In this document: positions 1 to 64,000 of the stretch, piece after piece
Layout of the letters: each line of letters opens with the position of its first letter
Numbering within the stretch: the stretch's first letter is position 1
Source: a virus
Taxonomy: Duplodnaviria > Caudoviricetes
DNA: 64,000 nt
Reading direction: 5' to 3' (one strand)
Virus record (IMG/VR): IMGVR_UViG_3300025073_000608
Location: 1 to 64,000 of that record
Program-made: the position numbers and the translations under genes
Notes under the pieces: generated by a model
The model's database searches: none
Told to the model about the DNA's origin: nothing
Seen by the model: the letters and a program-made list of their open reading frames with translations, nothing else

Positions 1-6
1 TCGTGG

Positions 7-588
7 ATGGATTATGATGATGTATCACAAATCATTCGTATTCACATATATAAAAAATGGGGACAATATAATTCTGAAAAACCCCTTATTCCGTGGCTAA
101 ATGCTATAATCGGAAATCAAATAAAAAATCTTATTCGAAACAATTATTCAAATTATTCTCGTCCATGCCTTAGATGCGCGGCGGCGATGGATTTAGGATG
201 TAAAATTTATGGAGAGCAGAGTTCTAAATGTCCTTTATATGCCCACTGGCAAAAAAGAAAACAAGCAGCTACCCATATTAAAATACCCGTTTCCATTGAA
301 AATCATACTCAAGAAATAAGACAAATTTTTGATGAAACATCGAACGTATTTAGACACATTTTGGTTCTTCACGAAAAAATGAAAGAACTATTAAAGCCCT
401 TAGAATATAAAGTATATGAGGGGCTTTTTATTTTGCACGAAGACGAGGCGATTATTGCCAAAAAATTAGGATACATATCAAATGAAAAAGGGCGGAATCC
501 TGGATATAAACAAATTAAAAATATACGCAAAAATATTATTATAAAAGTAAAAAAATGTTTGGCTGATGGAGATGTAGATATTTTTTAA
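7..588 (+). CDS. sigma-70/ECF-like phage sigma factor (probably 5'-truncated by the window edge), candidate late sigma
   Basis: Region 2-like segment DYDDVSQIIRIHIYKKWGQY...PWLNAIIGNQIKNLIRN; C-terminal HTH-like segment (EAIIAKKLGY); Cys insert CLRC-x7-C-x9-C; lies at the head of the structural operon. Confidence 0.65.
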   Translation: MDYDDVSQIIRIHIYKKWGQYNSEKPLIPWLNAIIGNQIKNLIRNNYSNYSRPCLRCAAAMDLGCKIYGEQSSKCPLYAHWQKRKQAATHIKIPVSIENHTQEIRQIFDETSNVFRHILVLHEKMKELLKPLEYKVYEGLFILHEDEAIIAKKLGYISNEKGRNPGYKQIKNIRKNIIIKVKKCLADGDVDIF

Positions 589-589
589 T

Positions 590-1693
590 ATGGACGACTT
601 AACCCTAACAGCAGAACAAGAACAAAATCTATTAAATCTCTGGAACTCTACTCCAGATAACCCTCCTGGTTTAAAAGAGTTAACGATGTCTATTTTTGGT
701 CAAGAATGTGATGGTAGAAGCAAAGAGGGGAAAGCTATTAAAAAAGCTTTATCCAAACATAATATACGCGCCCGCCCGCAAGGAGAAAGGGAAGATAAAG
801 AAATTACTTTAACAGACGAACAAAAGCTTTATATAGCTAATAATTCTGCAACTATGAACTCTTTAGAGATGGCAAGAATTATGTTCGCGAATCCATCTTT
901 ATCTAATCTCCACGCGGAAACTCGTGCGGTAAACGAATATGTAAAAAGCCTAGATACTCGTGTTATTTATAATCAGGCCGCAGAAGAAGATGTTCCTGAA
1001 AGTGCCACTTATGAACCACCAAAAACTATGGATAAGGTTTTGCGCCGTGTTAATAAGTATGTTAATTTTGTGCTAGACAGGGAAAAACTAACCCCTCAGC
1101 AGAAAAAGGGTTTAGAGATGCTAATTAATTATCTTCATACTTTTAGGTTCTTAACTCAAATGGCTACTTATGAAAGTCAAACTCATAGAAGCTTATGCGA
1201 AGATGCATTTATTCGTTATACTTATGATAAACCAGATTTAACTCAAGAAGAGGTTGACCAATATATTATTTTGGCCAATGAGGTTGTTCAGCAATTTAAA
1301 ATTCAACGGCGTAGCGAAAATCTTCAGAGACAATTGGAAAATATTACCGATGATGAACAACGGGGGGATGAAACAATTAGAATTTCCATGTCATTAGTCG
1401 AAGCGATTGGTAAAGCTCAAAATGAGGGAAACCAATGTATTACTCGCCAGCAAAAACTGTTAGACGACCTTAAAGAAAAAAGAAGCACTCGATTATCTAA
1501 ACAGGTAAAAGATACAGCAAGCATTCTTAATTTGGTTCAAATGTGGAAGACAGAAGAGGGGAGACAAGACCTACTTAGATTAGCTGAAAAAGAACAAAAA
1601 GCCATGGGGGTAGAAGTAGAAAGGTTATCATCTTTGCCGGAAATTAAAGCGAGAATTTTAGGTCTATCTAAAGAGGAAATTCTTTATGGATAA
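590..1693 (+). CDS. hypothetical helical/coiled-coil protein, possible terminase small subunit
   Basis: 367-aa ORF upstream of TerL with a coiled-coil C-terminal half; function inferred from position only. Confidence 0.35.
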   Translation: MDDLTLTAEQEQNLLNLWNSTPDNPPGLKELTMSIFGQECDGRSKEGKAIKKALSKHNIRARPQGEREDKEITLTDEQKLYIANNSATMNSLEMARIMFANPSLSNLHAETRAVNEYVKSLDTRVIYNQAAEEDVPESATYEPPKTMDKVLRRVNKYVNFVLDREKLTPQQKKGLEMLINYLHTFRFLTQMATYESQTHRSLCEDAFIRYTYDKPDLTQEEVDQYIILANEVVQQFKIQRRSENLQRQLENITDDEQRGDETIRISMSLVEAIGKAQNEGNQCITRQQKLLDDLKEKRSTRLSKQVKDTASILNLVQMWKTEEGRQDLLRLAEKEQKAMGVEVERLSSLPEIKARILGLSKEEILYG

Positions 1694-2618
1694 TTTAATA
1701 TGTCAAGAATGTAAGGTTTTATTTGATTCCCTTAAATCTTTGCATTTACATTTAAGGTTACATAAAATTTCCCAAGTGGAATATTATCAAAAGCATTTTC
1801 CGCGATATGACCAATTCGATGGTTTTATTATTAAATTTAAGTCATTAGATTTTTATTTGAATAGTGATTTTAATTCGCGATTGAATGCTATTAAGTGGTT
1901 AAAAAAGGTTCCGAATAATCAGGCTATAGAATATATTCGTAAGTTTTTGTTGGAGAGAAAAGCAAAAAAAGGTCTTCGTTTTTTACCTTCTCAGGTGGAG
2001 TTGCGTTCTTTACCCATGGGTGGGATTAAATTACTAAATGAAATCACTGGGGACTATTTATCATTTGGTAAGGAAATAGGATTATCTTCTCGGTTTTCTT
2101 CTATTGAATTTGATGGAAATTGGAATAAATTTTCAAAAAAACATCGTATCATCGTAGATACAAGAGAACAAAAGCCATTATCATTTTCGATTCCGACCAT
2201 TTCAGAAGGGCTGATGTTCGGAGATTATATTTTGAATGATATTTTGTTTTCATATGATTGTCACATAGAAAGAAAATCTTTGGGAGATTTTTACACGACT
2301 TTAAGCTTGGGATTTAATCGTTTTTTAAGAGAAATAAACAAGGCCAAAGGGTCTTATTTAGTTGTGGTCATTGAAGAACCCATGGAGGAAGTATACAATT
2401 TTATTTATCGTCATCAAGTAGCCGGAAAAACAAGAATTAGTCCAGAATTTGTTCTTCACAACATGCGAGAAATTATTCAGAATAATCAATTTCTTCAATT
2501 TTTATTTGTAAATGATAGACAGGATGCAGCGAAAGCTATTGAAAGAATTTTTTGTTCTAATGGACAATTTAGAAATGTGGACCTTCAATATTTGTATGAT
2601 ATAGGAAATTTAATCTAA
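1686..2618 (+). CDS. C2H2 zinc finger plus ERCC4/XPF-Mus81-type nuclease
   Basis: N-terminal CQEC-x12-H-x3-H; ERCC4 motifs IIVDTREQ, GDY, IERKSLGDF. Confidence 0.8.
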   Translation: MDNLICQECKVLFDSLKSLHLHLRLHKISQVEYYQKHFPRYDQFDGFIIKFKSLDFYLNSDFNSRLNAIKWLKKVPNNQAIEYIRKFLLERKAKKGLRFLPSQVELRSLPMGGIKLLNEITGDYLSFGKEIGLSSRFSSIEFDGNWNKFSKKHRIIVDTREQKPLSFSIPTISEGLMFGDYILNDILFSYDCHIERKSLGDFYTTLSLGFNRFLREINKAKGSYLVVVIEEPMEEVYNFIYRHQVAGKTRISPEFVLHNMREIIQNNQFLQFLFVNDRQDAAKAIERIFCSNGQFRNVDLQYLYDIGNLI

Positions 2619-4453
2619 TGTGGTACGAATCAGAAAAATACAAAAAAGAAATAACAGACATTAATCACTTAATGTATAGTTTAAAAGGAGAATTAGAAGA
2701 CAACGAAGCTAAACTAACCCTCATTAAATTTCTGTATAGAAATTTAGGTTTAACCACAGAACTATTATCTGGTATTCAACTATATCCTGACCAAATCGTA
2801 ATTATTAAGGGATTATTAAATTCTAATTATTCCCTAAATGTATGGGGACGTGGAATTGGGAAAACTTGGTTAGCGTCGATTTATTGTTTTTTACAATGTA
2901 TATTTTTTCCTAATACTTCTATTCTTGTTGCTGGACCAACTTTTAGAACGTCTCGTTTTATTTTTAATCATATAGAAAAACTGGCTGACCAACCAGAAGC
3001 AGTTATGTTGGCTCAAGCTTTTGGTCATAAAATTAAACGAAACGATGAATTTCGTTGGAGTATTAACGGTGGAGAAATTGTTGCTATTCCTCTTAACGGA
3101 GAAAAAATCCGTGGTTTCCGTGCCAATGTATTAGTTATTGATGAGTTCTTATTAATGGGCGAGGAAATGGTAGAAAAGGTTTTAATGCCATATCTTGTCG
3201 CTACGCCCGCGTGGGAAATTAAGCGAAGGAAAATGATTCGTGATAAAGAAACAGATATGATTCGAAAGGGAATTATAACTGAGGAAGAAAGAATGGTCTT
3301 TCATAATAATGCTAAACTAGTTGCATTATCATCAGCATCATATACCTGCGAATATCTTTATAAAAAATATGACGAATTTGTAAAGCAAATTTATAGCGAT
3401 AACTTGCCCGAAAATAAGGCAAGATACTTTGTAAGTCAATTATCATGGGACGCTATTCCCCCTGATAGGATGGATAAAAGTATTATTGAATTAGCCCAAA
3501 GCAATGAAGCTAATTCGGCAACTTTTCAACGGGAATATTGTGCCCAATTCATTGATGGTTCAGATAGTTATTTTTCTATGAAGAAAATGATAGAATGTAC
3601 TGTTCCTGATGGAGAAGAACCCACGTTATTATTACAGGGACATAAAGACAAAAAATATATCTTAGCTATTGACCCTAACTTTAGTAATTCTCCAACTGCG
3701 GATAATTTTGCTATGTGTTTAACCGAATTAGATGATAATGGACCAGGGGCAACGATTGTCCATTCTTATGCTGAGGCTGGGAAAGATTTAAAGGACCATA
3801 TTAAGTATTTTTATTATTTATATACTAATTTTAATATTGTAATGATTGTTATTGATTATGCTGGATATCAATTTTTAGAGTCAGCTAATGAAAGCGAATG
3901 GTTTAGGAAGGATAATATCGAAATTAAAGTGTTTGATTTTGTCGCCGAAAAAGACGGGGCAGAATTAGAGGAACAATTAAAATTAGCGAGAAAGGGATAT
4001 AATAAAACTATTCATAAGGTGGCTTTCTCTCAATATTTTACAACAGATTTTATTAGAAAAGCCAATGAACATTTGCAGGGGTGTATTGATTATAAAAAGA
4101 TTTGGTTTGGGGGAAGTATTAAGGGTTCGGCCAATTCGTTTGAGAAGGCGTGTTTGGCTAAGGTAAATTTAGAATTTGTTGGGGAAGAATCTTCTTCAGA
4201 TTTAATAGATACTCAAGAAATTTTATTAAAACAAACAAAATATCAATGCGCCTCTATTGAGGTTAAAACAACCGCTAAGGGAACCCAAAGTTTTGACCTT
4301 CCACAAATCATGAAAAGAGATATGACCTCAACAAGAATGCGTCGTGATAGTTATACCGCTTTATTATTAGCTGCTTGGGGGATAAAATGTTTTAACGATA
4401 TAAAACAAGCCCCAGAAGAGAATACTTCTACCTTTGAACCTATTTTCATTTAA
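2618..4453 (+). CDS. terL: terminase large subunit
   Basis: Walker A GRGIGKT, Walker B VLVIDEF, coupling motif LSSA, RNase H-like nuclease motifs YILAIDP, IDYAG, RRDSYTA. Confidence 0.92.
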   Translation: MWYESEKYKKEITDINHLMYSLKGELEDNEAKLTLIKFLYRNLGLTTELLSGIQLYPDQIVIIKGLLNSNYSLNVWGRGIGKTWLASIYCFLQCIFFPNTSILVAGPTFRTSRFIFNHIEKLADQPEAVMLAQAFGHKIKRNDEFRWSINGGEIVAIPLNGEKIRGFRANVLVIDEFLLMGEEMVEKVLMPYLVATPAWEIKRRKMIRDKETDMIRKGIITEEERMVFHNNAKLVALSSASYTCEYLYKKYDEFVKQIYSDNLPENKARYFVSQLSWDAIPPDRMDKSIIELAQSNEANSATFQREYCAQFIDGSDSYFSMKKMIECTVPDGEEPTLLLQGHKDKKYILAIDPNFSNSPTADNFAMCLTELDDNGPGATIVHSYAEAGKDLKDHIKYFYYLYTNFNIVMIVIDYAGYQFLESANESEWFRKDNIEIKVFDFVAEKDGAELEEQLKLARKGYNKTIHKVAFSQYFTTDFIRKANEHLQGCIDYKKIWFGGSIKGSANSFEKACLAKVNLEFVGEESSSDLIDTQEILLKQTKYQCASIEVKTTAKGTQSFDLPQIMKRDMTSTRMRRDSYTALLLAAWGIKCFNDIKQAPEENTSTFEPIFI

Positions 4454-4457
4454 TTTA

Positions 4458-4470
4458 GTGTAAATATAAA
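4458..4470 (+). promoter_or_regulatory. GTGTAA-type candidate late promoter
   Basis: GTGTAAATATAAA 23 nt before ATG 4481; motif recurs in at least 11 structural gene 5' regions. Confidence 0.65.
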
Positions 4471-4480
4471 ATAAAGGTTT

Positions 4481-6736
4481 ATGGACAGCTATATTCGACT
4501 CAGACAAATTAATCAACAGGATTTATCTGGATATATTTCTCAGACGATGTTCCCTATATTAAGGGGGTCTGGTATCAATGTCAGCGGAAGAAACATTATT
4601 CCTACTGGTTCTGGCATCTCTAACCTTGGTTCTTCAGGAAATCCATTTCAAGAATTATTTATTAATAAGATTTCTATCCCTTCTGGAAGTGGGTTATATT
4701 TTGGTCCTCATTTTTTTACAGCTTATACATCTGGAACAAGTGCGGTTGTACAAGTTGGTTCTTATTATTTAACGGCCTCTTCTCAGGGTTTAACTATTAT
4801 TGGTCCTTCTGGGGCATCTGGGGTTACGGGGGTTACTGGTCCTAGTGGGGCAAGTGGATTAAGTATTACCGGGGCAACAGGAATTAATTCTACAGGTGTA
4901 AGATTTTTATTATCTAATGGGGCTCTTACAAACACAATTTCTTTACCATCTGGGGCTACAGGGGCAACAGGTATTTCTCTTACTGGATTTACCCAAAGTG
5001 GACTTAATCTTACCCCGCAATTTTCTAATGGAACCACAGGTTTAACTATTATAATCCCAAGTGGTGCCACGGGTCAGCAAGGAGTGGTTGGTGGAATTAA
5101 CATTGTCGGAGATATATTTACTGGATTTACTGGTGGACCACCTTCTCCAGGAGATATTGCTCCAAATTGGAAAATTTATAATATTAATCCAGATACAGTT
5201 AATAATCCCCCACTCAGATTTGTAAAAGGAATGACGTATTCTATTGATTATAGTGGTTTAAAATTAACTGGTATTACTTTTCCAAATGGGTCTTATTATA
5301 ATTCTAATTATTTTATTCAAAGTGGTATTACTGGTTATTTAAAATTAGTATTTTTTGATGATGGTGTTCTTGAAACAGTTTTAAATAATCCTTCTACTGG
5401 ACGATTTCTTCGTAGTGAAAATAATTTTGATGTTTCTGCTTATAATACTTTAGATGCTAATTTAACCACAGACGACTTAATATCAGATATTGTTGAAGAT
5501 ATTAGTAGAAATAAAATAACCTTTAAAGTTAACTTCGACGCAACCTCTTCGTATAAATACGGATTCCAAAAATACGTTTTCGCCGACGGAAGCGTAATGG
5601 ATAGTTCAATGTATTGGGGATTTTATGTTTTAGGGGATGTCGAAACAAGTTATTTTGGTCCAAGTGGTGGAAGAGGAGCTACTGGTCCTCAAGGAATTGC
5701 TGGTCCACAAGGACAAAGAGGGGCCATGGGGCTCGGAACTTCTGGGGTTGGTATTACTGGGATAGAACGAAGTAGTAATGACATTAGATTTTTATTAACA
5801 GATGGAACAACAACTGATTGGACTTCTCTTCCGGCTGGTGGTCCAACCGGGCCTACAGGACCAGCGGGTACTAGTGGAACATCAATTTCTGGTTCTACTG
5901 GTCCGACTGGTCCGACCGGACCTGCTGGGGCTAGCGATAATTATTATGCTAGTTATTATGTGACAGATATCCAGAGGACTGGTTTTTATGGATTTGATAG
6001 AACAACAAGCGGAACAAGTAATTGGGTATTATGTACCGGAACAGGAAGAAGGTTTGGTCCTGGCGACCAAATTAGAACAACTATCTCAGCAATGATTGGT
6101 AATACTTATTCCGCTGCCCAACAACTTATTTTTTCTGATGCTTCTGTTACAGGGCGTTATTTTTATGGGAGAGTAGATTCTTTTAATACTAATGATGGGG
6201 CTATTGAATTTACTTCTTTAGACAATCCTTATCCTCCTGCTGGATTAGTTTCTGGTAAAATTGAATGGTATAATTATGGATTAGTTGATACTAATGTAGG
6301 AGGATTAGGTTCTCCAGGTCCAACAGGGCCGCAAGGACCAAGTGGTGGCCGTGGGGATACCGGACATTTAGTATTTATCTGTAACACTTCTCCATCAGGG
6401 CTTTCATCTTACAATACTAGAACCATAAGTCCTCAAGAATACGACGCATGGGATTTAAGTTTCACTGACGAAGAAAACACTATTGCTTTCGATTTAACTA
6501 GATTTGCAACAGGACAAACAGTATTAGTAAAAATAAGCAATCTCGGTGTTAAAACTACAGATGAATATAATTTAATTACGTGGTATAACGATATTAGATT
6601 CCCATATAGCGTTAATGCCCCTGCTCCAAATCCGAATTTAAGTACTGTGTATACTTTTGTTAGATTTCCCGATTATATGGGTAATGATAGGATATATTGT
6701 ACTTATTCGGCTAATTATAGTAATGCAGCAATTTAA
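4481..6736 (+). CDS. collagen-like (Gly-X-Y) virion fibre, possibly head-associated
   Basis: GPTGPTGPAG and GPQGIAGPQG tracts; very SG/TG-rich; N- and C-termini resemble those of the 18640 fibre. Confidence 0.7.
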   Translation: MDSYIRLRQINQQDLSGYISQTMFPILRGSGINVSGRNIIPTGSGISNLGSSGNPFQELFINKISIPSGSGLYFGPHFFTAYTSGTSAVVQVGSYYLTASSQGLTIIGPSGASGVTGVTGPSGASGLSITGATGINSTGVRFLLSNGALTNTISLPSGATGATGISLTGFTQSGLNLTPQFSNGTTGLTIIIPSGATGQQGVVGGINIVGDIFTGFTGGPPSPGDIAPNWKIYNINPDTVNNPPLRFVKGMTYSIDYSGLKLTGITFPNGSYYNSNYFIQSGITGYLKLVFFDDGVLETVLNNPSTGRFLRSENNFDVSAYNTLDANLTTDDLISDIVEDISRNKITFKVNFDATSSYKYGFQKYVFADGSVMDSSMYWGFYVLGDVETSYFGPSGGRGATGPQGIAGPQGQRGAMGLGTSGVGITGIERSSNDIRFLLTDGTTTDWTSLPAGGPTGPTGPAGTSGTSISGSTGPTGPTGPAGASDNYYASYYVTDIQRTGFYGFDRTTSGTSNWVLCTGTGRRFGPGDQIRTTISAMIGNTYSAAQQLIFSDASVTGRYFYGRVDSFNTNDGAIEFTSLDNPYPPAGLVSGKIEWYNYGLVDTNVGGLGSPGPTGPQGPSGGRGDTGHLVFICNTSPSGLSSYNTRTISPQEYDAWDLSFTDEENTIAFDLTRFATGQTVLVKISNLGVKTTDEYNLITWYNDIRFPYSVNAPAPNPNLSTVYTFVRFPDYMGNDRIYCTYSANYSNAAI

Positions 6737-6745
6737 AATAATAAT

Positions 6746-8632
6746 ATGAGAAAGAAAAAAATTAACTTAACTGATGCGGAACCATTTATGGTTTCAATGG
6801 CGACAGAGTCAATCGCCTCAACATCAACGACTTCCACAAGAAGAAATATTGCTGGAACTATAGAGAGGACTCAACGATTTCAAAATATTGATGATGGTTT
6901 AGTTCCATTTAAAAATAGTAGTAGCATATATGGTAGTGGTTATTCTTCTGTAGATGTAAGGGATGCAATTATTCTTTGTCAAAAATGTTATTATAATTTC
7001 GCCGTTTTTCGTAATGTTATTGATTTAATGACGGAATTTTCAGTTAATAACATATTTTTTAAAGGAGGAAATAAACAATCACGAGATTTTTTTACTGCCT
7101 TCTGGAAGAAAATTGGATTATGGGGATTACAAGACCGTTTTTTCAGAGAGTATTATCGTTCTGGTAACGTATTTTTTTACCGATGGGATGGAGAAATCCA
7201 GCCCGATGATATTAGAAAAATTACGCAAGTATATGGAGCAGATAAGGTTCCATCGGTTCCAGAAGAAAAAATGATATTACCTATTAGATATATTATTTTA
7301 AATCCAGCAGACGTTCAAATGGTCCCAACTGCTAATTTCGCATTTGGAACTTATTTTAAAGTATTAACTGATTTTGAGCTGTCTCGTATAGCCAAACCAC
7401 AAACAGAAGAAGATTTAGCTATTTTTAATAGTCTTCCAGAACAAACTAAACAGCAAATAAAATCTGGTTCCAGGTCTGTAAGTATTCCTCTATCGTCTGA
7501 TAAGGTAGCTTCTATTTTTTATAAGAAACAAGACTATGAACCATTTTCTGTTCCCATGGGTTATCCTGTTTTAGAGGATATTAATTTTAAAGCAGAGCTT
7601 CGTAAAATAGATATGGCTATTTGTAGGACGATGCAGCAAATTGTTTTATTAGTTACTACGGGCGCGGAACCAGAAAAGGGAGGCATTAACCAAAAAAATA
7701 TTGATGCTCTACGACGATTATTTGAAAATCAATCAGTGGGCAGAGTTTTAATTGCTGATTATACTACAAAGGCGGAATTCGTTATTCCACAAATTGCTGA
7801 TTTACTAGACCCTAAAAAATACGAAATTGTCGATAGAGATATTAACATGGGACTTAATAATATCTTTATGGGTGGAGAAAAATTCGCTAATCAACAACAA
7901 AAGGTGGAATTATTTATTGCCCGTTTAAAGCAGGCAAGAAATTCTTTTTTGGAAGAATTCCTCATTCCAGAAATGAAAAGGATTTCTAAATCTATTGGAT
8001 TTAAAAATTTCCCGACTCCTTATTTCGAAGAAATTGAATTAAAAGACAACAGTACTTTATCTAAAATCTTTGCGAGAATGGTAGAAATCGGAGTTCTTAC
8101 TCCAGAACAAGGATTTAAAGCTATTGAAACAAATACTCTTCCAGACCCAGGAATTATGGAAGAAGAACAAAAGGCTTATAAAGAACAAAGGGATAAGGGT
8201 TTATACACCCCGCTTATCGGTGGACCAAAAGACCCAAATGCCGCTGGCCGTCCAGAAGGAGCAAAAGCCCCACAAACAACCAAAAAGATTACTCCTATTG
8301 GGGGTTCTGTCCAATATAGTTTATCTAAAGTAAGGGATAATTTATTATTATCTCAAGAGCTAGAAGGTAACGTTGCCTCCTTTATTAGGGAAAAATTTAA
8401 ATTAAAAAAACTATCAAAACAACAAAAAGAAGTAGTTTCAGGAATTGTTGAACAGATAATGGCTAATGAAGAACCGGCCAATTGGTTATCTAGTATTCAG
8501 GTTTATGGTGAAAATCCAGAAGATAAAAATCATCTTCGGGTAAAAACAGTTAATAATATCGCTGTCGAGCACCAATTAGACAACTTTCTTGCTAGTTTAT
8601 TATTAGCTAGTAAGGTTGACGATGGCAGCTAA
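6746..8632 (+). CDS. portal protein
   Basis: Position between TerL and protease; portal-like segments NVIDLMTEFS and REYYRSGNVFFY; C-terminal GRPEG tail. Confidence 0.8.
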   Translation: MRKKKINLTDAEPFMVSMATESIASTSTTSTRRNIAGTIERTQRFQNIDDGLVPFKNSSSIYGSGYSSVDVRDAIILCQKCYYNFAVFRNVIDLMTEFSVNNIFFKGGNKQSRDFFTAFWKKIGLWGLQDRFFREYYRSGNVFFYRWDGEIQPDDIRKITQVYGADKVPSVPEEKMILPIRYIILNPADVQMVPTANFAFGTYFKVLTDFELSRIAKPQTEEDLAIFNSLPEQTKQQIKSGSRSVSIPLSSDKVASIFYKKQDYEPFSVPMGYPVLEDINFKAELRKIDMAICRTMQQIVLLVTTGAEPEKGGINQKNIDALRRLFENQSVGRVLIADYTTKAEFVIPQIADLLDPKKYEIVDRDINMGLNNIFMGGEKFANQQQKVELFIARLKQARNSFLEEFLIPEMKRISKSIGFKNFPTPYFEEIELKDNSTLSKIFARMVEIGVLTPEQGFKAIETNTLPDPGIMEEEQKAYKEQRDKGLYTPLIGGPKDPNAAGRPEGAKAPQTTKKITPIGGSVQYSLSKVRDNLLLSQELEGNVASFIREKFKLKKLSKQQKEVVSGIVEQIMANEEPANWLSSIQVYGENPEDKNHLRVKTVNNIAVEHQLDNFLASLLLASKVDDGS

Positions 8633-9308
8633 TGTAACTTTTGCCCCATTTAATTTTTATCAGACTACGGGGGATGGGGTTTTCCCCATTTTTCCTGGAA
8701 CGACTCTTTTTACTGGGTCGTATTTTAATGAAGAATTAAAATTAGGGGCTAAGGATGGTTATTTTTGGTGGATAAATAATGATGCGACTGTTTGTGCTCC
8801 AGAATGGGACGTAAGAGCAAGTGGTTTTGTTAATAGCGGATATAATTTAAACAGTAGTATATCTGGTTCTTTCACAGGGACTTTTTATGGTTATCCAAAA
8901 AATACGGGTGATTTTGTTACATCATTTGGAGCTGTTTTAAGTGGTGATAAAATAATGACAGAAACCTTTTCGGGTATTGTCACTGGGGCTCTTATTAGTG
9001 GGACTATAGGGACAGGTTATTATTCTGTTTCTTGGGGTGGGGTAATGGCTCCAGAAGGAGATTATCATTATATTTCTTTACAACCCAATGGAATCGTTAC
9101 TTCTGGATATAATTTAACGGGAGAATATGTTGTTGCTTTGTCAGCTTTATTTATTCCATCTAATCGTGATGATGCGGATATCTCTTTTGAGTTTTCGTCA
9201 ATTACTTTTGAGGCAGGTCCAGAAAGATTTAATATAGATATGCAAGATGAGGAGACTTTAGCTTTTGATTTTGTAACAATAAGTTGGAAAGAGCAATTTA
9301 GTCCATAA
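8622..9308 (+). CDS. hypothetical SG/TG-rich virion protein
   Basis: ATG at 8622 (AAGG upstream) preferred over TTG 8616; beta-rich composition. Confidence 0.55.
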   Translation: MAANVTFAPFNFYQTTGDGVFPIFPGTTLFTGSYFNEELKLGAKDGYFWWINNDATVCAPEWDVRASGFVNSGYNLNSSISGSFTGTFYGYPKNTGDFVTSFGAVLSGDKIMTETFSGIVTGALISGTIGTGYYSVSWGGVMAPEGDYHYISLQPNGIVTSGYNLTGEYVVALSALFIPSNRDDADISFEFSSITFEAGPERFNIDMQDEETLAFDFVTISWKEQFSP

Positions 9309-9316
9309 TTAGAAAA

Positions 9317-9330
9317 GTGTAATTAAATAA
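9317..9330 (+). promoter_or_regulatory. GTGTAA-type candidate late promoter (leaderless class)
   Basis: GTGTAATTAAATAA 15 nt before ATG 9332, no Shine-Dalgarno (SD). Confidence 0.65.
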
Positions 9331-9331
9331 T

Positions 9332-11719
9332 ATGAATACGAATCTTAAGGTGGGATTAGAGGGAGCATTTAAAGTGGATTTATACAGCGGGGGAAAGCTC
9401 GTTTCTACGACCGATTGGTTTAATAATTTTATAACCGATACGGGGCTGCATATGGTTAAAGATTATGCTTTTGCTGACTGTTTTAGATATTTGTCTATTG
9501 GTAATGGTGTTACTGTTAATAAAAGTAGTGATGGTGGGACGATTGCGACCACTGGATTAGCCTCCCCGTTTGGAACTTTTTTAACTAATCAGGGAAAACA
9601 AAGTGGGCAATGGATAGATTGGCGTGGTTACGAAGTCGGTAGTGACAGTCCATCCTCTGCTTGTGGAACTTATTTAACAAGCACTGGTCCTAGATTTTTT
9701 CGTGCCTGGAATATTCCTACTGGAGATTCATCAGTTGTGGTTCAAGAAGCGGGGGGGGCTTTAAATATTAGTGAGTTTATGGTTTCTCCTGGTCACGAAT
9801 TAGATTTTACAGGTAAGTATGCTTTTAGTAGAATTCGCAGAAGTTTATCTATACCAAATGGTTATAAGGCTTTAGTTAGTTATCAGTTAAAAATTGTTTT
9901 TTCTCAAACGGGGGCTTCTTCTTTTGGATTAAATACTTTTGATACAACTAATGCTGACACCTCAGAAGACCCAACGAATTTTGTTACAGCTTGGAGTAAT
10001 TTGTATGGAAAATATCGTCCTGTTTATCATGGATTAAGATGTGTTGATAATAAAGGGCATTCTTTTATTCCTAAATATGGGGATTTAATGGAGCCATCAG
10101 CTACTAATTTAAGTCAGTTATCCTTTTATTTTTCTCCCGATAATAGTGAATTTGAAGTTAATAATATTGATGGTGGAGCTGTCACTAGCGAAATTTCAGC
10201 CTATAATAGTGACGGATTAATGAAGTTTATTTCTTCCGACCAAATTCCTAATGCAACATTAAGTAGAGATTTAACCGCTATCACTACCCAGGAAGATTTA
10301 AGTGGTTTTTATTATAGTCCAACGGCTGCACAATTATTTGATAGTAGTTTTCCTGGAGATGAAGTAGTGACACCAAAAAATATAAGATTGGGGGGGCCAG
10401 CTACTCCTAACCTACCATCTATTAAAAATTATAAGGTCGATAATACGTGGACAAATCCAACCGAAGTTTTTAATTATCAAGAAACTCAAACCGATGCCTT
10501 TTCTGAATCTATTTCTTTTGCTACCCCAGGCAATCAACAGTATCAAGCTATTGGTGGGGATGAACATCCAAGAATAAAGGCTGTATTTTCATCTAAATTT
10601 TTAAGAAATCCCCCAACAGCCATAGATTATTCTGGACCAAACGTTAGAAGTTCCGCGACCATTACAAGGAAGTGTTCTTTTTCTCCCAATAACAGTATGG
10701 GTTATAATGGACGGTTTGCTTCCATGGTTTTAGCTTATTGTGTAAATCCTTCAGCATCAGAGGGAGATAGAAATTATTATCCTTATTTAGATTGTCTTTT
10801 TAAAGATGCATCTGGAGCTTCTACGTTAAGTAATTCTAGATTACAGCATTATAGGTGGATAAGTGGGATAGTTTTAACGCAACGGGGAACGGGAATATGT
10901 AATGCTCATTTTTCTATTGTAGACCAATGGGGGAATGTTCCTAATACTATTGAAAGATTTAATAATATTCAAACCGTTCAGGGCGGGGTAACCGGAAGCA
11001 ATACTGAACATTCAGAACTTGGACCTTTTTCTTATTCTGGCAATGAAAGATATTTTGTTCAAGCTTTGAATTCAGCTACTCATTCCACTGGTACTCTGGG
11101 AGATATGGTTAGACAAATAACTGATGCTTCTGGTGCTGGATATGGATATGGTGGGATTTTAATGTTAAATGGTCCAGCTTATTCGCCAGCTACTTTTGAC
11201 CCATGGCCAAGTACTCAAATGGACTGTGCTTTAATAGATAGGGGTAATGGTGGGCAAACAATTCCAAGTAATTTTGATTCATTAAATACAAATACTCGAC
11301 CATTATATTGGCCTCATACTGGAGCAGCGGGAGCTAAACTACAAATAAGATGGGATTCTATTAGATTTTACGATAACGCTACTGCTAAAACTTATGGTTG
11401 GGCAAATGGTTGTAATGGAACAGCATATGTTCCCACAGGTTTGGCTGGCGGCGGTGTTGCCTCTAGTGGTTTTTGTGTCCCTACTGGTTATGTGGTTCAT
11501 TTTGAATCGTCGGGAACTAGCGAAGGAGATTCTTATAGTAGAACTCATTTTGCTCGACTTTTACCTCATGGAGCTTTTCCTAATAAAGATGATGTTTACG
11601 ATAGAGAAACGAGGCTTCAAGGAGGACTGTATCCAGCTTTGGGTTTTGATAATGGTATAGAAATGAATTTAACATTAACATGGACAAGTCCATGTGGCGA
11701 TGCATCTAATTGCACTTAG
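9332..11719 (+). CDS. virion structural protein, paralog A
   Basis: Shares NFITxTGL...FADCFRxLSxG, EFMVSPG, AFxRI and C-terminal LxWTS with 11733..13469. Confidence 0.55.
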   Translation: MNTNLKVGLEGAFKVDLYSGGKLVSTTDWFNNFITDTGLHMVKDYAFADCFRYLSIGNGVTVNKSSDGGTIATTGLASPFGTFLTNQGKQSGQWIDWRGYEVGSDSPSSACGTYLTSTGPRFFRAWNIPTGDSSVVVQEAGGALNISEFMVSPGHELDFTGKYAFSRIRRSLSIPNGYKALVSYQLKIVFSQTGASSFGLNTFDTTNADTSEDPTNFVTAWSNLYGKYRPVYHGLRCVDNKGHSFIPKYGDLMEPSATNLSQLSFYFSPDNSEFEVNNIDGGAVTSEISAYNSDGLMKFISSDQIPNATLSRDLTAITTQEDLSGFYYSPTAAQLFDSSFPGDEVVTPKNIRLGGPATPNLPSIKNYKVDNTWTNPTEVFNYQETQTDAFSESISFATPGNQQYQAIGGDEHPRIKAVFSSKFLRNPPTAIDYSGPNVRSSATITRKCSFSPNNSMGYNGRFASMVLAYCVNPSASEGDRNYYPYLDCLFKDASGASTLSNSRLQHYRWISGIVLTQRGTGICNAHFSIVDQWGNVPNTIERFNNIQTVQGGVTGSNTEHSELGPFSYSGNERYFVQALNSATHSTGTLGDMVRQITDASGAGYGYGGILMLNGPAYSPATFDPWPSTQMDCALIDRGNGGQTIPSNFDSLNTNTRPLYWPHTGAAGAKLQIRWDSIRFYDNATAKTYGWANGCNGTAYVPTGLAGGGVASSGFCVPTGYVVHFESSGTSEGDSYSRTHFARLLPHGAFPNKDDVYDRETRLQGGLYPALGFDNGIEMNLTLTWTSPCGDASNCT

Positions 11720-11732
11720 TACATAAAATTAT

Positions 11733-13469
11733 ATGTCTCAAAAGCATTCTATTAGTATTGGTGGAGAATTAAGTGTTAAGGTTTATGATTCTGGTGGACA
11801 TTTAAAATATACCAAATCAGGAATTAAAAACTTTATTACTTCTACTGGATTATGTTATCCGGCGTTCTTTCCTTTTGCCGATTGTTTTAGATTTTTATCT
11901 TTGGGATTAAGTAATACAGCTAATAATATTACAGATACTTGTTCGGAGTTGGGGGGTGCTCAATGGGGAACGACTGGTTTATATTCGAAATCCCTTGATG
12001 TCGATGGAGAGGCTTTATTTCAGTATATTGGAAGTCGTAATTATTCTACTCCAAGCGATATAAATACAGAAATAGTTTCTCAATATTTAGATGGCTCGTG
12101 TGGATTTACAGAGGTAGATGTATTAGGTGGTTCCAGTTATTTAAAATTAACAAGGGGATGGAGAATTCCAGTACAGGGAGCATTTACGTCTGCATATGAT
12201 TTTAAAGAGTTTATGGTTTCTCCAGGAACACCCCCCATGAAAGGGTTTTCTGATTGGGAATTAACAATACCAACCGAAGTATGTAGTTGTACAGAATCGG
12301 TTTTTATAGATAATCCCGATAATCCTGGGGTTGGAGATATCGTTTATAGATATGGAAATGATTGTGCGGCGATATCATTGGTAGATTTTGATACTTATTC
12401 TAATATAAAACAGGCGACTAATGCTACACAAAGAATTTGTGCGGCCCATAAAGCTTTTGCCCGAATTATTACAGACATGTCCGTTGGTATCGGCGACTAT
12501 TCTGAAGTAACATATTCTCTTAAATTAAATTTTACAACTGGACAGGGAGTAACGGCCAAGTTTATTAATTTAATTGGGGGAGGGAATTGGGGCTCAGACG
12601 CTTATTATACAGGCGCTCTTATTCATCCTGGGATTAGATTAATAAATGATGGTTCAGCATCAGATAATAATTACGATTTAGGAGCAGGTAATGAAAGAAA
12701 AACTCAATGGGCAGGATATGATTTTAAGACTGAATATGGAGAATCTTTTGTTCCTGGATGGGGAAATCCGTTAGACCCAAGTGTTGATGATGATTATTTA
12801 GTATTTTATACAAGTACAGATAACATGCAATTTATGGCTAATGGTAAAGATGGGGGCAAAATTGCTGATGGAGACGTAGCTAAACAATTAAATTTGCCAG
12901 GAATTATGCAATGGCAGAGGCAGGCGACATCTAATTTAAAAACCGAGGGTATTCCTGATAAATGGAAAAATATCCGTCGAGATGGGACTCTTCCTTTTTA
13001 TCCTCAACCGTCAGATATTTCTACAGAAGGAGAAATTGATACATTATTAGAAGTTGCCGAGGCTGGAACGAAAGTAGAATACGGTTCATCATCTAAAATT
13101 TCTCATGTAGCTATTTTAGAGGATTTAACTGATAATACTTATAAAGCTGTAAGAACTCATACTAGCCAATATTCATCTGAAATAGTGGGTTCGACAGCAG
13201 GATTTTCTAATATGGTCGATAAACCAGTAAGGGCTATGGTGTGGGGATTCGCCGATGTATCTTCGGCGGTTATCGTTCCTTTTTTTGATTTATTATTTAG
13301 GAATACTGATTCAGATAGTCCTGTTATACCACCAATAAATAGAATTAGTGCCCTAACTACATATACTCTTCCTAGTAATGATGCGGTAGCTGCTAAATAT
13401 AATTATATTCATAATGGTGGGGTTTTAACCACTAATTTTATTTTATCGTGGACTTCTGCTGGACCATAA
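11733..13469 (+). CDS. virion structural protein, paralog B
   Basis: Same conserved blocks as 9332..11719. Confidence 0.55.
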   Translation: MSQKHSISIGGELSVKVYDSGGHLKYTKSGIKNFITSTGLCYPAFFPFADCFRFLSLGLSNTANNITDTCSELGGAQWGTTGLYSKSLDVDGEALFQYIGSRNYSTPSDINTEIVSQYLDGSCGFTEVDVLGGSSYLKLTRGWRIPVQGAFTSAYDFKEFMVSPGTPPMKGFSDWELTIPTEVCSCTESVFIDNPDNPGVGDIVYRYGNDCAAISLVDFDTYSNIKQATNATQRICAAHKAFARIITDMSVGIGDYSEVTYSLKLNFTTGQGVTAKFINLIGGGNWGSDAYYTGALIHPGIRLINDGSASDNNYDLGAGNERKTQWAGYDFKTEYGESFVPGWGNPLDPSVDDDYLVFYTSTDNMQFMANGKDGGKIADGDVAKQLNLPGIMQWQRQATSNLKTEGIPDKWKNIRRDGTLPFYPQPSDISTEGEIDTLLEVAEAGTKVEYGSSSKISHVAILEDLTDNTYKAVRTHTSQYSSEIVGSTAGFSNMVDKPVRAMVWGFADVSSAVIVPFFDLLFRNTDSDSPVIPPINRISALTTYTLPSNDAVAAKYNYIHNGGVLTTNFILSWTSAGP

Positions 13470-13470
13470 T

Positions 13471-13926
13471 ATGACTATTGAATTAAATAAAAATATAGAA
13501 TTAGTTGAAGATAAGTATTTAGATTATACTCGTCAGATTTTATCTTCATTGAAACAAATTAGAAATAACCATAATTCCTCGTCTTCGCAAAAGATAAGGA
13601 TGAGTCAATTAATAGAAGTATTTTTATCTGGGGCTAATGATGAAAATCCACATAAATCATTACAAGAGAAATGCTTGGCAAGGGTATTTATGTTTTTAGA
13701 TATTTTAAGAGGAACGCTGTCTTTTAATAATATTCATAAAAAAACTCTCTATCATATTAATAAACAAATGGTAGATTTAACCTCTTCATGGACTCCTTCA
13801 GAAGAACATTATTCGGCGGCGGAAGAATGTATTAAACAATCAAGTCTAACGTTTAATTTATCCTCCATAGACAGCCTTTATTTATCTTATTCACGAGACG
13901 CTTCTTTCTATCAGCAATATCTATAA
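13471..13926 (+). CDS. hypothetical protein in head module
   Basis: 151-aa ORF tightly packed between neighbouring genes. Confidence 0.5.
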   Translation: MTIELNKNIELVEDKYLDYTRQILSSLKQIRNNHNSSSSQKIRMSQLIEVFLSGANDENPHKSLQEKCLARVFMFLDILRGTLSFNNIHKKTLYHINKQMVDLTSSWTPSEEHYSAAEECIKQSSLTFNLSSIDSLYLSYSRDASFYQQYL

Positions 13927-13946
13927 TTCTTTTTCGGTTATTTTAA

Positions 13947-13960
13947 GTGTAAATAATTAA
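13947..13960 (+). promoter_or_regulatory. GTGTAA-type candidate late promoter
   Basis: GTGTAAATAATTAA 20 nt before ATG 13967. Confidence 0.65.
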
Positions 13961-13966
13961 CGAATT

Positions 13967-15451
13967 ATGAAGAAATTTCAATTTGAGTCATCATTTAGCT
14001 GTTTGCTTAAACCATTAGTGTCAGAAGAGAAGGACAAATTTTTAGCAATGGCTTCTTTAATAGAAATAGGAAAATTCATTCCTAATATTGACATGGCTCA
14101 AAATTTAGATTTATTACCAGTTGCATTTAATGCTTGTGTGGCCAATAGAGTAAATAAAAATGGCGATGTCATAGATACTAAAACGGCAATTGCTATTTTT
14201 AATAAGTTTATTAATAAACCAATTAATACAGAGCATGATAGACAAAAAGTAATTGGAACCGTTTTAACCGCTGGCTTCAGCGAATTTGTTACAGATAAAC
14301 CATTGAGACTTGAAGAGGTCCAAAATTTAACCATTCCTTTTAATATTACTCTAGGGGGTATCGTTTGGAGATTAGTAAATCCTGATATTAGCGATTTAAT
14401 TGAAGAGACTAATGACCCGACATCTGATAAATACATGGGTATTTCAGCTAGTTGGGAATTGGGATTTAGTGATTATTATATAGCTGCTATTGAGGGAACA
14501 TCTAAAAATCTTGCCGAAGCGAGATTAATTACAGAACCATCTGAGATAGAATCACTTAAAATAAATCTTAAGTCTTTTGGCGGTGATGGAAAAGTTGATG
14601 ATACTTTTTATTATAGAATGCCAGTTAATGATGTTTTACCTTTAGGAATTGGTTTTACGGAAAAACCAGCCGCCGAAGTAAAAGGTGTCGCTACCTCACA
14701 AGAAGAAACCGTTCTGGCTCAAGAGGATTCTAAAAATATAATTTCCCAAAATGAAAAAATAAATGTAAATGAAGAAAGACAACTTATTATGAAAATCACA
14801 TCTATTCAGGACATTACTGACGAATCTATCAAAGTAGCTAAAGCTGCTGATGTGGCCGATTTAATTGCTGCTGAACTTAAAAAAGGAAGTGTCGTATGGG
14901 AAAAAGAAAAAACAGAATTAAATACGCTACTCTCCGACACTAAGGCTGCTCAAGTTAAAGCGACCGAAGAAAACGCTAAACTATCTGAAGAATTTAAGAA
15001 ATTACAGGCAACAGTAGAAGCCCTTTCAACCGAGAAACTTGAACGAGAAAAAGTTGACAAATTTAACGTCCGTATGTCAGAAATCGCTGAAAATTACGAA
15101 CTAGATGATGAAGTAAGAGCTGCTATTGTAGAAGATGTTAAGGCTCTAGCAAGCGATGAAGATTTTGATAAATGGAAAAAGAAAGCCTCGGTCCTTCTTA
15201 AGGGTTTCGCCAAAAAGAGCAAAGCCGAAAAGGGTAAAGAAGACAAAGAATCTGGAAAGTGTGAAGATGAAAAAGAGGAAATGGATTCTAAAAAGAAAAG
15301 TAAGGCTTCAGAAGAAGTGGTTGCCGCAGCATTAGAAAATGCTAATAAAGAAAAAGGTGGACTTCCCAACGGAACATCTGGAGAACCACAGACCTTGAAG
15401 GAAAAATATCAATCAGCTTTTGCAAAAGATAATTTTGTAATTAAAATGTAA
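13967..15451 (+). CDS. prohead maturation protease fused to coiled-coil scaffold
   Basis: NKNGD, KPINTEHD (catalytic His-like) and SASWELGF (catalytic Ser-like); charged K/E-rich coiled-coil C-terminal half; sits before the capsid genes. Confidence 0.8.
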   Translation: MKKFQFESSFSCLLKPLVSEEKDKFLAMASLIEIGKFIPNIDMAQNLDLLPVAFNACVANRVNKNGDVIDTKTAIAIFNKFINKPINTEHDRQKVIGTVLTAGFSEFVTDKPLRLEEVQNLTIPFNITLGGIVWRLVNPDISDLIEETNDPTSDKYMGISASWELGFSDYYIAAIEGTSKNLAEARLITEPSEIESLKINLKSFGGDGKVDDTFYYRMPVNDVLPLGIGFTEKPAAEVKGVATSQEETVLAQEDSKNIISQNEKINVNEERQLIMKITSIQDITDESIKVAKAADVADLIAAELKKGSVVWEKEKTELNTLLSDTKAAQVKATEENAKLSEEFKKLQATVEALSTEKLEREKVDKFNVRMSEIAENYELDDEVRAAIVEDVKALASDEDFDKWKKKASVLLKGFAKKSKAEKGKEDKESGKCEDEKEEMDSKKKSKASEEVVAAALENANKEKGGLPNGTSGEPQTLKEKYQSAFAKDNFVIKM

Positions 15452-15483
15452 GTTTAAAAAAATTTAAAATTTAGGAGAAATAT

Positions 15484-16113
15484 ATGCCAACATTAAGACC
15501 ATTCAGAGACTATGACGAGAAAGATGTTATCAATCTTTTCACCGTTTCTGGTACTACTCTCCCTTGTAATAAGGGAACACTAGTTAAAATAGCTGGACCT
15601 GGGATGACTCTCAATAATCCTGACGCTGTTGAAATGCTAGGAAACATGGGCGACTTTTCAGTATCGAATGTCGTTGCCCAACGATATGGAGTTATTCCAA
15701 AGATTACGCCTATTACTGCTCAAACAGATACCGTATTGGGGATGACCCTTTTCGATATGAGAGAGACAGACGAGAATGGTATTCCTCTAAAGTATAATCC
15801 TCGTAAAGCTGCCGAAATGGAAGCTTGTATTTCAGGTCAAGCTGTTCCTGTAGTTGTTAAGGGTATTTTCGCTTATAGTGGAATTACGACTGGAAATAGT
15901 TTAACTGGAGCTGTTACCGCTGGGGCAAAATTGTATGCTGGGGCTAACGCTTCTCTTACAACCCAAAACTATAACGCTTATACGACCACTGGAACAACTG
16001 GTGGACTACCAATTAACGTTTCTGTTTCTGGACGACCAATCGCCATTGCTTTAGGTAATAGTGATGCTTTCGCCGTTACAGTAGTTAGATTTGACGCGGG
16101 AGGGCTTTACTAA
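15484..16113 (+). CDS. capsid decoration / minor capsid protein
   Basis: Strong SD (AGGAG); between scaffold and MCP; beta-rich, 209 aa. Confidence 0.65.
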   Translation: MPTLRPFRDYDEKDVINLFTVSGTTLPCNKGTLVKIAGPGMTLNNPDAVEMLGNMGDFSVSNVVAQRYGVIPKITPITAQTDTVLGMTLFDMRETDENGIPLKYNPRKAAEMEACISGQAVPVVVKGIFAYSGITTGNSLTGAVTAGAKLYAGANASLTTQNYNAYTTTGTTGGLPINVSVSGRPIAIALGNSDAFAVTVVRFDAGGLY

Positions 16114-16152
16114 GCTTTAATTAGTTTAAGTAATTTATAAGGAAACAATTTT

Positions 16153-17283
16153 ATGGAAATCAAACTTAAAAACACACCAGAGCAAGTAGAGCTTATTAAG
16201 GCTATGGGTTCTAAGAGCCCAACCGTAGCTCGCGAAGCTACTGAAGCGGTCGCAGCTTTTATCTCTCCTGTTATCGAGGAAGTATTAATGACTGCTGGAA
16301 CAGTTTCTCGTATTTATCGAGATGTAGAATTTGACGAGGATTCAGACCCATCTATTCCTCTAGACCTTTTCTACAATGAAGGAGCAGGATATGTTACCGT
16401 CTGGTCACAACATGTAGCCGGTGGTCTTCCTACTTCTCAAATCGAAGGGGTTAAGGAATTAAAATTCGGAACCTATCGCCTAGATAGCGCCGTCAGCTTT
16501 AACAAAAAGTATGCTCGCAAGAGTCGTCTCGATGTTGTTAGCAAGGCTATTGAACGAATGGTTAACGAAGTCCTTATTAAGCAGGAACGTAATGGTTGGG
16601 CTGTTATTTTAAAAGCCCTTGCTGAAGCTTCCACTACAACTGTTAATGGCGGGGCTCTTGGTCACGTTATTGATTCTGTTGCTGCTGATACTTTCTTATT
16701 AGCCGACCTTAATGCTCTTATTACTCGTATTAAGAGAATCAACGAGTCGTATTCTGGAAATACTGCTGTTCAGCCTTATACAAATGGTATAACTGACCTT
16801 TATGTATCGCCAGAAGTCAAAGGACAAATCCGAGCTTTTGCTTACAATCCTATTAATACTGCTCAAACGACTGAAACCACAGCTATTGCTGGTATCCGTG
16901 GACAGTATTTAACTGACGATGTTCGTAACGAAATTTTCCGCAATGCTGGAATGCAATCTATCTATGGAGTTAACCTCGTTGAAATGATTGAATTCGGTGT
17001 CGGACAAAAATACAACGTTTTGTTCGGAAGTTTTGCTACTGCTGCAAGTTTAGCTAACTGGACTACCGCTTCAGACGAAATCTGTGTTGGAGTGGATAAT
17101 ACCCGTGGAGTATTCTTACGCCCAGTATCTCGTCAGTCTGACACTGGCTCAACATTTACTGTTGTTCCTGATGGTCAGTTTGATATGTATGGTTCTCGCG
17201 TTGAGAAAGTTGGGTTCTATGGTTCTCTTGAAGAGGGTCGTGTTTGTCTTGATGCGCGAAGTGTGGCGGGCATAATTGTTTGA
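16153..17283 (+). CDS. major capsid protein (HK97 fold)
   Basis: 376 aa, SD AAGGA, strongly biased codons, canonical position, followed by a terminator. Confidence 0.85.
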   Translation: MEIKLKNTPEQVELIKAMGSKSPTVAREATEAVAAFISPVIEEVLMTAGTVSRIYRDVEFDEDSDPSIPLDLFYNEGAGYVTVWSQHVAGGLPTSQIEGVKELKFGTYRLDSAVSFNKKYARKSRLDVVSKAIERMVNEVLIKQERNGWAVILKALAEASTTTVNGGALGHVIDSVAADTFLLADLNALITRIKRINESYSGNTAVQPYTNGITDLYVSPEVKGQIRAFAYNPINTAQTTETTAIAGIRGQYLTDDVRNEIFRNAGMQSIYGVNLVEMIEFGVGQKYNVLFGSFATAASLANWTTASDEICVGVDNTRGVFLRPVSRQSDTGSTFTVVPDGQFDMYGSRVEKVGFYGSLEEGRVCLDARSVAGIIV

Positions 17284-17301
17284 TAGTCAACAATTTACAC
17301 G

Positions 17302-17331
17302 CATGGGAGAAGAAATTCTCCCATGTTTTTT
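17302..17331 (+). terminator. rho-independent terminator after MCP
   Basis: CATGGGAGAA-gaaa-TTCTCCCATG hairpin followed by TTTTTT. Confidence 0.85.
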
Positions 17332-17359
17332 AGAAAAATTAGGTCGAATCTGTTAAGAT
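17331..17359 (+). promoter_or_regulatory. sigma70-like promoter for the homing endonuclease (leaderless)
   Basis: TAGAAA-17 nt-TAAGAT with extended -10 TG, 6 nt before ATG 17366. Confidence 0.4.
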
Positions 17360-17365
17360 ACTTAT

Positions 17366-18250
17366 ATGAGTAATTATTTTTTATGGACAATTGAAGAAAC
17401 AGAAAAATTAAAACAATATTCTGGCAAGATGAGTTTCCATAAAATGAAAGAACTATATTTTCCAAATAGAACAGCTATTAGTTTACAAAAAAAAGCCATT
17501 AAATTAAAACTAATAAGTAATTTTAGAAAAAAGAAACATATTTTTAATCAAGAATTTTATCATCAACCAAATTTAGTAAATTCTTATTTTGCTGGAAATT
17601 TTGCAGCAGATGGTTATTTAAAATATAGGGGGAATTCAACAATGTATGTTCTTCAAGTTAATTCTAAAGATTTAGAACTTTTAGAAAGTTTTAAAAAGGC
17701 ATGTGATTTTTCTGGACCAATTCGCTCTTACCAAAGAAAAAATTATAAAAAAGAAACGTTAAAAAATGTTTCATCTTTAATTATGACAGGGGTAAATCCT
17801 TGGAGAGAGTCTTTAGAAAAGAACTTCGGGATTGTCGAAAATAAAACATTAAGAATGTCTCCCCCCAATATAATTTCCCAAGAATTAAAAATGGCATATA
17901 TAATTGGATATTTAGACGGAGACGGTTCTATTTTATTAAGACCAAAAGAAAATAGATTAAGCATTAGATTTTATAGTTGTAATTTAAAAATTATGGAGTG
18001 GATTCTTTTTGAATTAAATAATTTTTTAAAACTAAAAAATATTTTAAATAAAGCAAATCTTCAGAAAAATAAAAATTTATTTTGTATGGAAATAACTAAT
18101 TTACGAGCAGCAATTATTATTTATTATCTTAAAGACTTCCCCGTTCCCAAACTCTCTCGCAAATGGTCTAATCCGCTAGTCCTTCAATGTATCGAGGACT
18201 ATAAACAAAAATATCCAGAATTCTTTTTAGATAAACCAATAATAACTTAA
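17366..18250 (+). mobile_element. free-standing LAGLIDADG homing endonuclease gene
   Basis: Two motifs YFAGNFAADG and YIIGYLDGDG; N-terminal WTxEE...RT HTH-like domain; more AT-rich than its flanks. Confidence 0.88.
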
Positions 18251-18257
18251 CATAGAT

Positions 18258-18608
18258 ATGGCAAAGAATAAAAAATCAACGCAACCAACTATTGAAACTC
18301 ACGGTAAGATTGATGATGGCAAGCCCACGATGTTAGAACAAATTTGGGGTTTTAATGAACATGCAAAATATGGGACTCTTGATGAATCAGAATACGAAAA
18401 AACATTAGCCAATATGAATCGTTCTGATTTAGAAGCTCATGCTCGTAAATTAGGAGTAGTTATTTTAGAAAGTTCGGAAAGACTCCAAAATAAATTACGT
18501 CAAGAATTCAAAAATTACATCTTATCTCTTCGTCGTCCTGCTAATCCCAATAAACCTGTTACAACTGCCGACGCCGATGTTAAAAAAATTCTAGCTGAAG
18601 GCCGATAA
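18258..18608 (+). CDS. small hypothetical protein (helix-extension-helix-like)
   Basis: MNRSDLEAHARKLGV resembles Rho-N/HeH motifs; follows the MCP region. Confidence 0.5.
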   Translation: MAKNKKSTQPTIETHGKIDDGKPTMLEQIWGFNEHAKYGTLDESEYEKTLANMNRSDLEAHARKLGVVILESSERLQNKLRQEFKNYILSLRRPANPNKPVTTADADVKKILAEGR

Positions 18609-18624
18609 TATTTATTACATTTCC

Positions 18625-18638
18625 GTGTAATATGAATA
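18625..18638 (+). promoter_or_regulatory. GTGTAA-type candidate late promoter (leaderless class)
   Basis: GTGTAATATGAATA 15 nt before ATG 18640. Confidence 0.65.
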
Positions 18639-18639
18639 T

Positions 18640-21600
18640 ATGCCTAATAGTTGGGTAAGGTTAAAGCAATTAAATAAACCAGAAGTTTCTGGTTATATTT
18701 TAGAGGTAGTTGGAGAATATTTAAATACTGGGTCTATTACAGGAACAGCAACAAATACTGGCCAACTCACTGGAGAATTTTATCCCCGTCATTCTAATCC
18801 TTCTGGTTATATATCTTCTGTCGAATCCGACACTTTCGTTACTTATCCATATTTATCTGGTAATAATACTAATATTCTTACTCAGGTAGATAATGGTTAT
18901 TATCCTCGTTCTAATCCTAGCGGATTTTTAGTATCTGGTCAAGTAGTATCTGGAATGATGGCCCAAACAGGATTTGCTTTTAATAGCAATGGGCAATATA
19001 CTGGATTTGTTTTATGGGCTAATACTCAAGAACTTCCATTTTTAAAATTCGATGGGGCTCAAAATCTATTTCAAATTAAAAGTCTTAATAATACAGGAAT
19101 CATTAATTTAAGTCCAGGAATTTCTGGACGTTCTATTATTTCTGGATTTGATTTATTTGTTTCTAAAATTAATAACGAGCCGTATCTTTCTTCTGGTTAT
19201 ATTACTGGAAACTTCATGAAGTCCGCTTATTTTAATGGCGCGAGCGGATTGATTTTAGATTATTTAAGTTTACAGGATGTTATTCGTGGTGGGGTATTTC
19301 ATTTTAAGACAGGCACATCAGAGAATTATTATTTGCTTGGAAAAAGATTAGGTTTTCCATCAGAAAATATAGTAATGGATATGTATGGTTTAACTAATTC
19401 CTTATATGGAATAAGTTCAAATCGTCCATTTGTTCTTGGTTTTAATGTTTATGCTCAAGAGTTATATTCTAGTGGTTATCGAGCCGTTACGACTCTTGAT
19501 TTTGCAAATAGCGGATATGTTACATTTGTTCAATTAACTGGGGCCAGCGGAGCTTTATCAGATGCCATAAATCAGGTAACTACAAATTTAGCTATTACTG
19601 GCAATTATTTACTTAATCGTTTTACTGGATTAGAGAATAGCGGAAATGTAAAGACGACAGGTAATCAAACTATTACAGGAATAAAAAGATTTACATCTTC
19701 AGTAGAATTTTCTGGCGTGGATGGATTAAGTGGTATTCAAAATATAAATTCTACTTATTGGAAATTGACTTCTTCTGGTTTAACTATTGGTAATACTGGC
19801 GGATATCAAGTTATAATAAATCCGAATAATTCTACCGGGGTTTTTCTTGTTAAGGATAGTACTATTGGTTATACGGGACCATCTCTTGGGGTTGGTTTTA
19901 GATATGATGGAGGAGGATTTTTATCAAGGGGGAAAATAGCTTTTGATGACGAGGGAAATACTGTTATTACTGCTGGACAAGTAAGATTCGCTGGGACAAC
20001 AGCGATGGTTACAGCAGGGGGGATTTTTTCTGGAAATGGAAGTCTTCTTACTAATTTAAATACTGGACAACTTACTGGCGTATTAGTTCAACAAAGTGAT
20101 TTAAATAATATTCGTCTTGTTCTTTATAATACTGGAGCGGGAACTAATCCTTTAGTTTTTACCTCTTCTGCATTTTATTTAACTAATCAATCTGGGACAT
20201 CAAAAATTAATTTATATGATGCTTCTCCATATATTAGTGGGTTTACATTTAAAAATTGTATTATTTCTGGATATGTGGCTACCACTGGAAATCAAACGAT
20301 TGCTGGTATTAAAACTTTTACTAATAATATTTACGTTTCTAACATTTCAAATACGGGAAACGTCGCTGGAATTAGTGTTGTTTTGGGAATATTGTCTGAC
20401 CCAGATTCTTTAGCGAGTATTAATTGGAGTGGTCGTCAACTATTAGATTATTCAGAACAGGAAAAACTTAATTGGAATAGTGGAATATTGGTGGGTAATT
20501 GGACTCTTAGTGGCTATAACCTCATTACTCAAGCCCAAACGGGACTTTTTGTTTCAACTGGTCAATCAGGAAATTTTTATCCAAGATATTCTAATCCAAG
20601 TAACTATATTACGGCTGCTGAGGCTGGTGGTGTTACTAGTATTAATGGACTATCAGGTATATTAACTGTTACTGGAGCTGGGCAAGTAATTTCTACATTG
20701 GTTGGTTCTACTTTTACTTTTAGCGGAACGACAAGTGGATTAGTTACAACTGGTGTTACTGGGCAGTTTGCTATGGCTAGTAAAACAGGAATATTTATTA
20801 ACACTGGTCAGACTGGACAGTTTGCTATCGCTTCTAAAACCGGAGTATTTATTACTACAAGCCAAACGGGTCAGTTTGCTAGAAGTGGTAGTTATATTAC
20901 TGGAGCGGGAACAACTGGTTATTATAATCTAACGGGAATATTAAGAATATCAGGACAAGGAACTATAACTATTACTACTGGAAATGTAGCTTCTGGACAA
21001 ATGGGACTAATTATTTCTGGTGGAGTTCCTAATACGGGAAGTTTTATTACGACGGGTCAGACAGGACAATTTTATTCAATCTTAAATCCAGCACAATTTA
21101 TTCGTTCGGGAGACGTGGCGGCTACTTATGTATCTGGAACAAAAACTGGGGCGTTTGTAGAAACAGGAAGGACTGGAATTTTAGCTGATAGGCGATATGT
21201 ATCTACAGGATATGTTGCGGTAATTGGAAATACTTCTATTAGCGGAACGAAAACATTTTTAGGGACAGTTGTAACGACCAACATCGCTGCTAAATCTACG
21301 ATTACATCTCCTACCGCTCAAATTCATTTTGCTCCAAGTTATACTGGTCCAAATACGGCCCCAATGAAATTTAATAGTGGTTGGTTAATGACGACACCAG
21401 AAAGCGGAGCTGTTGAATACGATGGACAGTTTCTTTATTTAACTGATGGAACTGGTGTTAGAGATAAATTTTTAACATCAGGAACAGGATTAAATCTTTT
21501 TGCTCTTAATACTAAAACTGGTGGATTTGTTGAAAGTTCAAAAACGGGTTCATTTGTCGAGAGTGGTAAAACTGGTTCTTTCGTTGAAAATTTTAAAACA

Positions 21601-24600
21601 GGAGCTTTTGTTGTATCTGGAAAGACAGGAAGTTTCGTTGAGAGTAGTAAAACTGGAGCTTTTGTAGAAAATAGCGAAACTGGAAGTTTTATCACGTCAT
21701 CTTTAACTGGTTCGTTTATTACATCAGGTCAAACTGGACAGTTTTATCCAATAAGTAACCCAGCTCAATTTACTAACTCTGGGAACATTTCTGGTTTAGT
21801 AGAAAATTGGAAAATTAGTAATAGAGGAAATGCTGTATCTAACTCAGCTATGATTGGTGGTTCTCCAGGAATATATAATTCGGGAGGAGCAATGCCATCT
21901 AGTTGGATTTATGCTAACGCTGCGGGACTAGGACAGATTTATGCTATTTTAGGTCAAACGGGTTTTGAGAGTGGATATAACACTTTAGATATAAGGTTTT
22001 CTGGTGTTGCTACTTATGATTCTACTATTATTGTTTATTATTTATATGCTACTCAACCAGCGAGTACTCATTCGGGGCAATATTGGACTACTAATTTTGA
22101 TGCAAGATTAATTAGTGGTACTGGGATTATATTAACACCAGGTATTGTAGAGAGAAATTCTTCTTTTACATCTTTAGGTAGTATCAATGGACCTTCGGTA
22201 AGTTTAATTAATTCTGGTTATTTAACTTTAACTGCAACTAGTAAAATGACCCAACCTACGGTGGCTTATTTTGCACCAGTAATATATAGTTATTATGCTT
22301 CTGGGGTAACGGTAGATGCCTCGATTAGATTACGAAAAATATCTGCTAGACAAACAAGTTGGGAGTCTGATTATATTGTAACGTCGGGTATTCCTATTTA
22401 TGCAACCACTGGACAAATTGTGTTTGTTTCAATGACCGGGGAATTTTATCCTCGTTCTGGAAATCCTTCTGGATTTGTAATGGGTAGTCAAACAGGAGTA
22501 TTTGTAACCACTAGCCAAACGGGGGCTTATTATCCAATCAATAATCCCGCAAGTTTTATTCGTTCTGGAGATGTAACCACAACCTACGCATTAAACACCA
22601 AAACGGGAGATTTCGTTGAGGATACAAAAACTGGTTCATTCGTGGAAATATCCAAGCTGATAACCGGGTCGGTAATAACTACTGGTAATCAAACAATTTC
22701 TGGGGTTAAAACTTTTGTTTCCATGTTACATATTAAAACCCCCGTTGATTATACCGGACCAGACGCGGCCCTTATTAAATTCAACAGCGGGGTGTTGATA
22801 AGTCCCCCTTACGAAAGCGGGACGGTAGAATATGATGGTTATCATCTATGGTTAACGGACGGAACGGGAGTTAGAAATGCTATCATGACCTCGGGGGATA
22901 TTACTGGGCAATTTTATCCCATTTCTAATCCTGCCTCATTTATCCGTTCTGGAGACGTAACGACCACGTATGCGTTAAACACTAAGACGGGGAATTTCGT
23001 AGAAGATTCCGATACGGGTAAGTTCGCCGACGCTTCGTTAAGCACGTATTACGCGCTTAATACTAAAACGGGAGCTTTTATTACAAGTAGCCAAACGGGT
23101 AATTTCATCGAACAAAATAGAACGGGTATCCTTAGTGGACTTATTCTTACAACTGGATTAAGAATGCAAGGTCCGTTAACTACAAATTTCAATTCTTCAT
23201 TAATTGAAGCACATAATAATGTTGCATTTTATGCCAATAATAGTGGTGGGACAACTGCTTTTACAGGAATAATAAAATTAACTATGCCTTTTTCTTGGAC
23301 AACATCTATGATGTCTTTAGAATTAGATGGATTTGTACATGATTATTCAGGAGCTTGGAAATTATTATTAGGGGGAACCAATCATGCGACGACTATTCCT
23401 GCCCAATGGTTTTATTGCGATGCAAAATCATTAGGCACATTACCTTTTTCTGGGGTTCGTTTTGGTCATGATGGAACAAATTGTTGTGTTTTATTAGGAT
23501 TTACGGGAACTGTTTGGCAATATCCAAAAATTATATTATCTAGAGTTCTTTTGGGTCAAAGTAATTTTTTAAATAGGGCTACTGGATGGAGTTTTTCTCC
23601 GATTACAGATGATTCATCAATAACAGGTATTGTTACTGGAAGACTTAATTATTTATCTCAAGCGGATACTCTTGATGGATATCACGCTTCATCGTTTGCG
23701 TTTGCGAGCCAAACGGGAAGTTTCATTACATCTAATCAAACGGGAGCTTATTATCCGATTAATAACCCGGCTCAATTTATTAGAAGTGGAGATGTTACCA
23801 CAACATATGCTCTTAACACTAAAACTGGCTCATTTGTTGAATCTTCTAAGACTGGTTATTTAGAAAGAGATTTATATTTTAATTCTTATCTATCGTCTAC
23901 TGGTACATTAAGTAGTTGGTGGTATAGAATTGCTATGAGTCCATGGTCTGATAGCGGTAGAGGGGCTGCTTGGGTAAGTGTAGGTGGTGAAGGTGGATTT
24001 ACTGTTCCTGGCACTCACGTTTTTTATATTAGTAAAGATTGGACTACTGGAGCAGCTATATCTTTATTACATCAAACTAATAATAGATTTATTAAAGCCA
24101 GAATTGTATTAAATAGTGTCAATGCATTTTCTGCATTTGATATTTTTGCAACTAATACAGATACAGGGTCTACACCCTCAATGTTTTGTTTAGTTAAGAA
24201 TGATGATTCATTTCATCATTCTTCTTATAAATGGAGTGGTTGTCCTTGGAGTGGATATACATCTTTACCAGCAAATGAAATGATAATGACGGAGTTAGAT
24301 ATTTCTAATAATGCTGGATTAGGTTTTGCTTATGGGATGAATACTGGAATATTTAAAGCTGATATTTTCGGTATTCAAACTAGTAATATAAATATGACCG
24401 GGGGTATTTATGGGGCCACTAATACAGGAGCTTTTGTTGAGAATTCTGATACGGGAAAATTCGCTGACGCATCGTTGAGTACATATTATACCCTTAATAC
24501 TAAGACAGGCAATTTTGTTGAACAAAATAAAAATGCCAACCTTAGCGGTTTACTTACAAGTGGATTACAGATTAGGGGACCAACTACTGTAGATTTAGAC

Positions 24601-27600
24601 CAAAACGTTAGTATTGTTCGATATAAAGATGTGGCTACTTTTGTCGGAGATTATAGTGGGGCACCAACACCACAAACGGGGACATTAAAATTAAGACTCC
24701 CATTTTCTTGGTCTGAAACAATGTTGTATTTGGAAATAGACGGGTATAGCTATAATGCTAGTGCTAGTTATCCCACAACAGGAGCTTGGAAATTATTATT
24801 AGGTGGATTCTGTGCATCATCTACTAATAGTTGGTTTCAATATTCAGCGAAGTCTTTAGGCTCTATTCCCTTTTCTGGGGTAAGATTTGCCCATGATGGA
24901 ACAAATAATTGTATATTATTAGGACAAACAGGCACCGTTTGGTGGTATCCTAAAATATTTCTTTCTCAAATAACAATGGGTTATTTGAATTTTCGTAATA
25001 AATCTACTGGTTATAATTTTACTTTAGTTACTGACGAATCAAATATTACGGGTCAAAAAACTGGTATTTTAAACGAATATTCTAATTCTGACTTATTGGA
25101 TGGTTATCATGCGTCATCGTTTACTTTGGCTTCTCAGACGGGCTCATTTATTACGAGCAGTCAAACGGGTCAGTTTTATCCAATTACGAATCCCGCTTCG
25201 TTTATCCGTTCTGGAGACGTAACGACCACGTATGCGTTAAACACTAAGACGGGGAATTTCGTAGAAGATTCCGATACGGGTAAGTTCGCCGACGCATCGT
25301 TAAGCACGTATTATGCGCTGAATACGAAAACTGGCTCATTTGTCACTTCATTATCTACTGGGGGATTCGTTACTACTGGTCAAACTGGAAATTTTGTGCC
25401 AGCTAGCGTAGGAACTGGATATTTTGATAGATATTATTATCCAGTTAAAGGAATTATTGATAATTGGAGGTTAAGTAATATAGGTAATGCTGTTCCTAAT
25501 TCAGCATTAAAAGGAACGAATACTCCTGGGATTTATGGTTCTGGTGGAGCGATGCCTTATGGATGGAGTTATGCTTATGGAAATCCAACACAGGTTACTG
25601 GAATTGTTGGAAATACTGGCGTTGAAAGTGGTTATGAATATATAGATTTTAGATTATCTGGAAGACCAAATATCGTAAGTGCTGGTGGAGTGTATGCAGC
25701 ATTTAATACCGCAAGATTTTCGCCTGCTAGTGTGGGGGATATTTGGTTAGGAAGTTGTGAAGCAAGATTACTAAGCGGAACAGGGATTACTTTGTCGGTT
25801 TTAATTACAGAAAGAAACTCAGCAGATTCTTCTTTAAATTCTACTTATGGTTCCACAATTACCCTTCTTTCATCTGATACTGGATATCAGACATCAAGTG
25901 GAGTCAGGACTTTTACAGAAGCCACCGTCGCTTATCCTGGTTTACAATTTTTTCATCAAAATACAGCAAATGTAACTGTAGACGCATCGTTTCGTATTAG
26001 AAAACCGTCTTTACGTCTTATTTCTTGGGAAAATGATTACGTTTCGACAACTGGGACTGGTATTAGACCAACGACTGGAGAGATAGTTTTTGCTTCTATG
26101 ACTGGTGGTTTTATTACTACTGGTCAGAGTGGTCAATTTTATCCGATTACCAATCCGGCCTCGTTTATCCGTTCTGGGGATGTAACAACAACGTATGCGC
26201 TGAACACTAAAACGGGCAATTTCGTAGAAGATGCTGATACAGGTAAGTTCGCTGACGCATCATTGAGCACGTATTACGCACTGAATACCAAAACGGGAAG
26301 TTTTATAGATGGCACCGCTTTAACTACTGGATTTGTAAGAACTACAGGTAATCAAACAGTTAGCGGAATTAAGACCTTCGCTTCCCAATTAAAAGTTTCT
26401 TCTATCGTCTCATCTGGAAGTTCTCTTTCGATGGTCGATTTAGAAAATTCTAGAACAACAACAAGCGCGGGCTCGGCAAGTATTGACTGGGATAGTCGTG
26501 ATTTATTAAAGAATACAGAAGATTCGACGTTAAATTGGCAATCAAAATTGCTAACAGGTGGAGCTTGGAATGCAGAAGGACTAACTTTAAGTGGTTATAA
26601 TGTTATTACTGAAGGAAACATAAGTTCTTTTGCGGGGACGCCTTCTTCTACCGGATTTGTAAGAACTACTGGATTACAAGTGGTGAGTGGAACCAAATCT
26701 TTTCTTTCAACTATATATGCGATATATATTGGTTCGGATGGAAGTTCTCAATATATTGATTTTGTAGGCTCACAAATAATAGCCGATGATGGATTAGCTT
26801 CGATTTGGTGGAGTTTAAGAGAGTTGTTAGATAATGGAGAATCTACGACTTTAAACTGGAATACTCGTTTATTAACTGGGGGAAATTGGTATGCCCAAGG
26901 ATTAGTTCTTAGTGGTTATAATGTCGTTACAGAAGGAAACATAACCCAATTTACTTCTGGGACTTCATATACTGGAATTGTTAAAACAACAGGAAATCAA
27001 ACAATTTCAGGAACAAAAACATTTGCCGATAATATTAATGTAAATACAATCGGTCCGGCAGCGGGGGGAAGTTCTATTTCCGTAGATAGCAAACAACTTT
27101 ATAGTTTATTTGGGGTTTCTTTAGATTGGGCATCTTATATTTTAAACGATAATTTAGAGAATTTATCTATTAATTGGTCTGGAAGAATTCTTACTGGAGA
27201 CTGGAAAGCTAAATCATTATCGCTTAGTGGATATAATGTTGTAACAGATAATAAAACTGGAGGATTTTTAGATAGCTCCGCTTTAACTACCGGATATGTA
27301 AGAACTACTGGCAATCAGATAGTTTCTGGAAATAAAACTTTTTATAATAATGTAGGATTTAGAGTAGAAAATGTTGGCATTGCCCAAGCTTATTTCAGTG
27401 GAAATAGTGCCGGAAAAGCTGCTTGTGCCCCAATGAGATTCGGTAGCGGAGCATTAATTGCCAGCCCTGAATCTGGAGCGGTAGAATATGATGGAAATGC
27501 CCTTTATTTAACAGACACCAGGGGTAATAGACGAAGAATCGCTTCTGACAATACCATTTCAGTTAATCCTGGTGCCACCGTCCATCTAAACGCAATATCT

Positions 27601-27876
27601 GGCACAACTTTTAAAGTAAGATTAAAGGAAGATACGTCAATAATTATTACTGGATTATATGATGGACAAGAGATAAGGGTTATCGTTACCAATCCTAAAT
27701 CTCAGTCATGGGTAGTAACATGGACTGGAGAATACTTTTTCTGTTGGGATGGTGCCGGTTCCCCAGTTCAAACGGTGGGGAGCGCGAGTGGGGATAAAAC
27801 GGACTTTTATCGTTTTTCTCGTATTTCTTCTGGGGTATTCGGTTCTTATACTCAGAATTATAATTGGCCAGTGTAA
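18640..27876 (+). CDS. giant modular fibre / adhesin (3078 aa)
   Basis: Fibre repeats TTGNQTISGxKTF, YPxxNPxxF, KTGxFV, DxLDGYHAS; duplicated globular modules. Confidence 0.8.
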   Translation: MPNSWVRLKQLNKPEVSGYILEVVGEYLNTGSITGTATNTGQLTGEFYPRHSNPSGYISSVESDTFVTYPYLSGNNTNILTQVDNGYYPRSNPSGFLVSGQVVSGMMAQTGFAFNSNGQYTGFVLWANTQELPFLKFDGAQNLFQIKSLNNTGIINLSPGISGRSIISGFDLFVSKINNEPYLSSGYITGNFMKSAYFNGASGLILDYLSLQDVIRGGVFHFKTGTSENYYLLGKRLGFPSENIVMDMYGLTNSLYGISSNRPFVLGFNVYAQELYSSGYRAVTTLDFANSGYVTFVQLTGASGALSDAINQVTTNLAITGNYLLNRFTGLENSGNVKTTGNQTITGIKRFTSSVEFSGVDGLSGIQNINSTYWKLTSSGLTIGNTGGYQVIINPNNSTGVFLVKDSTIGYTGPSLGVGFRYDGGGFLSRGKIAFDDEGNTVITAGQVRFAGTTAMVTAGGIFSGNGSLLTNLNTGQLTGVLVQQSDLNNIRLVLYNTGAGTNPLVFTSSAFYLTNQSGTSKINLYDASPYISGFTFKNCIISGYVATTGNQTIAGIKTFTNNIYVSNISNTGNVAGISVVLGILSDPDSLASINWSGRQLLDYSEQEKLNWNSGILVGNWTLSGYNLITQAQTGLFVSTGQSGNFYPRYSNPSNYITAAEAGGVTSINGLSGILTVTGAGQVISTLVGSTFTFSGTTSGLVTTGVTGQFAMASKTGIFINTGQTGQFAIASKTGVFITTSQTGQFARSGSYITGAGTTGYYNLTGILRISGQGTITITTGNVASGQMGLIISGGVPNTGSFITTGQTGQFYSILNPAQFIRSGDVAATYVSGTKTGAFVETGRTGILADRRYVSTGYVAVIGNTSISGTKTFLGTVVTTNIAAKSTITSPTAQIHFAPSYTGPNTAPMKFNSGWLMTTPESGAVEYDGQFLYLTDGTGVRDKFLTSGTGLNLFALNTKTGGFVESSKTGSFVESGKTGSFVENFKTGAFVVSGKTGSFVESSKTGAFVENSETGSFITSSLTGSFITSGQTGQFYPISNPAQFTNSGNISGLVENWKISNRGNAVSNSAMIGGSPGIYNSGGAMPSSWIYANAAGLGQIYAILGQTGFESGYNTLDIRFSGVATYDSTIIVYYLYATQPASTHSGQYWTTNFDARLISGTGIILTPGIVERNSSFTSLGSINGPSVSLINSGYLTLTATSKMTQPTVAYFAPVIYSYYASGVTVDASIRLRKISARQTSWESDYIVTSGIPIYATTGQIVFVSMTGEFYPRSGNPSGFVMGSQTGVFVTTSQTGAYYPINNPASFIRSGDVTTTYALNTKTGDFVEDTKTGSFVEISKLITGSVITTGNQTISGVKTFVSMLHIKTPVDYTGPDAALIKFNSGVLISPPYESGTVEYDGYHLWLTDGTGVRNAIMTSGDITGQFYPISNPASFIRSGDVTTTYALNTKTGNFVEDSDTGKFADASLSTYYALNTKTGAFITSSQTGNFIEQNRTGILSGLILTTGLRMQGPLTTNFNSSLIEAHNNVAFYANNSGGTTAFTGIIKLTMPFSWTTSMMSLELDGFVHDYSGAWKLLLGGTNHATTIPAQWFYCDAKSLGTLPFSGVRFGHDGTNCCVLLGFTGTVWQYPKIILSRVLLGQSNFLNRATGWSFSPITDDSSITGIVTGRLNYLSQADTLDGYHASSFAFASQTGSFITSNQTGAYYPINNPAQFIRSGDVTTTYALNTKTGSFVESSKTGYLERDLYFNSYLSSTGTLSSWWYRIAMSPWSDSGRGAAWVSVGGEGGFTVPGTHVFYISKDWTTGAAISLLHQTNNRFIKARIVLNSVNAFSAFDIFATNTDTGSTPSMFCLVKNDDSFHHSSYKWSGCPWSGYTSLPANEMIMTELDISNNAGLGFAYGMNTGIFKADIFGIQTSNINMTGGIYGATNTGAFVENSDTGKFADASLSTYYTLNTKTGNFVEQNKNANLSGLLTSGLQIRGPTTVDLDQNVSIVRYKDVATFVGDYSGAPTPQTGTLKLRLPFSWSETMLYLEIDGYSYNASASYPTTGAWKLLLGGFCASSTNSWFQYSAKSLGSIPFSGVRFAHDGTNNCILLGQTGTVWWYPKIFLSQITMGYLNFRNKSTGYNFTLVTDESNITGQKTGILNEYSNSDLLDGYHASSFTLASQTGSFITSSQTGQFYPITNPASFIRSGDVTTTYALNTKTGNFVEDSDTGKFADASLSTYYALNTKTGSFVTSLSTGGFVTTGQTGNFVPASVGTGYFDRYYYPVKGIIDNWRLSNIGNAVPNSALKGTNTPGIYGSGGAMPYGWSYAYGNPTQVTGIVGNTGVESGYEYIDFRLSGRPNIVSAGGVYAAFNTARFSPASVGDIWLGSCEARLLSGTGITLSVLITERNSADSSLNSTYGSTITLLSSDTGYQTSSGVRTFTEATVAYPGLQFFHQNTANVTVDASFRIRKPSLRLISWENDYVSTTGTGIRPTTGEIVFASMTGGFITTGQSGQFYPITNPASFIRSGDVTTTYALNTKTGNFVEDADTGKFADASLSTYYALNTKTGSFIDGTALTTGFVRTTGNQTVSGIKTFASQLKVSSIVSSGSSLSMVDLENSRTTTSAGSASIDWDSRDLLKNTEDSTLNWQSKLLTGGAWNAEGLTLSGYNVITEGNISSFAGTPSSTGFVRTTGLQVVSGTKSFLSTIYAIYIGSDGSSQYIDFVGSQIIADDGLASIWWSLRELLDNGESTTLNWNTRLLTGGNWYAQGLVLSGYNVVTEGNITQFTSGTSYTGIVKTTGNQTISGTKTFADNINVNTIGPAAGGSSISVDSKQLYSLFGVSLDWASYILNDNLENLSINWSGRILTGDWKAKSLSLSGYNVVTDNKTGGFLDSSALTTGYVRTTGNQIVSGNKTFYNNVGFRVENVGIAQAYFSGNSAGKAACAPMRFGSGALIASPESGAVEYDGNALYLTDTRGNRRRIASDNTISVNPGATVHLNAISGTTFKVRLKEDTSIIITGLYDGQEIRVIVTNPKSQSWVVTWTGEYFFCWDGAGSPVQTVGSASGDKTDFYRFSRISSGVFGSYTQNYNWPV
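21514..21744 (+). repeat. 27-bp / 9-aa tandem repeat (KTGSFVESS-like), about 8.5 units
   Basis: KTGGFVESS KTGSFVESG KTGSFVENF KTGAFVVSG KTGSFVESS KTGAFVENS ETGSFITSS LTGSFITSG QTGQF. Confidence 0.9.
22939..23033 (+). repeat. 95-bp perfect direct repeat, copy 1
   Basis: tttatccgttctggagacgtaacg...ttcgccgacgc is identical to 25201..25295. Confidence 0.9.
25201..25295 (+). repeat. 95-bp perfect direct repeat, copy 2
   Basis: Identical to 22939..23033; a diverged (mostly synonymous) third copy lies at about 26164..26260. Confidence 0.9.
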
Positions 27877-27884
27877 TTAAAACC
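27871..27884 (+). promoter_or_regulatory. GTGTAA-type candidate late promoter overlapping the fibre stop codon
   Basis: GTG TAA (last codon and stop of the fibre) then TTAAAACC, 14 nt before ATG 27885. Confidence 0.6.
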
Positions 27885-28220
27885 ATGACAACTTACGATT
27901 TAGAAATTTATCAGGGGGCGACGTATTCTTTAGGTTTAACGCTTAGAGACGATGATAGCGTTCCTATTGACTTAACTCCTTATACCATGAGCGGTTATTT
28001 AAAAAAGAGATATTCAGATACCACTAAATTAGCTGATTTAAATGCGACGGTAGTCACTCCCGCTAGTGGGACCATTACTTTAAGTATTGCATCAACTGGA
28101 ACCGCTATTTTACCTATTGCTTATTTAGTATATGACGTAGAGATTAGACATACAGGAACAGCGGTCGTATCTAAAGCTTTAATGGGTAAGGCTTCCGTAT
28201 ATCCAGAGGCCACATATTAA
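27885..28220 (+). CDS. small Ig-like virion protein (BppU N-terminal-like)
   Basis: DLEIYQGAT...PIDLT...GTITLSI...YDVEI pattern; ATG 27885 preferred over TTG 27864. Confidence 0.6.
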   Translation: MTTYDLEIYQGATYSLGLTLRDDDSVPIDLTPYTMSGYLKKRYSDTTKLADLNATVVTPASGTITLSIASTGTAILPIAYLVYDVEIRHTGTAVVSKALMGKASVYPEATY

Positions 28221-28228
28221 AATAATAA

Positions 28229-29026
28229 ATGAATATTACGGTTACTGTTATTTCAGGACTGAATGTTGAGGCAAGTGTCGGTGGGAGCCCTCAATATTCT
28301 ACTTCTTTATCTACTCAGGAAGTTTCAGTTACCCAATCTAATTTAGAAGTCATTGTTTCTGATATCCCTTTCGTTCAAACGGGAGCTTCTACTGGTAGCT
28401 CTGTAGACACTGGTTGGATAGACTCAACCTATTATCCTCGTTCTAATCCAAGCGGTTTCGCTAGTGGTATCGACGCAAGTTCTTTATATCCAAGAACTAA
28501 CCCAAGCGGATACATTAATTCTGGATTTGTTACCGGATACACGTATTCTGGATATGTTTCAACAGGGCAAACCGGAAGCTTTGTTTCTATTTATAATACT
28601 GGTTCTTTTGTTACTACTGGACAAACAGGTTCTTTTGGGGGCGGGTCTACTCCAACAGGAAAATTATTAGATACAGGACAGGCCGCTTTAATTTATTATC
28701 CAATTTCTAATCCATCTGGTTTTATTACTAGTGCAGAATCATCTGGAGTTTTAAATATAAATGGTTTAATGGGAGCGGTTGATATTTTAAGTAATGATTT
28801 AAGTATCTCTACTGGAATTACCTCTTTAACTTTAGATTATTTTAAAAGTAACGCTACAATATTAAGAGACGGCGCTGATACGATTACGGGTGTAAATTAT
28901 GCTAATGGTCGAAGCGTAAGAATATATCGTAATATAGACGAGCAAATTACTGGCGTATCTTATGGTTATTATCAAAAAAGAATATTAAGGGATTCATCTA
29001 ATATTACTGGAATAGAATTTTTATAA
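28229..29026 (+). CDS. short fibre-like virion protein
   Basis: YPRSNPSG-type repeats and TGQTGSF shared with the giant fibre; GVLNINGLMG motif. Confidence 0.6.
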   Translation: MNITVTVISGLNVEASVGGSPQYSTSLSTQEVSVTQSNLEVIVSDIPFVQTGASTGSSVDTGWIDSTYYPRSNPSGFASGIDASSLYPRTNPSGYINSGFVTGYTYSGYVSTGQTGSFVSIYNTGSFVTTGQTGSFGGGSTPTGKLLDTGQAALIYYPISNPSGFITSAESSGVLNINGLMGAVDILSNDLSISTGITSLTLDYFKSNATILRDGADTITGVNYANGRSVRIYRNIDEQITGVSYGYYQKRILRDSSNITGIEFL

Positions 29027-29029
29027 TTT

Positions 29030-31723
29030 ATGGCAAGCGTAACCCTTTCAGATGGTCAAACATATTATCACGATAGTACTGCTTGTACTGGTCTTAATAA
29101 TGGGGAAACCTATACGATTAACGGAAACTCCACCTTAATAATAGACCAAGACTGGCAATGGTCATTATCTCACCCAAAATTTCCTGGACCAATAAACGTA
29201 AGCGATGGAAAATTTATTATAGACGGAACAAAAATTCGTAGTATTTTTTATACAGGACATAGCGGAGTTTTACCTTCCTCTGGTTCTGTATTAACAGGTT
29301 TATGGAGTAATGTTACTGGAGAAATCATATATACTGGTCATTATCAAAATTCTGGATTTTATTCAGGAGAATTAAAATGTAGAAGTTTAAGTGGACCGAT
29401 GATTACCAACGAACCCTTTGCTAATAATGATTTTTCTGGTTATTTAAGTGGAACAGATAGGGTAGGATGGATACTTTTGACTAAACATAGAGCAGATAAT
29501 TCGATTTCTCCTTCTTTATGGACAACTACATCTTTGGGCTCTTTAATCATATCTGGTGAGTGGTATGACTTGGGAACTGGCAACGGCCAAACAGGACAAA
29601 CATTTAGATATTTTATTGATAATTTTGTTCCTGCTGTTTGGGTAGAAACAGCTTCGGGTTCTGACGTTTATACTAGATATATTAATATCCATACTGCTAG
29701 AAATGTTTGGGATGTTATTCATTTAACAGGATTAAGTGAAAGATGGGGAAATTGGTGTTGGCAAGATACAGGAAGAGGTAATCCAGATAATCCTTCTTTG
29801 GGTTTTAGTTATAGCGGAAGTAGAGATATTATTTTTCCTTCTGTTTCGGGGGTGTTTATTCCTTCTGGGGCGAAAGTGAGAGTTCCGAATATTCATATTA
29901 GCGAATTCACAACGACTGGACGATATTCACCAACTGGATATTTCAGTTTTCTTCCCCTTGCGATGTCTACAAATAATAATATAGGAACTATGACCTCTAC
30001 TACTGCTGGAGGAGATGTCGTATTAAAAAGAATGTCTACAGTTAATTTTCTTTCATTAGTCCAAACAAACAACCTATATATAGAATCTATTGGTATAGAC
30101 GAAAGATTATCTATAGCCGATATCTCCGAGTCTTTAATTATAAAAGATTTGGCTTTGGGAAGTATAACCGGAGCTTGCCAAACGTATGCTATATCTATCT
30201 CTAATGTAAATTTATCATTTTTATTTTCTGGTTGGACTATCACAAATGCTTGTGAGAGTGTCGTTTCGAGTTCTTCTATATATCTAGGTTTTTTATCAAA
30301 TGGACAAATGGAAGATATAGATGTGTATGGGATAAGATTGGTTCCTGCTGGTGGTTATCATCATTTTCGACCAGAATATTGCGATAATGTTTCTTTTAAT
30401 AATATAAGATTATATGGTCATGATTTTTATATAACTACAACCAACTGTACCTTTTTAAATTTGACTTGTGCTACAGATATCACCGGCTCTGGCCATTTAA
30501 TATTACCATACAATAATGGTTATTGGCATAAACAAAGATATGCAATTAATATACTAAGTACTTCAGATTCGAATTTAATAGATGGGGTGACTATTCTTCC
30601 ACCATTTAGTCTTTATAAACCTATTATCTTTGGGGCCGCTAAGAATAATATTATTCAAAATGTGGGTTCTACTACTAACCCTGTCCCTTATACGTTGAAA
30701 GGTGATAGTGTTTTTATAAGTGGAACGTTGAGTTTGGCGTCTGCTGGAGTAAATGATAATCGTATTCAGAGACTATATTTAAGTGGAGGGGCTGGAACAT
30801 CATCTTCTTATTCGTATCTGTATTTGACCAATGACACTAATGGGGCGATTATCCAAAATGTTTATGAATTTGATACAGGGATAAATAGAACAAATACTGC
30901 GGGTAATCTAATGGGGACTTTACCAAAAAATTGTATTATTAGGGGTTGTTATTTTTCTGGGGCCACATTTCCTTTGCCGTCTACTAGTAATCCTTCTTAT
31001 AATTCTTCTTATTACGACTATTGGTTTAATGAACATTCTGGATTTATGAATGTTATGTTTTCTCCTGGAAGTAATATTACTGGTAATTTTAGAGGATTTT
31101 CTAACGGAATTATTTATTTTAACAATTCGGGTGATTATGCTGATTTTACTTGGTCCTATTATATTAAAGGATATACGGGATTTTATAGAACAGGAAATGT
31201 TTCCCCTATCAATCTTTCAACGCCGTCTGGAGTAGAAATTTTTTATGACATAGATAATAGTGGAACTGGTTTTTATGGAGAATGGAGAAATACCGGACAA
31301 ATAGAAAATGAAATACTAGACCCATATTTTGGATTTAAACCTAAATTCAGAATGATTTGTCGTGGACCAAATACACCCCAAACAAGATTTGTAATAACAG
31401 GACTAACTAATTGGGATTTAATAACTGGTAGTTTATATCCATTAAATTCTGTTAATACTTCTTTAGTTATTAATGGTCTTGAAACTGGGTCTGAAGTTAG
31501 AGTATATAAATCAAGTAATTTAAATTATATAGCTGGAATTGAATCGTCTGATACGTCTTTTACATATAATTACGTTTGGGAAGGGGAAGATATTTCGATA
31601 GATATAATAATAATGTCTTTAGGATATATTCCTATAAGATATAATAGCCAAACGTTAGGGGAAGATGGTTTATCCTTGTTTGTTCAACAAAAATTAGATA
31701 GAATTTATTTAAATCCTAATTAG
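29030..31723 (+). CDS. large virion protein with probable beta-helix region
   Basis: Central N/I/S-rich periodic strands (DNVSFNNIRL, NCTFLNL, NNIIQNV); C-terminal beta-sandwich-like GSEVRVY...DRIYLNP. Confidence 0.5.
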   Translation: MASVTLSDGQTYYHDSTACTGLNNGETYTINGNSTLIIDQDWQWSLSHPKFPGPINVSDGKFIIDGTKIRSIFYTGHSGVLPSSGSVLTGLWSNVTGEIIYTGHYQNSGFYSGELKCRSLSGPMITNEPFANNDFSGYLSGTDRVGWILLTKHRADNSISPSLWTTTSLGSLIISGEWYDLGTGNGQTGQTFRYFIDNFVPAVWVETASGSDVYTRYINIHTARNVWDVIHLTGLSERWGNWCWQDTGRGNPDNPSLGFSYSGSRDIIFPSVSGVFIPSGAKVRVPNIHISEFTTTGRYSPTGYFSFLPLAMSTNNNIGTMTSTTAGGDVVLKRMSTVNFLSLVQTNNLYIESIGIDERLSIADISESLIIKDLALGSITGACQTYAISISNVNLSFLFSGWTITNACESVVSSSSIYLGFLSNGQMEDIDVYGIRLVPAGGYHHFRPEYCDNVSFNNIRLYGHDFYITTTNCTFLNLTCATDITGSGHLILPYNNGYWHKQRYAINILSTSDSNLIDGVTILPPFSLYKPIIFGAAKNNIIQNVGSTTNPVPYTLKGDSVFISGTLSLASAGVNDNRIQRLYLSGGAGTSSSYSYLYLTNDTNGAIIQNVYEFDTGINRTNTAGNLMGTLPKNCIIRGCYFSGATFPLPSTSNPSYNSSYYDYWFNEHSGFMNVMFSPGSNITGNFRGFSNGIIYFNNSGDYADFTWSYYIKGYTGFYRTGNVSPINLSTPSGVEIFYDIDNSGTGFYGEWRNTGQIENEILDPYFGFKPKFRMICRGPNTPQTRFVITGLTNWDLITGSLYPLNSVNTSLVINGLETGSEVRVYKSSNLNYIAGIESSDTSFTYNYVWEGEDISIDIIIMSLGYIPIRYNSQTLGEDGLSLFVQQKLDRIYLNPN

Positions 31724-32088
31724 TAAGCAATAATTATAGTTAAATCTCTAATATAAAAAATATTTGGAGAATTATTTTTATCTGTAGCAACGACCCAATT
31801 TGGAAGATGTTCTATTGATATTATTTCTTCTTTTAAAATCAACCATGAAAAAGGCTCCTCTTTAAAATTAAAATATTCTTTTACTTTATCTGTAAGTTCC
31901 GGATAAGATAAAACATGAAAAGCAGACCCCATTATTCTTCTTCGTATGTTATCTAATTCTCTAATAATTAAATTATATTGTTGTTCTGGGTCGCGATGAG
32001 GTTCAAATGAGGGTAAGATTCTAAATATTTGTTGTCCAGATGACAATGGAGATAATCCCACAAGTTCATTTTCTGTGTAAATATTCAT
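31720..32088 (-). CDS. hypothetical protein in inverted orientation inside the structural module
   Basis: 122-aa ORF filling the whole gap; has its own GTGTAA motif on the - strand. Confidence 0.6.
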   Translation of the reverse strand: MNIYTENELVGLSPLSSGQQIFRILPSFEPHRDPEQQYNLIIRELDNIRRRIMGSAFHVLSYPELTDKVKEYFNFKEEPFSWLILKEEIISIEHLPNWVVATDKNNSPNIFYIRDLTIIIAY

Positions 32089-32103
32089 ATATTATTGATA
32101 CTA

Positions 32104-32139
32104 CTATTATTTTACACATGAAGAGGTGTAATCTCTAAA
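32104..32139. promoter_or_regulatory. back-to-back GTGTAA motifs (divergent)
   Basis: - strand GTGTAAAATAATAG starting at 32117; + strand GTGTAATCTCTAAA starting at 32126. Confidence 0.6.
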
Positions 32140-32149
32140 GGAAAATATT

Positions 32150-33499
32150 ATGGCTATTTTACAAGACCCAGATTTTCTCAACCAAGGAGTTGAGGTAACA
32201 ATTGATACTACAGGTAAACAGTTGATACTAAATACGTTAGGTAATCTCAGTAACGATGGGGTTACTCTTCAATGTTTGTATTCATGGTTAAAAGAAGAAT
32301 GGAAAAATGACAATACTTTAATTAAGTATGAATTTCCAATGGAGGCTATTACTAGCGAACAGTTCGAGTTAATTAACGGATGGAATTTTTCTGGAGCAGC
32401 GACAAAAAATCTTGTTAGAGAAGGCGGTTGGGCGTTAAGAAATACAACTGGCGTTGTCACAGAAGAATATATGAATATTACTACATTAGGTAGTTTTTAT
32501 TCAACGGGAGACACGGCTTATTATCAACAATCTTCTAGCGGACAAGCTATTGATACCGCTTTTTCTAATGTTGTAAATCAGCCAGTTCAAATTTATGGTT
32601 CTGGAGATTCAAGTTATCGTCGGGATTATTTTAAAATATTTCTTAGACAATCTGGGGAAACATATTCTAGTTATGATTTGCCAACAGAACAGAGTATTTC
32701 GGCATTAACGTATAGAAAATACGGTGTTCCTCTTGCTAACACTTCTGATATTAATATTACATATCCAGATTCCGTTATTGCTACTGGAGATAATTATACA
32801 GGTATTAGTGGTACATTTTATACTGGATATGTTTCTCGAACTATTGGTGCTTCTGGTTATAGATTTAATATTATTGTTGACGCTAAGGATAATGATTTAG
32901 ATTATGTATATGAGAAAAGTCAATATTTATTAAGACAAAATGTTAACATTAATTCTGGATGGAATATAGAAGCGAGTACGGGTTTATACACTGGAAAGTT
33001 AACAAGAAGGTTAATGTCATTTGTTGGGGATATTTTGACTTGTGCTTCGGGGGTATTTATCGACAATGTCCCATCTACTGATATTAATAATGTTTCTTTT
33101 ATGGATATCTCAGGTGTGGAAAGAACTTTTCCATATGTTTCCGCTGGGACTATTACCTTTGGAACAAATTTAATTAATGATTTATCTTCAAAATATTGGG
33201 TATTTTTTACGTCTGTTCCTTCTGGTGATTTTGGTTCTAGTGGGGCTGTAATAGTTAAAGATAATGATTCTGTAGATATTAGTGGATTAATTAATGGTCA
33301 ATCATCTGTAAGTTTTAGTTTTGATTATGATGGAAATGTTCAAGGAGGAAGAACCGCAGAAGCAAATGCTGCTGTTACAGCAATAGGTATTGGATTGTCG
33401 GGAGCCCAATATGTTTCTTCTACAGCCACCATTGTAAGAAGTTCTTCTAACGCTATTTCTTTGTCAGCGGCCAAAGAAAGAAATTATTTAAATACATAA
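32150..33499 (+). CDS. virion structural protein
   Basis: SD AAGGA; LYSWLKEEW motif resembles LYSDWKEW of the next gene; SG/TG-rich; ends ERNYLN. Confidence 0.55.
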   Translation: MAILQDPDFLNQGVEVTIDTTGKQLILNTLGNLSNDGVTLQCLYSWLKEEWKNDNTLIKYEFPMEAITSEQFELINGWNFSGAATKNLVREGGWALRNTTGVVTEEYMNITTLGSFYSTGDTAYYQQSSSGQAIDTAFSNVVNQPVQIYGSGDSSYRRDYFKIFLRQSGETYSSYDLPTEQSISALTYRKYGVPLANTSDINITYPDSVIATGDNYTGISGTFYTGYVSRTIGASGYRFNIIVDAKDNDLDYVYEKSQYLLRQNVNINSGWNIEASTGLYTGKLTRRLMSFVGDILTCASGVFIDNVPSTDINNVSFMDISGVERTFPYVSAGTITFGTNLINDLSSKYWVFFTSVPSGDFGSSGAVIVKDNDSVDISGLINGQSSVSFSFDYDGNVQGGRTAEANAAVTAIGIGLSGAQYVSSTATIVRSSSNAISLSAAKERNYLNT

Positions 33500-33511
33500 T
33501 TTTAAAAATTT

Positions 33512-33943
33512 ATGGCTTTTACTTTCGATGGTAATAATAAAAGGGTTTATTTACCAAGCGGGGTTAATACTTTGTCGGTGCAAGGTTTATATTCCGACTG
33601 GAAAGAATGGGTTTTGTCTGGAGATAATAGTAAATATTTGCCGACTTTTTCTACTGTGGGGGGTGACCCAATTTCTGATGTGGTTTCTGTGGGTCGCTAT
33701 TTTTTTATATTAAACGATTGGAAAATAAAACCATACGAATCTGGTCATGTTTTGGCTGTAGATGGTAATTTATTTGTAGACGGCGGTAGCGGGAATCCTT
33801 TTGTTCAGACTAGTGGAAATTTCAATGTTTTAATTAATCTTTCTACTTCTAATCAGGCAGTATTAGTTCAGGGTGGTGGAGAAACGGCAGCTCTTACCAG
33901 AATTGAACGAAAAGTAGATGATATAACAGCTTTAGTTCTATAA
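33512..33943 (+). CDS. small virion structural protein
   Basis: FTFDG...LYSDWKEW...GGDPI. Confidence 0.55.
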   Translation: MAFTFDGNNKRVYLPSGVNTLSVQGLYSDWKEWVLSGDNSKYLPTFSTVGGDPISDVVSVGRYFFILNDWKIKPYESGHVLAVDGNLFVDGGSGNPFVQTSGNFNVLINLSTSNQAVLVQGGGETAALTRIERKVDDITALVL

Positions 33944-33945
33944 TG

Positions 33946-33959
33946 GTGTAAATTAATAT
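33946..33959 (+). promoter_or_regulatory. GTGTAA-type candidate late promoter (leaderless class)
   Basis: GTGTAAATTAATAT 14 nt before ATG 33960. Confidence 0.65.
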
Positions 33960-34451
33960 ATGAAAATTGTTGATGTCGCAAACGAAATATACCTTGATGC
34001 TGGAAGTCCCACTTCAACTAGTATCCCAGCCATTGCTTCTTGGATTCGCGGTAAGGTTGGAGCCATTAATAATTTATTATATGAGTCTTTTTATGTAGAT
34101 GATGGGTCATTTGAAATACTAGGGGAAAGTGGTGAAGAAATATCTGTTGAAGCTGTTTCGATTATTAAACAAATGTATAGAATCTACGATTATGAGATTC
34201 AAATACGGACTAATATGAATGCCCTAGCGACTGATTCTATTTTAAGGGTTGAAGACCAGGGCTCTAGCGTGACGAAGGTTAACAGAAACGAAATAAGCAA
34301 AACTTTAGCAACTGTTAGAAGAGACGAAATAGCGGCGTTAGATTTATTAATTACCGCTTATAGAAGTCGAAGTTCTCCTCCATCGCAAGTGGCAGGAGAC
34401 GATACCGTTGTTGGAATTTATCCTTCTACAAGATATTATATTAGGGATTAG
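33960..34451 (+). CDS. putative head-tail adaptor
   Basis: Helical 163 aa; first of four small genes before the tail tube (synteny). Confidence 0.5.
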   Translation: MKIVDVANEIYLDAGSPTSTSIPAIASWIRGKVGAINNLLYESFYVDDGSFEILGESGEEISVEAVSIIKQMYRIYDYEIQIRTNMNALATDSILRVEDQGSSVTKVNRNEISKTLATVRRDEIAALDLLITAYRSRSSPPSQVAGDDTVVGIYPSTRYYIRD

Positions 34452-34453
34452 TT

Positions 34454-34897
34454 ATGGCAAGTTTAATTTCTTCAACTGAAAGAGCCCTTTTAACGGGAAT
34501 TTTTAATGATATTTTTGATACATTTTGTCGAAATATTGTTATTGTTAAATCCCCAAGTAAAACTCCTGTTGCTAGTCTATCTTCTTCTAACTTATTTGGT
34601 TTTGGAGAAAGTCAGGTAGAAGAACAGTATACATATACGCCAGTATCAGGAATCTATCCTGCTGTTATTTATTATGATAAGTCGTCTAACGCCGAATTAA
34701 ATCCAGAAATCGTATCCCATATTTTTGCTGATAAAGTAAAGATTAAAGTAAGAGAAAACGCACGAGCTTATATTCAAGATGGGGAAACTCAACATATTAT
34801 TGTCGATGGGCGAACGTTTTTATTAGATAGCGATGAAAGAAAACAATCATTTTTAGATAGTGCCTATTATGTCTTTTCGTTGGTTAATACTCATTAA
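34454..34897 (+). CDS. putative head closure / stopper protein
   Basis: Beta-rich 147 aa with IIVDGRTF; synteny. Confidence 0.5.
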   Translation: MASLISSTERALLTGIFNDIFDTFCRNIVIVKSPSKTPVASLSSSNLFGFGESQVEEQYTYTPVSGIYPAVIYYDKSSNAELNPEIVSHIFADKVKIKVRENARAYIQDGETQHIIVDGRTFLLDSDERKQSFLDSAYYVFSLVNTH

Positions 34898-34899
34898 AT

Positions 34900-35508
34900 A
34901 TGAAAATTTCTATTTCTATAAACCAACAAAGTATTCAAGACAAGATTAAAAAAACTTTACTCTCTACAAAAGTCGAAAAGTTGGCCTATAATCGTGCTTA
35001 TGGTCAGTTTTATAGAGCCAAAAGTTCTTTATTAACCGAATTTGATTATCACCCAGTTACAGCGGAATTATTAATGGGACCAAAAGGTATTAATTTGACT
35101 AATTCTTTGGATGGATACGGAAATTTATTCTCTTTTATTGGTTTTAAACAGGGAGATAAACCAACAGATAATTTAAAACAATACCTATCTCAAAGCATTA
35201 GATTCGTTAAGACATCTTATATAAATGGAAATTACTATTTTCGAGTCTCTGTACCAACTTTAAAAGACGTTCATGATGTTACACCAATGCCATGGGAAGA
35301 TGGCTCTACAAGCTGGGTAGAGGCCGTAGAAGATGGTCTGGATAGCGCACCACAATATATGTTTAAGCAATGGCAAAAAAGTCGTTCTTCTATGGGGTTA
35401 CAATTACCTGGAGATATTGAGAATAATGAAGATTTACAACAATCTCCCGTTAAATATATGAGCGAATTATTAAATAACTTTAGAAATAGAATAAATAGCC
35501 AAAGATAA
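34900..35508 (+). CDS. putative neck / tail completion protein
   Basis: Synteny between stopper and tail terminator. Confidence 0.4.
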   Translation: MKISISINQQSIQDKIKKTLLSTKVEKLAYNRAYGQFYRAKSSLLTEFDYHPVTAELLMGPKGINLTNSLDGYGNLFSFIGFKQGDKPTDNLKQYLSQSIRFVKTSYINGNYYFRVSVPTLKDVHDVTPMPWEDGSTSWVEAVEDGLDSAPQYMFKQWQKSRSSMGLQLPGDIENNEDLQQSPVKYMSELLNNFRNRINSQR

Positions 35509-35514
35509 TGAGAT

Positions 35515-36348
35515 ATGATTGCCCAATTAGATAATAAAGTAATTAGTAGTTTTTTATTATTCGTAGACCACTCTTTACAGTCTACTGGGCAAGCTTTTTT
35601 TAATACTTCTGGGCTTTTTTATCAGGTTCCAAGTAATATAGCTAATACTTATTGTTATGCTTCTACTTATAAATCGTTATGTAATGATAAATCGGTAACG
35701 GGGGTAACTGTTTTGTCAGGTATTTATTTAAATAATGTGCCTATTTCAATTGGTCAAAGTGGATATCAAGGCATTAATCATTATCAAGGAATGCTTTATT
35801 TTACAGGGGCTTTACCTGCTGGAACAGTAGTCAGTGGAGACTTTGGGGTTAAAGAATTTTCAGTACAATTAACCGATAAACCCGAGTGGAAGTTGTTGTT
35901 TGATACAAAATATGTTTCTAATAATTCATCTCCATCTTCGGTAACGGGATTAGATATTGAGGTTAAAACGAGCCCGATTGTATTTATTAAACCTAAAATT
36001 CAGGATTCTAGACCCTTTGCCCTTGGTGGAATGGATAATAGTCAGATAAGACTAAGAGCTATTATTGTCGCCGATAACGAATATCAAAAAATTGCCGCAT
36101 CTTGTGTATTAAAAAATCTAAACTATAGATTTCTACCTATAGCATTATCGACACCATTTTCTCCGCTAGGAACATTAACTGGAACAAATTTCTATCATTA
36201 TAATAATTTAGCGTTTGATTCCATTTACCAACCAATGATTTTAAGTGTAAAAGTAATTGATATACCACAGGATGGTAATTTTAAAAATATCAACAGGAAT
36301 ATGGCTATGGTAGATTTTGATATCTCCGTACTCATAAGACATTGGTAA
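35515..36348 (+). CDS. putative tail terminator protein
   Basis: Directly precedes the tail tube; C-terminal VDFDISV strand. Confidence 0.45.
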   Translation: MIAQLDNKVISSFLLFVDHSLQSTGQAFFNTSGLFYQVPSNIANTYCYASTYKSLCNDKSVTGVTVLSGIYLNNVPISIGQSGYQGINHYQGMLYFTGALPAGTVVSGDFGVKEFSVQLTDKPEWKLLFDTKYVSNNSSPSSVTGLDIEVKTSPIVFIKPKIQDSRPFALGGMDNSQIRLRAIIVADNEYQKIAASCVLKNLNYRFLPIALSTPFSPLGTLTGTNFYHYNNLAFDSIYQPMILSVKVIDIPQDGNFKNINRNMAMVDFDISVLIRHW

Positions 36349-36409
36349 ATTGATATTTCACAAACATCCAAAAAAACTGTATATTATCTTAGACTAAAAA
36401 GGAAAATTT

Positions 36410-37300
36410 ATGCCAGCCAGAATTTTATATGTTGGACAACAAGTAGCAATTTCACCCTACAACACTGGGGTTTCCATAACTCGTTATTTACCAGTTCAAT
36501 CTGCCAGTTGTGAAGTCACTCGACCAATTGAAGATATTCTTTCTTTCGGAAGATTAGGTTCATTGGGCCGTATCCAAAATAGCGTAAGTACTTGCCGAGC
36601 TGATATTAAAACCTATCTTCCTCTTTCCACGGGGGTAGGTCTTATTGATGACTCTTCTCGAACGAACATTCTTGACACGTTGTTAATTCAAACTCTTACG
36701 GGAGAAGCTTTGAATGGACAGGTTTCAACCATAGCCGTTACTCCTAATGGGTTCTATATGTCTGGTATTTTAACTAATATCGGTGTAGAAATTTCTAATG
36801 GGGCTTTCGCTACCGCTTCCCTTTCTTTTGCCGGTGTTGGTGAACCAACGTTTTCTTCCGCCCCAACTGGTGTTGGATTTACCCAACAAACAAACATGCC
36901 TGCTACATTTACTCCTGTCGTATCTAATTATGTATCTGGAGCAGTAAATACTGGATGTGCCAATAGTTTTAGATTTAGTCTTGACCTTCCAAATGAAACG
37001 ATTTCATGTCTTGGGGGTAAAACATCGGGAACTCAACAACAAGTAGCTTCAAGTTTTTCTATGGTTGCTAAACCTCCATTTAAAGCATCTATCAGTGTAG
37101 AGGGAACGTCTGTTGATACTCCTTCTGCTGCGTCTGGTGCCGCCGTATTTACTGTCGGGCGATTAAGTATTCAATTACCTCAAGGGGCAGTTGTTTCTAA
37201 ATCGTTTAATAACGCCGTTGGTAACGTTGGAGCAAGCTACTCTTATTCATTGGAAGACGTTTCTGCCAACTTTAGTGATTTTGGATTGGCTTATCCATAA
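36410..37300 (+). CDS. major tail tube protein
   Basis: VQSASCEVTRPIEDILSFGRLG pattern, SD AAGGA, followed by a terminator, upstream of chaperones and TMP. Confidence 0.75.
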   Translation: MPARILYVGQQVAISPYNTGVSITRYLPVQSASCEVTRPIEDILSFGRLGSLGRIQNSVSTCRADIKTYLPLSTGVGLIDDSSRTNILDTLLIQTLTGEALNGQVSTIAVTPNGFYMSGILTNIGVEISNGAFATASLSFAGVGEPTFSSAPTGVGFTQQTNMPATFTPVVSNYVSGAVNTGCANSFRFSLDLPNETISCLGGKTSGTQQQVASSFSMVAKPPFKASISVEGTSVDTPSAASGAAVFTVGRLSIQLPQGAVVSKSFNNAVGNVGASYSYSLEDVSANFSDFGLAYP

Positions 37301-37324
37301 TTTTAGTCTTTCCGTTAAAGTTAC

Positions 37325-37350
37325 AAACCCCGAGAAATCGGGGTTTTTTT
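37325..37350 (+). terminator. rho-independent terminator after tail tube
   Basis: AAACCCCGA-gaaa-TCGGGGTTT followed by TTTT. Confidence 0.88.
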
Positions 37351-37363
37351 GTGTATATTAAGG
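37351..37363 (+). promoter_or_regulatory. GTGTA(T)-variant candidate late promoter
   Basis: GTGTATATTAAGG immediately after the terminator, 26 nt before ATG 37377. Confidence 0.55.
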
Positions 37364-37376
37364 TAAGGAAAAAGGT

Positions 37377-37730
37377 ATGCAACCGGAAAATGATTTAATT
37401 ACAATACAAGTTCACAAAGAAATTACTCATCTTTATAAAACTTTCTTAGAGCTTTTAGAAGATGTTCGTAACCAACATAATATAATGCTTCAAAAAGTGG
37501 AAAAATCAGTCGGTCCAGAAATAACAGAGCAGGTTAATTTTTTTACTGTTGAATATTATGACCAATTAAGAAAAAGAGTTTTAGATAATGGTAACGATTG
37601 TCAAAGACAACTCCTTTCATTTTTAGATTTTTTTAATTTTCAAATAGACGCTAAAAAAGTAGAAACTATTGCTTCTTCTAAAAAAGTAATTAAAAAATTT
37701 GTAACATCTCAACCGATAGAGATACCATAA
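37377..37730 (+). CDS. hypothetical protein
   Basis: 117-aa helical ORF with SD. Confidence 0.55.
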   Translation: MQPENDLITIQVHKEITHLYKTFLELLEDVRNQHNIMLQKVEKSVGPEITEQVNFFTVEYYDQLRKRVLDNGNDCQRQLLSFLDFFNFQIDAKKVETIASSKKVIKKFVTSQPIEIP

Positions 37731-37746
37731 TTAGGCAAAAGGTATT

Positions 37747-38568
37747 ATGAAAGACATGAAATTTTTATTCGAAACAACTATTAGTAAATTAATAGAAAAC
37801 CCCACTATTGAAAAAACTGTTGACGCCAACGGAAATAAAATAGAAATTAAAAGAATCCTCAAAAAGCTTCAACCAATTAAAGTTGCCATCCTTAAACCTG
37901 ACAGACGTTTATTTAAAGCCGCAGAAATTTTTTATTCTAAAACCCTTGCTGATTATTTAAAGGCGGGGCTATTACCTTATTCATTAGTATCTAAGCGTTA
38001 TGCTAATGATGGTGGGCCGCTTTCAGAGACAGAAAAAGTAAGAATCGAGACTTTAAAGGCTCAAGCTATTAAATTAGAACAAGAGTTCTTCGCTAAAACG
38101 GGTCCAGATGCCGATGGAAATACTGAGTCAAAAAACGAACTTCTTGTTCAAATTAATAAAATCAACTCGGAATTGGGGCAAATTCAAAGTGCTTATTCTG
38201 ATATTTTTGAAAGCACCGCTGAGATGAAGGCTCGTAACGATACGTTAGAATGGTGGTCTTTACAATTGAGTCTTATTCAAGAAAATAGTAAAGAATATAA
38301 ACCTCTTTTCGGAGAGGGAAGTTTCGACGAAAAAATGTCTAAATTAGATGAATTTGATGAGATGAATGATGGCTTTTATTCAGAAGTAATTCGACGCCTC
38401 TCATTTTTAGTTAGTTTTTGGTTTACAGCTCGAAATACAACCATTTCCACTACTGATTTTTCTAATGTCGAAAAGTTATATTTAGAAACATCTAATAATT
38501 ATAATCCTGTGGAAGACCCAGACCCACAACCATTAATTACCGAAACCCCAGCTAATGTCAGCACTTAA
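37747..38568 (+). CDS. putative tail assembly chaperone 1
   Basis: Between tube and TMP; helical, charged. Confidence 0.5.
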   Translation: MKDMKFLFETTISKLIENPTIEKTVDANGNKIEIKRILKKLQPIKVAILKPDRRLFKAAEIFYSKTLADYLKAGLLPYSLVSKRYANDGGPLSETEKVRIETLKAQAIKLEQEFFAKTGPDADGNTESKNELLVQINKINSELGQIQSAYSDIFESTAEMKARNDTLEWWSLQLSLIQENSKEYKPLFGEGSFDEKMSKLDEFDEMNDGFYSEVIRRLSFLVSFWFTARNTTISTTDFSNVEKLYLETSNNYNPVEDPDPQPLITETPANVST

Positions 38569-39403
38569 ATTATCTGAAATTCAGCAGTTAAGATTAATTT
38601 ATAAAGAAATTATTGACGGTTACAGTTTTTTAGACCCAATTTCCGCTTATATTAAGCATCTATCTGAACCAGATAACATTTCTATTTTAAAGAAAAGGCA
38701 AGATTTTTTTAATTTCTATGTCTCTAATGGAATTCTTCCAGAAAAAGAAAAACTAGAAATAGCCTATTTAACAGAACAGTGGACACCAATAAAAGAAGAA
38801 GAAATAGCTGCTCTTAAATTAAGAATCAAAGATAATAGTAAGATGATAGAATCTATTATCCCTCAACAGCAAGAATTTATTAAAAAAGCCATAGAAAAAG
38901 ACAAATTAGACCTCGCTATTTTACTTTTAGAAAGAGAACAATCTTTAGGATTAACTGCCGAAGAATTAAGCGAGAAGGATTGTTTTAGGTATTTAATTTA
39001 TTTTTGTTTTTTTAAAGACAAAGACTGTTCAATCCCATTTTTTAATTCATGGGAAGAATTTGAATTATTAAGCGAGGAAGAAATTGCAAAATATAGTCAA
39101 CTCTTAGAATCTAATATGGTATTATTCTCTGAATTGAATATCCGTCTTATTTCGGTCATGCCATTTTTTATTAATGCATTCTCATACGCGAAAGAGAATG
39201 TCTTCTTTTTTTTAAATAGACCAATTGCATATTTAACCAATCACCAACTTCTTTTAATTGCTTGTGGCTCAAGAAATTTAAATATAGCCTCTCAAAGTAA
39301 AGGTAATCCCCCAGAACCATCTGATAATCAACCCGTTCAACATATTTTGGATTGGTATGACCAAAATTATAGTATCATGTTAGGTAAGAGAGATACTCGC
39401 TAA
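38555..39403 (+). CDS. putative tail assembly chaperone 2
   Basis: Immediately upstream of TMP; helical. Confidence 0.5.
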   Translation: MSALKLSEIQQLRLIYKEIIDGYSFLDPISAYIKHLSEPDNISILKKRQDFFNFYVSNGILPEKEKLEIAYLTEQWTPIKEEEIAALKLRIKDNSKMIESIIPQQQEFIKKAIEKDKLDLAILLLEREQSLGLTAEELSEKDCFRYLIYFCFFKDKDCSIPFFNSWEEFELLSEEEIAKYSQLLESNMVLFSELNIRLISVMPFFINAFSYAKENVFFFLNRPIAYLTNHQLLLIACGSRNLNIASQSKGNPPEPSDNQPVQHILDWYDQNYSIMLGKRDTR

Positions 39404-39407
39404 ATAA

Positions 39408-39420
39408 GTGTAATATTAAA
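39408..39420 (+). promoter_or_regulatory. GTGTAA-type candidate late promoter
   Basis: GTGTAATATTAAA 29 nt before the TMP ATG. Confidence 0.65.
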
Positions 39421-39436
39421 CATAACGGAAAAAGTT

Positions 39437-42400
39437 ATGGGATATAACATGATGTTAAAGATTGGTACGGAAGTGGATTCTTCCCCGGTAACGAGGTTTA
39501 TGAACGACATGCGTTCTAAATCGGCTGCTCTTGGCGCGTCCCTCTCTAAAAGCGATTTTATACCGGCTCTAGGAAGAATTACTGGTAAAGCTACCGAATT
39601 CCAAAAATCATTAGCGGCTTCTAATGCTCGTGTTATTGCTTTCGGTGCTTCTGCTGGGTCTATTTATGCGTTAAGAACCGCCTTCGTTAAATTAGTAGAA
39701 TCTACCGTTCAAGTAGAAAAAGCCTTATCTAGCATTAATTCTTTACTTAATTTGGGTTCTCGCGACCTACAATCATTTTCTAATAATTTATTTAGAATAG
39801 CTAATCAAACTGGGGTTAGTTTTCAAGATGCGGCCAAAGCTGCTACCGAATTTTCTCGTCAGGGTTTAGGGGTAGAAGAAACCCTTAAAAGAACCAGCGC
39901 AGCTCTTGCTCTTAGTCGTCTTTCGGGTTTAGGATATGAAGAAGCCGTTTCTTCTTTAACTGGTGCTCTAAACAGCTTTACCAAAGAAGCTCTTGACGCC
40001 GAAGATGTTGTTAATAGATTAGCGTCTGTAGATGCTAAATATGCTGTTAGTGCTGGAGATTTAGCTAAAGCCCTAAGCCGAGTAGGTGCCTCTGCGAGCG
40101 ATGCCAATGTTTCTTTTAATGAAACCATTGCCCTAGTTACTGCTGCCCAACAAGTTACTGCTCGTGGTGGTAGCGTCATCGGTAACGCCTTTAAGACCAT
40201 TTTTACTCGTCTACAACGTCCCGAGGTTCTTTTAGACCTTGAAAGTGCGGGAGTAATGGTTCGAAATTTACAGGGAGAAATGCTTCCTCTTATTCAAGTA
40301 TTAAAAAATTTATCTTCTACTTATGATAGTTTAGCGGTTGCCCAAAAATCGTTTGTTGCGGAAATGGTCGGTGGAGTTTATCAAATTAACATTTTGAAAG
40401 CTATTATGGCTGACCTTGGTTCTAATATGAGTATTTTTGGTGGGGCCATGAAAACTGCCGAAGAATCAATTGGTTCAGTGGATGCTCGTTTAAAAATTCT
40501 TAACAATACTATTTCAGCTCAACTTATCAGAACAACGAACGAGCTAGAAAAATCTTTTAATAATATTGGAACTTTATTACTAGGTGGTTCTATGCGTTCT
40601 GGATTAGATGTTTTTAATTCTCTTCTTAGTAAAGTAACGGCATTTACTGATAAAAGTTCAACTGAAGACGAAGGGATTTATCAAAAGATTGAATCTGTCG
40701 GGGCTCAAGGATTACTTAAAGGGGTGGCTACTATTTTAGGTGGGCCAGCAATTCAATTCGCATTATTTGCTATTTTAAAATTATTCGAACGTTTGCAGAA
40801 GTTCGTTATTGACTCTACTAAAGATTTCGTTGGATTAGACCAGAAAGCTAAAGAACGAGAGGCTATAGAACAAACAATCGTTGCATTACTAACTCAAGAA
40901 AAAGATGCTTTAGATAAATTAGTTTCTGGAGAGGAAACGGTATTATCAAAATCTCAGGCGATTTTAGCAACATTACAAAAACAAAATACAGAATTAAAAT
41001 TACGCGCTACTTATGCGAGCGCCATGACTAATATTCTAGCTCCATCTATTAGTATGGGCAAAACGGCTGCTGGAGGATTTGTCCCTAACCTAGCTTTAGA
41101 CCCAGAGCAAGCTGCCGCTAGGTCATTAGGATATTTTGCCGGAAGAACATTGTCTACTCAGGTAAAAGTAGGGAGTTCTTCGTTGAGAGTATTGGCTAAT
41201 GCTAATGAAAGTAAATCAACTGTCATTGGACCTAATGGAATGGCTTATGATTATATTCATCCACCAGAGGGGACTAAAGCTTGGGACTTACATAGAGCTA
41301 ATTCTATAGCGACCAATGGCATAGACCCAAAATTGTTAGCTAGAAGACCCGTAGCTGGGGGTTTTGTTCCTAATTTGGCAATTCCAAAATCAGCCCGAAG
41401 TTTGGGTTCTGGTTCTTATGGGGAGTTTTTTGATTATAGAAAAAATATTGGTGGTTATAGTATTGGCGCAAAAAAATTTAATACATCTTATTTAGATGAT
41501 GGTTCTGTCGATGAAATGATGTTGCATGAATCTGTTTCAAAAGAATATACTACCGGAAAAAAATTAGAAGCTCTAAATAAAGAGGGTTCGTTATTTACTT
41601 ATCCCAAAATATTTGGTGGATTATCGGGGTCAATGAGGGCTGGAAGAGTTGGTAAAGAAGTTCTTCCTGGAAGAAATCTATGGGATGCTTCTAAAAGTTC
41701 TATTCAAAGAAGTAGGCAGTTTGGTCGATATGAAGATTTAATGTCAGCTTTACAATTGTCTGCATTTCGAGAGATGATGAGTGTCGGAGTCCATGCTAAT
41801 GATTTTATTGGTCATCCAGGAAATACTGTTTTTAATGATAGAGCATTAGATATTTTTGATAAAATTAATAAAAATCCTAATAAAGCTGGTAAACTATCCG
41901 ATAGATTAAGAAAGAACCCACGACTTCAGTCTCAAGTGGGAGCGTCAATGGCAAGACAAGGGGCTAGACTTGGTGTTGTAGACCCTGTTTATGCTGGTGG
42001 TTTTATTCCTAATTTAGCTTTTGAAGATAATTTCTTTCAACCGAATGATTTATCTGAAGCCGCAAAACAATTCTTACCTGGACCTCAATATGATTTATTC
42101 ATGAAAAGAGCCCAGAAAAAAGGGCTAATTCCAAAAAGCAAAGAAGATTTAAGAAAATGGCTAGGTGGTGTCGCCGTGGGCAAAACTGGATTTGAAGGAT
42201 TTTCCTCAGAATCGGCAGACGCTTTCGCAAGTATCATGACCCGAAGTAATATAGCTGGAGAAAGAATGGCCAAACAGTCAGCTATTAATACTAAAATTAA
42301 TCCTGCCGATGCCCAAGAAATGCTCTCTTGGCTAGCACCGCAATTTCCCATGATTGCTGCCTATGCCCAATCTAGTAATGTTAAACCTTTTAAGAATTAT

Positions 42401-45400
42401 TCCTATGTAACCCCATTTCAAGCTGGAGAAAATTCTTTTAGAGTTCCTTTGAAATTTTTATCTCATTCTCAAGGACCAGCTTTATACGAAAAATTAATGG
42501 CAGACGCAAAGACGATGGGTTTTCCTCTTCCGAAAGAATCAATGGGGAGCGTGTTTGGAAATATATTCGATGCCTCAATGAAGAACTTCTTTCAGGAGCG
42601 CGGAGTGCCTGTTGGGGGTAAAAACGCAGCATTAGATATTATGGGATATCATCCTGATATCGCCCAATATATTGGAACAAACGAAAAATTCTCTGGGGCA
42701 GAAATTAAAGCTAGTATCGAAGAGGGTATAACTTCAATGCCTGGAAAGATTTTTAGAACTTTAGTAGGCGATGACGCTGGAAGATTAGTCGGTCCATCTT
42801 CAAAAGTTCCTCCTATTTTGGGGGTTAATACTTTTAATGAAAAAAGAGGTAATATTGGAATTTTAGATAGGGATACTTTTCAATCATCGGCTTCTCGTAG
42901 CACTAACTCTTTTGAATCATTGTTATATGGAGCAATGGCTACTCGTAGACCTTTAATGGTCCAAACTGGACCAATGGGAGCGGGGAAATTGGCGGCGGCT
43001 AAGGGTATGGGTGGTAAAATGATTTTATCCCAAGCCGACTTGGCAGGAGTAGAACAACTCTTATTAAATACTACCTCTCAAGCTGATACTGGAGTTTATG
43101 GATTAGCTTATGGACTTGCGTCTAAGATTAAAGCATTTAGGGGTTCTATTCCTTCTCTTAGAGCCAGAATGATTTCAGAAGGACGAAAAGAAAATCCTAA
43201 TGCTACTATTCACGAGGGAACAATGCAAGAATTTGAGGCTTTATTTGCTCGTTTAGAAAAGGAAATGGGGCCGTTAGGTCGATTATCTTATATGTCTGCT
43301 GCTGGAGGATTTATTTCTCCACTTGGGGAAGCTTTAAGGGCAGAAAATTCCATGACGGGGGGAAGAGGTCGAGTTGGTTCTCATCCCTTATTAGTTTCTC
43401 CATCTAATCCGATGGGTTTAGCTGCTTTTGATTCTAATCAGGGGACTGTTGGTAATGCAATTAATCAACATTCTTCTCGACAAAGTTTAGGACAAATTAA
43501 GCGACAACGAAGTTCTGCGGGAGGATTTATTCCTAATTTAGCAGAAGGAGAAATTTTTGGAACAAATTTAGGTAATTCTGTAATGTTAAGTTTAGTTGGA
43601 TTTGCCTCTCAATTAAATTATTCTCGGGATATCATGTCTAAGGTAAATAGCAAATATGGATTCTTTTTAAATTCTCACGATAAAGAATTGCAAAAAATGA
43701 ATCTCGTCACCCAAGAATATTCCAGATTACATAAATCCTTATTAAAACAAGAAACTGCACAAGTGTTCTTTACTTCTTCGTTAGATAAAAGTGCTGAAAA
43801 AGTTAGATTTACATCTCCAAAAGAAATGGAAGATAAATTTGGGGCATCCATTCAAGGATATTCTGAGGCTTTAAATAAAGAAAAATCAAGACTAGAAACA
43901 TCAAAACAATCAACTTTTAAAGCAGGACTTTTCACTAGTTTCGGTGGAGCTATGCTTGGGGGAATGGCATCTTCTATCGCGGGAAAATTTAGTCCTACTG
44001 CTGGGGCAGCTTTTGATAATTTAACTACTGCTGCCACTAATGCTGGACAGGCACTAGTGACATTTCCAAATAGAATAGGCAAAACAATTGCTGGCGGTAT
44101 TGCTGGGGCAGGAATAACACAGTCTTTAGATACCTGGATGAAAGGATTAGAGGGTTCTCGTTTTCAATTAGAGTTACAAACATCTAAAACTCAAAAATTT
44201 ATATCAAAACTTGATGCTCTTACCAGAACATTAGGAGAATATGATACTCTTGTTCATGATTCTGCTGTTCCTCTTCGGGTTTTAAATCAAGAAACAGTTA
44301 AATATATTAATCTTCTTTCCGAACTTAAAACTTCATCGGCTACGACTAATGGAGAAGGAAAGGTTTTGGCCGCAAGAATTGAATCGGCACCTACAAGTGC
44401 CGCAAAAATAGGACTATTACAAGAAGCAAGAGCCCTTAAGGAAAAAGAATTAGAAAAAGCTCAACTTGGACAATTAATTATGGAGTTGTCGGGAAAAAGG
44501 TCTGGATTAGGAATGAGTAGCGGAACCTTTAGTTATAATTCGGAATTAGAAAAAAGTTCTGTAGAACAAAATATCTCGTCTATCGCTGGGGGTATTGTTA
44601 ATCAATTATCTGAAGAGGTTAAAACTTCATTAAAAAATAACGTTACACAAGCGGGAACTTTTAGAAATATTTTAAATAACGATAAGACATCTAGTTCTTT
44701 TATAAATTCTATAGGAGAAAGAGGAAAAGGAGAACAAGATATTCAGGTTATTGTTCAAAAAATGAGGAATATCATGGCTCAACAACAGATGTCCTCATTG
44801 CCTGAAGCTGTTTCCGCACGAGAAACTCTTACTCAACAGAATTCTGTCCGACAACAAAGACTAGAAATGGTTACTCAACGAGAGCAATCACTTAGAAGAT
44901 TATATATTAATCAGGGGTCGTTTGCTACAGATAATGCGTTGGGATTAAGGGGTCTTGCAGCAAAACAATCATATGGAAAAACCACTTTAGAGGCCGAAAA
45001 GACTAACGCCCTTATGCCATTATTGCAACAACAATTTGGGGAAAGGTCTATAAGAAGTTTAAGAACCTCTATGGAACTTAACCAGGTTTCTAATGAGGGA
45101 CAATTTAAAGAGGGAGAAATAGCTAGAGACGTTCAGGGCTCTTTAAAAAATATTTATGTTCAATCTTTCGATAGCATGGCTAAAAATCTTACCGCAACTC
45201 AATTGGGCGCTAAAGGATTACAATCTACTATTAATCCTAGTTCTCAAGTGCTAATTGAAGGACTCAATACTGGTTTAGCTAAAGTATTGGGCCAAGGAAA
45301 TATTTTAAAAGACTTTAAGACTCCAACTGGTGGGTTTAATTTTGAAGCTTTTGAAAAAATGGTCGCTGCTTCTTCTGGCACATCTATTGGTGACCAATCA

Positions 45401-47293
45401 AAAATACAAAAATACATGGAATCGAATAGGTCACCAGAAGTATTAAAAGCTATTCAACAGGGAGTATTTTTAACAGCTAATAACACCCTAGATACCGCTG
45501 AAAAATCAGACAAAATCGTGGCCGGATTTGAAGCTTTTAGACAAGAAATGAATTTCAAACAGTTAGCAAATTTCATGGGCGGAATGAAAAATTTCATGGA
45601 TAGAGATTCTCGTCGCACTTTTAGACAAGATATCGTGCGCGGGCTCTCTCTCATGGAAAAGGGAACTAATCCAGAAATTAAAGGCCAAGGGGCAATGTTA
45701 TTTTTAAATAAAATGAAGGAAAGTAATGTTGCTATTGATTTAAGTGGCAAAAATCCTCTTTCTAAATTAATGTCAAGAGCTTTTTCTACAGCCCAATCGG
45801 GAATATCGTTTTCTCAAGATAAGTCATTTAATGAAATGTCGGGGATGTTACAACGACTTGGTTTATCTAAAGAAACAGTGAGCGGTTTTAAAGGATATAA
45901 ACAGGCAGGCTCAGAGATGTCTGCTTTAGCTTCATTACAGCTCCAACTACAACCAGAAAACGCAAAAATGTTACAGGCTGGAGATAAAGATATTTCGACT
46001 ATCCCAAAACAACTTAATGAAGCATTTTCCCAAACCTCTAAAGAAATTAAGGGATTTGGAGAATCTTTAGTTACCACAGGTAAGCAAGTAAAATCCGCTT
46101 TACAAGATATTACGGATGTCAGAAAACTAAATGCTGCTTCTGAAGCAACCGATTTAAAACGTTTTACTGATGTTATGGAAAAGATTGCTAAACGTTTTGA
46201 GGGGGCGACACAGGAACCAGAGCTTAAAAAACAATGGAACATCGCTGGTTCCTTACCAAGTGTTGGTGGGGCTGTGGCTGGAGCAGCCATTACTGGGGCC
46301 ATACAATTATTTGCCTATAATAGATTAGGAAAACTATTAGCTCAACAAGCAGCTTATAAACCTCAAGCACAATATTCTTCTTCTAAATATTATCCAGTTA
46401 ATTTTGATGATGATGTTGGTGTTCCTAGAGGCCAAGGTCCATATCGTCCTTATAATCCTGTTAGTCGTCCAGGAACACCTATATTTATGCCGGGGGTCGG
46501 TGGAGAAGAAGCTAGAAGGAAAATGTCATTTTTCCAAAATATGAAAAATAGGGCGGGAAAGATGAATTGGAAAGGAATAGGAAAAGGAGGAATGATAGCT
46601 TCGGCAATGATGCTTCCTATGATGTTACAAGCAGGAGAAGAATCAGGGGGAACTTCAGCTCTTGGAACTGCCGCTTCTTACGGAGGATTAGCTTCTATGG
46701 GAATGGCTGCTGCTAATATTGGGTCGAAATTTGCTGGTCCGGTTGGACTAGGAACCTCTGTGGCTTATGGAAGTTTCTCTGCCGGTCAAGCCCTTTATAA
46801 ATCAAGAATGGGAGATGTAAATCTTAGTAGTCGAGGGTTTGAAATCGAGCAATATGTTCAATCTAGATTGATGAAGGGGGACAGTAACGAAAAAATGACC
46901 CAATATTTAGACAAACTTATTAAAACTAATGATGAAAGCGCAAAATCACTAGATGGATGGCAAAAAGCATTTAGTCCTACAGCAAATGGACAATTGGGAA
47001 GTTTACAATCATCTACTCAAGAATTAAAGGCTATCCGAGCTAATTTAGACGTTATTAAACAAAATGGAGAACAACAAAAAGCCTTAGAAAACGCTGCTAA
47101 AACTGGAGAACCAGCCACAGTTAACTCTAATATGAAAGTCGAGATTTCATTAAAAGACGCCGCTAATGTTCCAGACATGATTATGAAAACATTTATTGAG
47201 CCATTAAAGGCTAAATTAGCTGAGTTACAAGCTCAAGTTGTTAATCTTCAATCAATAAATAATGTTACCGTAGCTCCCGCTGCCATAGAATAA
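39437..47293 (+). CDS. tape measure protein with inserted cargo domains
   Basis: N-terminal TP901-type TMP core (EFSRQGL, AVSAGDLAKAL, GSVIGNAFKTIFTRL); Ala/Gly-rich hydrophobic segments; 2618 aa. Confidence 0.92.
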   Translation: MGYNMMLKIGTEVDSSPVTRFMNDMRSKSAALGASLSKSDFIPALGRITGKATEFQKSLAASNARVIAFGASAGSIYALRTAFVKLVESTVQVEKALSSINSLLNLGSRDLQSFSNNLFRIANQTGVSFQDAAKAATEFSRQGLGVEETLKRTSAALALSRLSGLGYEEAVSSLTGALNSFTKEALDAEDVVNRLASVDAKYAVSAGDLAKALSRVGASASDANVSFNETIALVTAAQQVTARGGSVIGNAFKTIFTRLQRPEVLLDLESAGVMVRNLQGEMLPLIQVLKNLSSTYDSLAVAQKSFVAEMVGGVYQINILKAIMADLGSNMSIFGGAMKTAEESIGSVDARLKILNNTISAQLIRTTNELEKSFNNIGTLLLGGSMRSGLDVFNSLLSKVTAFTDKSSTEDEGIYQKIESVGAQGLLKGVATILGGPAIQFALFAILKLFERLQKFVIDSTKDFVGLDQKAKEREAIEQTIVALLTQEKDALDKLVSGEETVLSKSQAILATLQKQNTELKLRATYASAMTNILAPSISMGKTAAGGFVPNLALDPEQAAARSLGYFAGRTLSTQVKVGSSSLRVLANANESKSTVIGPNGMAYDYIHPPEGTKAWDLHRANSIATNGIDPKLLARRPVAGGFVPNLAIPKSARSLGSGSYGEFFDYRKNIGGYSIGAKKFNTSYLDDGSVDEMMLHESVSKEYTTGKKLEALNKEGSLFTYPKIFGGLSGSMRAGRVGKEVLPGRNLWDASKSSIQRSRQFGRYEDLMSALQLSAFREMMSVGVHANDFIGHPGNTVFNDRALDIFDKINKNPNKAGKLSDRLRKNPRLQSQVGASMARQGARLGVVDPVYAGGFIPNLAFEDNFFQPNDLSEAAKQFLPGPQYDLFMKRAQKKGLIPKSKEDLRKWLGGVAVGKTGFEGFSSESADAFASIMTRSNIAGERMAKQSAINTKINPADAQEMLSWLAPQFPMIAAYAQSSNVKPFKNYSYVTPFQAGENSFRVPLKFLSHSQGPALYEKLMADAKTMGFPLPKESMGSVFGNIFDASMKNFFQERGVPVGGKNAALDIMGYHPDIAQYIGTNEKFSGAEIKASIEEGITSMPGKIFRTLVGDDAGRLVGPSSKVPPILGVNTFNEKRGNIGILDRDTFQSSASRSTNSFESLLYGAMATRRPLMVQTGPMGAGKLAAAKGMGGKMILSQADLAGVEQLLLNTTSQADTGVYGLAYGLASKIKAFRGSIPSLRARMISEGRKENPNATIHEGTMQEFEALFARLEKEMGPLGRLSYMSAAGGFISPLGEALRAENSMTGGRGRVGSHPLLVSPSNPMGLAAFDSNQGTVGNAINQHSSRQSLGQIKRQRSSAGGFIPNLAEGEIFGTNLGNSVMLSLVGFASQLNYSRDIMSKVNSKYGFFLNSHDKELQKMNLVTQEYSRLHKSLLKQETAQVFFTSSLDKSAEKVRFTSPKEMEDKFGASIQGYSEALNKEKSRLETSKQSTFKAGLFTSFGGAMLGGMASSIAGKFSPTAGAAFDNLTTAATNAGQALVTFPNRIGKTIAGGIAGAGITQSLDTWMKGLEGSRFQLELQTSKTQKFISKLDALTRTLGEYDTLVHDSAVPLRVLNQETVKYINLLSELKTSSATTNGEGKVLAARIESAPTSAAKIGLLQEARALKEKELEKAQLGQLIMELSGKRSGLGMSSGTFSYNSELEKSSVEQNISSIAGGIVNQLSEEVKTSLKNNVTQAGTFRNILNNDKTSSSFINSIGERGKGEQDIQVIVQKMRNIMAQQQMSSLPEAVSARETLTQQNSVRQQRLEMVTQREQSLRRLYINQGSFATDNALGLRGLAAKQSYGKTTLEAEKTNALMPLLQQQFGERSIRSLRTSMELNQVSNEGQFKEGEIARDVQGSLKNIYVQSFDSMAKNLTATQLGAKGLQSTINPSSQVLIEGLNTGLAKVLGQGNILKDFKTPTGGFNFEAFEKMVAASSGTSIGDQSKIQKYMESNRSPEVLKAIQQGVFLTANNTLDTAEKSDKIVAGFEAFRQEMNFKQLANFMGGMKNFMDRDSRRTFRQDIVRGLSLMEKGTNPEIKGQGAMLFLNKMKESNVAIDLSGKNPLSKLMSRAFSTAQSGISFSQDKSFNEMSGMLQRLGLSKETVSGFKGYKQAGSEMSALASLQLQLQPENAKMLQAGDKDISTIPKQLNEAFSQTSKEIKGFGESLVTTGKQVKSALQDITDVRKLNAASEATDLKRFTDVMEKIAKRFEGATQEPELKKQWNIAGSLPSVGGAVAGAAITGAIQLFAYNRLGKLLAQQAAYKPQAQYSSSKYYPVNFDDDVGVPRGQGPYRPYNPVSRPGTPIFMPGVGGEEARRKMSFFQNMKNRAGKMNWKGIGKGGMIASAMMLPMMLQAGEESGGTSALGTAASYGGLASMGMAAANIGSKFAGPVGLGTSVAYGSFSAGQALYKSRMGDVNLSSRGFEIEQYVQSRLMKGDSNEKMTQYLDKLIKTNDESAKSLDGWQKAFSPTANGQLGSLQSSTQELKAIRANLDVIKQNGEQQKALENAAKTGEPATVNSNMKVEISLKDAANVPDMIMKTFIEPLKAKLAELQAQVVNLQSINNVTVAPAAIE
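41069..43543 (+). repeat. five dispersed AGGF(V/I)PNLA-type peptide repeats in TMP
   Basis: 41069-41095, 41354-41380, 41993-42019, 43301-43324 (degenerate AGGFISPL) and 43517-43543. Confidence 0.9.
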
Positions 47294-47295
47294 AT

Positions 47296-48996
47296 ATGCC
47301 AATTAACCTATCAGGAATTACAACAGGACTACTAGGTTATACTCTTAAAAAAGAACTTTTAGGAGACTCTACATTTTGGCGAGAAACACAAATATTTGAC
47401 TACGAATTACTTTCATTAAATCTTACTGGTGGAAATTTTAATTCTTCGGCAGTTCATTCATATTTTCTTAATGATTTTAAAAATAGATTTTCTGGAGATA
47501 TAAGTGTTAAAGTTCTTCAAACCCAAGCTGATTATTCTTTTCCCAGCGATTCTTTACGAGGACTAAAGTATAATGTCCAAATAGAGGTTAAAACGTCTCC
47601 ATTGTCAGTAGGACAAACCCAACCAGAATTAAGTGGAGCTTTTTATACTGGAGTAAATCCCTCTTTCTTTACCCAATATTCTTCTGGACTTAACGACTTT
47701 AAAGAAGAGTTTTCGTTAGAGCGAAGCGAAGCTGGCATTAAAAGTTTTCTCCATAATGTCTCTTTTGGATTAGCGACCGGAAATAGAACCGCGGCTTTAA
47801 CGATTGCCTCTGGAATTTTTAGCGTTGATTATTATTCTAATTTAGGGTCGATAGGTGTTTCTGGTGGAGAATCTTTGGGGGATACTGGATATTTTAGAGA
47901 TTATTATAGTGAAACATTTGATACTTTTAGACATACCTATAGTTTTAGCAAACGAAGAGAAGTTTTTCCTTTTTCTGGGTCGCAAGCGGCATCTCCTCGT
48001 TCGTATAATCTAAAACATAAATTAGAATTAAGAGATAATGGTATTATTGACGTGGTAGAATCCTCTAATATTAAAGGATATATGTCTTTTGCTCAATCAA
48101 GAGATGCTTGCAATAGCCTTCTTTCTTCTGCATATTCTAGATGCAATGATGTATATAATAAATTTAAAAATTTTTCGTCGCAATATAATATCACTGATAT
48201 TTTAATAACTGGCGCAAAACGAACGAGCATTACATATAATCATTTGGCAATGACCTCTGATTATGAAATAGAATTTACTAATGATGCTCAGTTTTCAGCT
48301 AGTGGCGTGTCCACGAATGAAACCATGGAAATGAATGTTGACGAAAAAAACCTAATAGACATTAAACATTCTTTTGATTATGTTTTTAATAGAAAATCGC
48401 CCCCACAAGGAAATATTATTTATACTTTGTCTGGGGTTAATATTTCGTCTCCGAAAACAGTAACAGGCTATTATTTAAATAGTCAATTTTATAATGCCGC
48501 TTTACCTATCAAATGGATTCAATCATCATTTTCTTGGCCATCTAAAAAAAATAAGGCTACGGCCACATTCCAATATTCTAATCATCCAAGATTTTTTGTT
48601 ACGATTAATAATGTATTTTTCTATTTTTTAGATACAAAAGTTCAGGACACTCGACCAGTAGATATAGTTACAGAATATAAAGTGGTCAATAGACCATCAA
48701 AGTTAAGTGTCATTAATTATGCTTATCAAACACAAAGAGGACAAATTCAAATAACCTTAGACGGTGGAGCGGGATATAATCCTAATGAATTTTTGACGAC
48801 ATTTAGAAGTAATACGTCTACATATTTAACGGCCTTATATAGACATGGAATAGAATTATTTATGAAACAATTTGTTAATATAATTCCCATAGCTTTTACT
48901 TATCAATTATCTGACATAAAATATACAATTAATTCAGAGGGGATTATTCAATTGGTTATGACCGTTGATTATACAGTAAAGAAATATACATCTTAA
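47296..48996 (+). CDS. tail tip / distal tail-like protein
   Basis: Directly follows TMP; beta-rich. Confidence 0.5.
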   Translation: MPINLSGITTGLLGYTLKKELLGDSTFWRETQIFDYELLSLNLTGGNFNSSAVHSYFLNDFKNRFSGDISVKVLQTQADYSFPSDSLRGLKYNVQIEVKTSPLSVGQTQPELSGAFYTGVNPSFFTQYSSGLNDFKEEFSLERSEAGIKSFLHNVSFGLATGNRTAALTIASGIFSVDYYSNLGSIGVSGGESLGDTGYFRDYYSETFDTFRHTYSFSKRREVFPFSGSQAASPRSYNLKHKLELRDNGIIDVVESSNIKGYMSFAQSRDACNSLLSSAYSRCNDVYNKFKNFSSQYNITDILITGAKRTSITYNHLAMTSDYEIEFTNDAQFSASGVSTNETMEMNVDEKNLIDIKHSFDYVFNRKSPPQGNIIYTLSGVNISSPKTVTGYYLNSQFYNAALPIKWIQSSFSWPSKKNKATATFQYSNHPRFFVTINNVFFYFLDTKVQDTRPVDIVTEYKVVNRPSKLSVINYAYQTQRGQIQITLDGGAGYNPNEFLTTFRSNTSTYLTALYRHGIELFMKQFVNIIPIAFTYQLSDIKYTINSEGIIQLVMTVDYTVKKYTS

Positions 48997-48997
48997 T

Positions 48998-50593
48998 ATG
49001 GGAGACTTATCTGTAACATATAATAATAGCACTCTTAGCCCAACCCCGCTAGTTAGGTTTTCTCAACAGTTTATTGATTACAATCAACGATGGGGACAAG
49101 TAGCCCAAATAACTTTAGATGGATTTATCACAGGCATTAACGGTTCTGGGGCCATTAACACTCTAACTAATATTTTTACTGGACAATTTGGGAGATTGAC
49201 TGTATCTGAAATCGGTGGTTCTACTTTATATGATTGGACAAATGTTGTTATTGATAATTTAAGTTTCAGTAATAATTATTTTTATTCTGGAGGGCAAGTT
49301 CCATATTCTATTTCTTTAAAGTCTTATACTATTCCAAGCGGGGTCATTGAACCGATTAATGAATATTCTTTTAGTCAAGGTGATGACGGAATAGTTTCTT
49401 TATCTCATAAAATATCAGCCAAGGGTATTAAAAATTCTTCCTCAGCCTTTAATAATGCTGTAACATTTGTAAAATTTTTCACGGGGGCTAATTCAACGTC
49501 ATTTTTTATTCCCACTGGAAAGCCTGTTTTATTTAATGTTGTTGAGGTGATTGATAGATTAAGTTCTTCTTTTTCAGTTACAGAAACCTATAAATATGTT
49601 ACTGGTTCGACCGACACTTATTTAGAGACATTTTCTGCGACTATTAATAATCCAGTAGACGCTATTTATCCGACGATTGAAACTAATTTAAAAATTCAGG
49701 GTTCTCCATATAACGACTCGGCTGGAAATTTAAGTTCTTCGGTCACAGGGATTAATATTCTTTCTCGTATACAAAATCTTGGTATATTAACTGGCTTTTT
49801 GGGTATTAGTAACTTTTCGTTAAATCAGGATTCAGGAACAAATACTTTTGAAATAAGAAGTAATTATATTTCTGGTTTAACGTCTGGAGATATTACAGGA
49901 TATTTTGATTATAATATTTCTGTAGATGTAGATAGAGTCTTACCAAAAAATGTTTGGAAAATAGAAGGGGAATTTTTTTGTTTGGGACCATTGGATTATA
50001 AATTAAATCAATTATCTCTTTTTAAATCTCAAATAAGCAATTGGAGAACTTATCTTTCAGGATTAATAGTAAGTTCTCCGTTGTTCTCTGGAATTGCAAC
50101 CCCAGGAAATTTTCTTTCTGCCAATCTTCCAATTTCTATTCAAGAGAATTCTGGTGTTGGTAATTTTAAAATTAACATGTCCATGCCTGAAGGGGGAGAT
50201 TTATTAGGAGCTAATCAAAAATATAATGTTTCTGTCCAACCATCTTTATGGAAATTTGATACGTTAGCTGCTGGAAATATTGAAGGACATTATGTAGTTC
50301 AAGATTCTCAAATGAGAAATAGGGCTAAAATTTCTATTGATGTTACTGCTGATTCTTTGAATCCTAAAACTCTTACAAGTATTGCTTCTGGCATTTTGGA
50401 TAGATTAAGAGACATTTATGTGTCAGATGGAGTGGTAATTAATGATAATTTATCAACGGGTTTGTCTGATATCTCTTATAATAAAGAGTGGATAGGTATG
50501 GATACACAAAGTTCTGGCGTATTATATACTAAACTAGTAGGTTCCACGTCTAGAAGTTTTACGAGAATTCCTGGCTACTCTTTTGGTTATTAA
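48998..50593 (+). CDS. tail tip / baseplate protein
   Basis: Synteny; LSPTPLV N-terminus; beta-rich. Confidence 0.5.
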   Translation: MGDLSVTYNNSTLSPTPLVRFSQQFIDYNQRWGQVAQITLDGFITGINGSGAINTLTNIFTGQFGRLTVSEIGGSTLYDWTNVVIDNLSFSNNYFYSGGQVPYSISLKSYTIPSGVIEPINEYSFSQGDDGIVSLSHKISAKGIKNSSSAFNNAVTFVKFFTGANSTSFFIPTGKPVLFNVVEVIDRLSSSFSVTETYKYVTGSTDTYLETFSATINNPVDAIYPTIETNLKIQGSPYNDSAGNLSSSVTGINILSRIQNLGILTGFLGISNFSLNQDSGTNTFEIRSNYISGLTSGDITGYFDYNISVDVDRVLPKNVWKIEGEFFCLGPLDYKLNQLSLFKSQISNWRTYLSGLIVSSPLFSGIATPGNFLSANLPISIQENSGVGNFKINMSMPEGGDLLGANQKYNVSVQPSLWKFDTLAAGNIEGHYVVQDSQMRNRAKISIDVTADSLNPKTLTSIASGILDRLRDIYVSDGVVINDNLSTGLSDISYNKEWIGMDTQSSGVLYTKLVGSTSRSFTRIPGYSFGY

Positions 50594-50596
50594 AAA

Positions 50597-50610
50597 GTGT
50601 AATTAAAAAT
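50597..50610 (+). promoter_or_regulatory. GTGTAA-type candidate late promoter
   Basis: GTGTAATTAAAAAT 25 nt before ATG 50622. Confidence 0.65.
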
Positions 50611-50621
50611 GGAAAAAGGTA

Positions 50622-53078
50622 ATGAATATTGGCCCATTTCTAACATGTATAAGTTATTATAATATTTCTACTGGAGCTTCAAATGCTTTAGAAGGAGTAT
50701 ATTCTTTTAATAGTGGAACAACGGGAATAATATATAATCAACTTTATACTACTGGTCAACACTTTATAAGTGGAGAAATCTCTTCTCAAGCAGTCCCATT
50801 AATTAATCTTTCCCCTTTTCCTTTTACAGGAAATCAATTTTCAGGAAATAACGGATATAGCATTGGATATAAACATACAGGAAATTTCGGTATTATCTTA
50901 GATATTGCCTCGAATGGATGTTCTAAAAGAAGTGGGGCATTTTTAGGTAAAAATCAAATTATAATATCTACAGTTGATAATATCAGCGGATTATCTAGTG
51001 GTTTTTATTTGGGAATTACTGATTCAAATAGACTATTTCTTCAAACATCTGGTAAATTAGAAACATTAAATAAAGAACTTAGTGTTAGAGATTTAATATA
51101 CGTTGGATTAGTAGATAATAGATATATAGATTTTGGTATTGTTAATATGGCCGATAATAGTTATTTTAATGCTTCTTTGTATTTTTCTGGAGCATTTTTA
51201 AATACTTCAAATTTATATTTAGGTGAATTTTTTAATAATAACAATACTGGGGCAACGGGATTCTTTGGTAATATTTATCATGCTATTTTATTTAAAGATT
51301 CTATTTTACCGTATGATATTTCTGTGTGTGCTGATTGTTCTTTTGTTTCTGGATATAATACGGTTACAGGATACTATGCTAGTAGTGGATATCAAATAAC
51401 AGGAACGTATTTTTCAGGAATTCAAGAAGTGGCGGTTACTGGACTATCATATATAACAGGGACAATGACTAGAACTAATGGACAAGTAGTTAATGTTATT
51501 GTCCAATCTGGATTATCTGGATTAGTGACAACTGGTGAAATTGTTTTTCCTTTATTTTCTGGTATTCCATTTACAGGAACACGAAACGATACTGCATTTT
51601 TATATGATTTGGCGACGTTAAGTTCTTTTTCTCAGTATTCTATAGATTTTGATTTATCTTTAACTTCTGGAGATGTTGTAGAAATTTATACTTATTCTAG
51701 AGAAATTCCCTATCTAAGTAGAAAAATTACCGGCAACATGTGGCCTCAAGATACAGGATTTATTCAATTATTTGGTAATGGTTTAGCTGAAACAAATGGG
51801 GTGGATTATTATGTATCCAGAAATAGTATTAGTGGTTTTTTTGATGACGATAATTTAACGTATGATATTTTAAAGAAAAATTCAACCGTTATCCCATATA
51901 GTGGTTATTGGTATCAAAGTAGAATAGCTGTTAGTGGCGGAGGATTTTTTCCTCCATCATCGCAGTTTAATGAACCTACTGGAATAACTGGGGCGATTTT
52001 TATTACTGGGCTATCTGGTATTTGTACTGGAAATAATACTTATCCGTTCTTTGGATATGATTTATATTTAAATGGTCAGAAATTAGTATCGGGATATCAA
52101 TATTCTATTTCTGGTTCTGGGACTAATGGTTTTGTGGTTATATTAACTGGAACAGGATTACCATATTTTTCTGCCGACCAAATTCCAGAGACAGGAATTC
52201 CGTCTGGATTTTCGGATATACAAGATAATGAGTTGTCTTTTATTCCTCAATATAGTGGTTTTTATCGTTATCTTTTTAATATTACTGGTTCCCAAGTGAA
52301 TCTTACTAATATTACTGGATTTTCAGAACAGGTATGGTTAAATGGAATTCGTCAATATTATCAACGAGATTATCGTCGTTTTGTTCCCTGCTCTTTTGTT
52401 AGCGGAATTATTGATATTCCAATTTTAGAATATGTTTTGTATTCTTCTTTAAATTTAGATACTACTGGATATTGGAATTTTGTATTTCCAACAACATATC
52501 ATGTATCTGGGGCGACAGGAATGTGGGTAAGCGGTTCTACAGGATATTCGATTGGATGGACTGGTGGCATTAATTATTATCCAACAGGATTATTTGTCGA
52601 ATTATATAGCAAATTGACTTATCCAGATGGTTCATCAGATGAATATTTTATTCCTTCGGGAATGGTTAGCACTCAAGCCACAGGTATAACTGGATGGTTA
52701 CCATCTAGTAGAAACCACCGAGGTTTTGTTCAGGCAAGGTATCATAGCGGAAATGTTTTTGGACCATTTGGGGTAACTAAAGCTATTAGTGGAATGCCCC
52801 AGGCACCAAATAAAACCGGAGAAACAATAAACTATAATGGACCATCAACATCTTTTACGGGAAGTTTCGACACTTCATCAGCGTTTAGTAATTATTATTT
52901 ACAAACTGAGAGAAATACTGGAAATGGATTTTCTGGTTTTTCTACTTCTGGTTATCCAAATTTTAATGTCGTAGATACGGTTCCAATTACTTTAACATAT
53001 AATTATCGAGCCAAATTTATTGATGGGACAACGGCAAGTCCATATTATACTTGGTATTGGTATTCAGAGATTCCTTAA
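50622..53078 (+). CDS. tail-associated protein with possible LamG/ConA-like N-terminal domain
   Basis: NLYLG...FFGNIYHAILF LamG-like ending; LYLNGQKL and VWLNGIRQ repeats; extremely SG/TG-rich. Confidence 0.5.
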   Translation: MNIGPFLTCISYYNISTGASNALEGVYSFNSGTTGIIYNQLYTTGQHFISGEISSQAVPLINLSPFPFTGNQFSGNNGYSIGYKHTGNFGIILDIASNGCSKRSGAFLGKNQIIISTVDNISGLSSGFYLGITDSNRLFLQTSGKLETLNKELSVRDLIYVGLVDNRYIDFGIVNMADNSYFNASLYFSGAFLNTSNLYLGEFFNNNNTGATGFFGNIYHAILFKDSILPYDISVCADCSFVSGYNTVTGYYASSGYQITGTYFSGIQEVAVTGLSYITGTMTRTNGQVVNVIVQSGLSGLVTTGEIVFPLFSGIPFTGTRNDTAFLYDLATLSSFSQYSIDFDLSLTSGDVVEIYTYSREIPYLSRKITGNMWPQDTGFIQLFGNGLAETNGVDYYVSRNSISGFFDDDNLTYDILKKNSTVIPYSGYWYQSRIAVSGGGFFPPSSQFNEPTGITGAIFITGLSGICTGNNTYPFFGYDLYLNGQKLVSGYQYSISGSGTNGFVVILTGTGLPYFSADQIPETGIPSGFSDIQDNELSFIPQYSGFYRYLFNITGSQVNLTNITGFSEQVWLNGIRQYYQRDYRRFVPCSFVSGIIDIPILEYVLYSSLNLDTTGYWNFVFPTTYHVSGATGMWVSGSTGYSIGWTGGINYYPTGLFVELYSKLTYPDGSSDEYFIPSGMVSTQATGITGWLPSSRNHRGFVQARYHSGNVFGPFGVTKAISGMPQAPNKTGETINYNGPSTSFTGSFDTSSAFSNYYLQTERNTGNGFSGFSTSGYPNFNVVDTVPITLTYNYRAKFIDGTTASPYYTWYWYSEIP

Positions 53079-53080
53079 TT

Positions 53081-56000
53081 ATGGCATATCAAATATTACA
53101 AGGTATAACAATTTCTCCAAAGGGTAATTATAATTCATTACGCTTTGGAAAAAATTTGGTCAGGGGTTCGTGGCCAACTGCATTTGCTTTTGGTGGATGG
53201 ATTTATAATGCTTCTTGTGAGATTGGTTATAGTTCTTCTCCCACAGAGATAAAATTAAGTATCGTATTAGAGGTTGAAAATAGAGCACAAAATTATGCCG
53301 TATTTGATATTAAAGATGACGATTTAAAATGCGGAGCTGGAGACGGAGGGAAAGAAAATTTATATGATATTGATTTCAATGGGGTAACATTTACAGATTT
53401 CATTTTATATCAATATGATATTGAAATACAAAATGAAACTAAAATCCTCAATGTAGTTTTTAAAGATTATTCTTTAATATTAGATAAGATTTATGTTGGT
53501 TTAATAAAAAAACAAGGAAATCAATTTGTTTATACGTTAAATGCAAATATGGAATTTTCTGTAGTTTGTCCAGATTGTTTGCTAGCTGGGGATAGTATTA
53601 CCATGCTGGGACGAGCTAGTAGAGATTTAGCATTTGGTTCCTATGTTGGAATTAACGGTAAAGTATACGATAACTTCGCTTCTACGCTAAAAGTCTCTCA
53701 TATTTATCGTCAATGGGAACAACTGTTTGAATTGAAAACTGAAAAGGTTACATTTGATTTGAATGGAGGATATTTAATATTAGGAACGGAAGAGGCTAGT
53801 GAAGAAAGATGTGGTGATTTAGCTGGGGTTAGTTATAATTTTAATCAATTATTGGCATCTTTAAGACTAAGAGGATTAAAATTTGATGGTGTATTTCCCG
53901 TTGCTGTAAACGATGCTGATTATATTTATCGTCAAAATTATATAGGTTCATTAAGAGAGGTGTTACAACAATGGTGCTCTGATTTAGGATATGATTTTTA
54001 TTGTAGGGGTAAGTCATTTATTGGCATCAATTTAAATAGAGCTATAGATATCTCTAACATTGTCAATATCGCTGACCCAACAACCGCACTGGGTTCCCAG
54101 TTTGCCATTAATCAAAATACAGCCATTCTTTCTTATAAAGCATCAACTAGTTTAGATAACACATTCAAACAATCTGTTATTACTACAAATACTAGAGCAA
54201 AACAATCAAAAACCCATTCTAAAGCCCCTAAAAGATATATAGGAATTTTGCCGTTACATCCAATTGATTTTAATAAAAAATCAAACACGCCAGTATTAAG
54301 AACAGATGTTTTTGGAACTTGGTTTTGGGATGTTGCGTGGACAAATAGTTTCGAAATTGGACATAATGACCGAGAGAAAACTTTATCCGAACTAGACGGA
54401 AGAACGTTTGGTGACATTGATACTTCTATAGCTTTATCAAGATATGATGAAACGTTACGAGATTTATATTGTCAAGACCAAGCTATTTATGGGATGACAG
54501 AGGAAATAAGGGCTTCTAATTTTAGAGCATTAGGGATGGTTCCATTAGTAGAGTTAACTGGCGTAGATAAATCCGCTGTTATTCAAAAAATTGTTGGTGG
54601 TGGTAATGGGGATGAAATATCTAATATCTGTTTGGACCAAAGATTTTATAAGGTTTATGTTGGATATTATTATTCAAGTTTTAAAGAGGATATTCAGCGT
54701 TGGGAACAAGACGCCGCTAGTTCCATGTATAAATATGGGATAGTTACCCAAGGACTTTTAAATAGATTCCCTTATATGTCGGCTAATCAATTGAAAGATT
54801 TAAGCCCAAGTGAAGGGTTTTATGGAGAAGAGGGAACTTCTTTATTAAGAATTTCCCATAATTGTGAGCCCTCTATCACCCAATATTATCAGTTGAAATT
54901 TGCTCCATTTAAAGATTTAATTTTATATTCAGGATTGTTAACCCCAATATCAGAAGCATTACCAATTGCGGTTGACCAAATTGGAACGGGGGTTTTTCCT
55001 GCTGGATTATTTTATTCAGATATAGACAATGAGTGGGGAACGAGCGTAGAAGAATTTAAACGAACTATGTCATTAAATCTTGGAGACGCATGTGTTCAAG
55101 AGTTTAGTTCAGAAGATAATTTTACTAATATTAATAATGCTATTTCAAAAAAATATCAAGATTGGAATTTAGAGTTATTTAAACCAAAAGCATCTCCTAA
55201 TTTAACTGAATTTAGGGGCGAAGTAGCTTTTGCATTGAACAACTTGCCAGTAGTAAGTGATTTGGATAGGCATATTGAATCTTATTATGATTTACATTAT
55301 ATTTCGCAACAAACTTGTTCGAAATTACATTTATTAGTATTAACAGATACAAGAAGCCATCCAAATGTTTATCTATCTTTTAATGCTCGGGGGACTAATT
55401 TTATAAACGGAACAGTTCTTCAACAATTTATTGATAAAGAAAGAGAAGCAACAAAACGAAGAATAGAGACTAAAACACAAAGCATTTGTGACTTATCATT
55501 ACTACAAGAAATGTGCAATAATCTTTTATCTGGCAAATGGGTAGAAGGAGGAAATACTGACCCGAGATATGGTTGTATTATTGATGAAAATAAAGTAAAT
55601 TATTTTACAGAAGGCTTCCCATGGGAATATTTAATTCAACCAAACTCTAGGGGTCTTCAAATAAAAATTGTAAAAAATCCTGTCAGAAATACGGAAATTG
55701 ATAAACTTATTCAAGCTGGGGCAAACTCTGACGTTTATGGAAATCTTTATTGGGCCGATGTTACATCTAATAGTTTATCTTATACGTCTGCCGAAGCAAA
55801 TATGACTATTATTTATCCAGTTTCGACTAATGCTTTGGGGGGATATCGTGGGGTTTTGCAATCACAGGTTGATTTAGAGCTTCGTTCCCCAGAAATTAAC
55901 GAAATATATGGAGAACCAGTTAATACTGATAATAATGGAACATCATCTATTAAAATATTAAATAATAGTGTTGACCCAGACCTTCCCCCACAATTAGACC

Positions 56001-56329
56001 CATATTCTATGAGATTTTTATCTTATATGACAGTTATTACTGGCGAAACACAAGTTCTAACTACTGTTGAATCTTATCATAATTTTATTAAACAAATTAA
56101 TGGATATGAACTAACTACTCCAATGAAATCAGTAGAATTATCTTTAGCTGGTGGTCCAAGTGATTTTGGGGAATTTGTTTCTTATCTTAGTCCCGATTAT
56201 GGATTAAACAGTTTATCCTTAAGTGTAAGTGATAATGGATTAACAACCTCTTTGTCGTTTTCAGATAGACCAAAAGTGCTACCTCGACAAGAGGCGATTT
56301 TAAATAAAATAATACCAAGGATAAAATAA
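53081..56329 (+). CDS. baseplate hub / central tail tip protein
   Basis: YIGSLREVLQQWCSDLGYDFY hub-like segment; ATG 53081 preferred over the overlapping TTG 53051. Confidence 0.55.
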   Translation: MAYQILQGITISPKGNYNSLRFGKNLVRGSWPTAFAFGGWIYNASCEIGYSSSPTEIKLSIVLEVENRAQNYAVFDIKDDDLKCGAGDGGKENLYDIDFNGVTFTDFILYQYDIEIQNETKILNVVFKDYSLILDKIYVGLIKKQGNQFVYTLNANMEFSVVCPDCLLAGDSITMLGRASRDLAFGSYVGINGKVYDNFASTLKVSHIYRQWEQLFELKTEKVTFDLNGGYLILGTEEASEERCGDLAGVSYNFNQLLASLRLRGLKFDGVFPVAVNDADYIYRQNYIGSLREVLQQWCSDLGYDFYCRGKSFIGINLNRAIDISNIVNIADPTTALGSQFAINQNTAILSYKASTSLDNTFKQSVITTNTRAKQSKTHSKAPKRYIGILPLHPIDFNKKSNTPVLRTDVFGTWFWDVAWTNSFEIGHNDREKTLSELDGRTFGDIDTSIALSRYDETLRDLYCQDQAIYGMTEEIRASNFRALGMVPLVELTGVDKSAVIQKIVGGGNGDEISNICLDQRFYKVYVGYYYSSFKEDIQRWEQDAASSMYKYGIVTQGLLNRFPYMSANQLKDLSPSEGFYGEEGTSLLRISHNCEPSITQYYQLKFAPFKDLILYSGLLTPISEALPIAVDQIGTGVFPAGLFYSDIDNEWGTSVEEFKRTMSLNLGDACVQEFSSEDNFTNINNAISKKYQDWNLELFKPKASPNLTEFRGEVAFALNNLPVVSDLDRHIESYYDLHYISQQTCSKLHLLVLTDTRSHPNVYLSFNARGTNFINGTVLQQFIDKEREATKRRIETKTQSICDLSLLQEMCNNLLSGKWVEGGNTDPRYGCIIDENKVNYFTEGFPWEYLIQPNSRGLQIKIVKNPVRNTEIDKLIQAGANSDVYGNLYWADVTSNSLSYTSAEANMTIIYPVSTNALGGYRGVLQSQVDLELRSPEINEIYGEPVNTDNNGTSSIKILNNSVDPDLPPQLDPYSMRFLSYMTVITGETQVLTTVESYHNFIKQINGYELTTPMKSVELSLAGGPSDFGEFVSYLSPDYGLNSLSLSVSDNGLTTSLSFSDRPKVLPRQEAILNKIIPRIK

Positions 56330-58299
56330 TGTTTTTTACTGGGAATAATACATTAAGATTACAAAGGGCAAATGAATTTTCTTTTGCTTTTAATAATATT
56401 CGTGTGTCTGACTGGGGAGAATGTCGTTTTATTTTTTCAGGTTTATCTTTCGAAAAGAATATTTTTTTAAGAAGTGGTTTTATTTTATCTTCTAACAAAC
56501 AAACTGTTTTGTCTTCGTATAATACTGGAGAACCATTTTCGTTGTCTGGCTGGTTTATAAATGATGCCAGTAATAATACTGGAAATATTTGTTACATATT
56601 AGCAAATAGTGTTCCGTTTGTAGAAAGAAATTGCTTAAGACAGACATTAGATGCTATTGGAATAAATGTTGGGGCCGAGAATTTACAATGTGATGTTGAA
56701 GTCTCATCAAGCCCATTTTCATATTCTTTGTCGATGCCAGAAACATTTCGCATTAATGGGACTTTAACAGGAATATATTCTAGTGATATAGTATCTTGGG
56801 TTTATGGACATAGAGCAGAATTTTATAATTCTTTGGAAGAGTCGTTAACTGGAAATCAGATTATTGGATGTTTGGGGACAGGTCAAGAAAGATTAATATT
56901 TAATGACAATGATAGTTCTCAATTAAATAATGAAATTTCATGGAAATTATCTTTATTTGCTAATGAGGGAGAGCAAAATTTAGAATCTTCAACTGAGAGA
57001 AGCGGATTATTCGATGTTTCTATAGAAAATTTAACTGGATTTAATAATTCAAATATTGCTTTTGTTCCTTTTGAGGGAACTTGGTCAGGAAATAATTTTC
57101 TTCATAGTGGGACTAACAGTTCGATTACATTATCTTATTATGCATCTAAAATAGATGGATTAGGAAATATTGATTCTTCGGGTATTCATATTACCGGAAG
57201 AATATCTGGTATCCGTCCTATTGATGGTAATACTTATAGTGGGGTGTATATTACTGGTTTTACTTTAACGAGTAGTGGAGAATATTTAGATATTCCTTTC
57301 GTTAAATTTAGCGGATATTATTATGTTACCGGCATCCAACAAAATTTTAATACTCTTTTATTTAGTAGTGGTTGTACTGGAAATTTGGGTATAAATTTTT
57401 CTGGTATTGGCAATTTTGGGACGGGGGCCACGGGAAAATTACTAACAACAAGAGTTTTATTTCAAGATGTGTATGGTTCGGGTAATCAATACTTTTATGT
57501 AGTTAATGGTTATTCAGGAATAGGTGTTGGTTCTGGATATACTCAGGCTCCAAGAGCAATTATTAATACGGGGGAATGGGGAACTGGATGTTTTGATATT
57601 CCATTAAAATCTGGATATAATGAGGGTTGGTTTTCCCCATTTAATACTTATGGAGCTATTGATATTGCTGCGGGCTATTTAACTGGAGAAGTATTATATA
57701 CTACTGGCACTTTTGGAACAGGAATAACGGGTTATAAAGTAACAGGTATTGATATTACAAATTTAGGTTCGGGATATTCTTCTGGTTTACGACCAATCAT
57801 GAATTTCGAACGAAATTCATTGACAGATACTTATACTGGACAAAATGCCTCTGGGACTCTTCAGATGAGGTTTACAGGGTCAGGGGGTGCTTATAATTTT
57901 TGGAATAAGTGGTCTATTTTTACAGGATTAATGGGAGAAACCCCACAATTATATTATTCTGTTGCCTCTCCCATATTATTTGCTTTTGAACTCCCCCCAG
58001 AGGAAAATTATTTTAATATCAAATTAGTATTTAATGGATTAGATATTACAGAAGAAATGGGTATTAATTTATCATTAGGATTTAATTCAAATTCTATTAC
58101 AAACGTTATATCCGGTTTACGTTCTTATTCAACAGACCCGTATAGCTTAAAAAAAAAGCGTAATGATTTAACAGGAATTTATTCAGAAGGAAATGACCTC
58201 GGATTTTTATTAACACAAGGAGAACTCGATTCGGTTTATAGTTCTGAGGCTTATACAAATAATCCTTGGACTGTCTCTTTGGGAGATTTAGATTTTTAA
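56329..58299 (+). CDS. tail tip / fibre-associated protein
   Basis: GSGYTQAP and ITNLGSGYSS repeats typical of phage tail appendages; very SG/TG-rich. Confidence 0.55.
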   Translation: MFFTGNNTLRLQRANEFSFAFNNIRVSDWGECRFIFSGLSFEKNIFLRSGFILSSNKQTVLSSYNTGEPFSLSGWFINDASNNTGNICYILANSVPFVERNCLRQTLDAIGINVGAENLQCDVEVSSSPFSYSLSMPETFRINGTLTGIYSSDIVSWVYGHRAEFYNSLEESLTGNQIIGCLGTGQERLIFNDNDSSQLNNEISWKLSLFANEGEQNLESSTERSGLFDVSIENLTGFNNSNIAFVPFEGTWSGNNFLHSGTNSSITLSYYASKIDGLGNIDSSGIHITGRISGIRPIDGNTYSGVYITGFTLTSSGEYLDIPFVKFSGYYYVTGIQQNFNTLLFSSGCTGNLGINFSGIGNFGTGATGKLLTTRVLFQDVYGSGNQYFYVVNGYSGIGVGSGYTQAPRAIINTGEWGTGCFDIPLKSGYNEGWFSPFNTYGAIDIAAGYLTGEVLYTTGTFGTGITGYKVTGIDITNLGSGYSSGLRPIMNFERNSLTDTYTGQNASGTLQMRFTGSGGAYNFWNKWSIFTGLMGETPQLYYSVASPILFAFELPPEENYFNIKLVFNGLDITEEMGINLSLGFNSNSITNVISGLRSYSTDPYSLKKKRNDLTGIYSEGNDLGFLLTQGELDSVYSSEAYTNNPWTVSLGDLDF

Positions 58300-58300
58300 T

Positions 58301-59215
58301 ATGTCAGACAATACAGAAAAAATTAAAACTAGAAATAACGAAAAAGCTGAAATAAAAGAAGCTCGCGTTATTGCTAATTATGGTGACCCTGGCCTTGATG
58401 AAGATTATCATTTTGACATTCTTAGCAGATATGTTATTGTAATGATTGAGTCTGTAGATAGAATTTTAACAGCCGATTCCTGGCCATGGACATTAGCTGT
58501 CGTTAAGCGTCCAGAACATTTATGGATTAATGTAGAGGGAGCCCTTACTACCCCAACAGAGCAAAGAAGGTCTGATGCACTTGGTAATGTAAGTATTGGA
58601 TTAGCTGGAAACTATAGCACTTCATCTATAGCCAGAATAAATAATCCATATTATTTAGGGGAAACTATTAAAATTAAAAAACTTCCAAAAGCATTAACCC
58701 CAGCGAATAGTGATATTTTTTTATCTCGCGAAGCAGTTTTTTCCCCAAATATTACATATGGAACATGGCACTCAGAGGGTTCGACTCTTCCATATTTTGC
58801 CGGAAACAGCGATAGAATATTAGCTTTAAGACAAAAAACCATAGAACCATACGAGGGCTCTAATGGATATTATCGTTGTTTTTTGCAGAAGTATCAATAT
58901 GAAGCATTTGCATTATCTATCAATTCTTCGAATAGTAGCAAAAGCGAAATATTAACGAAAGTGTTTTCGAGAACATGGGGAGGGGTGACTCCGGTTTATT
59001 CTTCAAATGGGGGATATCTATTTTATAATTATCCATATATTACATTGGCGGCAATAGATTACGAAGATATTAATATAGATAATAAACAACGAAGTGCTAC
59101 TAATGAATGTATTCCTTTAGTTATTACTACTCCAAATCAGTTTCCGACAGCAAAAACAAGGGCTGTAGGAACTATTTCCTACAACCCTACATATTCTAAT
59201 ATTGTTCGCGGATAG
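58301..59215 (+). CDS. hypothetical protein, last gene of the structural operon
   Basis: 304-aa ORF starting 1 nt after the previous stop. Confidence 0.55.
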   Translation: MSDNTEKIKTRNNEKAEIKEARVIANYGDPGLDEDYHFDILSRYVIVMIESVDRILTADSWPWTLAVVKRPEHLWINVEGALTTPTEQRRSDALGNVSIGLAGNYSTSSIARINNPYYLGETIKIKKLPKALTPANSDIFLSREAVFSPNITYGTWHSEGSTLPYFAGNSDRILALRQKTIEPYEGSNGYYRCFLQKYQYEAFALSINSSNSSKSEILTKVFSRTWGGVTPVYSSNGGYLFYNYPYITLAAIDYEDINIDNKQRSATNECIPLVITTPNQFPTAKTRAVGTISYNPTYSNIVRG

Positions 59216-59216
59216 A

Positions 59217-60008
59217 TTATTTTTTTTCTTCTGCTTGAGCTTCGGCAACTTTAGTTTTAATACGAGCTATTAATTCTAATTGCTTAAATTTTGGAATATC
59301 ATAAATAGATTGAAATAATGATGCTCCCTCTACATTTTCAGCAACAAGTTTTTCTTTGACTTTTGCGAAGGAAATTCCATATTTTTCCATAGTATCTTTT
59401 AAAAGAGTCGATGCTGGGTCTTCTTCAAAAGCGACTGTTCCACCGATTTCTTCTTGAGATACGATATTAATTTTAAGAAAATTTCTAACACAACGGACAA
59501 AAGCTCTATTTTCTGCTATAGGACCAAGAAAATTCTGCCCAAAATTGGTCGTATTTCTTGGATGAGCATCTCCAATAGCAGAAAAAGTAATAGGTCGATT
59601 TTCTGTTTCATAATTTGCTATCCAATCAATGGAACAAACAGCAATAACATATTCTGGTGTTGGGCTGCTAACGACATATTTAACAGAAGTAAATCCTCGA
59701 CATTGAGCTAATTCTTTAATTCCGCCTAATAGGATTAGAAGTTCTTTATCATCTAATCCTTCGATTGACGGTGGAACTGGTTTATTTCGTTTTTCAAAAA
59801 TTTGTTTGTTCGGAACCAGAAACTCTGGTTTTATCATTTTCCTCCAATTAATAGTATTATCAGGATTAAATATATAGTTATTCCCAATAATTAGTCCAGC
59901 ATCATTTCTTGAAATGACGGCTGGAGGAATCCAGCCTATGACTCTATCTGGTTTAAGAGGGTCTAAAACGGGGGCGTTTGTTAATTGATTATCTGGAGAA
60001 TTATTCAT
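59217..60008 (-). CDS. putative Rad52/Sak-like single-strand annealing protein
   Basis: GGIKELAQ, FSAIGDA and IAENRAFVRCVRNFLKINIVSQEEI resemble the AExRAxxRAxR...EE motif of Rad52-superfamily annealases. Confidence 0.5.
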   Translation of the reverse strand: MNNSPDNQLTNAPVLDPLKPDRVIGWIPPAVISRNDAGLIIGNNYIFNPDNTINWRKMIKPEFLVPNKQIFEKRNKPVPPSIEGLDDKELLILLGGIKELAQCRGFTSVKYVVSSPTPEYVIAVCSIDWIANYETENRPITFSAIGDAHPRNTTNFGQNFLGPIAENRAFVRCVRNFLKINIVSQEEIGGTVAFEEDPASTLLKDTMEKYGISFAKVKEKLVAENVEGASLFQSIYDIPKFKQLELIARIKTKVAEAQAEEKK

Positions 60009-60014
60009 AGACTT

Positions 60015-60043
60015 ATGATATCAAGTAGTTATTGGAGTGTCAA
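60015..60043 (-). promoter_or_regulatory. sigma70 consensus promoter (leaderless transcript)
   Basis: TTGACA-17 nt-TATCAT with extended -10 TG, 6 nt before ATG 60008. Confidence 0.75.
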
Positions 60044-61226
60044 GTTTTTCTACTATTGTATAGAAATCTAAATCTCTCCAAAATAATGGGGAATCTACAG
60101 CTTTTTGATATTCTTGATTATTTTGAGAAGGTGTATTATTATCTAAAGCTGAAAAGGAATAGAAAATTTGCCCTTGAGAAATAACAATTTTACTTGATTT
60201 AAAATATAATTTGTCTATTTTAGGAAGTAATTCTTGTCTGATTTTTTCATTAATTACCCCTGTTCTGGTAATTGGACCAAATTCATAGTAATTAATTTTT
60301 TTAGGTAATAGTTTGTCATCTGGCAATTCAGAAGATAAAACTATTGGAATTCCGATAGATATAACGTTTCTTACGAATTCTATATCATCATATTCTGGAA
60401 TCTTATATACTATTGTCGGAATATTTCCTTTAAAATAACGTAATAGGTTTAAATTTATTGGCTTATCTGTAACTAAAATTGCCTTTTTAAGATAATTTAA
60501 ATGATGAGCAAGAAGCTGCTCATCTAAAAATTTATCTATTCGAACCTCTACTGGAGAATCAGGATTTCCTATATTTGATGGATGATTAGGAATTAGCTCT
60601 CGGATAAGAACATTAGAATACCTATCCCCTAAATGAACGGTCTGTATTGGTAAAACGAAATTAATATTTAATAATTTTAATATTGCGTTAGCTATTTCTT
60701 CAGGTAAGATTTTATTAATTGATTTAGGATTCTCTTGTAATGCATAAGAGGGCTTTTTATTTCCAACTCTTTCATAACATTTAAATAAAATCGTTTTATC
60801 TTTAGAACTAAAATATGGGCCAGCTATTTCTGGACGAGTTGAACTATATAATGCGACAATCGGAATATCATAATGAGAGCCCAAATGAATACCAAAACTA
60901 TCAGGACCAAAATGTAATAAAGAACCCTTCATTAAATATGCTAATTGATTAATAGATGTCGCCCCTCTAAGGTCAACTACTCTTCCATAGGGAGCTTCAT
61001 AAGGAAGTCCAACTTGTAATATAGAAATATTATTCTTTAATAGGATAGGATAAATCATGTCAATGACATCTTGCCAATAAGAATAATTTTTAGCGTCTAT
61101 ATTTTGCTGGGATTGAGCCTGAAAAGTAATATATTTCTCTATCGGAATAGGAAAAAACGTTTCATAAATGAATGGTTTATGAATTTTAGCTCCACACTGT
61201 AAAGCGTATGTTTCTACAAGATGCAT
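60021..61226 (-). CDS. GT9 (heptosyltransferase-like) C-terminal lobe plus unknown domain
   Basis: AKNYSYW, VVDLRGATSINQLAYL, GPDSFGIHLG, PIVALYSST. Confidence 0.8.
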   Translation of the reverse strand: MHLVETYALQCGAKIHKPFIYETFFPIPIEKYITFQAQSQQNIDAKNYSYWQDVIDMIYPILLKNNISILQVGLPYEAPYGRVVDLRGATSINQLAYLMKGSLLHFGPDSFGIHLGSHYDIPIVALYSSTRPEIAGPYFSSKDKTILFKCYERVGNKKPSYALQENPKSINKILPEEIANAILKLLNINFVLPIQTVHLGDRYSNVLIRELIPNHPSNIGNPDSPVEVRIDKFLDEQLLAHHLNYLKKAILVTDKPINLNLLRYFKGNIPTIVYKIPEYDDIEFVRNVISIGIPIVLSSELPDDKLLPKKINYYEFGPITRTGVINEKIRQELLPKIDKLYFKSSKIVISQGQIFYSFSALDNNTPSQNNQEYQKAVDSPLFWRDLDFYTIVEKLDTPITT

Positions 61227-61235
61227 AAGGTTTCT

Positions 61236-63158
61236 TTATTTTAAATTTAAATCAAGTTTATCTTCTCCACCATGATAGTAGGCGATATATCTTTGAGTAA
61301 GAGCATGGGGTAAATATGCGACATTAAAATATCCATTATGAGAAGAGTTTCCCTCAAGCCAAGTTAAGTTTTCCATCATAGGATGATAATCAAGGCATTT
61401 ATCCACAAACGGATTAGCAATTAAAATATCTTTAAATTGGGGCTTTGTCGCAACATATAAGGCCCAATCTGGGTAACGGTCCTTAATAGATTTAAAAATA
61501 GAAGTCGTTAAAAACACATCTCCAGCACTCTCGGGCATAACAACTAATACTCTTCCTTTATCTTCTTTATTTAAAAGACAATCAAAAGTAAGGGGAGCAA
61601 TTTGATTTTTTTGATTTTCAACGGTAGCTGTATGTCTAAAGAATTTTTCTATTTCTATCCTTGGGACGCCTTCTTTTATGCGAGCTATCCAATGTAAAAA
61701 ACCTGGGTCGTCTTTACCAATAGGCATCTTTAATATGTTGTGATACATATGAATTAGCCAATCCCCATCATCTTTAATCTCAGGGATGGCTGCCTCTGGA
61801 TTTTTTGCAGGAACATCTTCGATAAAACAAGAATCTTCGGCAAATGGAGCTGATTCAATAAATTCTTCTATTTGTTTTCCAATTATCTCTGTTGCGAAAT
61901 TATCTATCGCCCATTGCCTAGATTTCTTTTCTAGTTCTCTTTTATTTTGGGGTTTTAATTTAAATACTTTTTCTAATTGTTTGGCTATTGAAGCTGGATA
62001 TGTAGAAGCCTTAATAAATTGAGTTCCTGGTTCTCTATATTCCGACCATTCTAATGGAAAAGACCCAGATTCTTCTACGCACAAATCTTCTCCGCAACTA
62101 TAATTAGTAACCAAAGTTATCAATTCAGCCAATTTTGCTTCTTGGACAGGGATTTCTTGTCCCCCACTAGTAAATGGATGGCAGTAAACATCCATAAGAT
62201 TATATACTTCATTTAATTCTTGCTCAGAAATACCAAATGAAGGATGAGTAGTTATTTGTGACTTAGCAGTTCGACAATGAGGACAATCTTGTTCTGTTGC
62301 TAATGGAGATTTTATTTCGTATTTTTTACAAGAACGACAAACAAAAGTCGTAAGAACGTTTTCTTTTTTAATTTCGTTTTCGTCTAAAAGTTTTGGAATA
62401 TCCCAACCCTCTGTCCAGTTCGTATGTAATAAGAGTTTAGTTTTAATTTGAGGGTTTCTGTCAATAAATAATTTATAACCCTGTAAAAGGTTAGGAACCG
62501 ATTTCCTTAATTGGTTTCTAAACACAAAACCAATAACCCAAGTATTTTCATTAATATTATGTTGTTTTCGAAGACTTTTCCTATTTTCCTCAGATAATCT
62601 ATAAAATAATTTCGTAGCTAACGCTCCACGAATTGTTTTGACATGTTTATGTCCCATTTTGTGAAGGTCTTGCGTAGCGAAGTCAGCCCAAGACCAAAAA
62701 TGTTTAATTTTAGAAGCTACTTCAACAGCTTTTGGAAGAATAGGGCGAGAATCTAACGTCGTCCATAAAGCGGCAGTAATTTTAGGAAACCATGCTTTTT
62801 CGGCGCAGAAATCAATTCCCCAAATATCTTGAATAGCAATAAATACATCTGGTTTTTCGCTTTTAACCGCAGCGTCTACCGAGAAAGCTCCGTATCCAGC
62901 CATTCTATCTATATTTTCCCAAGCCCTTGGGTCATTTTGCTTTTTTATTTCTTCTAATTGTGGCGGGAAAACAGTTGGGAGAGTTTTCCATGGGGTGCGC
63001 GATAAATCTGGAGAATTAACTGCGCCAACAGCCAAATTAACTAATTCATATTTATTGGTTAAATATAAATACTCCAATAAAGCTCTTGCATTTCTTCCAA
63101 AACCTGTTTTAGCTAACGGGTGGTCCGTTAGGATTAGAACCTTTTTTTTGCGACTCAT
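61236..63158 (-). CDS. GT4 glycosyltransferase with Zn ribbon, DUF4214-like domain and GT9 N-terminal lobe
   Basis: TGFGRNAR, RNQLRK, LNEVYNLMDV, GGQEIPVQEA; CRSC...CPHC; MYHNILKM...DDPGFLHW; SAGDVFLTT...RYPDW...ANPFVD. Confidence 0.85.
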   Translation of the reverse strand: MSRKKKVLILTDHPLAKTGFGRNARALLEYLYLTNKYELVNLAVGAVNSPDLSRTPWKTLPTVFPPQLEEIKKQNDPRAWENIDRMAGYGAFSVDAAVKSEKPDVFIAIQDIWGIDFCAEKAWFPKITAALWTTLDSRPILPKAVEVASKIKHFWSWADFATQDLHKMGHKHVKTIRGALATKLFYRLSEENRKSLRKQHNINENTWVIGFVFRNQLRKSVPNLLQGYKLFIDRNPQIKTKLLLHTNWTEGWDIPKLLDENEIKKENVLTTFVCRSCKKYEIKSPLATEQDCPHCRTAKSQITTHPSFGISEQELNEVYNLMDVYCHPFTSGGQEIPVQEAKLAELITLVTNYSCGEDLCVEESGSFPLEWSEYREPGTQFIKASTYPASIAKQLEKVFKLKPQNKRELEKKSRQWAIDNFATEIIGKQIEEFIESAPFAEDSCFIEDVPAKNPEAAIPEIKDDGDWLIHMYHNILKMPIGKDDPGFLHWIARIKEGVPRIEIEKFFRHTATVENQKNQIAPLTFDCLLNKEDKGRVLVVMPESAGDVFLTTSIFKSIKDRYPDWALYVATKPQFKDILIANPFVDKCLDYHPMMENLTWLEGNSSHNGYFNVAYLPHALTQRYIAYYHGGEDKLDLNLK

Positions 63159-63160
63159 AA

Positions 63161-63706
63161 TTAAATATCTATTGTTTTAGACTTTGAATTATTGTTTTTA
63201 TTCGCAGCTAAAGATGTTCTTTCTTCAAAGAAATGGTGAAGGGCAAACAATAGAAACTCTCTTAACAGTCTTGCTTCTCCAAAATTTAAACCTATATAGA
63301 AACTATTTTTATTAGTAGAGTCTTCCTTGTCAATTACAGAGATAGAGAAAGAAAATCCTTGCTGGCAGGCTTCTTTAATAACTGCTCCAGAGACATCTTT
63401 TTGAGCGGCTCCCATCCATGTAGTAAAAGATATATGTTTTGGTTTCAGTTCATTATCATGATATGTTTTGAAATCGCGATTTTTATCTAGACATTCTAAA
63501 ATATGTCCGACTTCTATATCTGATAATTTAATATTAACGTGCTTTGTTGGGTCTTCTAAACTTGCTTTAAAAAGACCGTTGTCTGCTTTTTCGTCCCATC
63601 CAGCTTGTTTAACAATAGTAGCAAAAACACACTTTTCTCTTATTGAAAACCAGAATGAACAGGCAAACCCCTTATTAGTTTTAGTCGGATGGTATATATG
63701 AAACAT
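63161..63706 (-). CDS. hypothetical protein, Whirly-like ssDNA-binding fold suspected
   Basis: ATG 63706 preferred because the TTG at 63757 lies in the -35 box; pattern KLSDIEVG...YHD...GFSFSISV...FYIGLNFGE. Confidence 0.5.
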   Translation of the reverse strand: MFHIYHPTKTNKGFACSFWFSIREKCVFATIVKQAGWDEKADNGLFKASLEDPTKHVNIKLSDIEVGHILECLDKNRDFKTYHDNELKPKHISFTTWMGAAQKDVSGAVIKEACQQGFSFSISVIDKEDSTNKNSFYIGLNFGEARLLREFLLFALHHFFEERTSLAANKNNNSKSKTIDI

Positions 63707-63719
63707 AATGTATAACCTT

Positions 63720-63733
63720 GTGTAATTAATAAT
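63720..63733 (+). promoter_or_regulatory. GTGTAA-type candidate late promoter
   Basis: GTGTAATTAATAAT upstream of ATG 63768. Confidence 0.5.
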
Positions 63734-63757
63734 ATCATAAGATAAGGCAAAAGTCAA
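63729..63757 (-). promoter_or_regulatory. sigma70-like promoter of the - strand operon
   Basis: TTGACT-17 nt-TATTAT with extended -10 TG. Confidence 0.7.
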
Positions 63758-63767
63758 ACAAAATTAC

Positions 63768-64000
63768 ATGAAAATTGGAGAATTTCCTGGGGTTACAGTT
63801 GAAAATGATATCTTAACTGGATTTTATTTTAAAATTCATAATAGGGGTATCAGGGGAAAGATGTTTGAATTTTCAAGTCCTTCTTATCCAACCGAAAATT
63901 TTGAACCACCATTTGGAGCATATTTAGATAATAAAGTTCATAGAAAATCTGGCGTGGCTAGAAAATTTACTTCTTCAGAAGTAGCAGTAAGTGATAGGAC
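63768..64000 (+). CDS. hypothetical protein, truncated by the window end
   Basis: Open frame MKIGEFPGVTVENDILTGFYF... runs to the window edge. Confidence 0.5.
   Translation, partial: MKIGEFPGVTVENDILTGFYFKIHNRGIRGKMFEFSSPSYPTENFEPPFGAYLDNKVHRKSGVARKFTSSEVAVSDR

Follow-up and report, generated by a model that had tools for sequence, protein, structure and literature searches.

The question raised by this locus is what a short peptide, repeated in the middle of a phage tape measure protein (TMP), and the domains between its copies are doing there. The window is the whole stretch analysed, 64,000 nt, positions 1 to 64,000 of IMGVR_UViG_3300025073_000608, a 105-kb record of an uncultured phage of the Caudoviricetes; no cultured relative was found in the phage collection. 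At the N-terminal end of the protein, PF10145 matches aa 122-310 (E 3.5e-28), and matches to ten PHROG tape measure families span aa 22-536. This core is 43-59% identical to relatives, and its family is present in 109 of 118 clustered proteins. The C-terminal region, which has a hydrophobic stretch near aa 2275 by hydropathy, shares 26-36% identity with the same region in relatives. The units between the two (S1-S4, Table 1) have no Pfam, PHROG or NCBIfam match, only the core being matched, and among 1.84 billion representative proteins their sequence relatives (34 matches) are giant TMPs or fragments of them. The original prediction had called this inter-repeat sequence non-TMP-like and asked for structure models of the segments. 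The claim holds for fold, as all four units between the motif copies are predicted by AlphaFold2 as globular alpha/beta domains, but not for kinship, since their sole sequence relatives are TMPs or TMP fragments.

Table 1 Features of the tape measure protein (TMP) and its upstream neighbours in the window
Feature	Positions	Strand	Evidence or remarks
Three ORFs (117, 273, 282 aa) directly upstream of TMP	37377..39403	+	Co-occurrence with TMP family
TMP ORF	39437..47293	+	2618 aa plus stop; ORF list, translation
N-terminal TMP core, aa 1-544, contains PF10145	39437..41068	+	Pfam, PHROG
Motif copy 1, AGGFVPNLA, aa 545-553	41069..41095	+	pLDDT <50 (model 2 residues 1-23)
S1 = R1; helix, four strands, helix	41096..41353	+	pLDDT 87-93, model 2 residues 31-110
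Motif copy 2, AGGFVPNLA, aa 640-648	41354..41380	+	pLDDT <50 (model 2 residues 113-119)
S2, predicted minimal protein-kinase-like domain	41381..41992	+	AlphaFold2, Foldseek, VIA-align
Motif copy 3, AGGFIPNLA, aa 853-861	41993..42019	+	pLDDT <50 in models 1 and 2
S3 first half; helical bundle, then alpha/beta domain with PD-(D/E)xK-type signature	42020..42823	+	AlphaFold2, hhalign
S3 second half; predicted P-loop kinase fold	42824..43300	+	VIA-align, Foldseek, BFVD
Motif copy 4, degenerate AGGFISPLG, aa 1289-1297	43301..43327	+	pLDDT dip, model 1 residues 446-449
S4 = R2; small domain (RENxxTGG, NPxGLAA, QH)	43328..43516	+	AlphaFold2 pLDDT 76-89; alignment
Motif copy 5, AGGFIPNLA, aa 1361-1369	43517..43543	+	Low pLDDT, end of model 1
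C-terminal TMP region, aa 1370-2618	43544..47293	+	Identity to relatives, hydropathy

The five copies predicted at about aa 545, 640, 853, 1289 (degenerate) and 1361 are all present, four as exact AGGF[VI]PNLA and one degenerate. Measured from start to start they are 95, 213, 436 and 72 aa apart, and subtracting the nine-residue motif yields the predicted unit lengths of about 86, 204, 427 and 64 aa. By composition, 0.0058 matches to the six-residue core G.[VI]PN[LF] and 1.7e-7 to the nine-mer would be expected, and at least four core matches occurred in none of 20,000 shuffles of the TMP (shuffle mean 0.005). The motif was found neither in other frames of the window nor in other ORFs of at least 100 aa across the whole 105-kb record.

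The search of related TMPs that the original prediction called for was positive. Of 40 database relatives (the P proteins), 37 have the core G-x-[VI]-P-N-[LF], and it is present at least once in the longest ORF of 78 of 80 IMG/VR loci, 50 of the 80 having at least four matches; the family-wide form is A-x-G-(F/Y/H)-[VI]-P-N-[LF]-[AS]. In the same loci there are 282 core matches in 180,073 aa of TMP and 4 in the remaining plus-strand ORFs (252,884 aa), a density about 100 times higher in TMPs than in neighbouring ORFs, and two of those four sit in the real TMP of locus L008. Flanking ORFs in 79 related loci have almost no copies of the motif, which is confined to module junctions rather than spread along the rod. 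In relatives, a canonical copy precedes R2, where copy 4 of the window is degenerate. Codons differ among the window's copies, and in relatives all four codons are used at each of the Gly and Pro positions; within-genome copies have 84% identity over 18 nt with a median exact run of 8 nt, and full identity over those 18 nt is seen in 15 of 435 such pairs. Because synonymous sites vary and the peptide is retained in proteins whose modules share just 20-35% identity, selection on the motif acts at the protein level, as had been proposed from the window's codons.

Two AlphaFold2 models cover the array, aa 845-1375 (model 1, pLDDT 85.2, pTM 0.70) and aa 530-870 (model 2, pLDDT 80.2); the alignments behind them are shallow, at 24 and 29 rows, and misaligned in part, and no Foldseek match reached an E-value of 0.001. 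All six motif instances across the two models fall in low-confidence stretches, and no copy pairs with another copy or with a domain. S1 (R1, about 90 aa) can be aligned across the P proteins and 16 IMG/VR loci. R2, the type represented by S4 (about 70 aa), is distinct from R1, since hhalign aligns the motif alone between them. Of the 118 clustered proteins, 92 have a unit of the R1 or R2 type.

S2 is predicted to be a minimal protein-kinase-like domain. Its residues include a Gly loop (aa 657-664), Lys 679 (a position mapped within this analysis), Glu 703, a D789..N796..N800 loop and Asp 849, which directly precedes motif copy 3. Foldseek returned CDK2, PknA and Src (probability 0.99, E 5e-3 to 2e-2), and all 50 of 50 VIA-align rows were kinase-like, with PknE at Z 10.1, RIOK3 at 9.3, and OspG and Rio2 at 9.2 each. 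In a regular-expression count over the 15 members of the S2 family, all 15 have the Lys, 13 the Gly loop, 12 the D..N loop and 13 the final Asp; the catalytic loop of some members carries an insert of two residues. Since S2 ends right after the metal-binding Asp, the substrate-binding C-terminal subdomain is missing, as it is in RIO, Bud32, OspG and NleH (8zdb, 1tqi, 8k20, 4q5h, 4lrj), with which S2 aligns over 129-150 residues (Z 7.5-9.3). Identity to these structures is 9-16%, and no Pfam kinase family matches S2.

The first half of S3 (pLDDT mostly 81-98) is a putative nuclease-like domain by its PD-(D/E)xK-type signature, FD 1044-1045, D1067, E1089-x-K1091 and K1104. It aligns by hhalign with the common middle modules of relatives (93.6% and 97.5%). 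The E, D, K and K of the signature are invariant across 39 diverse sequences, and a regular expression for it matches 75 of 77 modules. The second half is predicted to adopt the P-loop kinase fold common to zeta toxin, NMP kinase and polynucleotide kinase (6epg, 1ukz, 4gp6). VIA-align places it nearest to zeta toxin 6epg_B (Z 8.6 over 150 aligned residues, close to the stated background of the method), UMP kinase (7.4) and polynucleotide kinase (6.8), scores at which these subfamilies are not separable. Foldseek gave adenylate and thymidylate kinases (E 5.6e-3), and the BFVD matches are zeta-toxin-domain phage proteins. Like these kinases, 17 of 21 relatives have GK[ST] in a Walker A of the form GxxxxGKT, with an Asp about 19 residues past the Lys. 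The window, which has no Pfam match here, conserves the Asp (1201), but its Walker A is GPMGAGKL (aa 1178-1185), and because Leu replaces the Thr of relatives at the Ser/Thr position, the domain may be inactive in this copy. The enzyme-like motifs first noticed in the two large units are thus confirmed, and extended to a kinase-like S2 and a nuclease-type plus P-loop S3.

Comparison with relatives shows how the array is assembled. Architectures range from core-R1-rod (P0038) up to 11 segments with 10 motif copies and 9 internal modules (P0018). S2 differs in rank among P0004, P0018 and P0020, and two copies of it are present in P0022, P0029 and P0037. P0007 and P0008, which are 78% identical, differ by a 550-aa insert running from the motif at 1163 to that at 1713, and P0009 and P0010, 84% identical, by a 502-aa insert from 1170 to 1672. 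BLAST segment boundaries between relatives also coincide with the motif. Module gain, loss, duplication and reordering thus occur exactly at the motif in relatives. That these inserts of 500-550 aa start and end exactly on it supports both a module junction, in line with its position in low-pLDDT linkers, and interchangeable cassettes. The junction between the nuclease-like and P-loop halves of S3 is the one boundary without a motif. As foreseen, the inter-repeat content and its order vary while the flanks are conserved. Not every unit is interchangeable cargo, however. The variable additions in the window are S2 and the second, P-loop part of S3; S1, S4 and the nuclease-like core of S3 are a framework common to most of the family and not cargo.

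Such an array resembles polymorphic toxins, in which cassettes are exchanged on a constant delivery scaffold, and the motif resembles the conserved peptide at each domain boundary of viral polyproteins, but no immunity genes, spare cassettes or protease was seen here. Among published concepts, the nearest is that of the polyvalent proteins of phages and conjugative elements (Iyer, Burroughs, Anand, de Souza, Aravind 2017, PMC5512222), whose domains include truncated Ser/Thr/Tyr-type kinases without the C-terminal subdomain and zeta-toxin-like kinases, so that the idea has a precedent. Both are giant virion-associated proteins with unrelated catalytic domains strung in variable architectures, and both are proposed to be co-delivered with DNA and perhaps processed. 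However, polyvalent proteins are head-packaged or transfer-associated (MuF, N4 vRNAP-like, DarB-like), and "tape measure" does not occur in the main text of that paper; neither a TMP version nor a conserved junction peptide such as this TMP has is known for them. TMPs with embedded cell-wall hydrolase motifs are also known, an example being gp17 of mycobacteriophage TM4 (Piuri and Hatfull 2006, PMC1796659). There, too, the enzyme motif is part of the ruler, its 114 aa counting towards tail length as if extended, and the tail can be assembled without it while infection is aided by it. Motifs of the TM4 type, as described there, are single, target peptidoglycan outside the cytoplasm and have no repeated peptide fence, whereas the TMP studied here has predicted ATP-dependent kinase folds and a nuclease-type domain in a shuffled array, which would imply a cytoplasmic site of action. 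Sle1-type effectors of actinobacterial contractile injection systems (PMC13277306) likewise have a TMP-related scaffold with exchangeable functional domains packaged in a tail-like tube. They belong to a bacterial injection device with one C-terminal functional domain and, as described, no repeated junction motif, and they are likened to this TMP by description rather than by sequence.

We propose, with a probability of roughly 60%, that this is a polyvalent TMP, a ruler scaffold with a motif-fenced module array whose enzymes would be delivered to the host and whose motif would be recognised by a partner. The motif could instead be nothing but a recombination linker, a DNA repeat that favours in-frame module exchange; inserts between close relatives begin and finish on it and within-genome copies have runs of 8-18 nt in common, but the free synonymous variation, the few pairs identical over 18 nt and the retention of the peptide between divergent modules make this very improbable. 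A passive hinge is unlikely. Another reading is a polyprotein, in which the motif is a processing site for a phage or host protease or an autocatalytic one and the modules are freed as enzymes. At each domain boundary the motif is a conserved peptide of 6-9 residues within a disordered linker, much like the sites of viral polyproteins, and it has small residues at both ends; lambda gpH and T5 pb2 do undergo processing. Processing has also been proposed for polyvalent proteins (PMC5512222). However, the TMP, P0018, P0007 and the conserved neighbours showed no protease domain, and the ORF at 13967..15451, originally taken for a prohead protease, has no Pfam or NCBIfam family match. A site shared with a prohead protease's other targets is unlikely because the motif is missing from the other ORFs of at least 100 aa in the record and nearly so from the flanks of the related loci. 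Among 115 loci no TMP is naturally split at the motif (one case, L103, is ambiguous), short database relatives look like fragments because they have full-length mates in their clusters, and cleavage ahead of assembly would destroy the ruler. We therefore regard processing as doubtful.

Docking, in which the motif is bound, uncut, by an assembly partner during chaperoning or threading and the TMP stays intact, is a tentative reading that we hold at somewhat less than even odds. The partner through which the bulky modules are handled and threaded could be a chaperone of tail assembly, the lumen of the tube or a second TMP chain. Peptide-in-groove motifs typically look like this one, with a hydrophobic and Pro-Asn core set within a disordered linker, and embedded motifs remain in the ruler in TM4 (PMC1796659). 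The three ORFs upstream of the TMP, of 117, 273 and 282 aa, have homologues in 68, 73 and 74 of 80 loci respectively and no PHROG, Pfam or NCBIfam family at curated cut-off; their position alone makes them candidates for tail assembly chaperones or for partners of another kind. Against docking, no partner was identified, the motif copies are unpaired in the AlphaFold2 models, and a site for a chaperone should recur along the rod too. As for the modules, they might serve the producing cell or tail assembly, as late enzymes or folding aids, rather than the next host, and the conservation of R1, R2 and the nuclease-like middle domain as family framework would fit this. TMPs, however, occupy the tail lumen and exit first at infection, so that embedding in such a protein would be hard to explain otherwise, and variable, shuffled enzyme sets look like conflict systems; this reading is therefore quite unlikely.

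In the polyvalent TMP that we favour, a conserved ruler scaffold (the PF10145 N-terminal core and the long C-terminal region) is interrupted by modules that are predicted to fold independently. Three of these, R1, the PD-(D/E)xK-type middle domain and R2, form the framework in most of a large uncultured phage family. The window's clade has added two more, S2 and, joined to the nuclease-like domain, a P-loop kinase fold. Each module boundary except that fusion is marked by the motif in a disordered linker, read as a signal for a protein partner and not as a passive spacer, and its coding microhomology of 8-18 nt also provides in-frame recombination points. A tail lumen is about 4 nm wide and would be tight for three or more copies of folded domains that measure 200-430 aa, which counts against this reading. 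Because the embedded TM4 motif counts as extended, the modules may be stored unfolded, or the tails may vary widely in length. As TMPs exit first at infection, the enzymes would travel with the TMP into the host ahead of any phage gene expression, where they would act on host or defence targets as head-borne polyvalent proteins do. Since folded enzyme-like domains in the TMP are added, lost and shuffled at the motif by related phages, the tail probably brings ready-made enzymes into the host.

The TMP of this phage combines a conserved ruler scaffold with an array of folded, enzyme-like domains, which are joined by a disordered peptide under selection at the protein level. The window makes up the leading 64 kb of a 105-kb IMG/VR virus record with a completeness estimate of 54%, and the genes discussed here are collected in the table. 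PF10145 (TP901-type TMP, PhageMin_Tail) matched aa 122-310 of the protein with 99.3 bits (cut-off 33.2; E 3.5e-28), and aa 22-536 gave matches to ten PHROG tape measure families. The protein also has further traits of a TMP: it lies within a conserved gene block, is very long, and carries a hydrophobic segment in its C-terminal part (hydropathy window near aa 2275). Its neighbours carry no family names. Its database copy, P0002, has 2613 aa and begins five codons after the ORF's first ATG (39437..39451), and the true start is thus uncertain by five residues. The ORFs upstream of the TMP are conserved together with it in 63-74 of 80 related IMG/VR loci, and searches of the neighbours against PHROG, Pfam, and NCBIfam returned nothing above the curated cut-offs. 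Two neighbouring ORFs are candidates for the tube protein gene. The 273-aa and 282-aa ORFs just ahead of the TMP gene overlap by 14 nt, have no family match, and are larger than usual tail assembly chaperones.

Genes of the window considered in this section; locus counts refer to the 80 related IMG/VR loci
Feature	Coordinates	Strand	Remarks
310-aa ORF	1686..2618	+	ERCC4-type nuclease domain, 23.2 bits (gathering score 24); weak C2H2 zinc finger; directly upstream of the large terminase
Large terminase	2618..4453		PF03237, E 4.6e-8
ORF originally predicted as prohead protease	13967..15451		
294-aa ORF	17366..18250	+	LAGLIDADG homing-endonuclease domains (PF14528, E 2.3e-8; PF00961, E 1.6e-5); just upstream of the 3078-aa ORF
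3078-aa ORF	18640..27876	+	second giant ORF, upstream of the tail genes
Candidate tube protein	35515..36348	+	homologues in 69/80 loci
Candidate tube protein	36410..37300	+	weak PHROG major-tail-protein match, E 4.5e-4; homologues in 9/80 loci only
273-aa ORF	37747..38568	+	homologues in 73/80 loci; invariant TAE and WW motifs
282-aa ORF	38555..39403	+	homologues in 74/80 loci; ATG inside the end of the 273-aa ORF
TMP ORF	39437..47293	+	2618 aa; the finding is confined to this single ORF

The joining peptide, AGGF[VI]PNLA, occurs exactly at aa 545, 640, 853, and 1361 and in a degenerate form, AGGFISPLG, at aa 1289; the observed positions and spacings give the same five copies and unit sizes as the original prediction, which had further proposed to look for the peptide in related TMPs. 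It was indeed found there, with at least one match to the core G-x-[VI]-P-N-[LF] in 37 of the 40 database relatives and in 78 of the 80 longest ORFs of the IMG/VR loci, 50 of which had four or more. The two misses were L008, a locus whose TMP is another, motif-bearing ORF, and L080, whose ORF is cut by the contig end. From composition, 0.0058 core matches would be expected in the window TMP, and none of 20000 shuffles contained four. The core was absent from the rest of the window in all six frames and from every other ORF of at least 100 aa in the 105-kb record. Across the IMG/VR loci, there were 282 matches in 180,073 aa of TMP sequence versus 4 in 252,884 aa of the other plus-strand ORFs, and two of these four lie in the TMP of L008. 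Among the 121 instances in the database relatives, counted with up to two mismatches, the logo was A (98), any residue, G (120), F (87; also H and Y), I (67) or V (52), P (120), N (112), L (113), and A (58) or S (20), with F instead of L in more distant members and most IMG/VR loci. The copies in the window differ in their codons, and the 282 instances use all four codons for Gly and likewise for Pro, which indicates that selection acts on the peptide.

When 118 proteins were cut at the motif and the pieces clustered by BLAST, a common plan appeared, in which an N-terminal core (present in 109 of the 118) is followed by a small domain R1, one or more middle modules, a second small domain R2, and a long C-terminal region. 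In this clustering, R1 and R2 fell together (150 pieces from 92 proteins); a single repeat family was rejected, as hhalign aligned the motif alone. The simplest architecture, core-R1-rod, was found in the 2065-aa P0038, and the richest in the 4223-aa P0018, where 10 motif copies delimit 11 segments with 9 internal modules. In the window, the segments between consecutive copies are S1 (R1), S2, S3, and S4 (R2). S2-type modules directly follow R1 in the window, stand after other modules in P0004, P0018, P0019, and P0020, and are duplicated in P0022, P0029, and P0037. Close pairs place the edges of inserts on the motif itself: P0007 and P0008 (78% identity over 1180 aa) differ by a 550-aa insert running from the motif at 1163 to that at 1713, and P0009 and P0010 (84% identity) by a 502-aa insert from motif 1170 to motif 1672. 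Thus, the proposed role of the peptide as a module junction is borne out by both the pieces and the inserts, as is variable content between conserved flanks, since the module sets differ across relatives. The idea of interchangeable cargo holds for S2 and the second half of S3, which are clade-specific, but not for R1, R2, and the nuclease-like core in the first half of S3, which are a framework common to most of the family. At least 12 further module families of 110-600 aa were seen between motif copies (P0004, P0005, P0007, P0010, P0018, P0020, L033, L045, and L072); the 180-aa and 360-aa families are related by profile (97.3%), as are the 126-aa and 174-aa families (97.6%). Pfam searches of the module-rich P0018 and P0007 found nothing above cut-off save PF10145, leaving their further modules without a match.

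The segments between the motif copies had been expected to be globular rather than extended TMP-like helices, and both predicted structures agree, being alpha/beta and globular (aa 530-870, 28 rows, pLDDT 80.2, pTM 0.59; aa 845-1375, 23 relatives, pLDDT 85.2, pTM 0.70), although the alignments on which these and the following fold results rest are shallow, derive from whole proteins, and include misaligned rows. R1 and R2 are predicted as small domains with pLDDT of about 90 and 80, and each of the six motif instances that the models cover either falls below 50 or dips to about 57. For S2 (aa 649-852), Foldseek listed kinases alone, with probabilities up to 0.99 and E-values of 5e-3 to 2e-2, every Foldseek E-value in this work being weaker than 0.001. 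With VIA-align, an aligner that does not depend on Foldseek, all 50 rows were kinase-like and 16 chains reached Z of at least 8, led by PknE (Z 10.1, rmsd 3.7, 145 aligned) and including RIOK3 (9.3), OspG (9.2), Rio2 (9.2), NleH1 (7.5), Bud32, and aminoglycoside phosphotransferases. S2 is therefore predicted to adopt a bilobal kinase fold. In the window segment, a Gly loop is followed by a Lys, a Glu, a D..N..N loop, and, immediately ahead of the next motif, an Asp. From the canonical kinase mapping, we take these to be the Gly-rich loop, ATP-binding Lys, helix-C Glu, catalytic Asp..Asn, and metal-binding Asp; by regular expression they were found in 13, 15, 14, 12, and 13 of 15 family segments, respectively. 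Because S2 ends directly after this Asp, it is without the C-terminal subdomain, as are the truncated kinases described for polyvalent proteins (PMC5512222). Pfam kinase profiles gave no match to S2 at E up to 1, PF10145 being the sole family on the TMP, and the ESM Atlas offered no usable lead for S2 or S3.

The second half of S3 (aa ~1130-1292) is predicted to have a P-loop kinase fold. Its best VIA-align match was the zeta toxin 6epg_B (Z 8.6, near the stated background of the tool; rmsd 3.8, 150 aligned), and other kinases scored Z 5.5-7.4 (UMP kinase 7.4, polynucleotide kinase 6.8), values that do not separate P-loop subfamilies. Foldseek gave adenylate and thymidylate kinases (E 5.6e-3) and, in BFVD, phage proteins with zeta-toxin domains. 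The Walker A pattern GxxxxGK[ST] reads GPMGAGKL in the window, and GK[ST] is present in 17 of 21 relatives; with GKL in its place, the window copy may be impaired. A second string that fits GxxxxGKT, at TMP aa ~909-916 (nt ~42161..42184), is probably due to chance, because it belongs to the initial helical part of S3 rather than to the P-loop fold and the alignment shows no conservation of it. The first half of S3 contains a core of about 80 residues that is common to the middle modules of about 260 aa in IMG/VR relatives (hhalign 93.6% and 97.5%). Across 39 diverse sequences with a mean column identity of 21%, G..FE, FD, the K of [DE]xK, and a following K are invariant, and the acid of the triplet is either Asp or Glu; a regular expression of this signature matched 75 of 77 modules, the window having FD at 1044-1045, D1067, and E1089-x-K1091. 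A helical acidic residue followed by D and, further on, by (D/E)xK is the order of the PD-(D/E)xK nuclease pattern, and by residue signature we class the core as a putative nuclease of that type. The P-loop domain filled the match lists of the fold search with the S3 model, and a search of the middle-module profile against PDB sequences gave three lectin rows, which were judged spurious.

A word-indexed search with aa 520-1400 returned 15 proteins, the window's own among them, and an exhaustive HMMER search of 1.84 billion representatives with aa 545-1369 returned 34. Nearly all relatives are TMP-like proteins of 1900-5300 aa. Five are shorter and look like fragments, as two of them cluster with full-length proteins and the rest come from contigs of 4-26 kb; free-standing module genes were rejected on the same grounds. 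When IMG/VR was scanned with the family alignment, at least 564 contigs proved to encode a relative of the N-terminal core, and from these the 80 loci were kept. In the phage collection searched, tblastn with aa 500-1420 had no match, and aa 1-660 matched TMP cores of Bacillus and Lactococcus phages alone, all of them distant (24-31% identity) and none reaching R1; no cultured phage in that collection carried the module region or R1. The 24 closest relatives in genome contigs (L082-L105, 35-52% identity) lie nearly all in binned genomes, labelled Flavobacteriales, Proteobacteria, Neomarinimicrobiota, Saccharibacteria, Nitrospinales, Verrucomicrobiales, and Bacillota, the most frequent labels among binned relatives being Flavobacteriales, Flavobacteriaceae, or Flavobacterium. 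Above 34% identity, all such loci are metagenome-assembled bins or uncultured-isolate assemblies except L086, labelled only "Gammaproteobacteria bacterium strain". One phage family spread over so many phyla suggests that phage contigs were swept into the bins, and the bin labels are thus poor evidence of the host.

Regarding the function of the peptide, we favour recognition by a partner, and that it is bound but not cut is the reading to which we would give a probability of roughly 40%. The original prediction had offered cleavage as the other role of the motif. Nothing that we computed favours cleavage, and it is not supported, because searches of the TMP, of two module-rich relatives, and of the conserved neighbours revealed no protease domain, the motif is absent from the other ORFs of at least 100 aa in the record, the supposed prohead protease has no family match, and no convincing case of a gene naturally split at the motif was found (locus L103 is ambiguous). 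The search for such splits also listed two matches in a non-TMP ORF, in L022 and L023. Sortase-like, prepilin-like, and IPTL-type sorting signals were considered and dropped, as their key residues and transmembrane context do not fit. Cleavage by an enzyme of the host, or cleavage that follows ejection, is compatible with these negatives, and a cut at some stage is possible, if somewhat doubtful. A more specific version, in which the TMP is an injected polyprotein, is rather improbable: once outside the tail, it would be cut at G-x-[VI]-P-N-[LF], either enzymatically by host or phage or chemically at the invariant Asn, and the protein kinase, the nuclease, and the P-loop kinase would be freed in the cytoplasm before phage gene expression. 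If true, scaffold and junction peptide would be a natural plug-in system delivering variable protein cargo via the tail.

Other readings of the peptide were also weighed. A passive hinge is unlikely. An intramolecular clasp, with motif copies pairing and the module looped out, was set aside because AlphaFold2 showed no pairing, which is weak evidence. The motif might also be a DNA recombination linker and nothing more. Copies within a genome are 84% identical over a stretch of 18 nt, their exact runs have a median of 8 nt, and short microhomology is available to recombination at the motif; only 15 of 435 pairs are identical, and the synonymous variation makes a role solely as a linker unlikely.

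As established for lambda and T5, TMPs occupy the lumen of the tail and are the first to exit at infection. The enzyme modules would then travel with the TMP out of the tail into the host, and a cytoplasmic site of action is implied, since kinases need ATP. In the account of phage TM4, deletion of an embedded 114-aa motif gave tails about 20 nm shorter, as predicted for an extended chain (PMC1796659), which means that a domain embedded in a TMP can belong to the ruler while it is stored. The modules of the window TMP may, by analogy, sit unfolded in the tube until ejection and take up their folds afterwards. That TMPs can carry embedded hydrolase motifs is known from the same report (PMC1796659), and a TMP-related scaffold with exchangeable domains has been described for injection systems of actinobacteria (PMC13277306). 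Among published concepts, the closest is that of polyvalent proteins (PMC5512222), which, as described there, follow the same logic with two of the same domain types: several unrelated catalytic domains are joined in one giant protein, and domain architecture varies among relatives, although the main text makes no mention of tape measures. Polyvalent proteins are in addition proposed to travel in the virion and to enter the recipient cell. Our limited literature search found no description of kinases, zeta toxin, polyvalent domains, or nucleases in TMPs, or of the motif peptide.

The family occurs in at least 564 IMG/VR contigs and had no cultured representative in the phage collection searched, which exposes a gap among model phages. 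The junction peptide provides a handle on this family, as it marks natural sites of cassette exchange, makes processing testable by mass spectrometry, and defines expressible units. Delivery of the modules, if it occurs, would make phage tails a second route by which ready-made enzymes enter the host, beside the ejection proteins packaged in the head. The enzymes here are kinases and a putative nuclease, not cell-wall hydrolases, and their arrival would precede any transcription, a point that matters for how defence is pre-empted by phages.

Follow-up and report, generated by a model that had tools for sequence, protein, structure and literature searches.

The window analyzed here is the whole stretch of DNA under study, 64,000 nt in length, from an uncultured phage of 105 kb. 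On its + strand lies an open reading frame of 2618 residues that is identified as a tape measure protein (TMP) by its PF10145/PHROG core, its giant size, and its place after the major tail protein and ahead of the distal tail genes. PF10145 matches aa 122-310 with an E value of 3.5e-28, and 10 PHROG TMP families match the ORF, the best at 3e-42. The gene order around the TMP was checked through a major-tail-protein match at 36410-37300, which is weak (E 4.5e-4). Comparison of the terminase (TerL) with a phage collection gives identities of only 22-26%, with Bacillus, Clostridioides, and Microcystis phages among the matches listed. The N-terminus of the TMP finds only Bacillus and Lactococcus siphophage TMPs, at 25-31% identity. 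No tRNA gene was found within the 64-kb window. The features of the TMP gene and of the putative kinase-like module within it are as follows.

39437..47293, + strand: TMP gene, 2618 aa (ORF; PF10145 and PHROG TMP families)
41351..41380, + strand: linker peptide 2 (VAGGFVPNLA, aa 639-648), immediately preceding the module (model pLDDT <50 at model residues 1-18)
41381..41992, + strand: minimal module of protein-kinase-like fold, aa 649-852 (supported by the match of the family profile to PDB kinases at E 7e-7 and by the AlphaFold2 model)
41402..41422, + strand: glycine-rich loop LGSGSYG, with G657, G659, and G662 (Gly in 29, 31, and 28 of 31 copies, respectively; aligns with the kinase G-loop)
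41465..41479, + strand: GAKKF motif, containing the beta-3 Lys
41471..41473, + strand: beta-3 lysine K679 (Lys in 31/31 copies; pairs with the VAIK-type Lys of the CDPK 3is5)
41537..41548, + strand: (S)KEY motif, containing the helix-C Glu
41543..41545, + strand: helix-C glutamate E703 (Glu in 30/31 copies; pairs with the helix-C Glu of CDPK)
41600..41617, + strand: YPKIFG motif, listed in the first-pass annotation
41654..41671, + strand: KEVLPG motif, listed in the same annotation as the hinge
41786..41824, + strand: catalytic-loop motif GVHANDFIGHPGN
41801..41836, + strand: catalytic loop D789-x3-H793-x2-N796-x3-N800 (Asp in 30/31, His in 22/31, first Asn in 30/31, second Asn in 31/31 copies)
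41837..41956, + strand: family-specific insert of three helices, aa 801-840, separating the catalytic loop from the metal-binding strand (helices assigned by DSSP to model residues 172-181, 185-197, and 199-211)
41969..41986, + strand: LGVVDP motif, containing D849
41981..41983, + strand: putative metal-binding D849, equivalent to the DFG Asp (Asp in 30/31 copies; preceded by a strand at model residues 216-218)
41990..42019, + strand: linker peptide 3, YAGGFIPNLA, aa 852-861, directly downstream of the module (disordered in the model)

The module is flanked on both sides by AGGF(V/I)PNLA linkers. It takes the form of a cassette in the N-terminal third of the TMP, set between disordered peptides of the pattern G-F-[VI]-P-N-[FL]-A. 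GGF[VI]PNL linkers start at aa 546, 641, 854, and 1362 of the TMP, and a degenerate copy occurs at 1290. The starts at 641 and 854 bear out the earlier placement of the module between repeats 2 and 3, and the segment stops 4 residues ahead of repeat 3. Across the family described below, the linker peptide is present upstream of 29 of the 31 copies and downstream of 21. The possibility that the linkers act as DNA-level recombination sites is not supported, because their four DNA copies are only 60-76% identical to one another even though the peptide is kept.

Taken alone, the window copy of the module is nearly silent in sequence searches. It has no Pfam match beyond MDHAR3-like_C at E 0.13 (PF00069, Pkinase, gives none at E <= 1), matches 0 PHROG families, and among PDB sequences retrieves only an Asgard tubulin at E 0.56. 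A profile search with a threshold of E <= 0.001 recovered the module family in 23 of 1,835,955,588 protein representatives, which together carry 31 copies of the domain. Giant homologous TMPs account for 20 of the 23 members, and the N-terminal region of the window's TMP is common to 20 of the 23 (E <= 3.4e-69). These related giant TMPs hold one to three cassettes each, at positions ranging from about aa 4 to aa 2730. The short members are 385, 609, and 1534 aa long and lie on contigs of 4.3, 26, and 8 kb. Separate profile searches gave one match among proteins of 111-431 aa (337 aa, on a 2.5-kb contig) and two among proteins of 432-2000 aa (on 3.6- and 12-kb contigs). We read most of these short matches as fragments, so that a stand-alone form of the module is not established. 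At the DNA level, the window's segment had no match by tblastn or megablast in 50,697 phage records. In searches of viral, genome, and metagenome contigs for related loci, with a single protein and a four-sequence alignment as queries, 10, 43, 65, and 202 stretches matched the pattern, none of which was confirmed by tblastn.

The family profile is far more informative than the single sequence. Against PDB sequences it matches 900 distinct entries at E <= 10, the best at 7.1e-7, and protein kinases make up 59 of the best 60 of these 900. The profile-kinase alignments pair the G-loop, the Lys, the Glu, and the D..N loop; in the HMMER alignment to CDPK, D789 and N796 pair with the Asp and Asn of HKDLKPEN. 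The HMMER alignments to kinases stop at the start of the three-helix insert, ahead of D849. In Pfam, Pkinase is the commonest match and is found in 3 of the 23 members (best E 1.5e-4), ABC1 matches 2 of the 23 weakly (E 0.11), and no RIO1 or Bud32-type match occurs among the 17 Pfam families listed for family members. The activation segment, the APE motif, and helices F-I, all features of PF00069, are absent from the module. Leads from the ESM Atlas, with scores of 0.91-0.93, include one cluster in which 20% of members carry Pkinase and one YrbL cluster.

The first-pass annotation had named seven kinase motifs in this segment, and all seven are present in the order given there. The catalytic-loop motif is real, although it had been placed at 41792; its true start is 41786, a difference of 6 nt. 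The 'HxD' reading of this loop did not survive alignment, as the first His is not conserved in the family, whose pattern is D-x(1-3)-H-x-x-N-x-x-x-N. Around D849 the family motif is h-h-D-P-G-h-F. The window copy has DPV here, whereas 20 of the 22 other aligned segments have D-x-G, mostly DPG. Each motif corresponds to an invariant or near-invariant column in the 23-sequence family alignment, in which the other members are 21-35% identical to the window copy. All six catalytic positions (K679, E703, D789, N796, N800, and D849) are kept in 30 of the 31 copies, and every exception falls in one degenerate copy.

The AlphaFold2 model of the module has a pLDDT of 82.4 and a pTM of 0.78. Its elements are a five-stranded N-lobe that includes helix C, then the hinge, helices D and E, the catalytic loop, the three-helix insert, and last the metal-binding 'DP' strand. 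No helix comes after this strand, and the activation segment, helix F, and the substrate lobe are all missing. When the model was compared with 48,161 chains by VIA-align, the best 50 matches were all kinase-like, with Z scores of up to 11.1. After re-ranking, the best match is PRPK 7szc_A (Z 11.5, rmsd 3.7, 167 residues aligned of 229); other neighbors include Rio2 (Z 10.9) and OspG (Z 10.3), with BRAF, Rio2, and OspG all at Z 10-11. The structural alignments with kinases extend through the D849 region, covering, for example, model residues 12-233. This span, and the place of the h-h-D-P-G-h-F motif after a strand, suggest only indirectly that the catalytic residues may cluster in space, which was the other condition set by the first-pass annotation. 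Foldseek against PDB and BFVD gives modest values (best E 4e-4, TM-scores 0.3-0.5); the described or named matches listed are kinases or kinase-like phosphotransferases, except for three nidovirus replicase polyprotein pieces in BFVD. The first-pass annotation had made its case depend on the presence of a protein-kinase-like (PKL) fold, and such a fold is indicated both by the profile match to solved kinases and by the neighbors of the AlphaFold2 model. These data support membership of the module in the PKL superfamily, an assignment drawn from a family profile and a predicted model built from only 23 sequences. The helices lie before rather than after the metal-binding strand, a topology absent from the solved structures compared.

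Several readings of the module can be weighed against these observations. That the kinase-like motifs are a chance arrangement in a non-globular TMP segment might be argued from the window copy, which lacks a significant single-sequence match. The motif set is more than chance, however, because its motifs sit on invariant or near-invariant columns and the family profile finds solved kinases. A conserved family, a profile E value of 7e-7 against kinases, and a confident model with kinase-like neighbors refute this explanation, to which we assign next to no probability. We also regard it as quite improbable that the module is a pseudokinase, serving as a nucleotide binder, as a purely structural spacer making the TMP bulkier or longer, or as a decoy to which host sensors respond. 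The loss of helix F and the activation segment, the DPV in place of DPG in the window copy, and the one clearly degenerate family copy are consistent with such a role, but retention of six catalytic positions in 30 of 31 copies at 21-35% identity is unexpected for a scaffold.

A different possibility is that the module works for the phage itself and is not a host effector: as a nucleotide-dependent switch or ATPase in tail assembly or ejection, it could control TMP folding, chaperone release, or channel opening, for example, in the manner of the Bud32/RIO ATPase switches. PRPK/Bud32 and RIO proteins are among the best structural neighbors, and the module is found only inside TMPs, the short matches being read mostly as fragments. 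However, the number of cassettes (one to three) and their position vary among homologous TMPs, and one copy is degenerate, a pattern expected of exchangeable accessory cargo and not of a core component of assembly; moreover, as established biochemistry holds, there is no ATP outside the cell at ejection. We consider this switch unlikely, though worth keeping in view. The module might instead be a small-molecule or other non-protein kinase, delivered or made late, with an envelope precursor, a defence nucleotide second messenger, or RNA as its substrate. The same fold houses aminoglycoside and RNA kinases, and the structural neighbors include APH(2'') (Z 9.1 and 8.9), the RNA kinase Ark1 (Z 8.7), and the Rv3197/ADCK3-type ABC1 proteins (Z 9.8 and 8.3). 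The weak Pfam ABC1 signal already described points the same way, and the missing protein-substrate lobe leaves the substrate class open. Against this, every one of the best profile matches listed is a protein kinase of eukaryotic type, no Pfam family is matched more often than Pkinase, and small-molecule kinases have large helical C-lobes, which are absent here. We consider a non-protein substrate unlikely, somewhat more so than the switch.

The most likely explanation is that the virion carries the module as a minimal but active phosphotransferase, with both activity and delivery being predicted. Taken jointly, the reading of aa 649-852 as a truncated, catalytically complete PKL phosphotransferase that is virion-carried and acts on host proteins is one we consider probable, though with considerable reserve. 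Activity should not be assumed, because helix F and the substrate lobe are missing and an unusual 40-residue insert precedes the metal-binding strand; Bud32/PRPK and RIO proteins are largely ATPases. In the proposed mechanism, the TMP would be expelled ahead of the DNA and bring the module into the host cytoplasm. A folded domain of 200 aa is too big for the lumen of a siphovirus tail, and the module would probably be threaded through unfolded and refold in the cytoplasm, perhaps after release at the linkers. It would then bind ATP, transfer phosphate, and phosphorylate host proteins ahead of any phage gene expression. The proposal of the first-pass annotation, that the kinase is injected and acts at the moment of infection on host proteins such as those of defence systems, is plausible by precedent. 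A more elaborate version, which we put forward only tentatively and think may well be wrong, treats the TMP as an 'effector train': its modules, an active kinase among them, would lie unfolded in the lumen, be threaded in, freed at the linkers, and refolded, and the kinase would phosphorylate host defence or housekeeping proteins before transcription. Cleavage would occur after the Asn of these linkers, whose conserved core is P-N-[FL]-A, and might be Asn-mediated self-cleavage; the system would be a virion-borne counterpart of the broad counter-defence of the T7 kinase.

Our literature search found no description of a kinase inside a tape measure protein. If the proposal is true, a kinase in a protein that enters ahead of the DNA would act before transcription, shutting off the interval during which restriction, abortive-infection, and sensor systems strike. 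The finding also extends the idea that a kinase stripped to about 200 residues can persist under strong selection. Given the small size of the module, the lack of a detectable free-standing form, and the clear choice of catalytic mutants, the question is directly testable at the bench.

Among cellular proteins, the best structural matches are Bud32/PRPK (PRPK, Z 11.5) and RIO (Rio2, Z 10.9), which likewise lack an activation loop and a substrate lobe, although their lead over the ordinary kinases BRAF and DAPK1 is within 1 Z unit. The strand-4 'P' and strand-5 'E-x-x-x-G' pattern of the module also looks similar to theirs. Bud32/PRPK and RIO are cellular housekeeping proteins, however, and not phage structural proteins.

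A parallel in size, fold, and possibly delivery is provided by OspG and NleH (PDB 4q5h, 4bvu, and 4lrj), minimal kinases that bacteria inject through type III secretion. The model aligns with OspG at Z 10.3-10.4, over 143-144 residues of a chain of 169-171, and with NleH1 at Z 8.9. These kinases also lack a substrate lobe and pass through a narrow conduit, a route that for the TMP module is predicted. OspG, which is active only with a host partner, has its helices after the metal-binding Asp; in the TMP module they come before it. OspG and NleH are bacterial effectors against eukaryotic cells, unlike the phage module, and at the sequence level neither appears among the best 60 of the 900 PDB matches to the family profile.

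Many host proteins are substrates of the phage kinase T7 gp0.7 (T7K), but this is an early-expressed free protein and not part of the virion or of a TMP. T7K and the TMP module have in common a D-x-H-x-G-N catalytic loop and a 'DP' metal-binding strand, and the T7K core is also short; the three-helix insert of the module is absent from T7K. A specific kinship was considered and rejected: hhalign of the family alignment against an eight-member gp0.7 alignment covers only 24 catalytic-loop columns (probability 5.2%, E 0.0075), and against T7 gp0.7 alone the probability is 3%. The T7 kinase is reported to disarm bacterial defences (2026 Nature paper, PMC13645617). Phage kinases of this kind have first to be expressed.

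The closest precedent for the module itself is the truncated Ser/Thr/Tyr-type kinases described within the 'polyvalent proteins' of phages and conjugative elements by Iyer, Burroughs, Anand, de Souza, and Aravind (2017, J Bacteriol, PMC5512222). Their carriers are polyvalent proteins of Verrucomicrobia-Chlamydia and Bacteroidetes (pro)phages, and by analogy with the T7 kinase they were assigned the same kind of function as is proposed here. Compared by description, these kinases and the TMP module both reside in a giant multidomain protein presumed to pass into the host together with the DNA, and both have lost the C-terminal subdomain while keeping the residues for ATP binding and phosphotransfer. 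An insert between the catalytic-loop His and the Asp is described for the polyvalent-protein kinases, and the three helices between H793/N800 and D849 of the module may correspond to it. The polyvalent-protein kinases are described as having a conserved Gln in the last N-lobe strand, whereas the corresponding position of the module, 741 in strand 5, is mostly Glu (Glu 25/31, Gln 3/31, Ser 2/31, Lys 1/31), with the equivalence of this strand to the 'last strand' being our assumption. Tape measure proteins do not figure in PMC5512222, in which 'tape measure' occurs 0 times.

The closest precedent for the carrier is gp96 of Thermus phage P23-45 (Chaban et al. 2024, Nat Commun, PMC10770324), a TMP of 5002 aa with a virion RNA polymerase as its N-terminal part. 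Like the window's TMP, gp96 is a giant tape measure protein from a long-tailed phage and has an enzyme suited to the cytoplasm fused into its N-terminal part. The gp96 enzyme is an RNA polymerase with shown activity, whereas the enzyme in the window's TMP is kinase-like and predicted, and the linker-delimited cassette layout of the latter has no counterpart in the passages on gp96 considered here. gp96 provides experimental precedent for a TMP-borne enzyme that is at work inside the host from the outset of infection. The module described here would extend the use of TMPs as delivery vehicles for cytoplasmic enzymes, so far shown for the P23-45 RNA polymerase, to a minimal kinase.

The tape measure protein (TMP) of the window contains four copies of the peptide GGF[VI]PNL, at residues 546, 641, 854 and 1362, plus a degenerate one at residue 1290. 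The first-pass annotation had placed a kinase-like segment between the second and third peptides. Translation of 41381-41992 (+) agrees: the interval encodes TMP residues 649-852, exactly the piece between the two peptides, and all seven kinase motifs named in the annotation are found there in the order given. The sole slip concerns the catalytic-loop string, which begins at 41786 rather than 41792. The proposed protein kinase-like fold is also found, both by comparison of the family profile with kinases and in an AlphaFold2 model, and the earlier observation of a kinase-like domain in the TMP is thus confirmed. The virus record that contains the window is a single 105,075-base contig with a G+C content of 31-38%, and the features of the window that concern the carrier gene are as follows.

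2618-4453: large terminase (TerL)
36410-37300: major tail protein (weak match), upstream of the TMP ORF
39437-47293 (+): TMP ORF, 2618 residues
43922-43984, 46241-46303 and 46643-46714: Gly-rich hydrophobic TMP stretches, residues 1496-1516, 2269-2289 and 2403-2426

PHROG matches were obtained for just 2 of the 20 structural-region ORFs scanned, and TerL shares no more than about 26% identity with that of any phage in the searched collection; by sequence the phage is very distant from catalogued phages. Two ORFs (37747-38568, 273 residues; 38555-39403, 282 residues), which overlap by 14 nt, adjoin the TMP gene on its upstream side, where the pair of tail assembly chaperones is usually encoded; the PHROG scan gave no match for either. 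The same structural block contains a second giant ORF (18640-27876, 3078 residues), which is also upstream of the TMP gene. The Gly-rich hydrophobic stretches in the C-terminal half of the TMP are uncharged and would fit as candidates for a membrane-inserting, channel-forming end.

Searched alone, the kinase segment gives nothing significant in Pfam, PHROGs, PDB sequences, or 50,697 phage genomes. HMMER searches of all 1.84 billion representative proteins yield 23 proteins at E <= 0.001, one of which is the window's own cluster; 11 of the 23 reach E <= 1e-10. Twenty are 2369-5354 residues long and are homologous giant TMPs, because they have the N-terminal region of the window TMP in common (E <= 3.4e-69); the other three are short and lie on contigs of 4.3, 8 and 26 kb. 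Iterated local searches find 31 domain copies in these proteins. No protein has more than three, and the start positions of the copies range from residue 4 to residue 2730. In the family alignment (23 rows, one copy per protein, 21-35% identity to the window), the linker Pro, G659, E703, P723, K740, G745, D789, N796, N800, G842 and D849 are invariant and K679 is nearly so; the conserved columns coincide with the motifs of the first-pass annotation. Across all copies, K679 and N800 are kept in 31 of 31, and E703, D789, N796 and D849 in 30 of 31. The exceptions all trace to a single degenerate copy, which is the second of three in P0004, a 4397-residue metagenome TMP. In this copy (residues 1149-1351) the Gly-rich loop is lost, along with the Asp and Asn of the catalytic loop and the Asp that binds metal; it is pseudokinase-like and has intact copies on both sides.

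Assignment of the fold draws on sequence profile and structure. The family HMM, run against all PDB chain sequences, matches 900 distinct sequences at E <= 10; 59 of the best 60 are protein kinases, with a Toxoplasma calcium-dependent kinase at the top (E 7.1e-7). In the alignments the Gly-rich loops pair up, K679 falls on the strand-3 Lys and E703 on the helix-C Glu, and D789 and N796 match the D and N of HKDLKPEN. In a Pfam scan of the 23 members, Pkinase matches three (best 1.5e-4) and ABC1 two (0.11); the window's own copy matches neither. The AlphaFold2 model, based on the 23 aligned sequences, has a mean pLDDT of 82.4 and a pTM of 0.78, and pLDDT drops below 50 solely in the linkers at either end (model residues 1-18 and 227-246). 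All matches listed by Foldseek against the PDB are kinases or kinase-like phosphotransferases (best E 4e-4), and those named in BFVD are viral kinases or phosphotransferases except for three nidovirus replicase polyprotein pieces. A VIA-align search of 48,161 representative chains returns 62 at Z >= 8, the best 50 of which are all kinase-like (BRAF 11.1, Rio2 10.9, OspG 10.3, Rio1 10.2, PknE 10.2, APH(2'') 9.1, NleH1 8.9). Re-ranking of Foldseek's best 1000 puts human PRPK (Bud32) at the top (Z 11.5, rmsd 3.7, 167 of 229 residues aligned), and an ESM Atlas search gave compatible leads only. Family profile and structure model agree, and a kinase-like fold with an intact catalytic set is well supported. 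The elements of the model are listed below; adding 629 to a model residue number gives the TMP number.

25-52: strands 1-3, with the Gly-rich loop between strands 1 and 2
64-82: helix C
108-112: strand 5, with the conserved G-K-E-V
129-152: helix E, long
158-171: catalytic loop
172-211: three helices (insert)
216-218: short strand, followed by D220-P (D220 = D849)

After D220-P the chain is disordered and runs into the next linker. The order of these elements suggests that the module retains everything needed for ATP and metal binding, plus the catalytic base; the activation segment and helices F-I are absent from the model. In ordinary kinases a tight hairpin connects the catalytic loop to the metal-binding strand; in the TMP module about 40 helical residues lie there, and the HMMER alignments to kinases end exactly where this insert starts. 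Past it, the family motif h-h-D-P-G-h-F is similar to the kinase h-h-D-F-G-h. Support for a clustering of the catalytic residues in space, the second check named in the annotation, is indirect.

Of the 31 kinase copies, 29 have a [VI]-P-[NS]-[FLYM] peptide no more than about 20 residues upstream, and 21 have one no more than 30 residues downstream. This linker is disordered in the model, and it is conserved as peptide rather than DNA, given that the window's four DNA copies are just 60-76% identical pairwise. The next inter-linker module (residues 863-1289, window 42020-43300) recurs in three other TMPs, P0009, P0010 and P0018 (E 2e-31 to 2e-43). There it sits upstream of the kinase module, whereas in the window TMP it is downstream, which indicates that the modules shuffle independently. 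In P0004, the region of the kinase copies also includes DUF7178 (E 2.2e-19) and a stretch weakly similar to GHKL ATPases (HATPase_c_3, E 0.0012). Modules of these kinds, DUF7178 (E about 1e-19) or weak GHKL ATPase-like, occur in the TMP family as follows.

P0004, residues 664-868 and 1650-1714
P0031 (another family TMP), residues 286-482

Other modules travel as cassettes like the kinase module. The latter is a conserved, catalytically complete, truncated kinase-like module confined to cassettes in giant TMPs (20 of 23 carriers).

That 30 of the 31 copies keep all six catalytic positions suggests that the module is an active phosphotransferase; the rival reading here is a pseudokinase scaffold. 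TMPs exit the tail ahead of the DNA, and that of P23-45 includes a virion RNA polymerase responsible for transcription of pre-early genes (PMC10770324); by analogy with this one precedent, the module could reach the host cytoplasm by the TMP route. It might, speculatively, be freed at the linkers and refold after passage. By analogy with the T7 kinase (PMC13645617) and with polyvalent proteins, which carry truncated kinases (PMC5512222), it may then phosphorylate host proteins at the onset of infection. It could alternatively be an ATPase switch for assembly or ejection, or a small-molecule or RNA kinase.

Among the papers listed by literature searches, no description of a kinase within a tape measure protein was found. 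The closest published concept is the polyvalent-protein kinases (PMC5512222), described there as a 'distinctive monophyletic group'; their C-terminal subdomain has been lost, and an insert separates the conserved His from the Asp. Compared by description, the TMP module shows two such features, a missing C-terminal subdomain and a possibly equivalent insert. Their conserved Gln is mostly Glu in the TMP family. 'Tape measure' occurs 0 times in that text, so their carriers, unlike that of the window module, are not TMPs. The T7 gp0.7 family (eight T7-like phage kinase genes) resembles the TMP family in its D-x-H-x-G-N catalytic loop and in a metal-binding strand with 'DP' in place of 'DFG', yet profile comparison aligns 24 columns only, at a probability of 5%, and apart from loop and strand the two profiles are unrelated. 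The nearest folds, Bud32/PRPK and RIO, are tied with ordinary kinases, and OspG and NleH, which are injected minimal kinases, are comparable by fold. The module is best read as a truncated, probably virion-delivered phage kinase, in which the carrier, a TMP, is new and the topology unusual.
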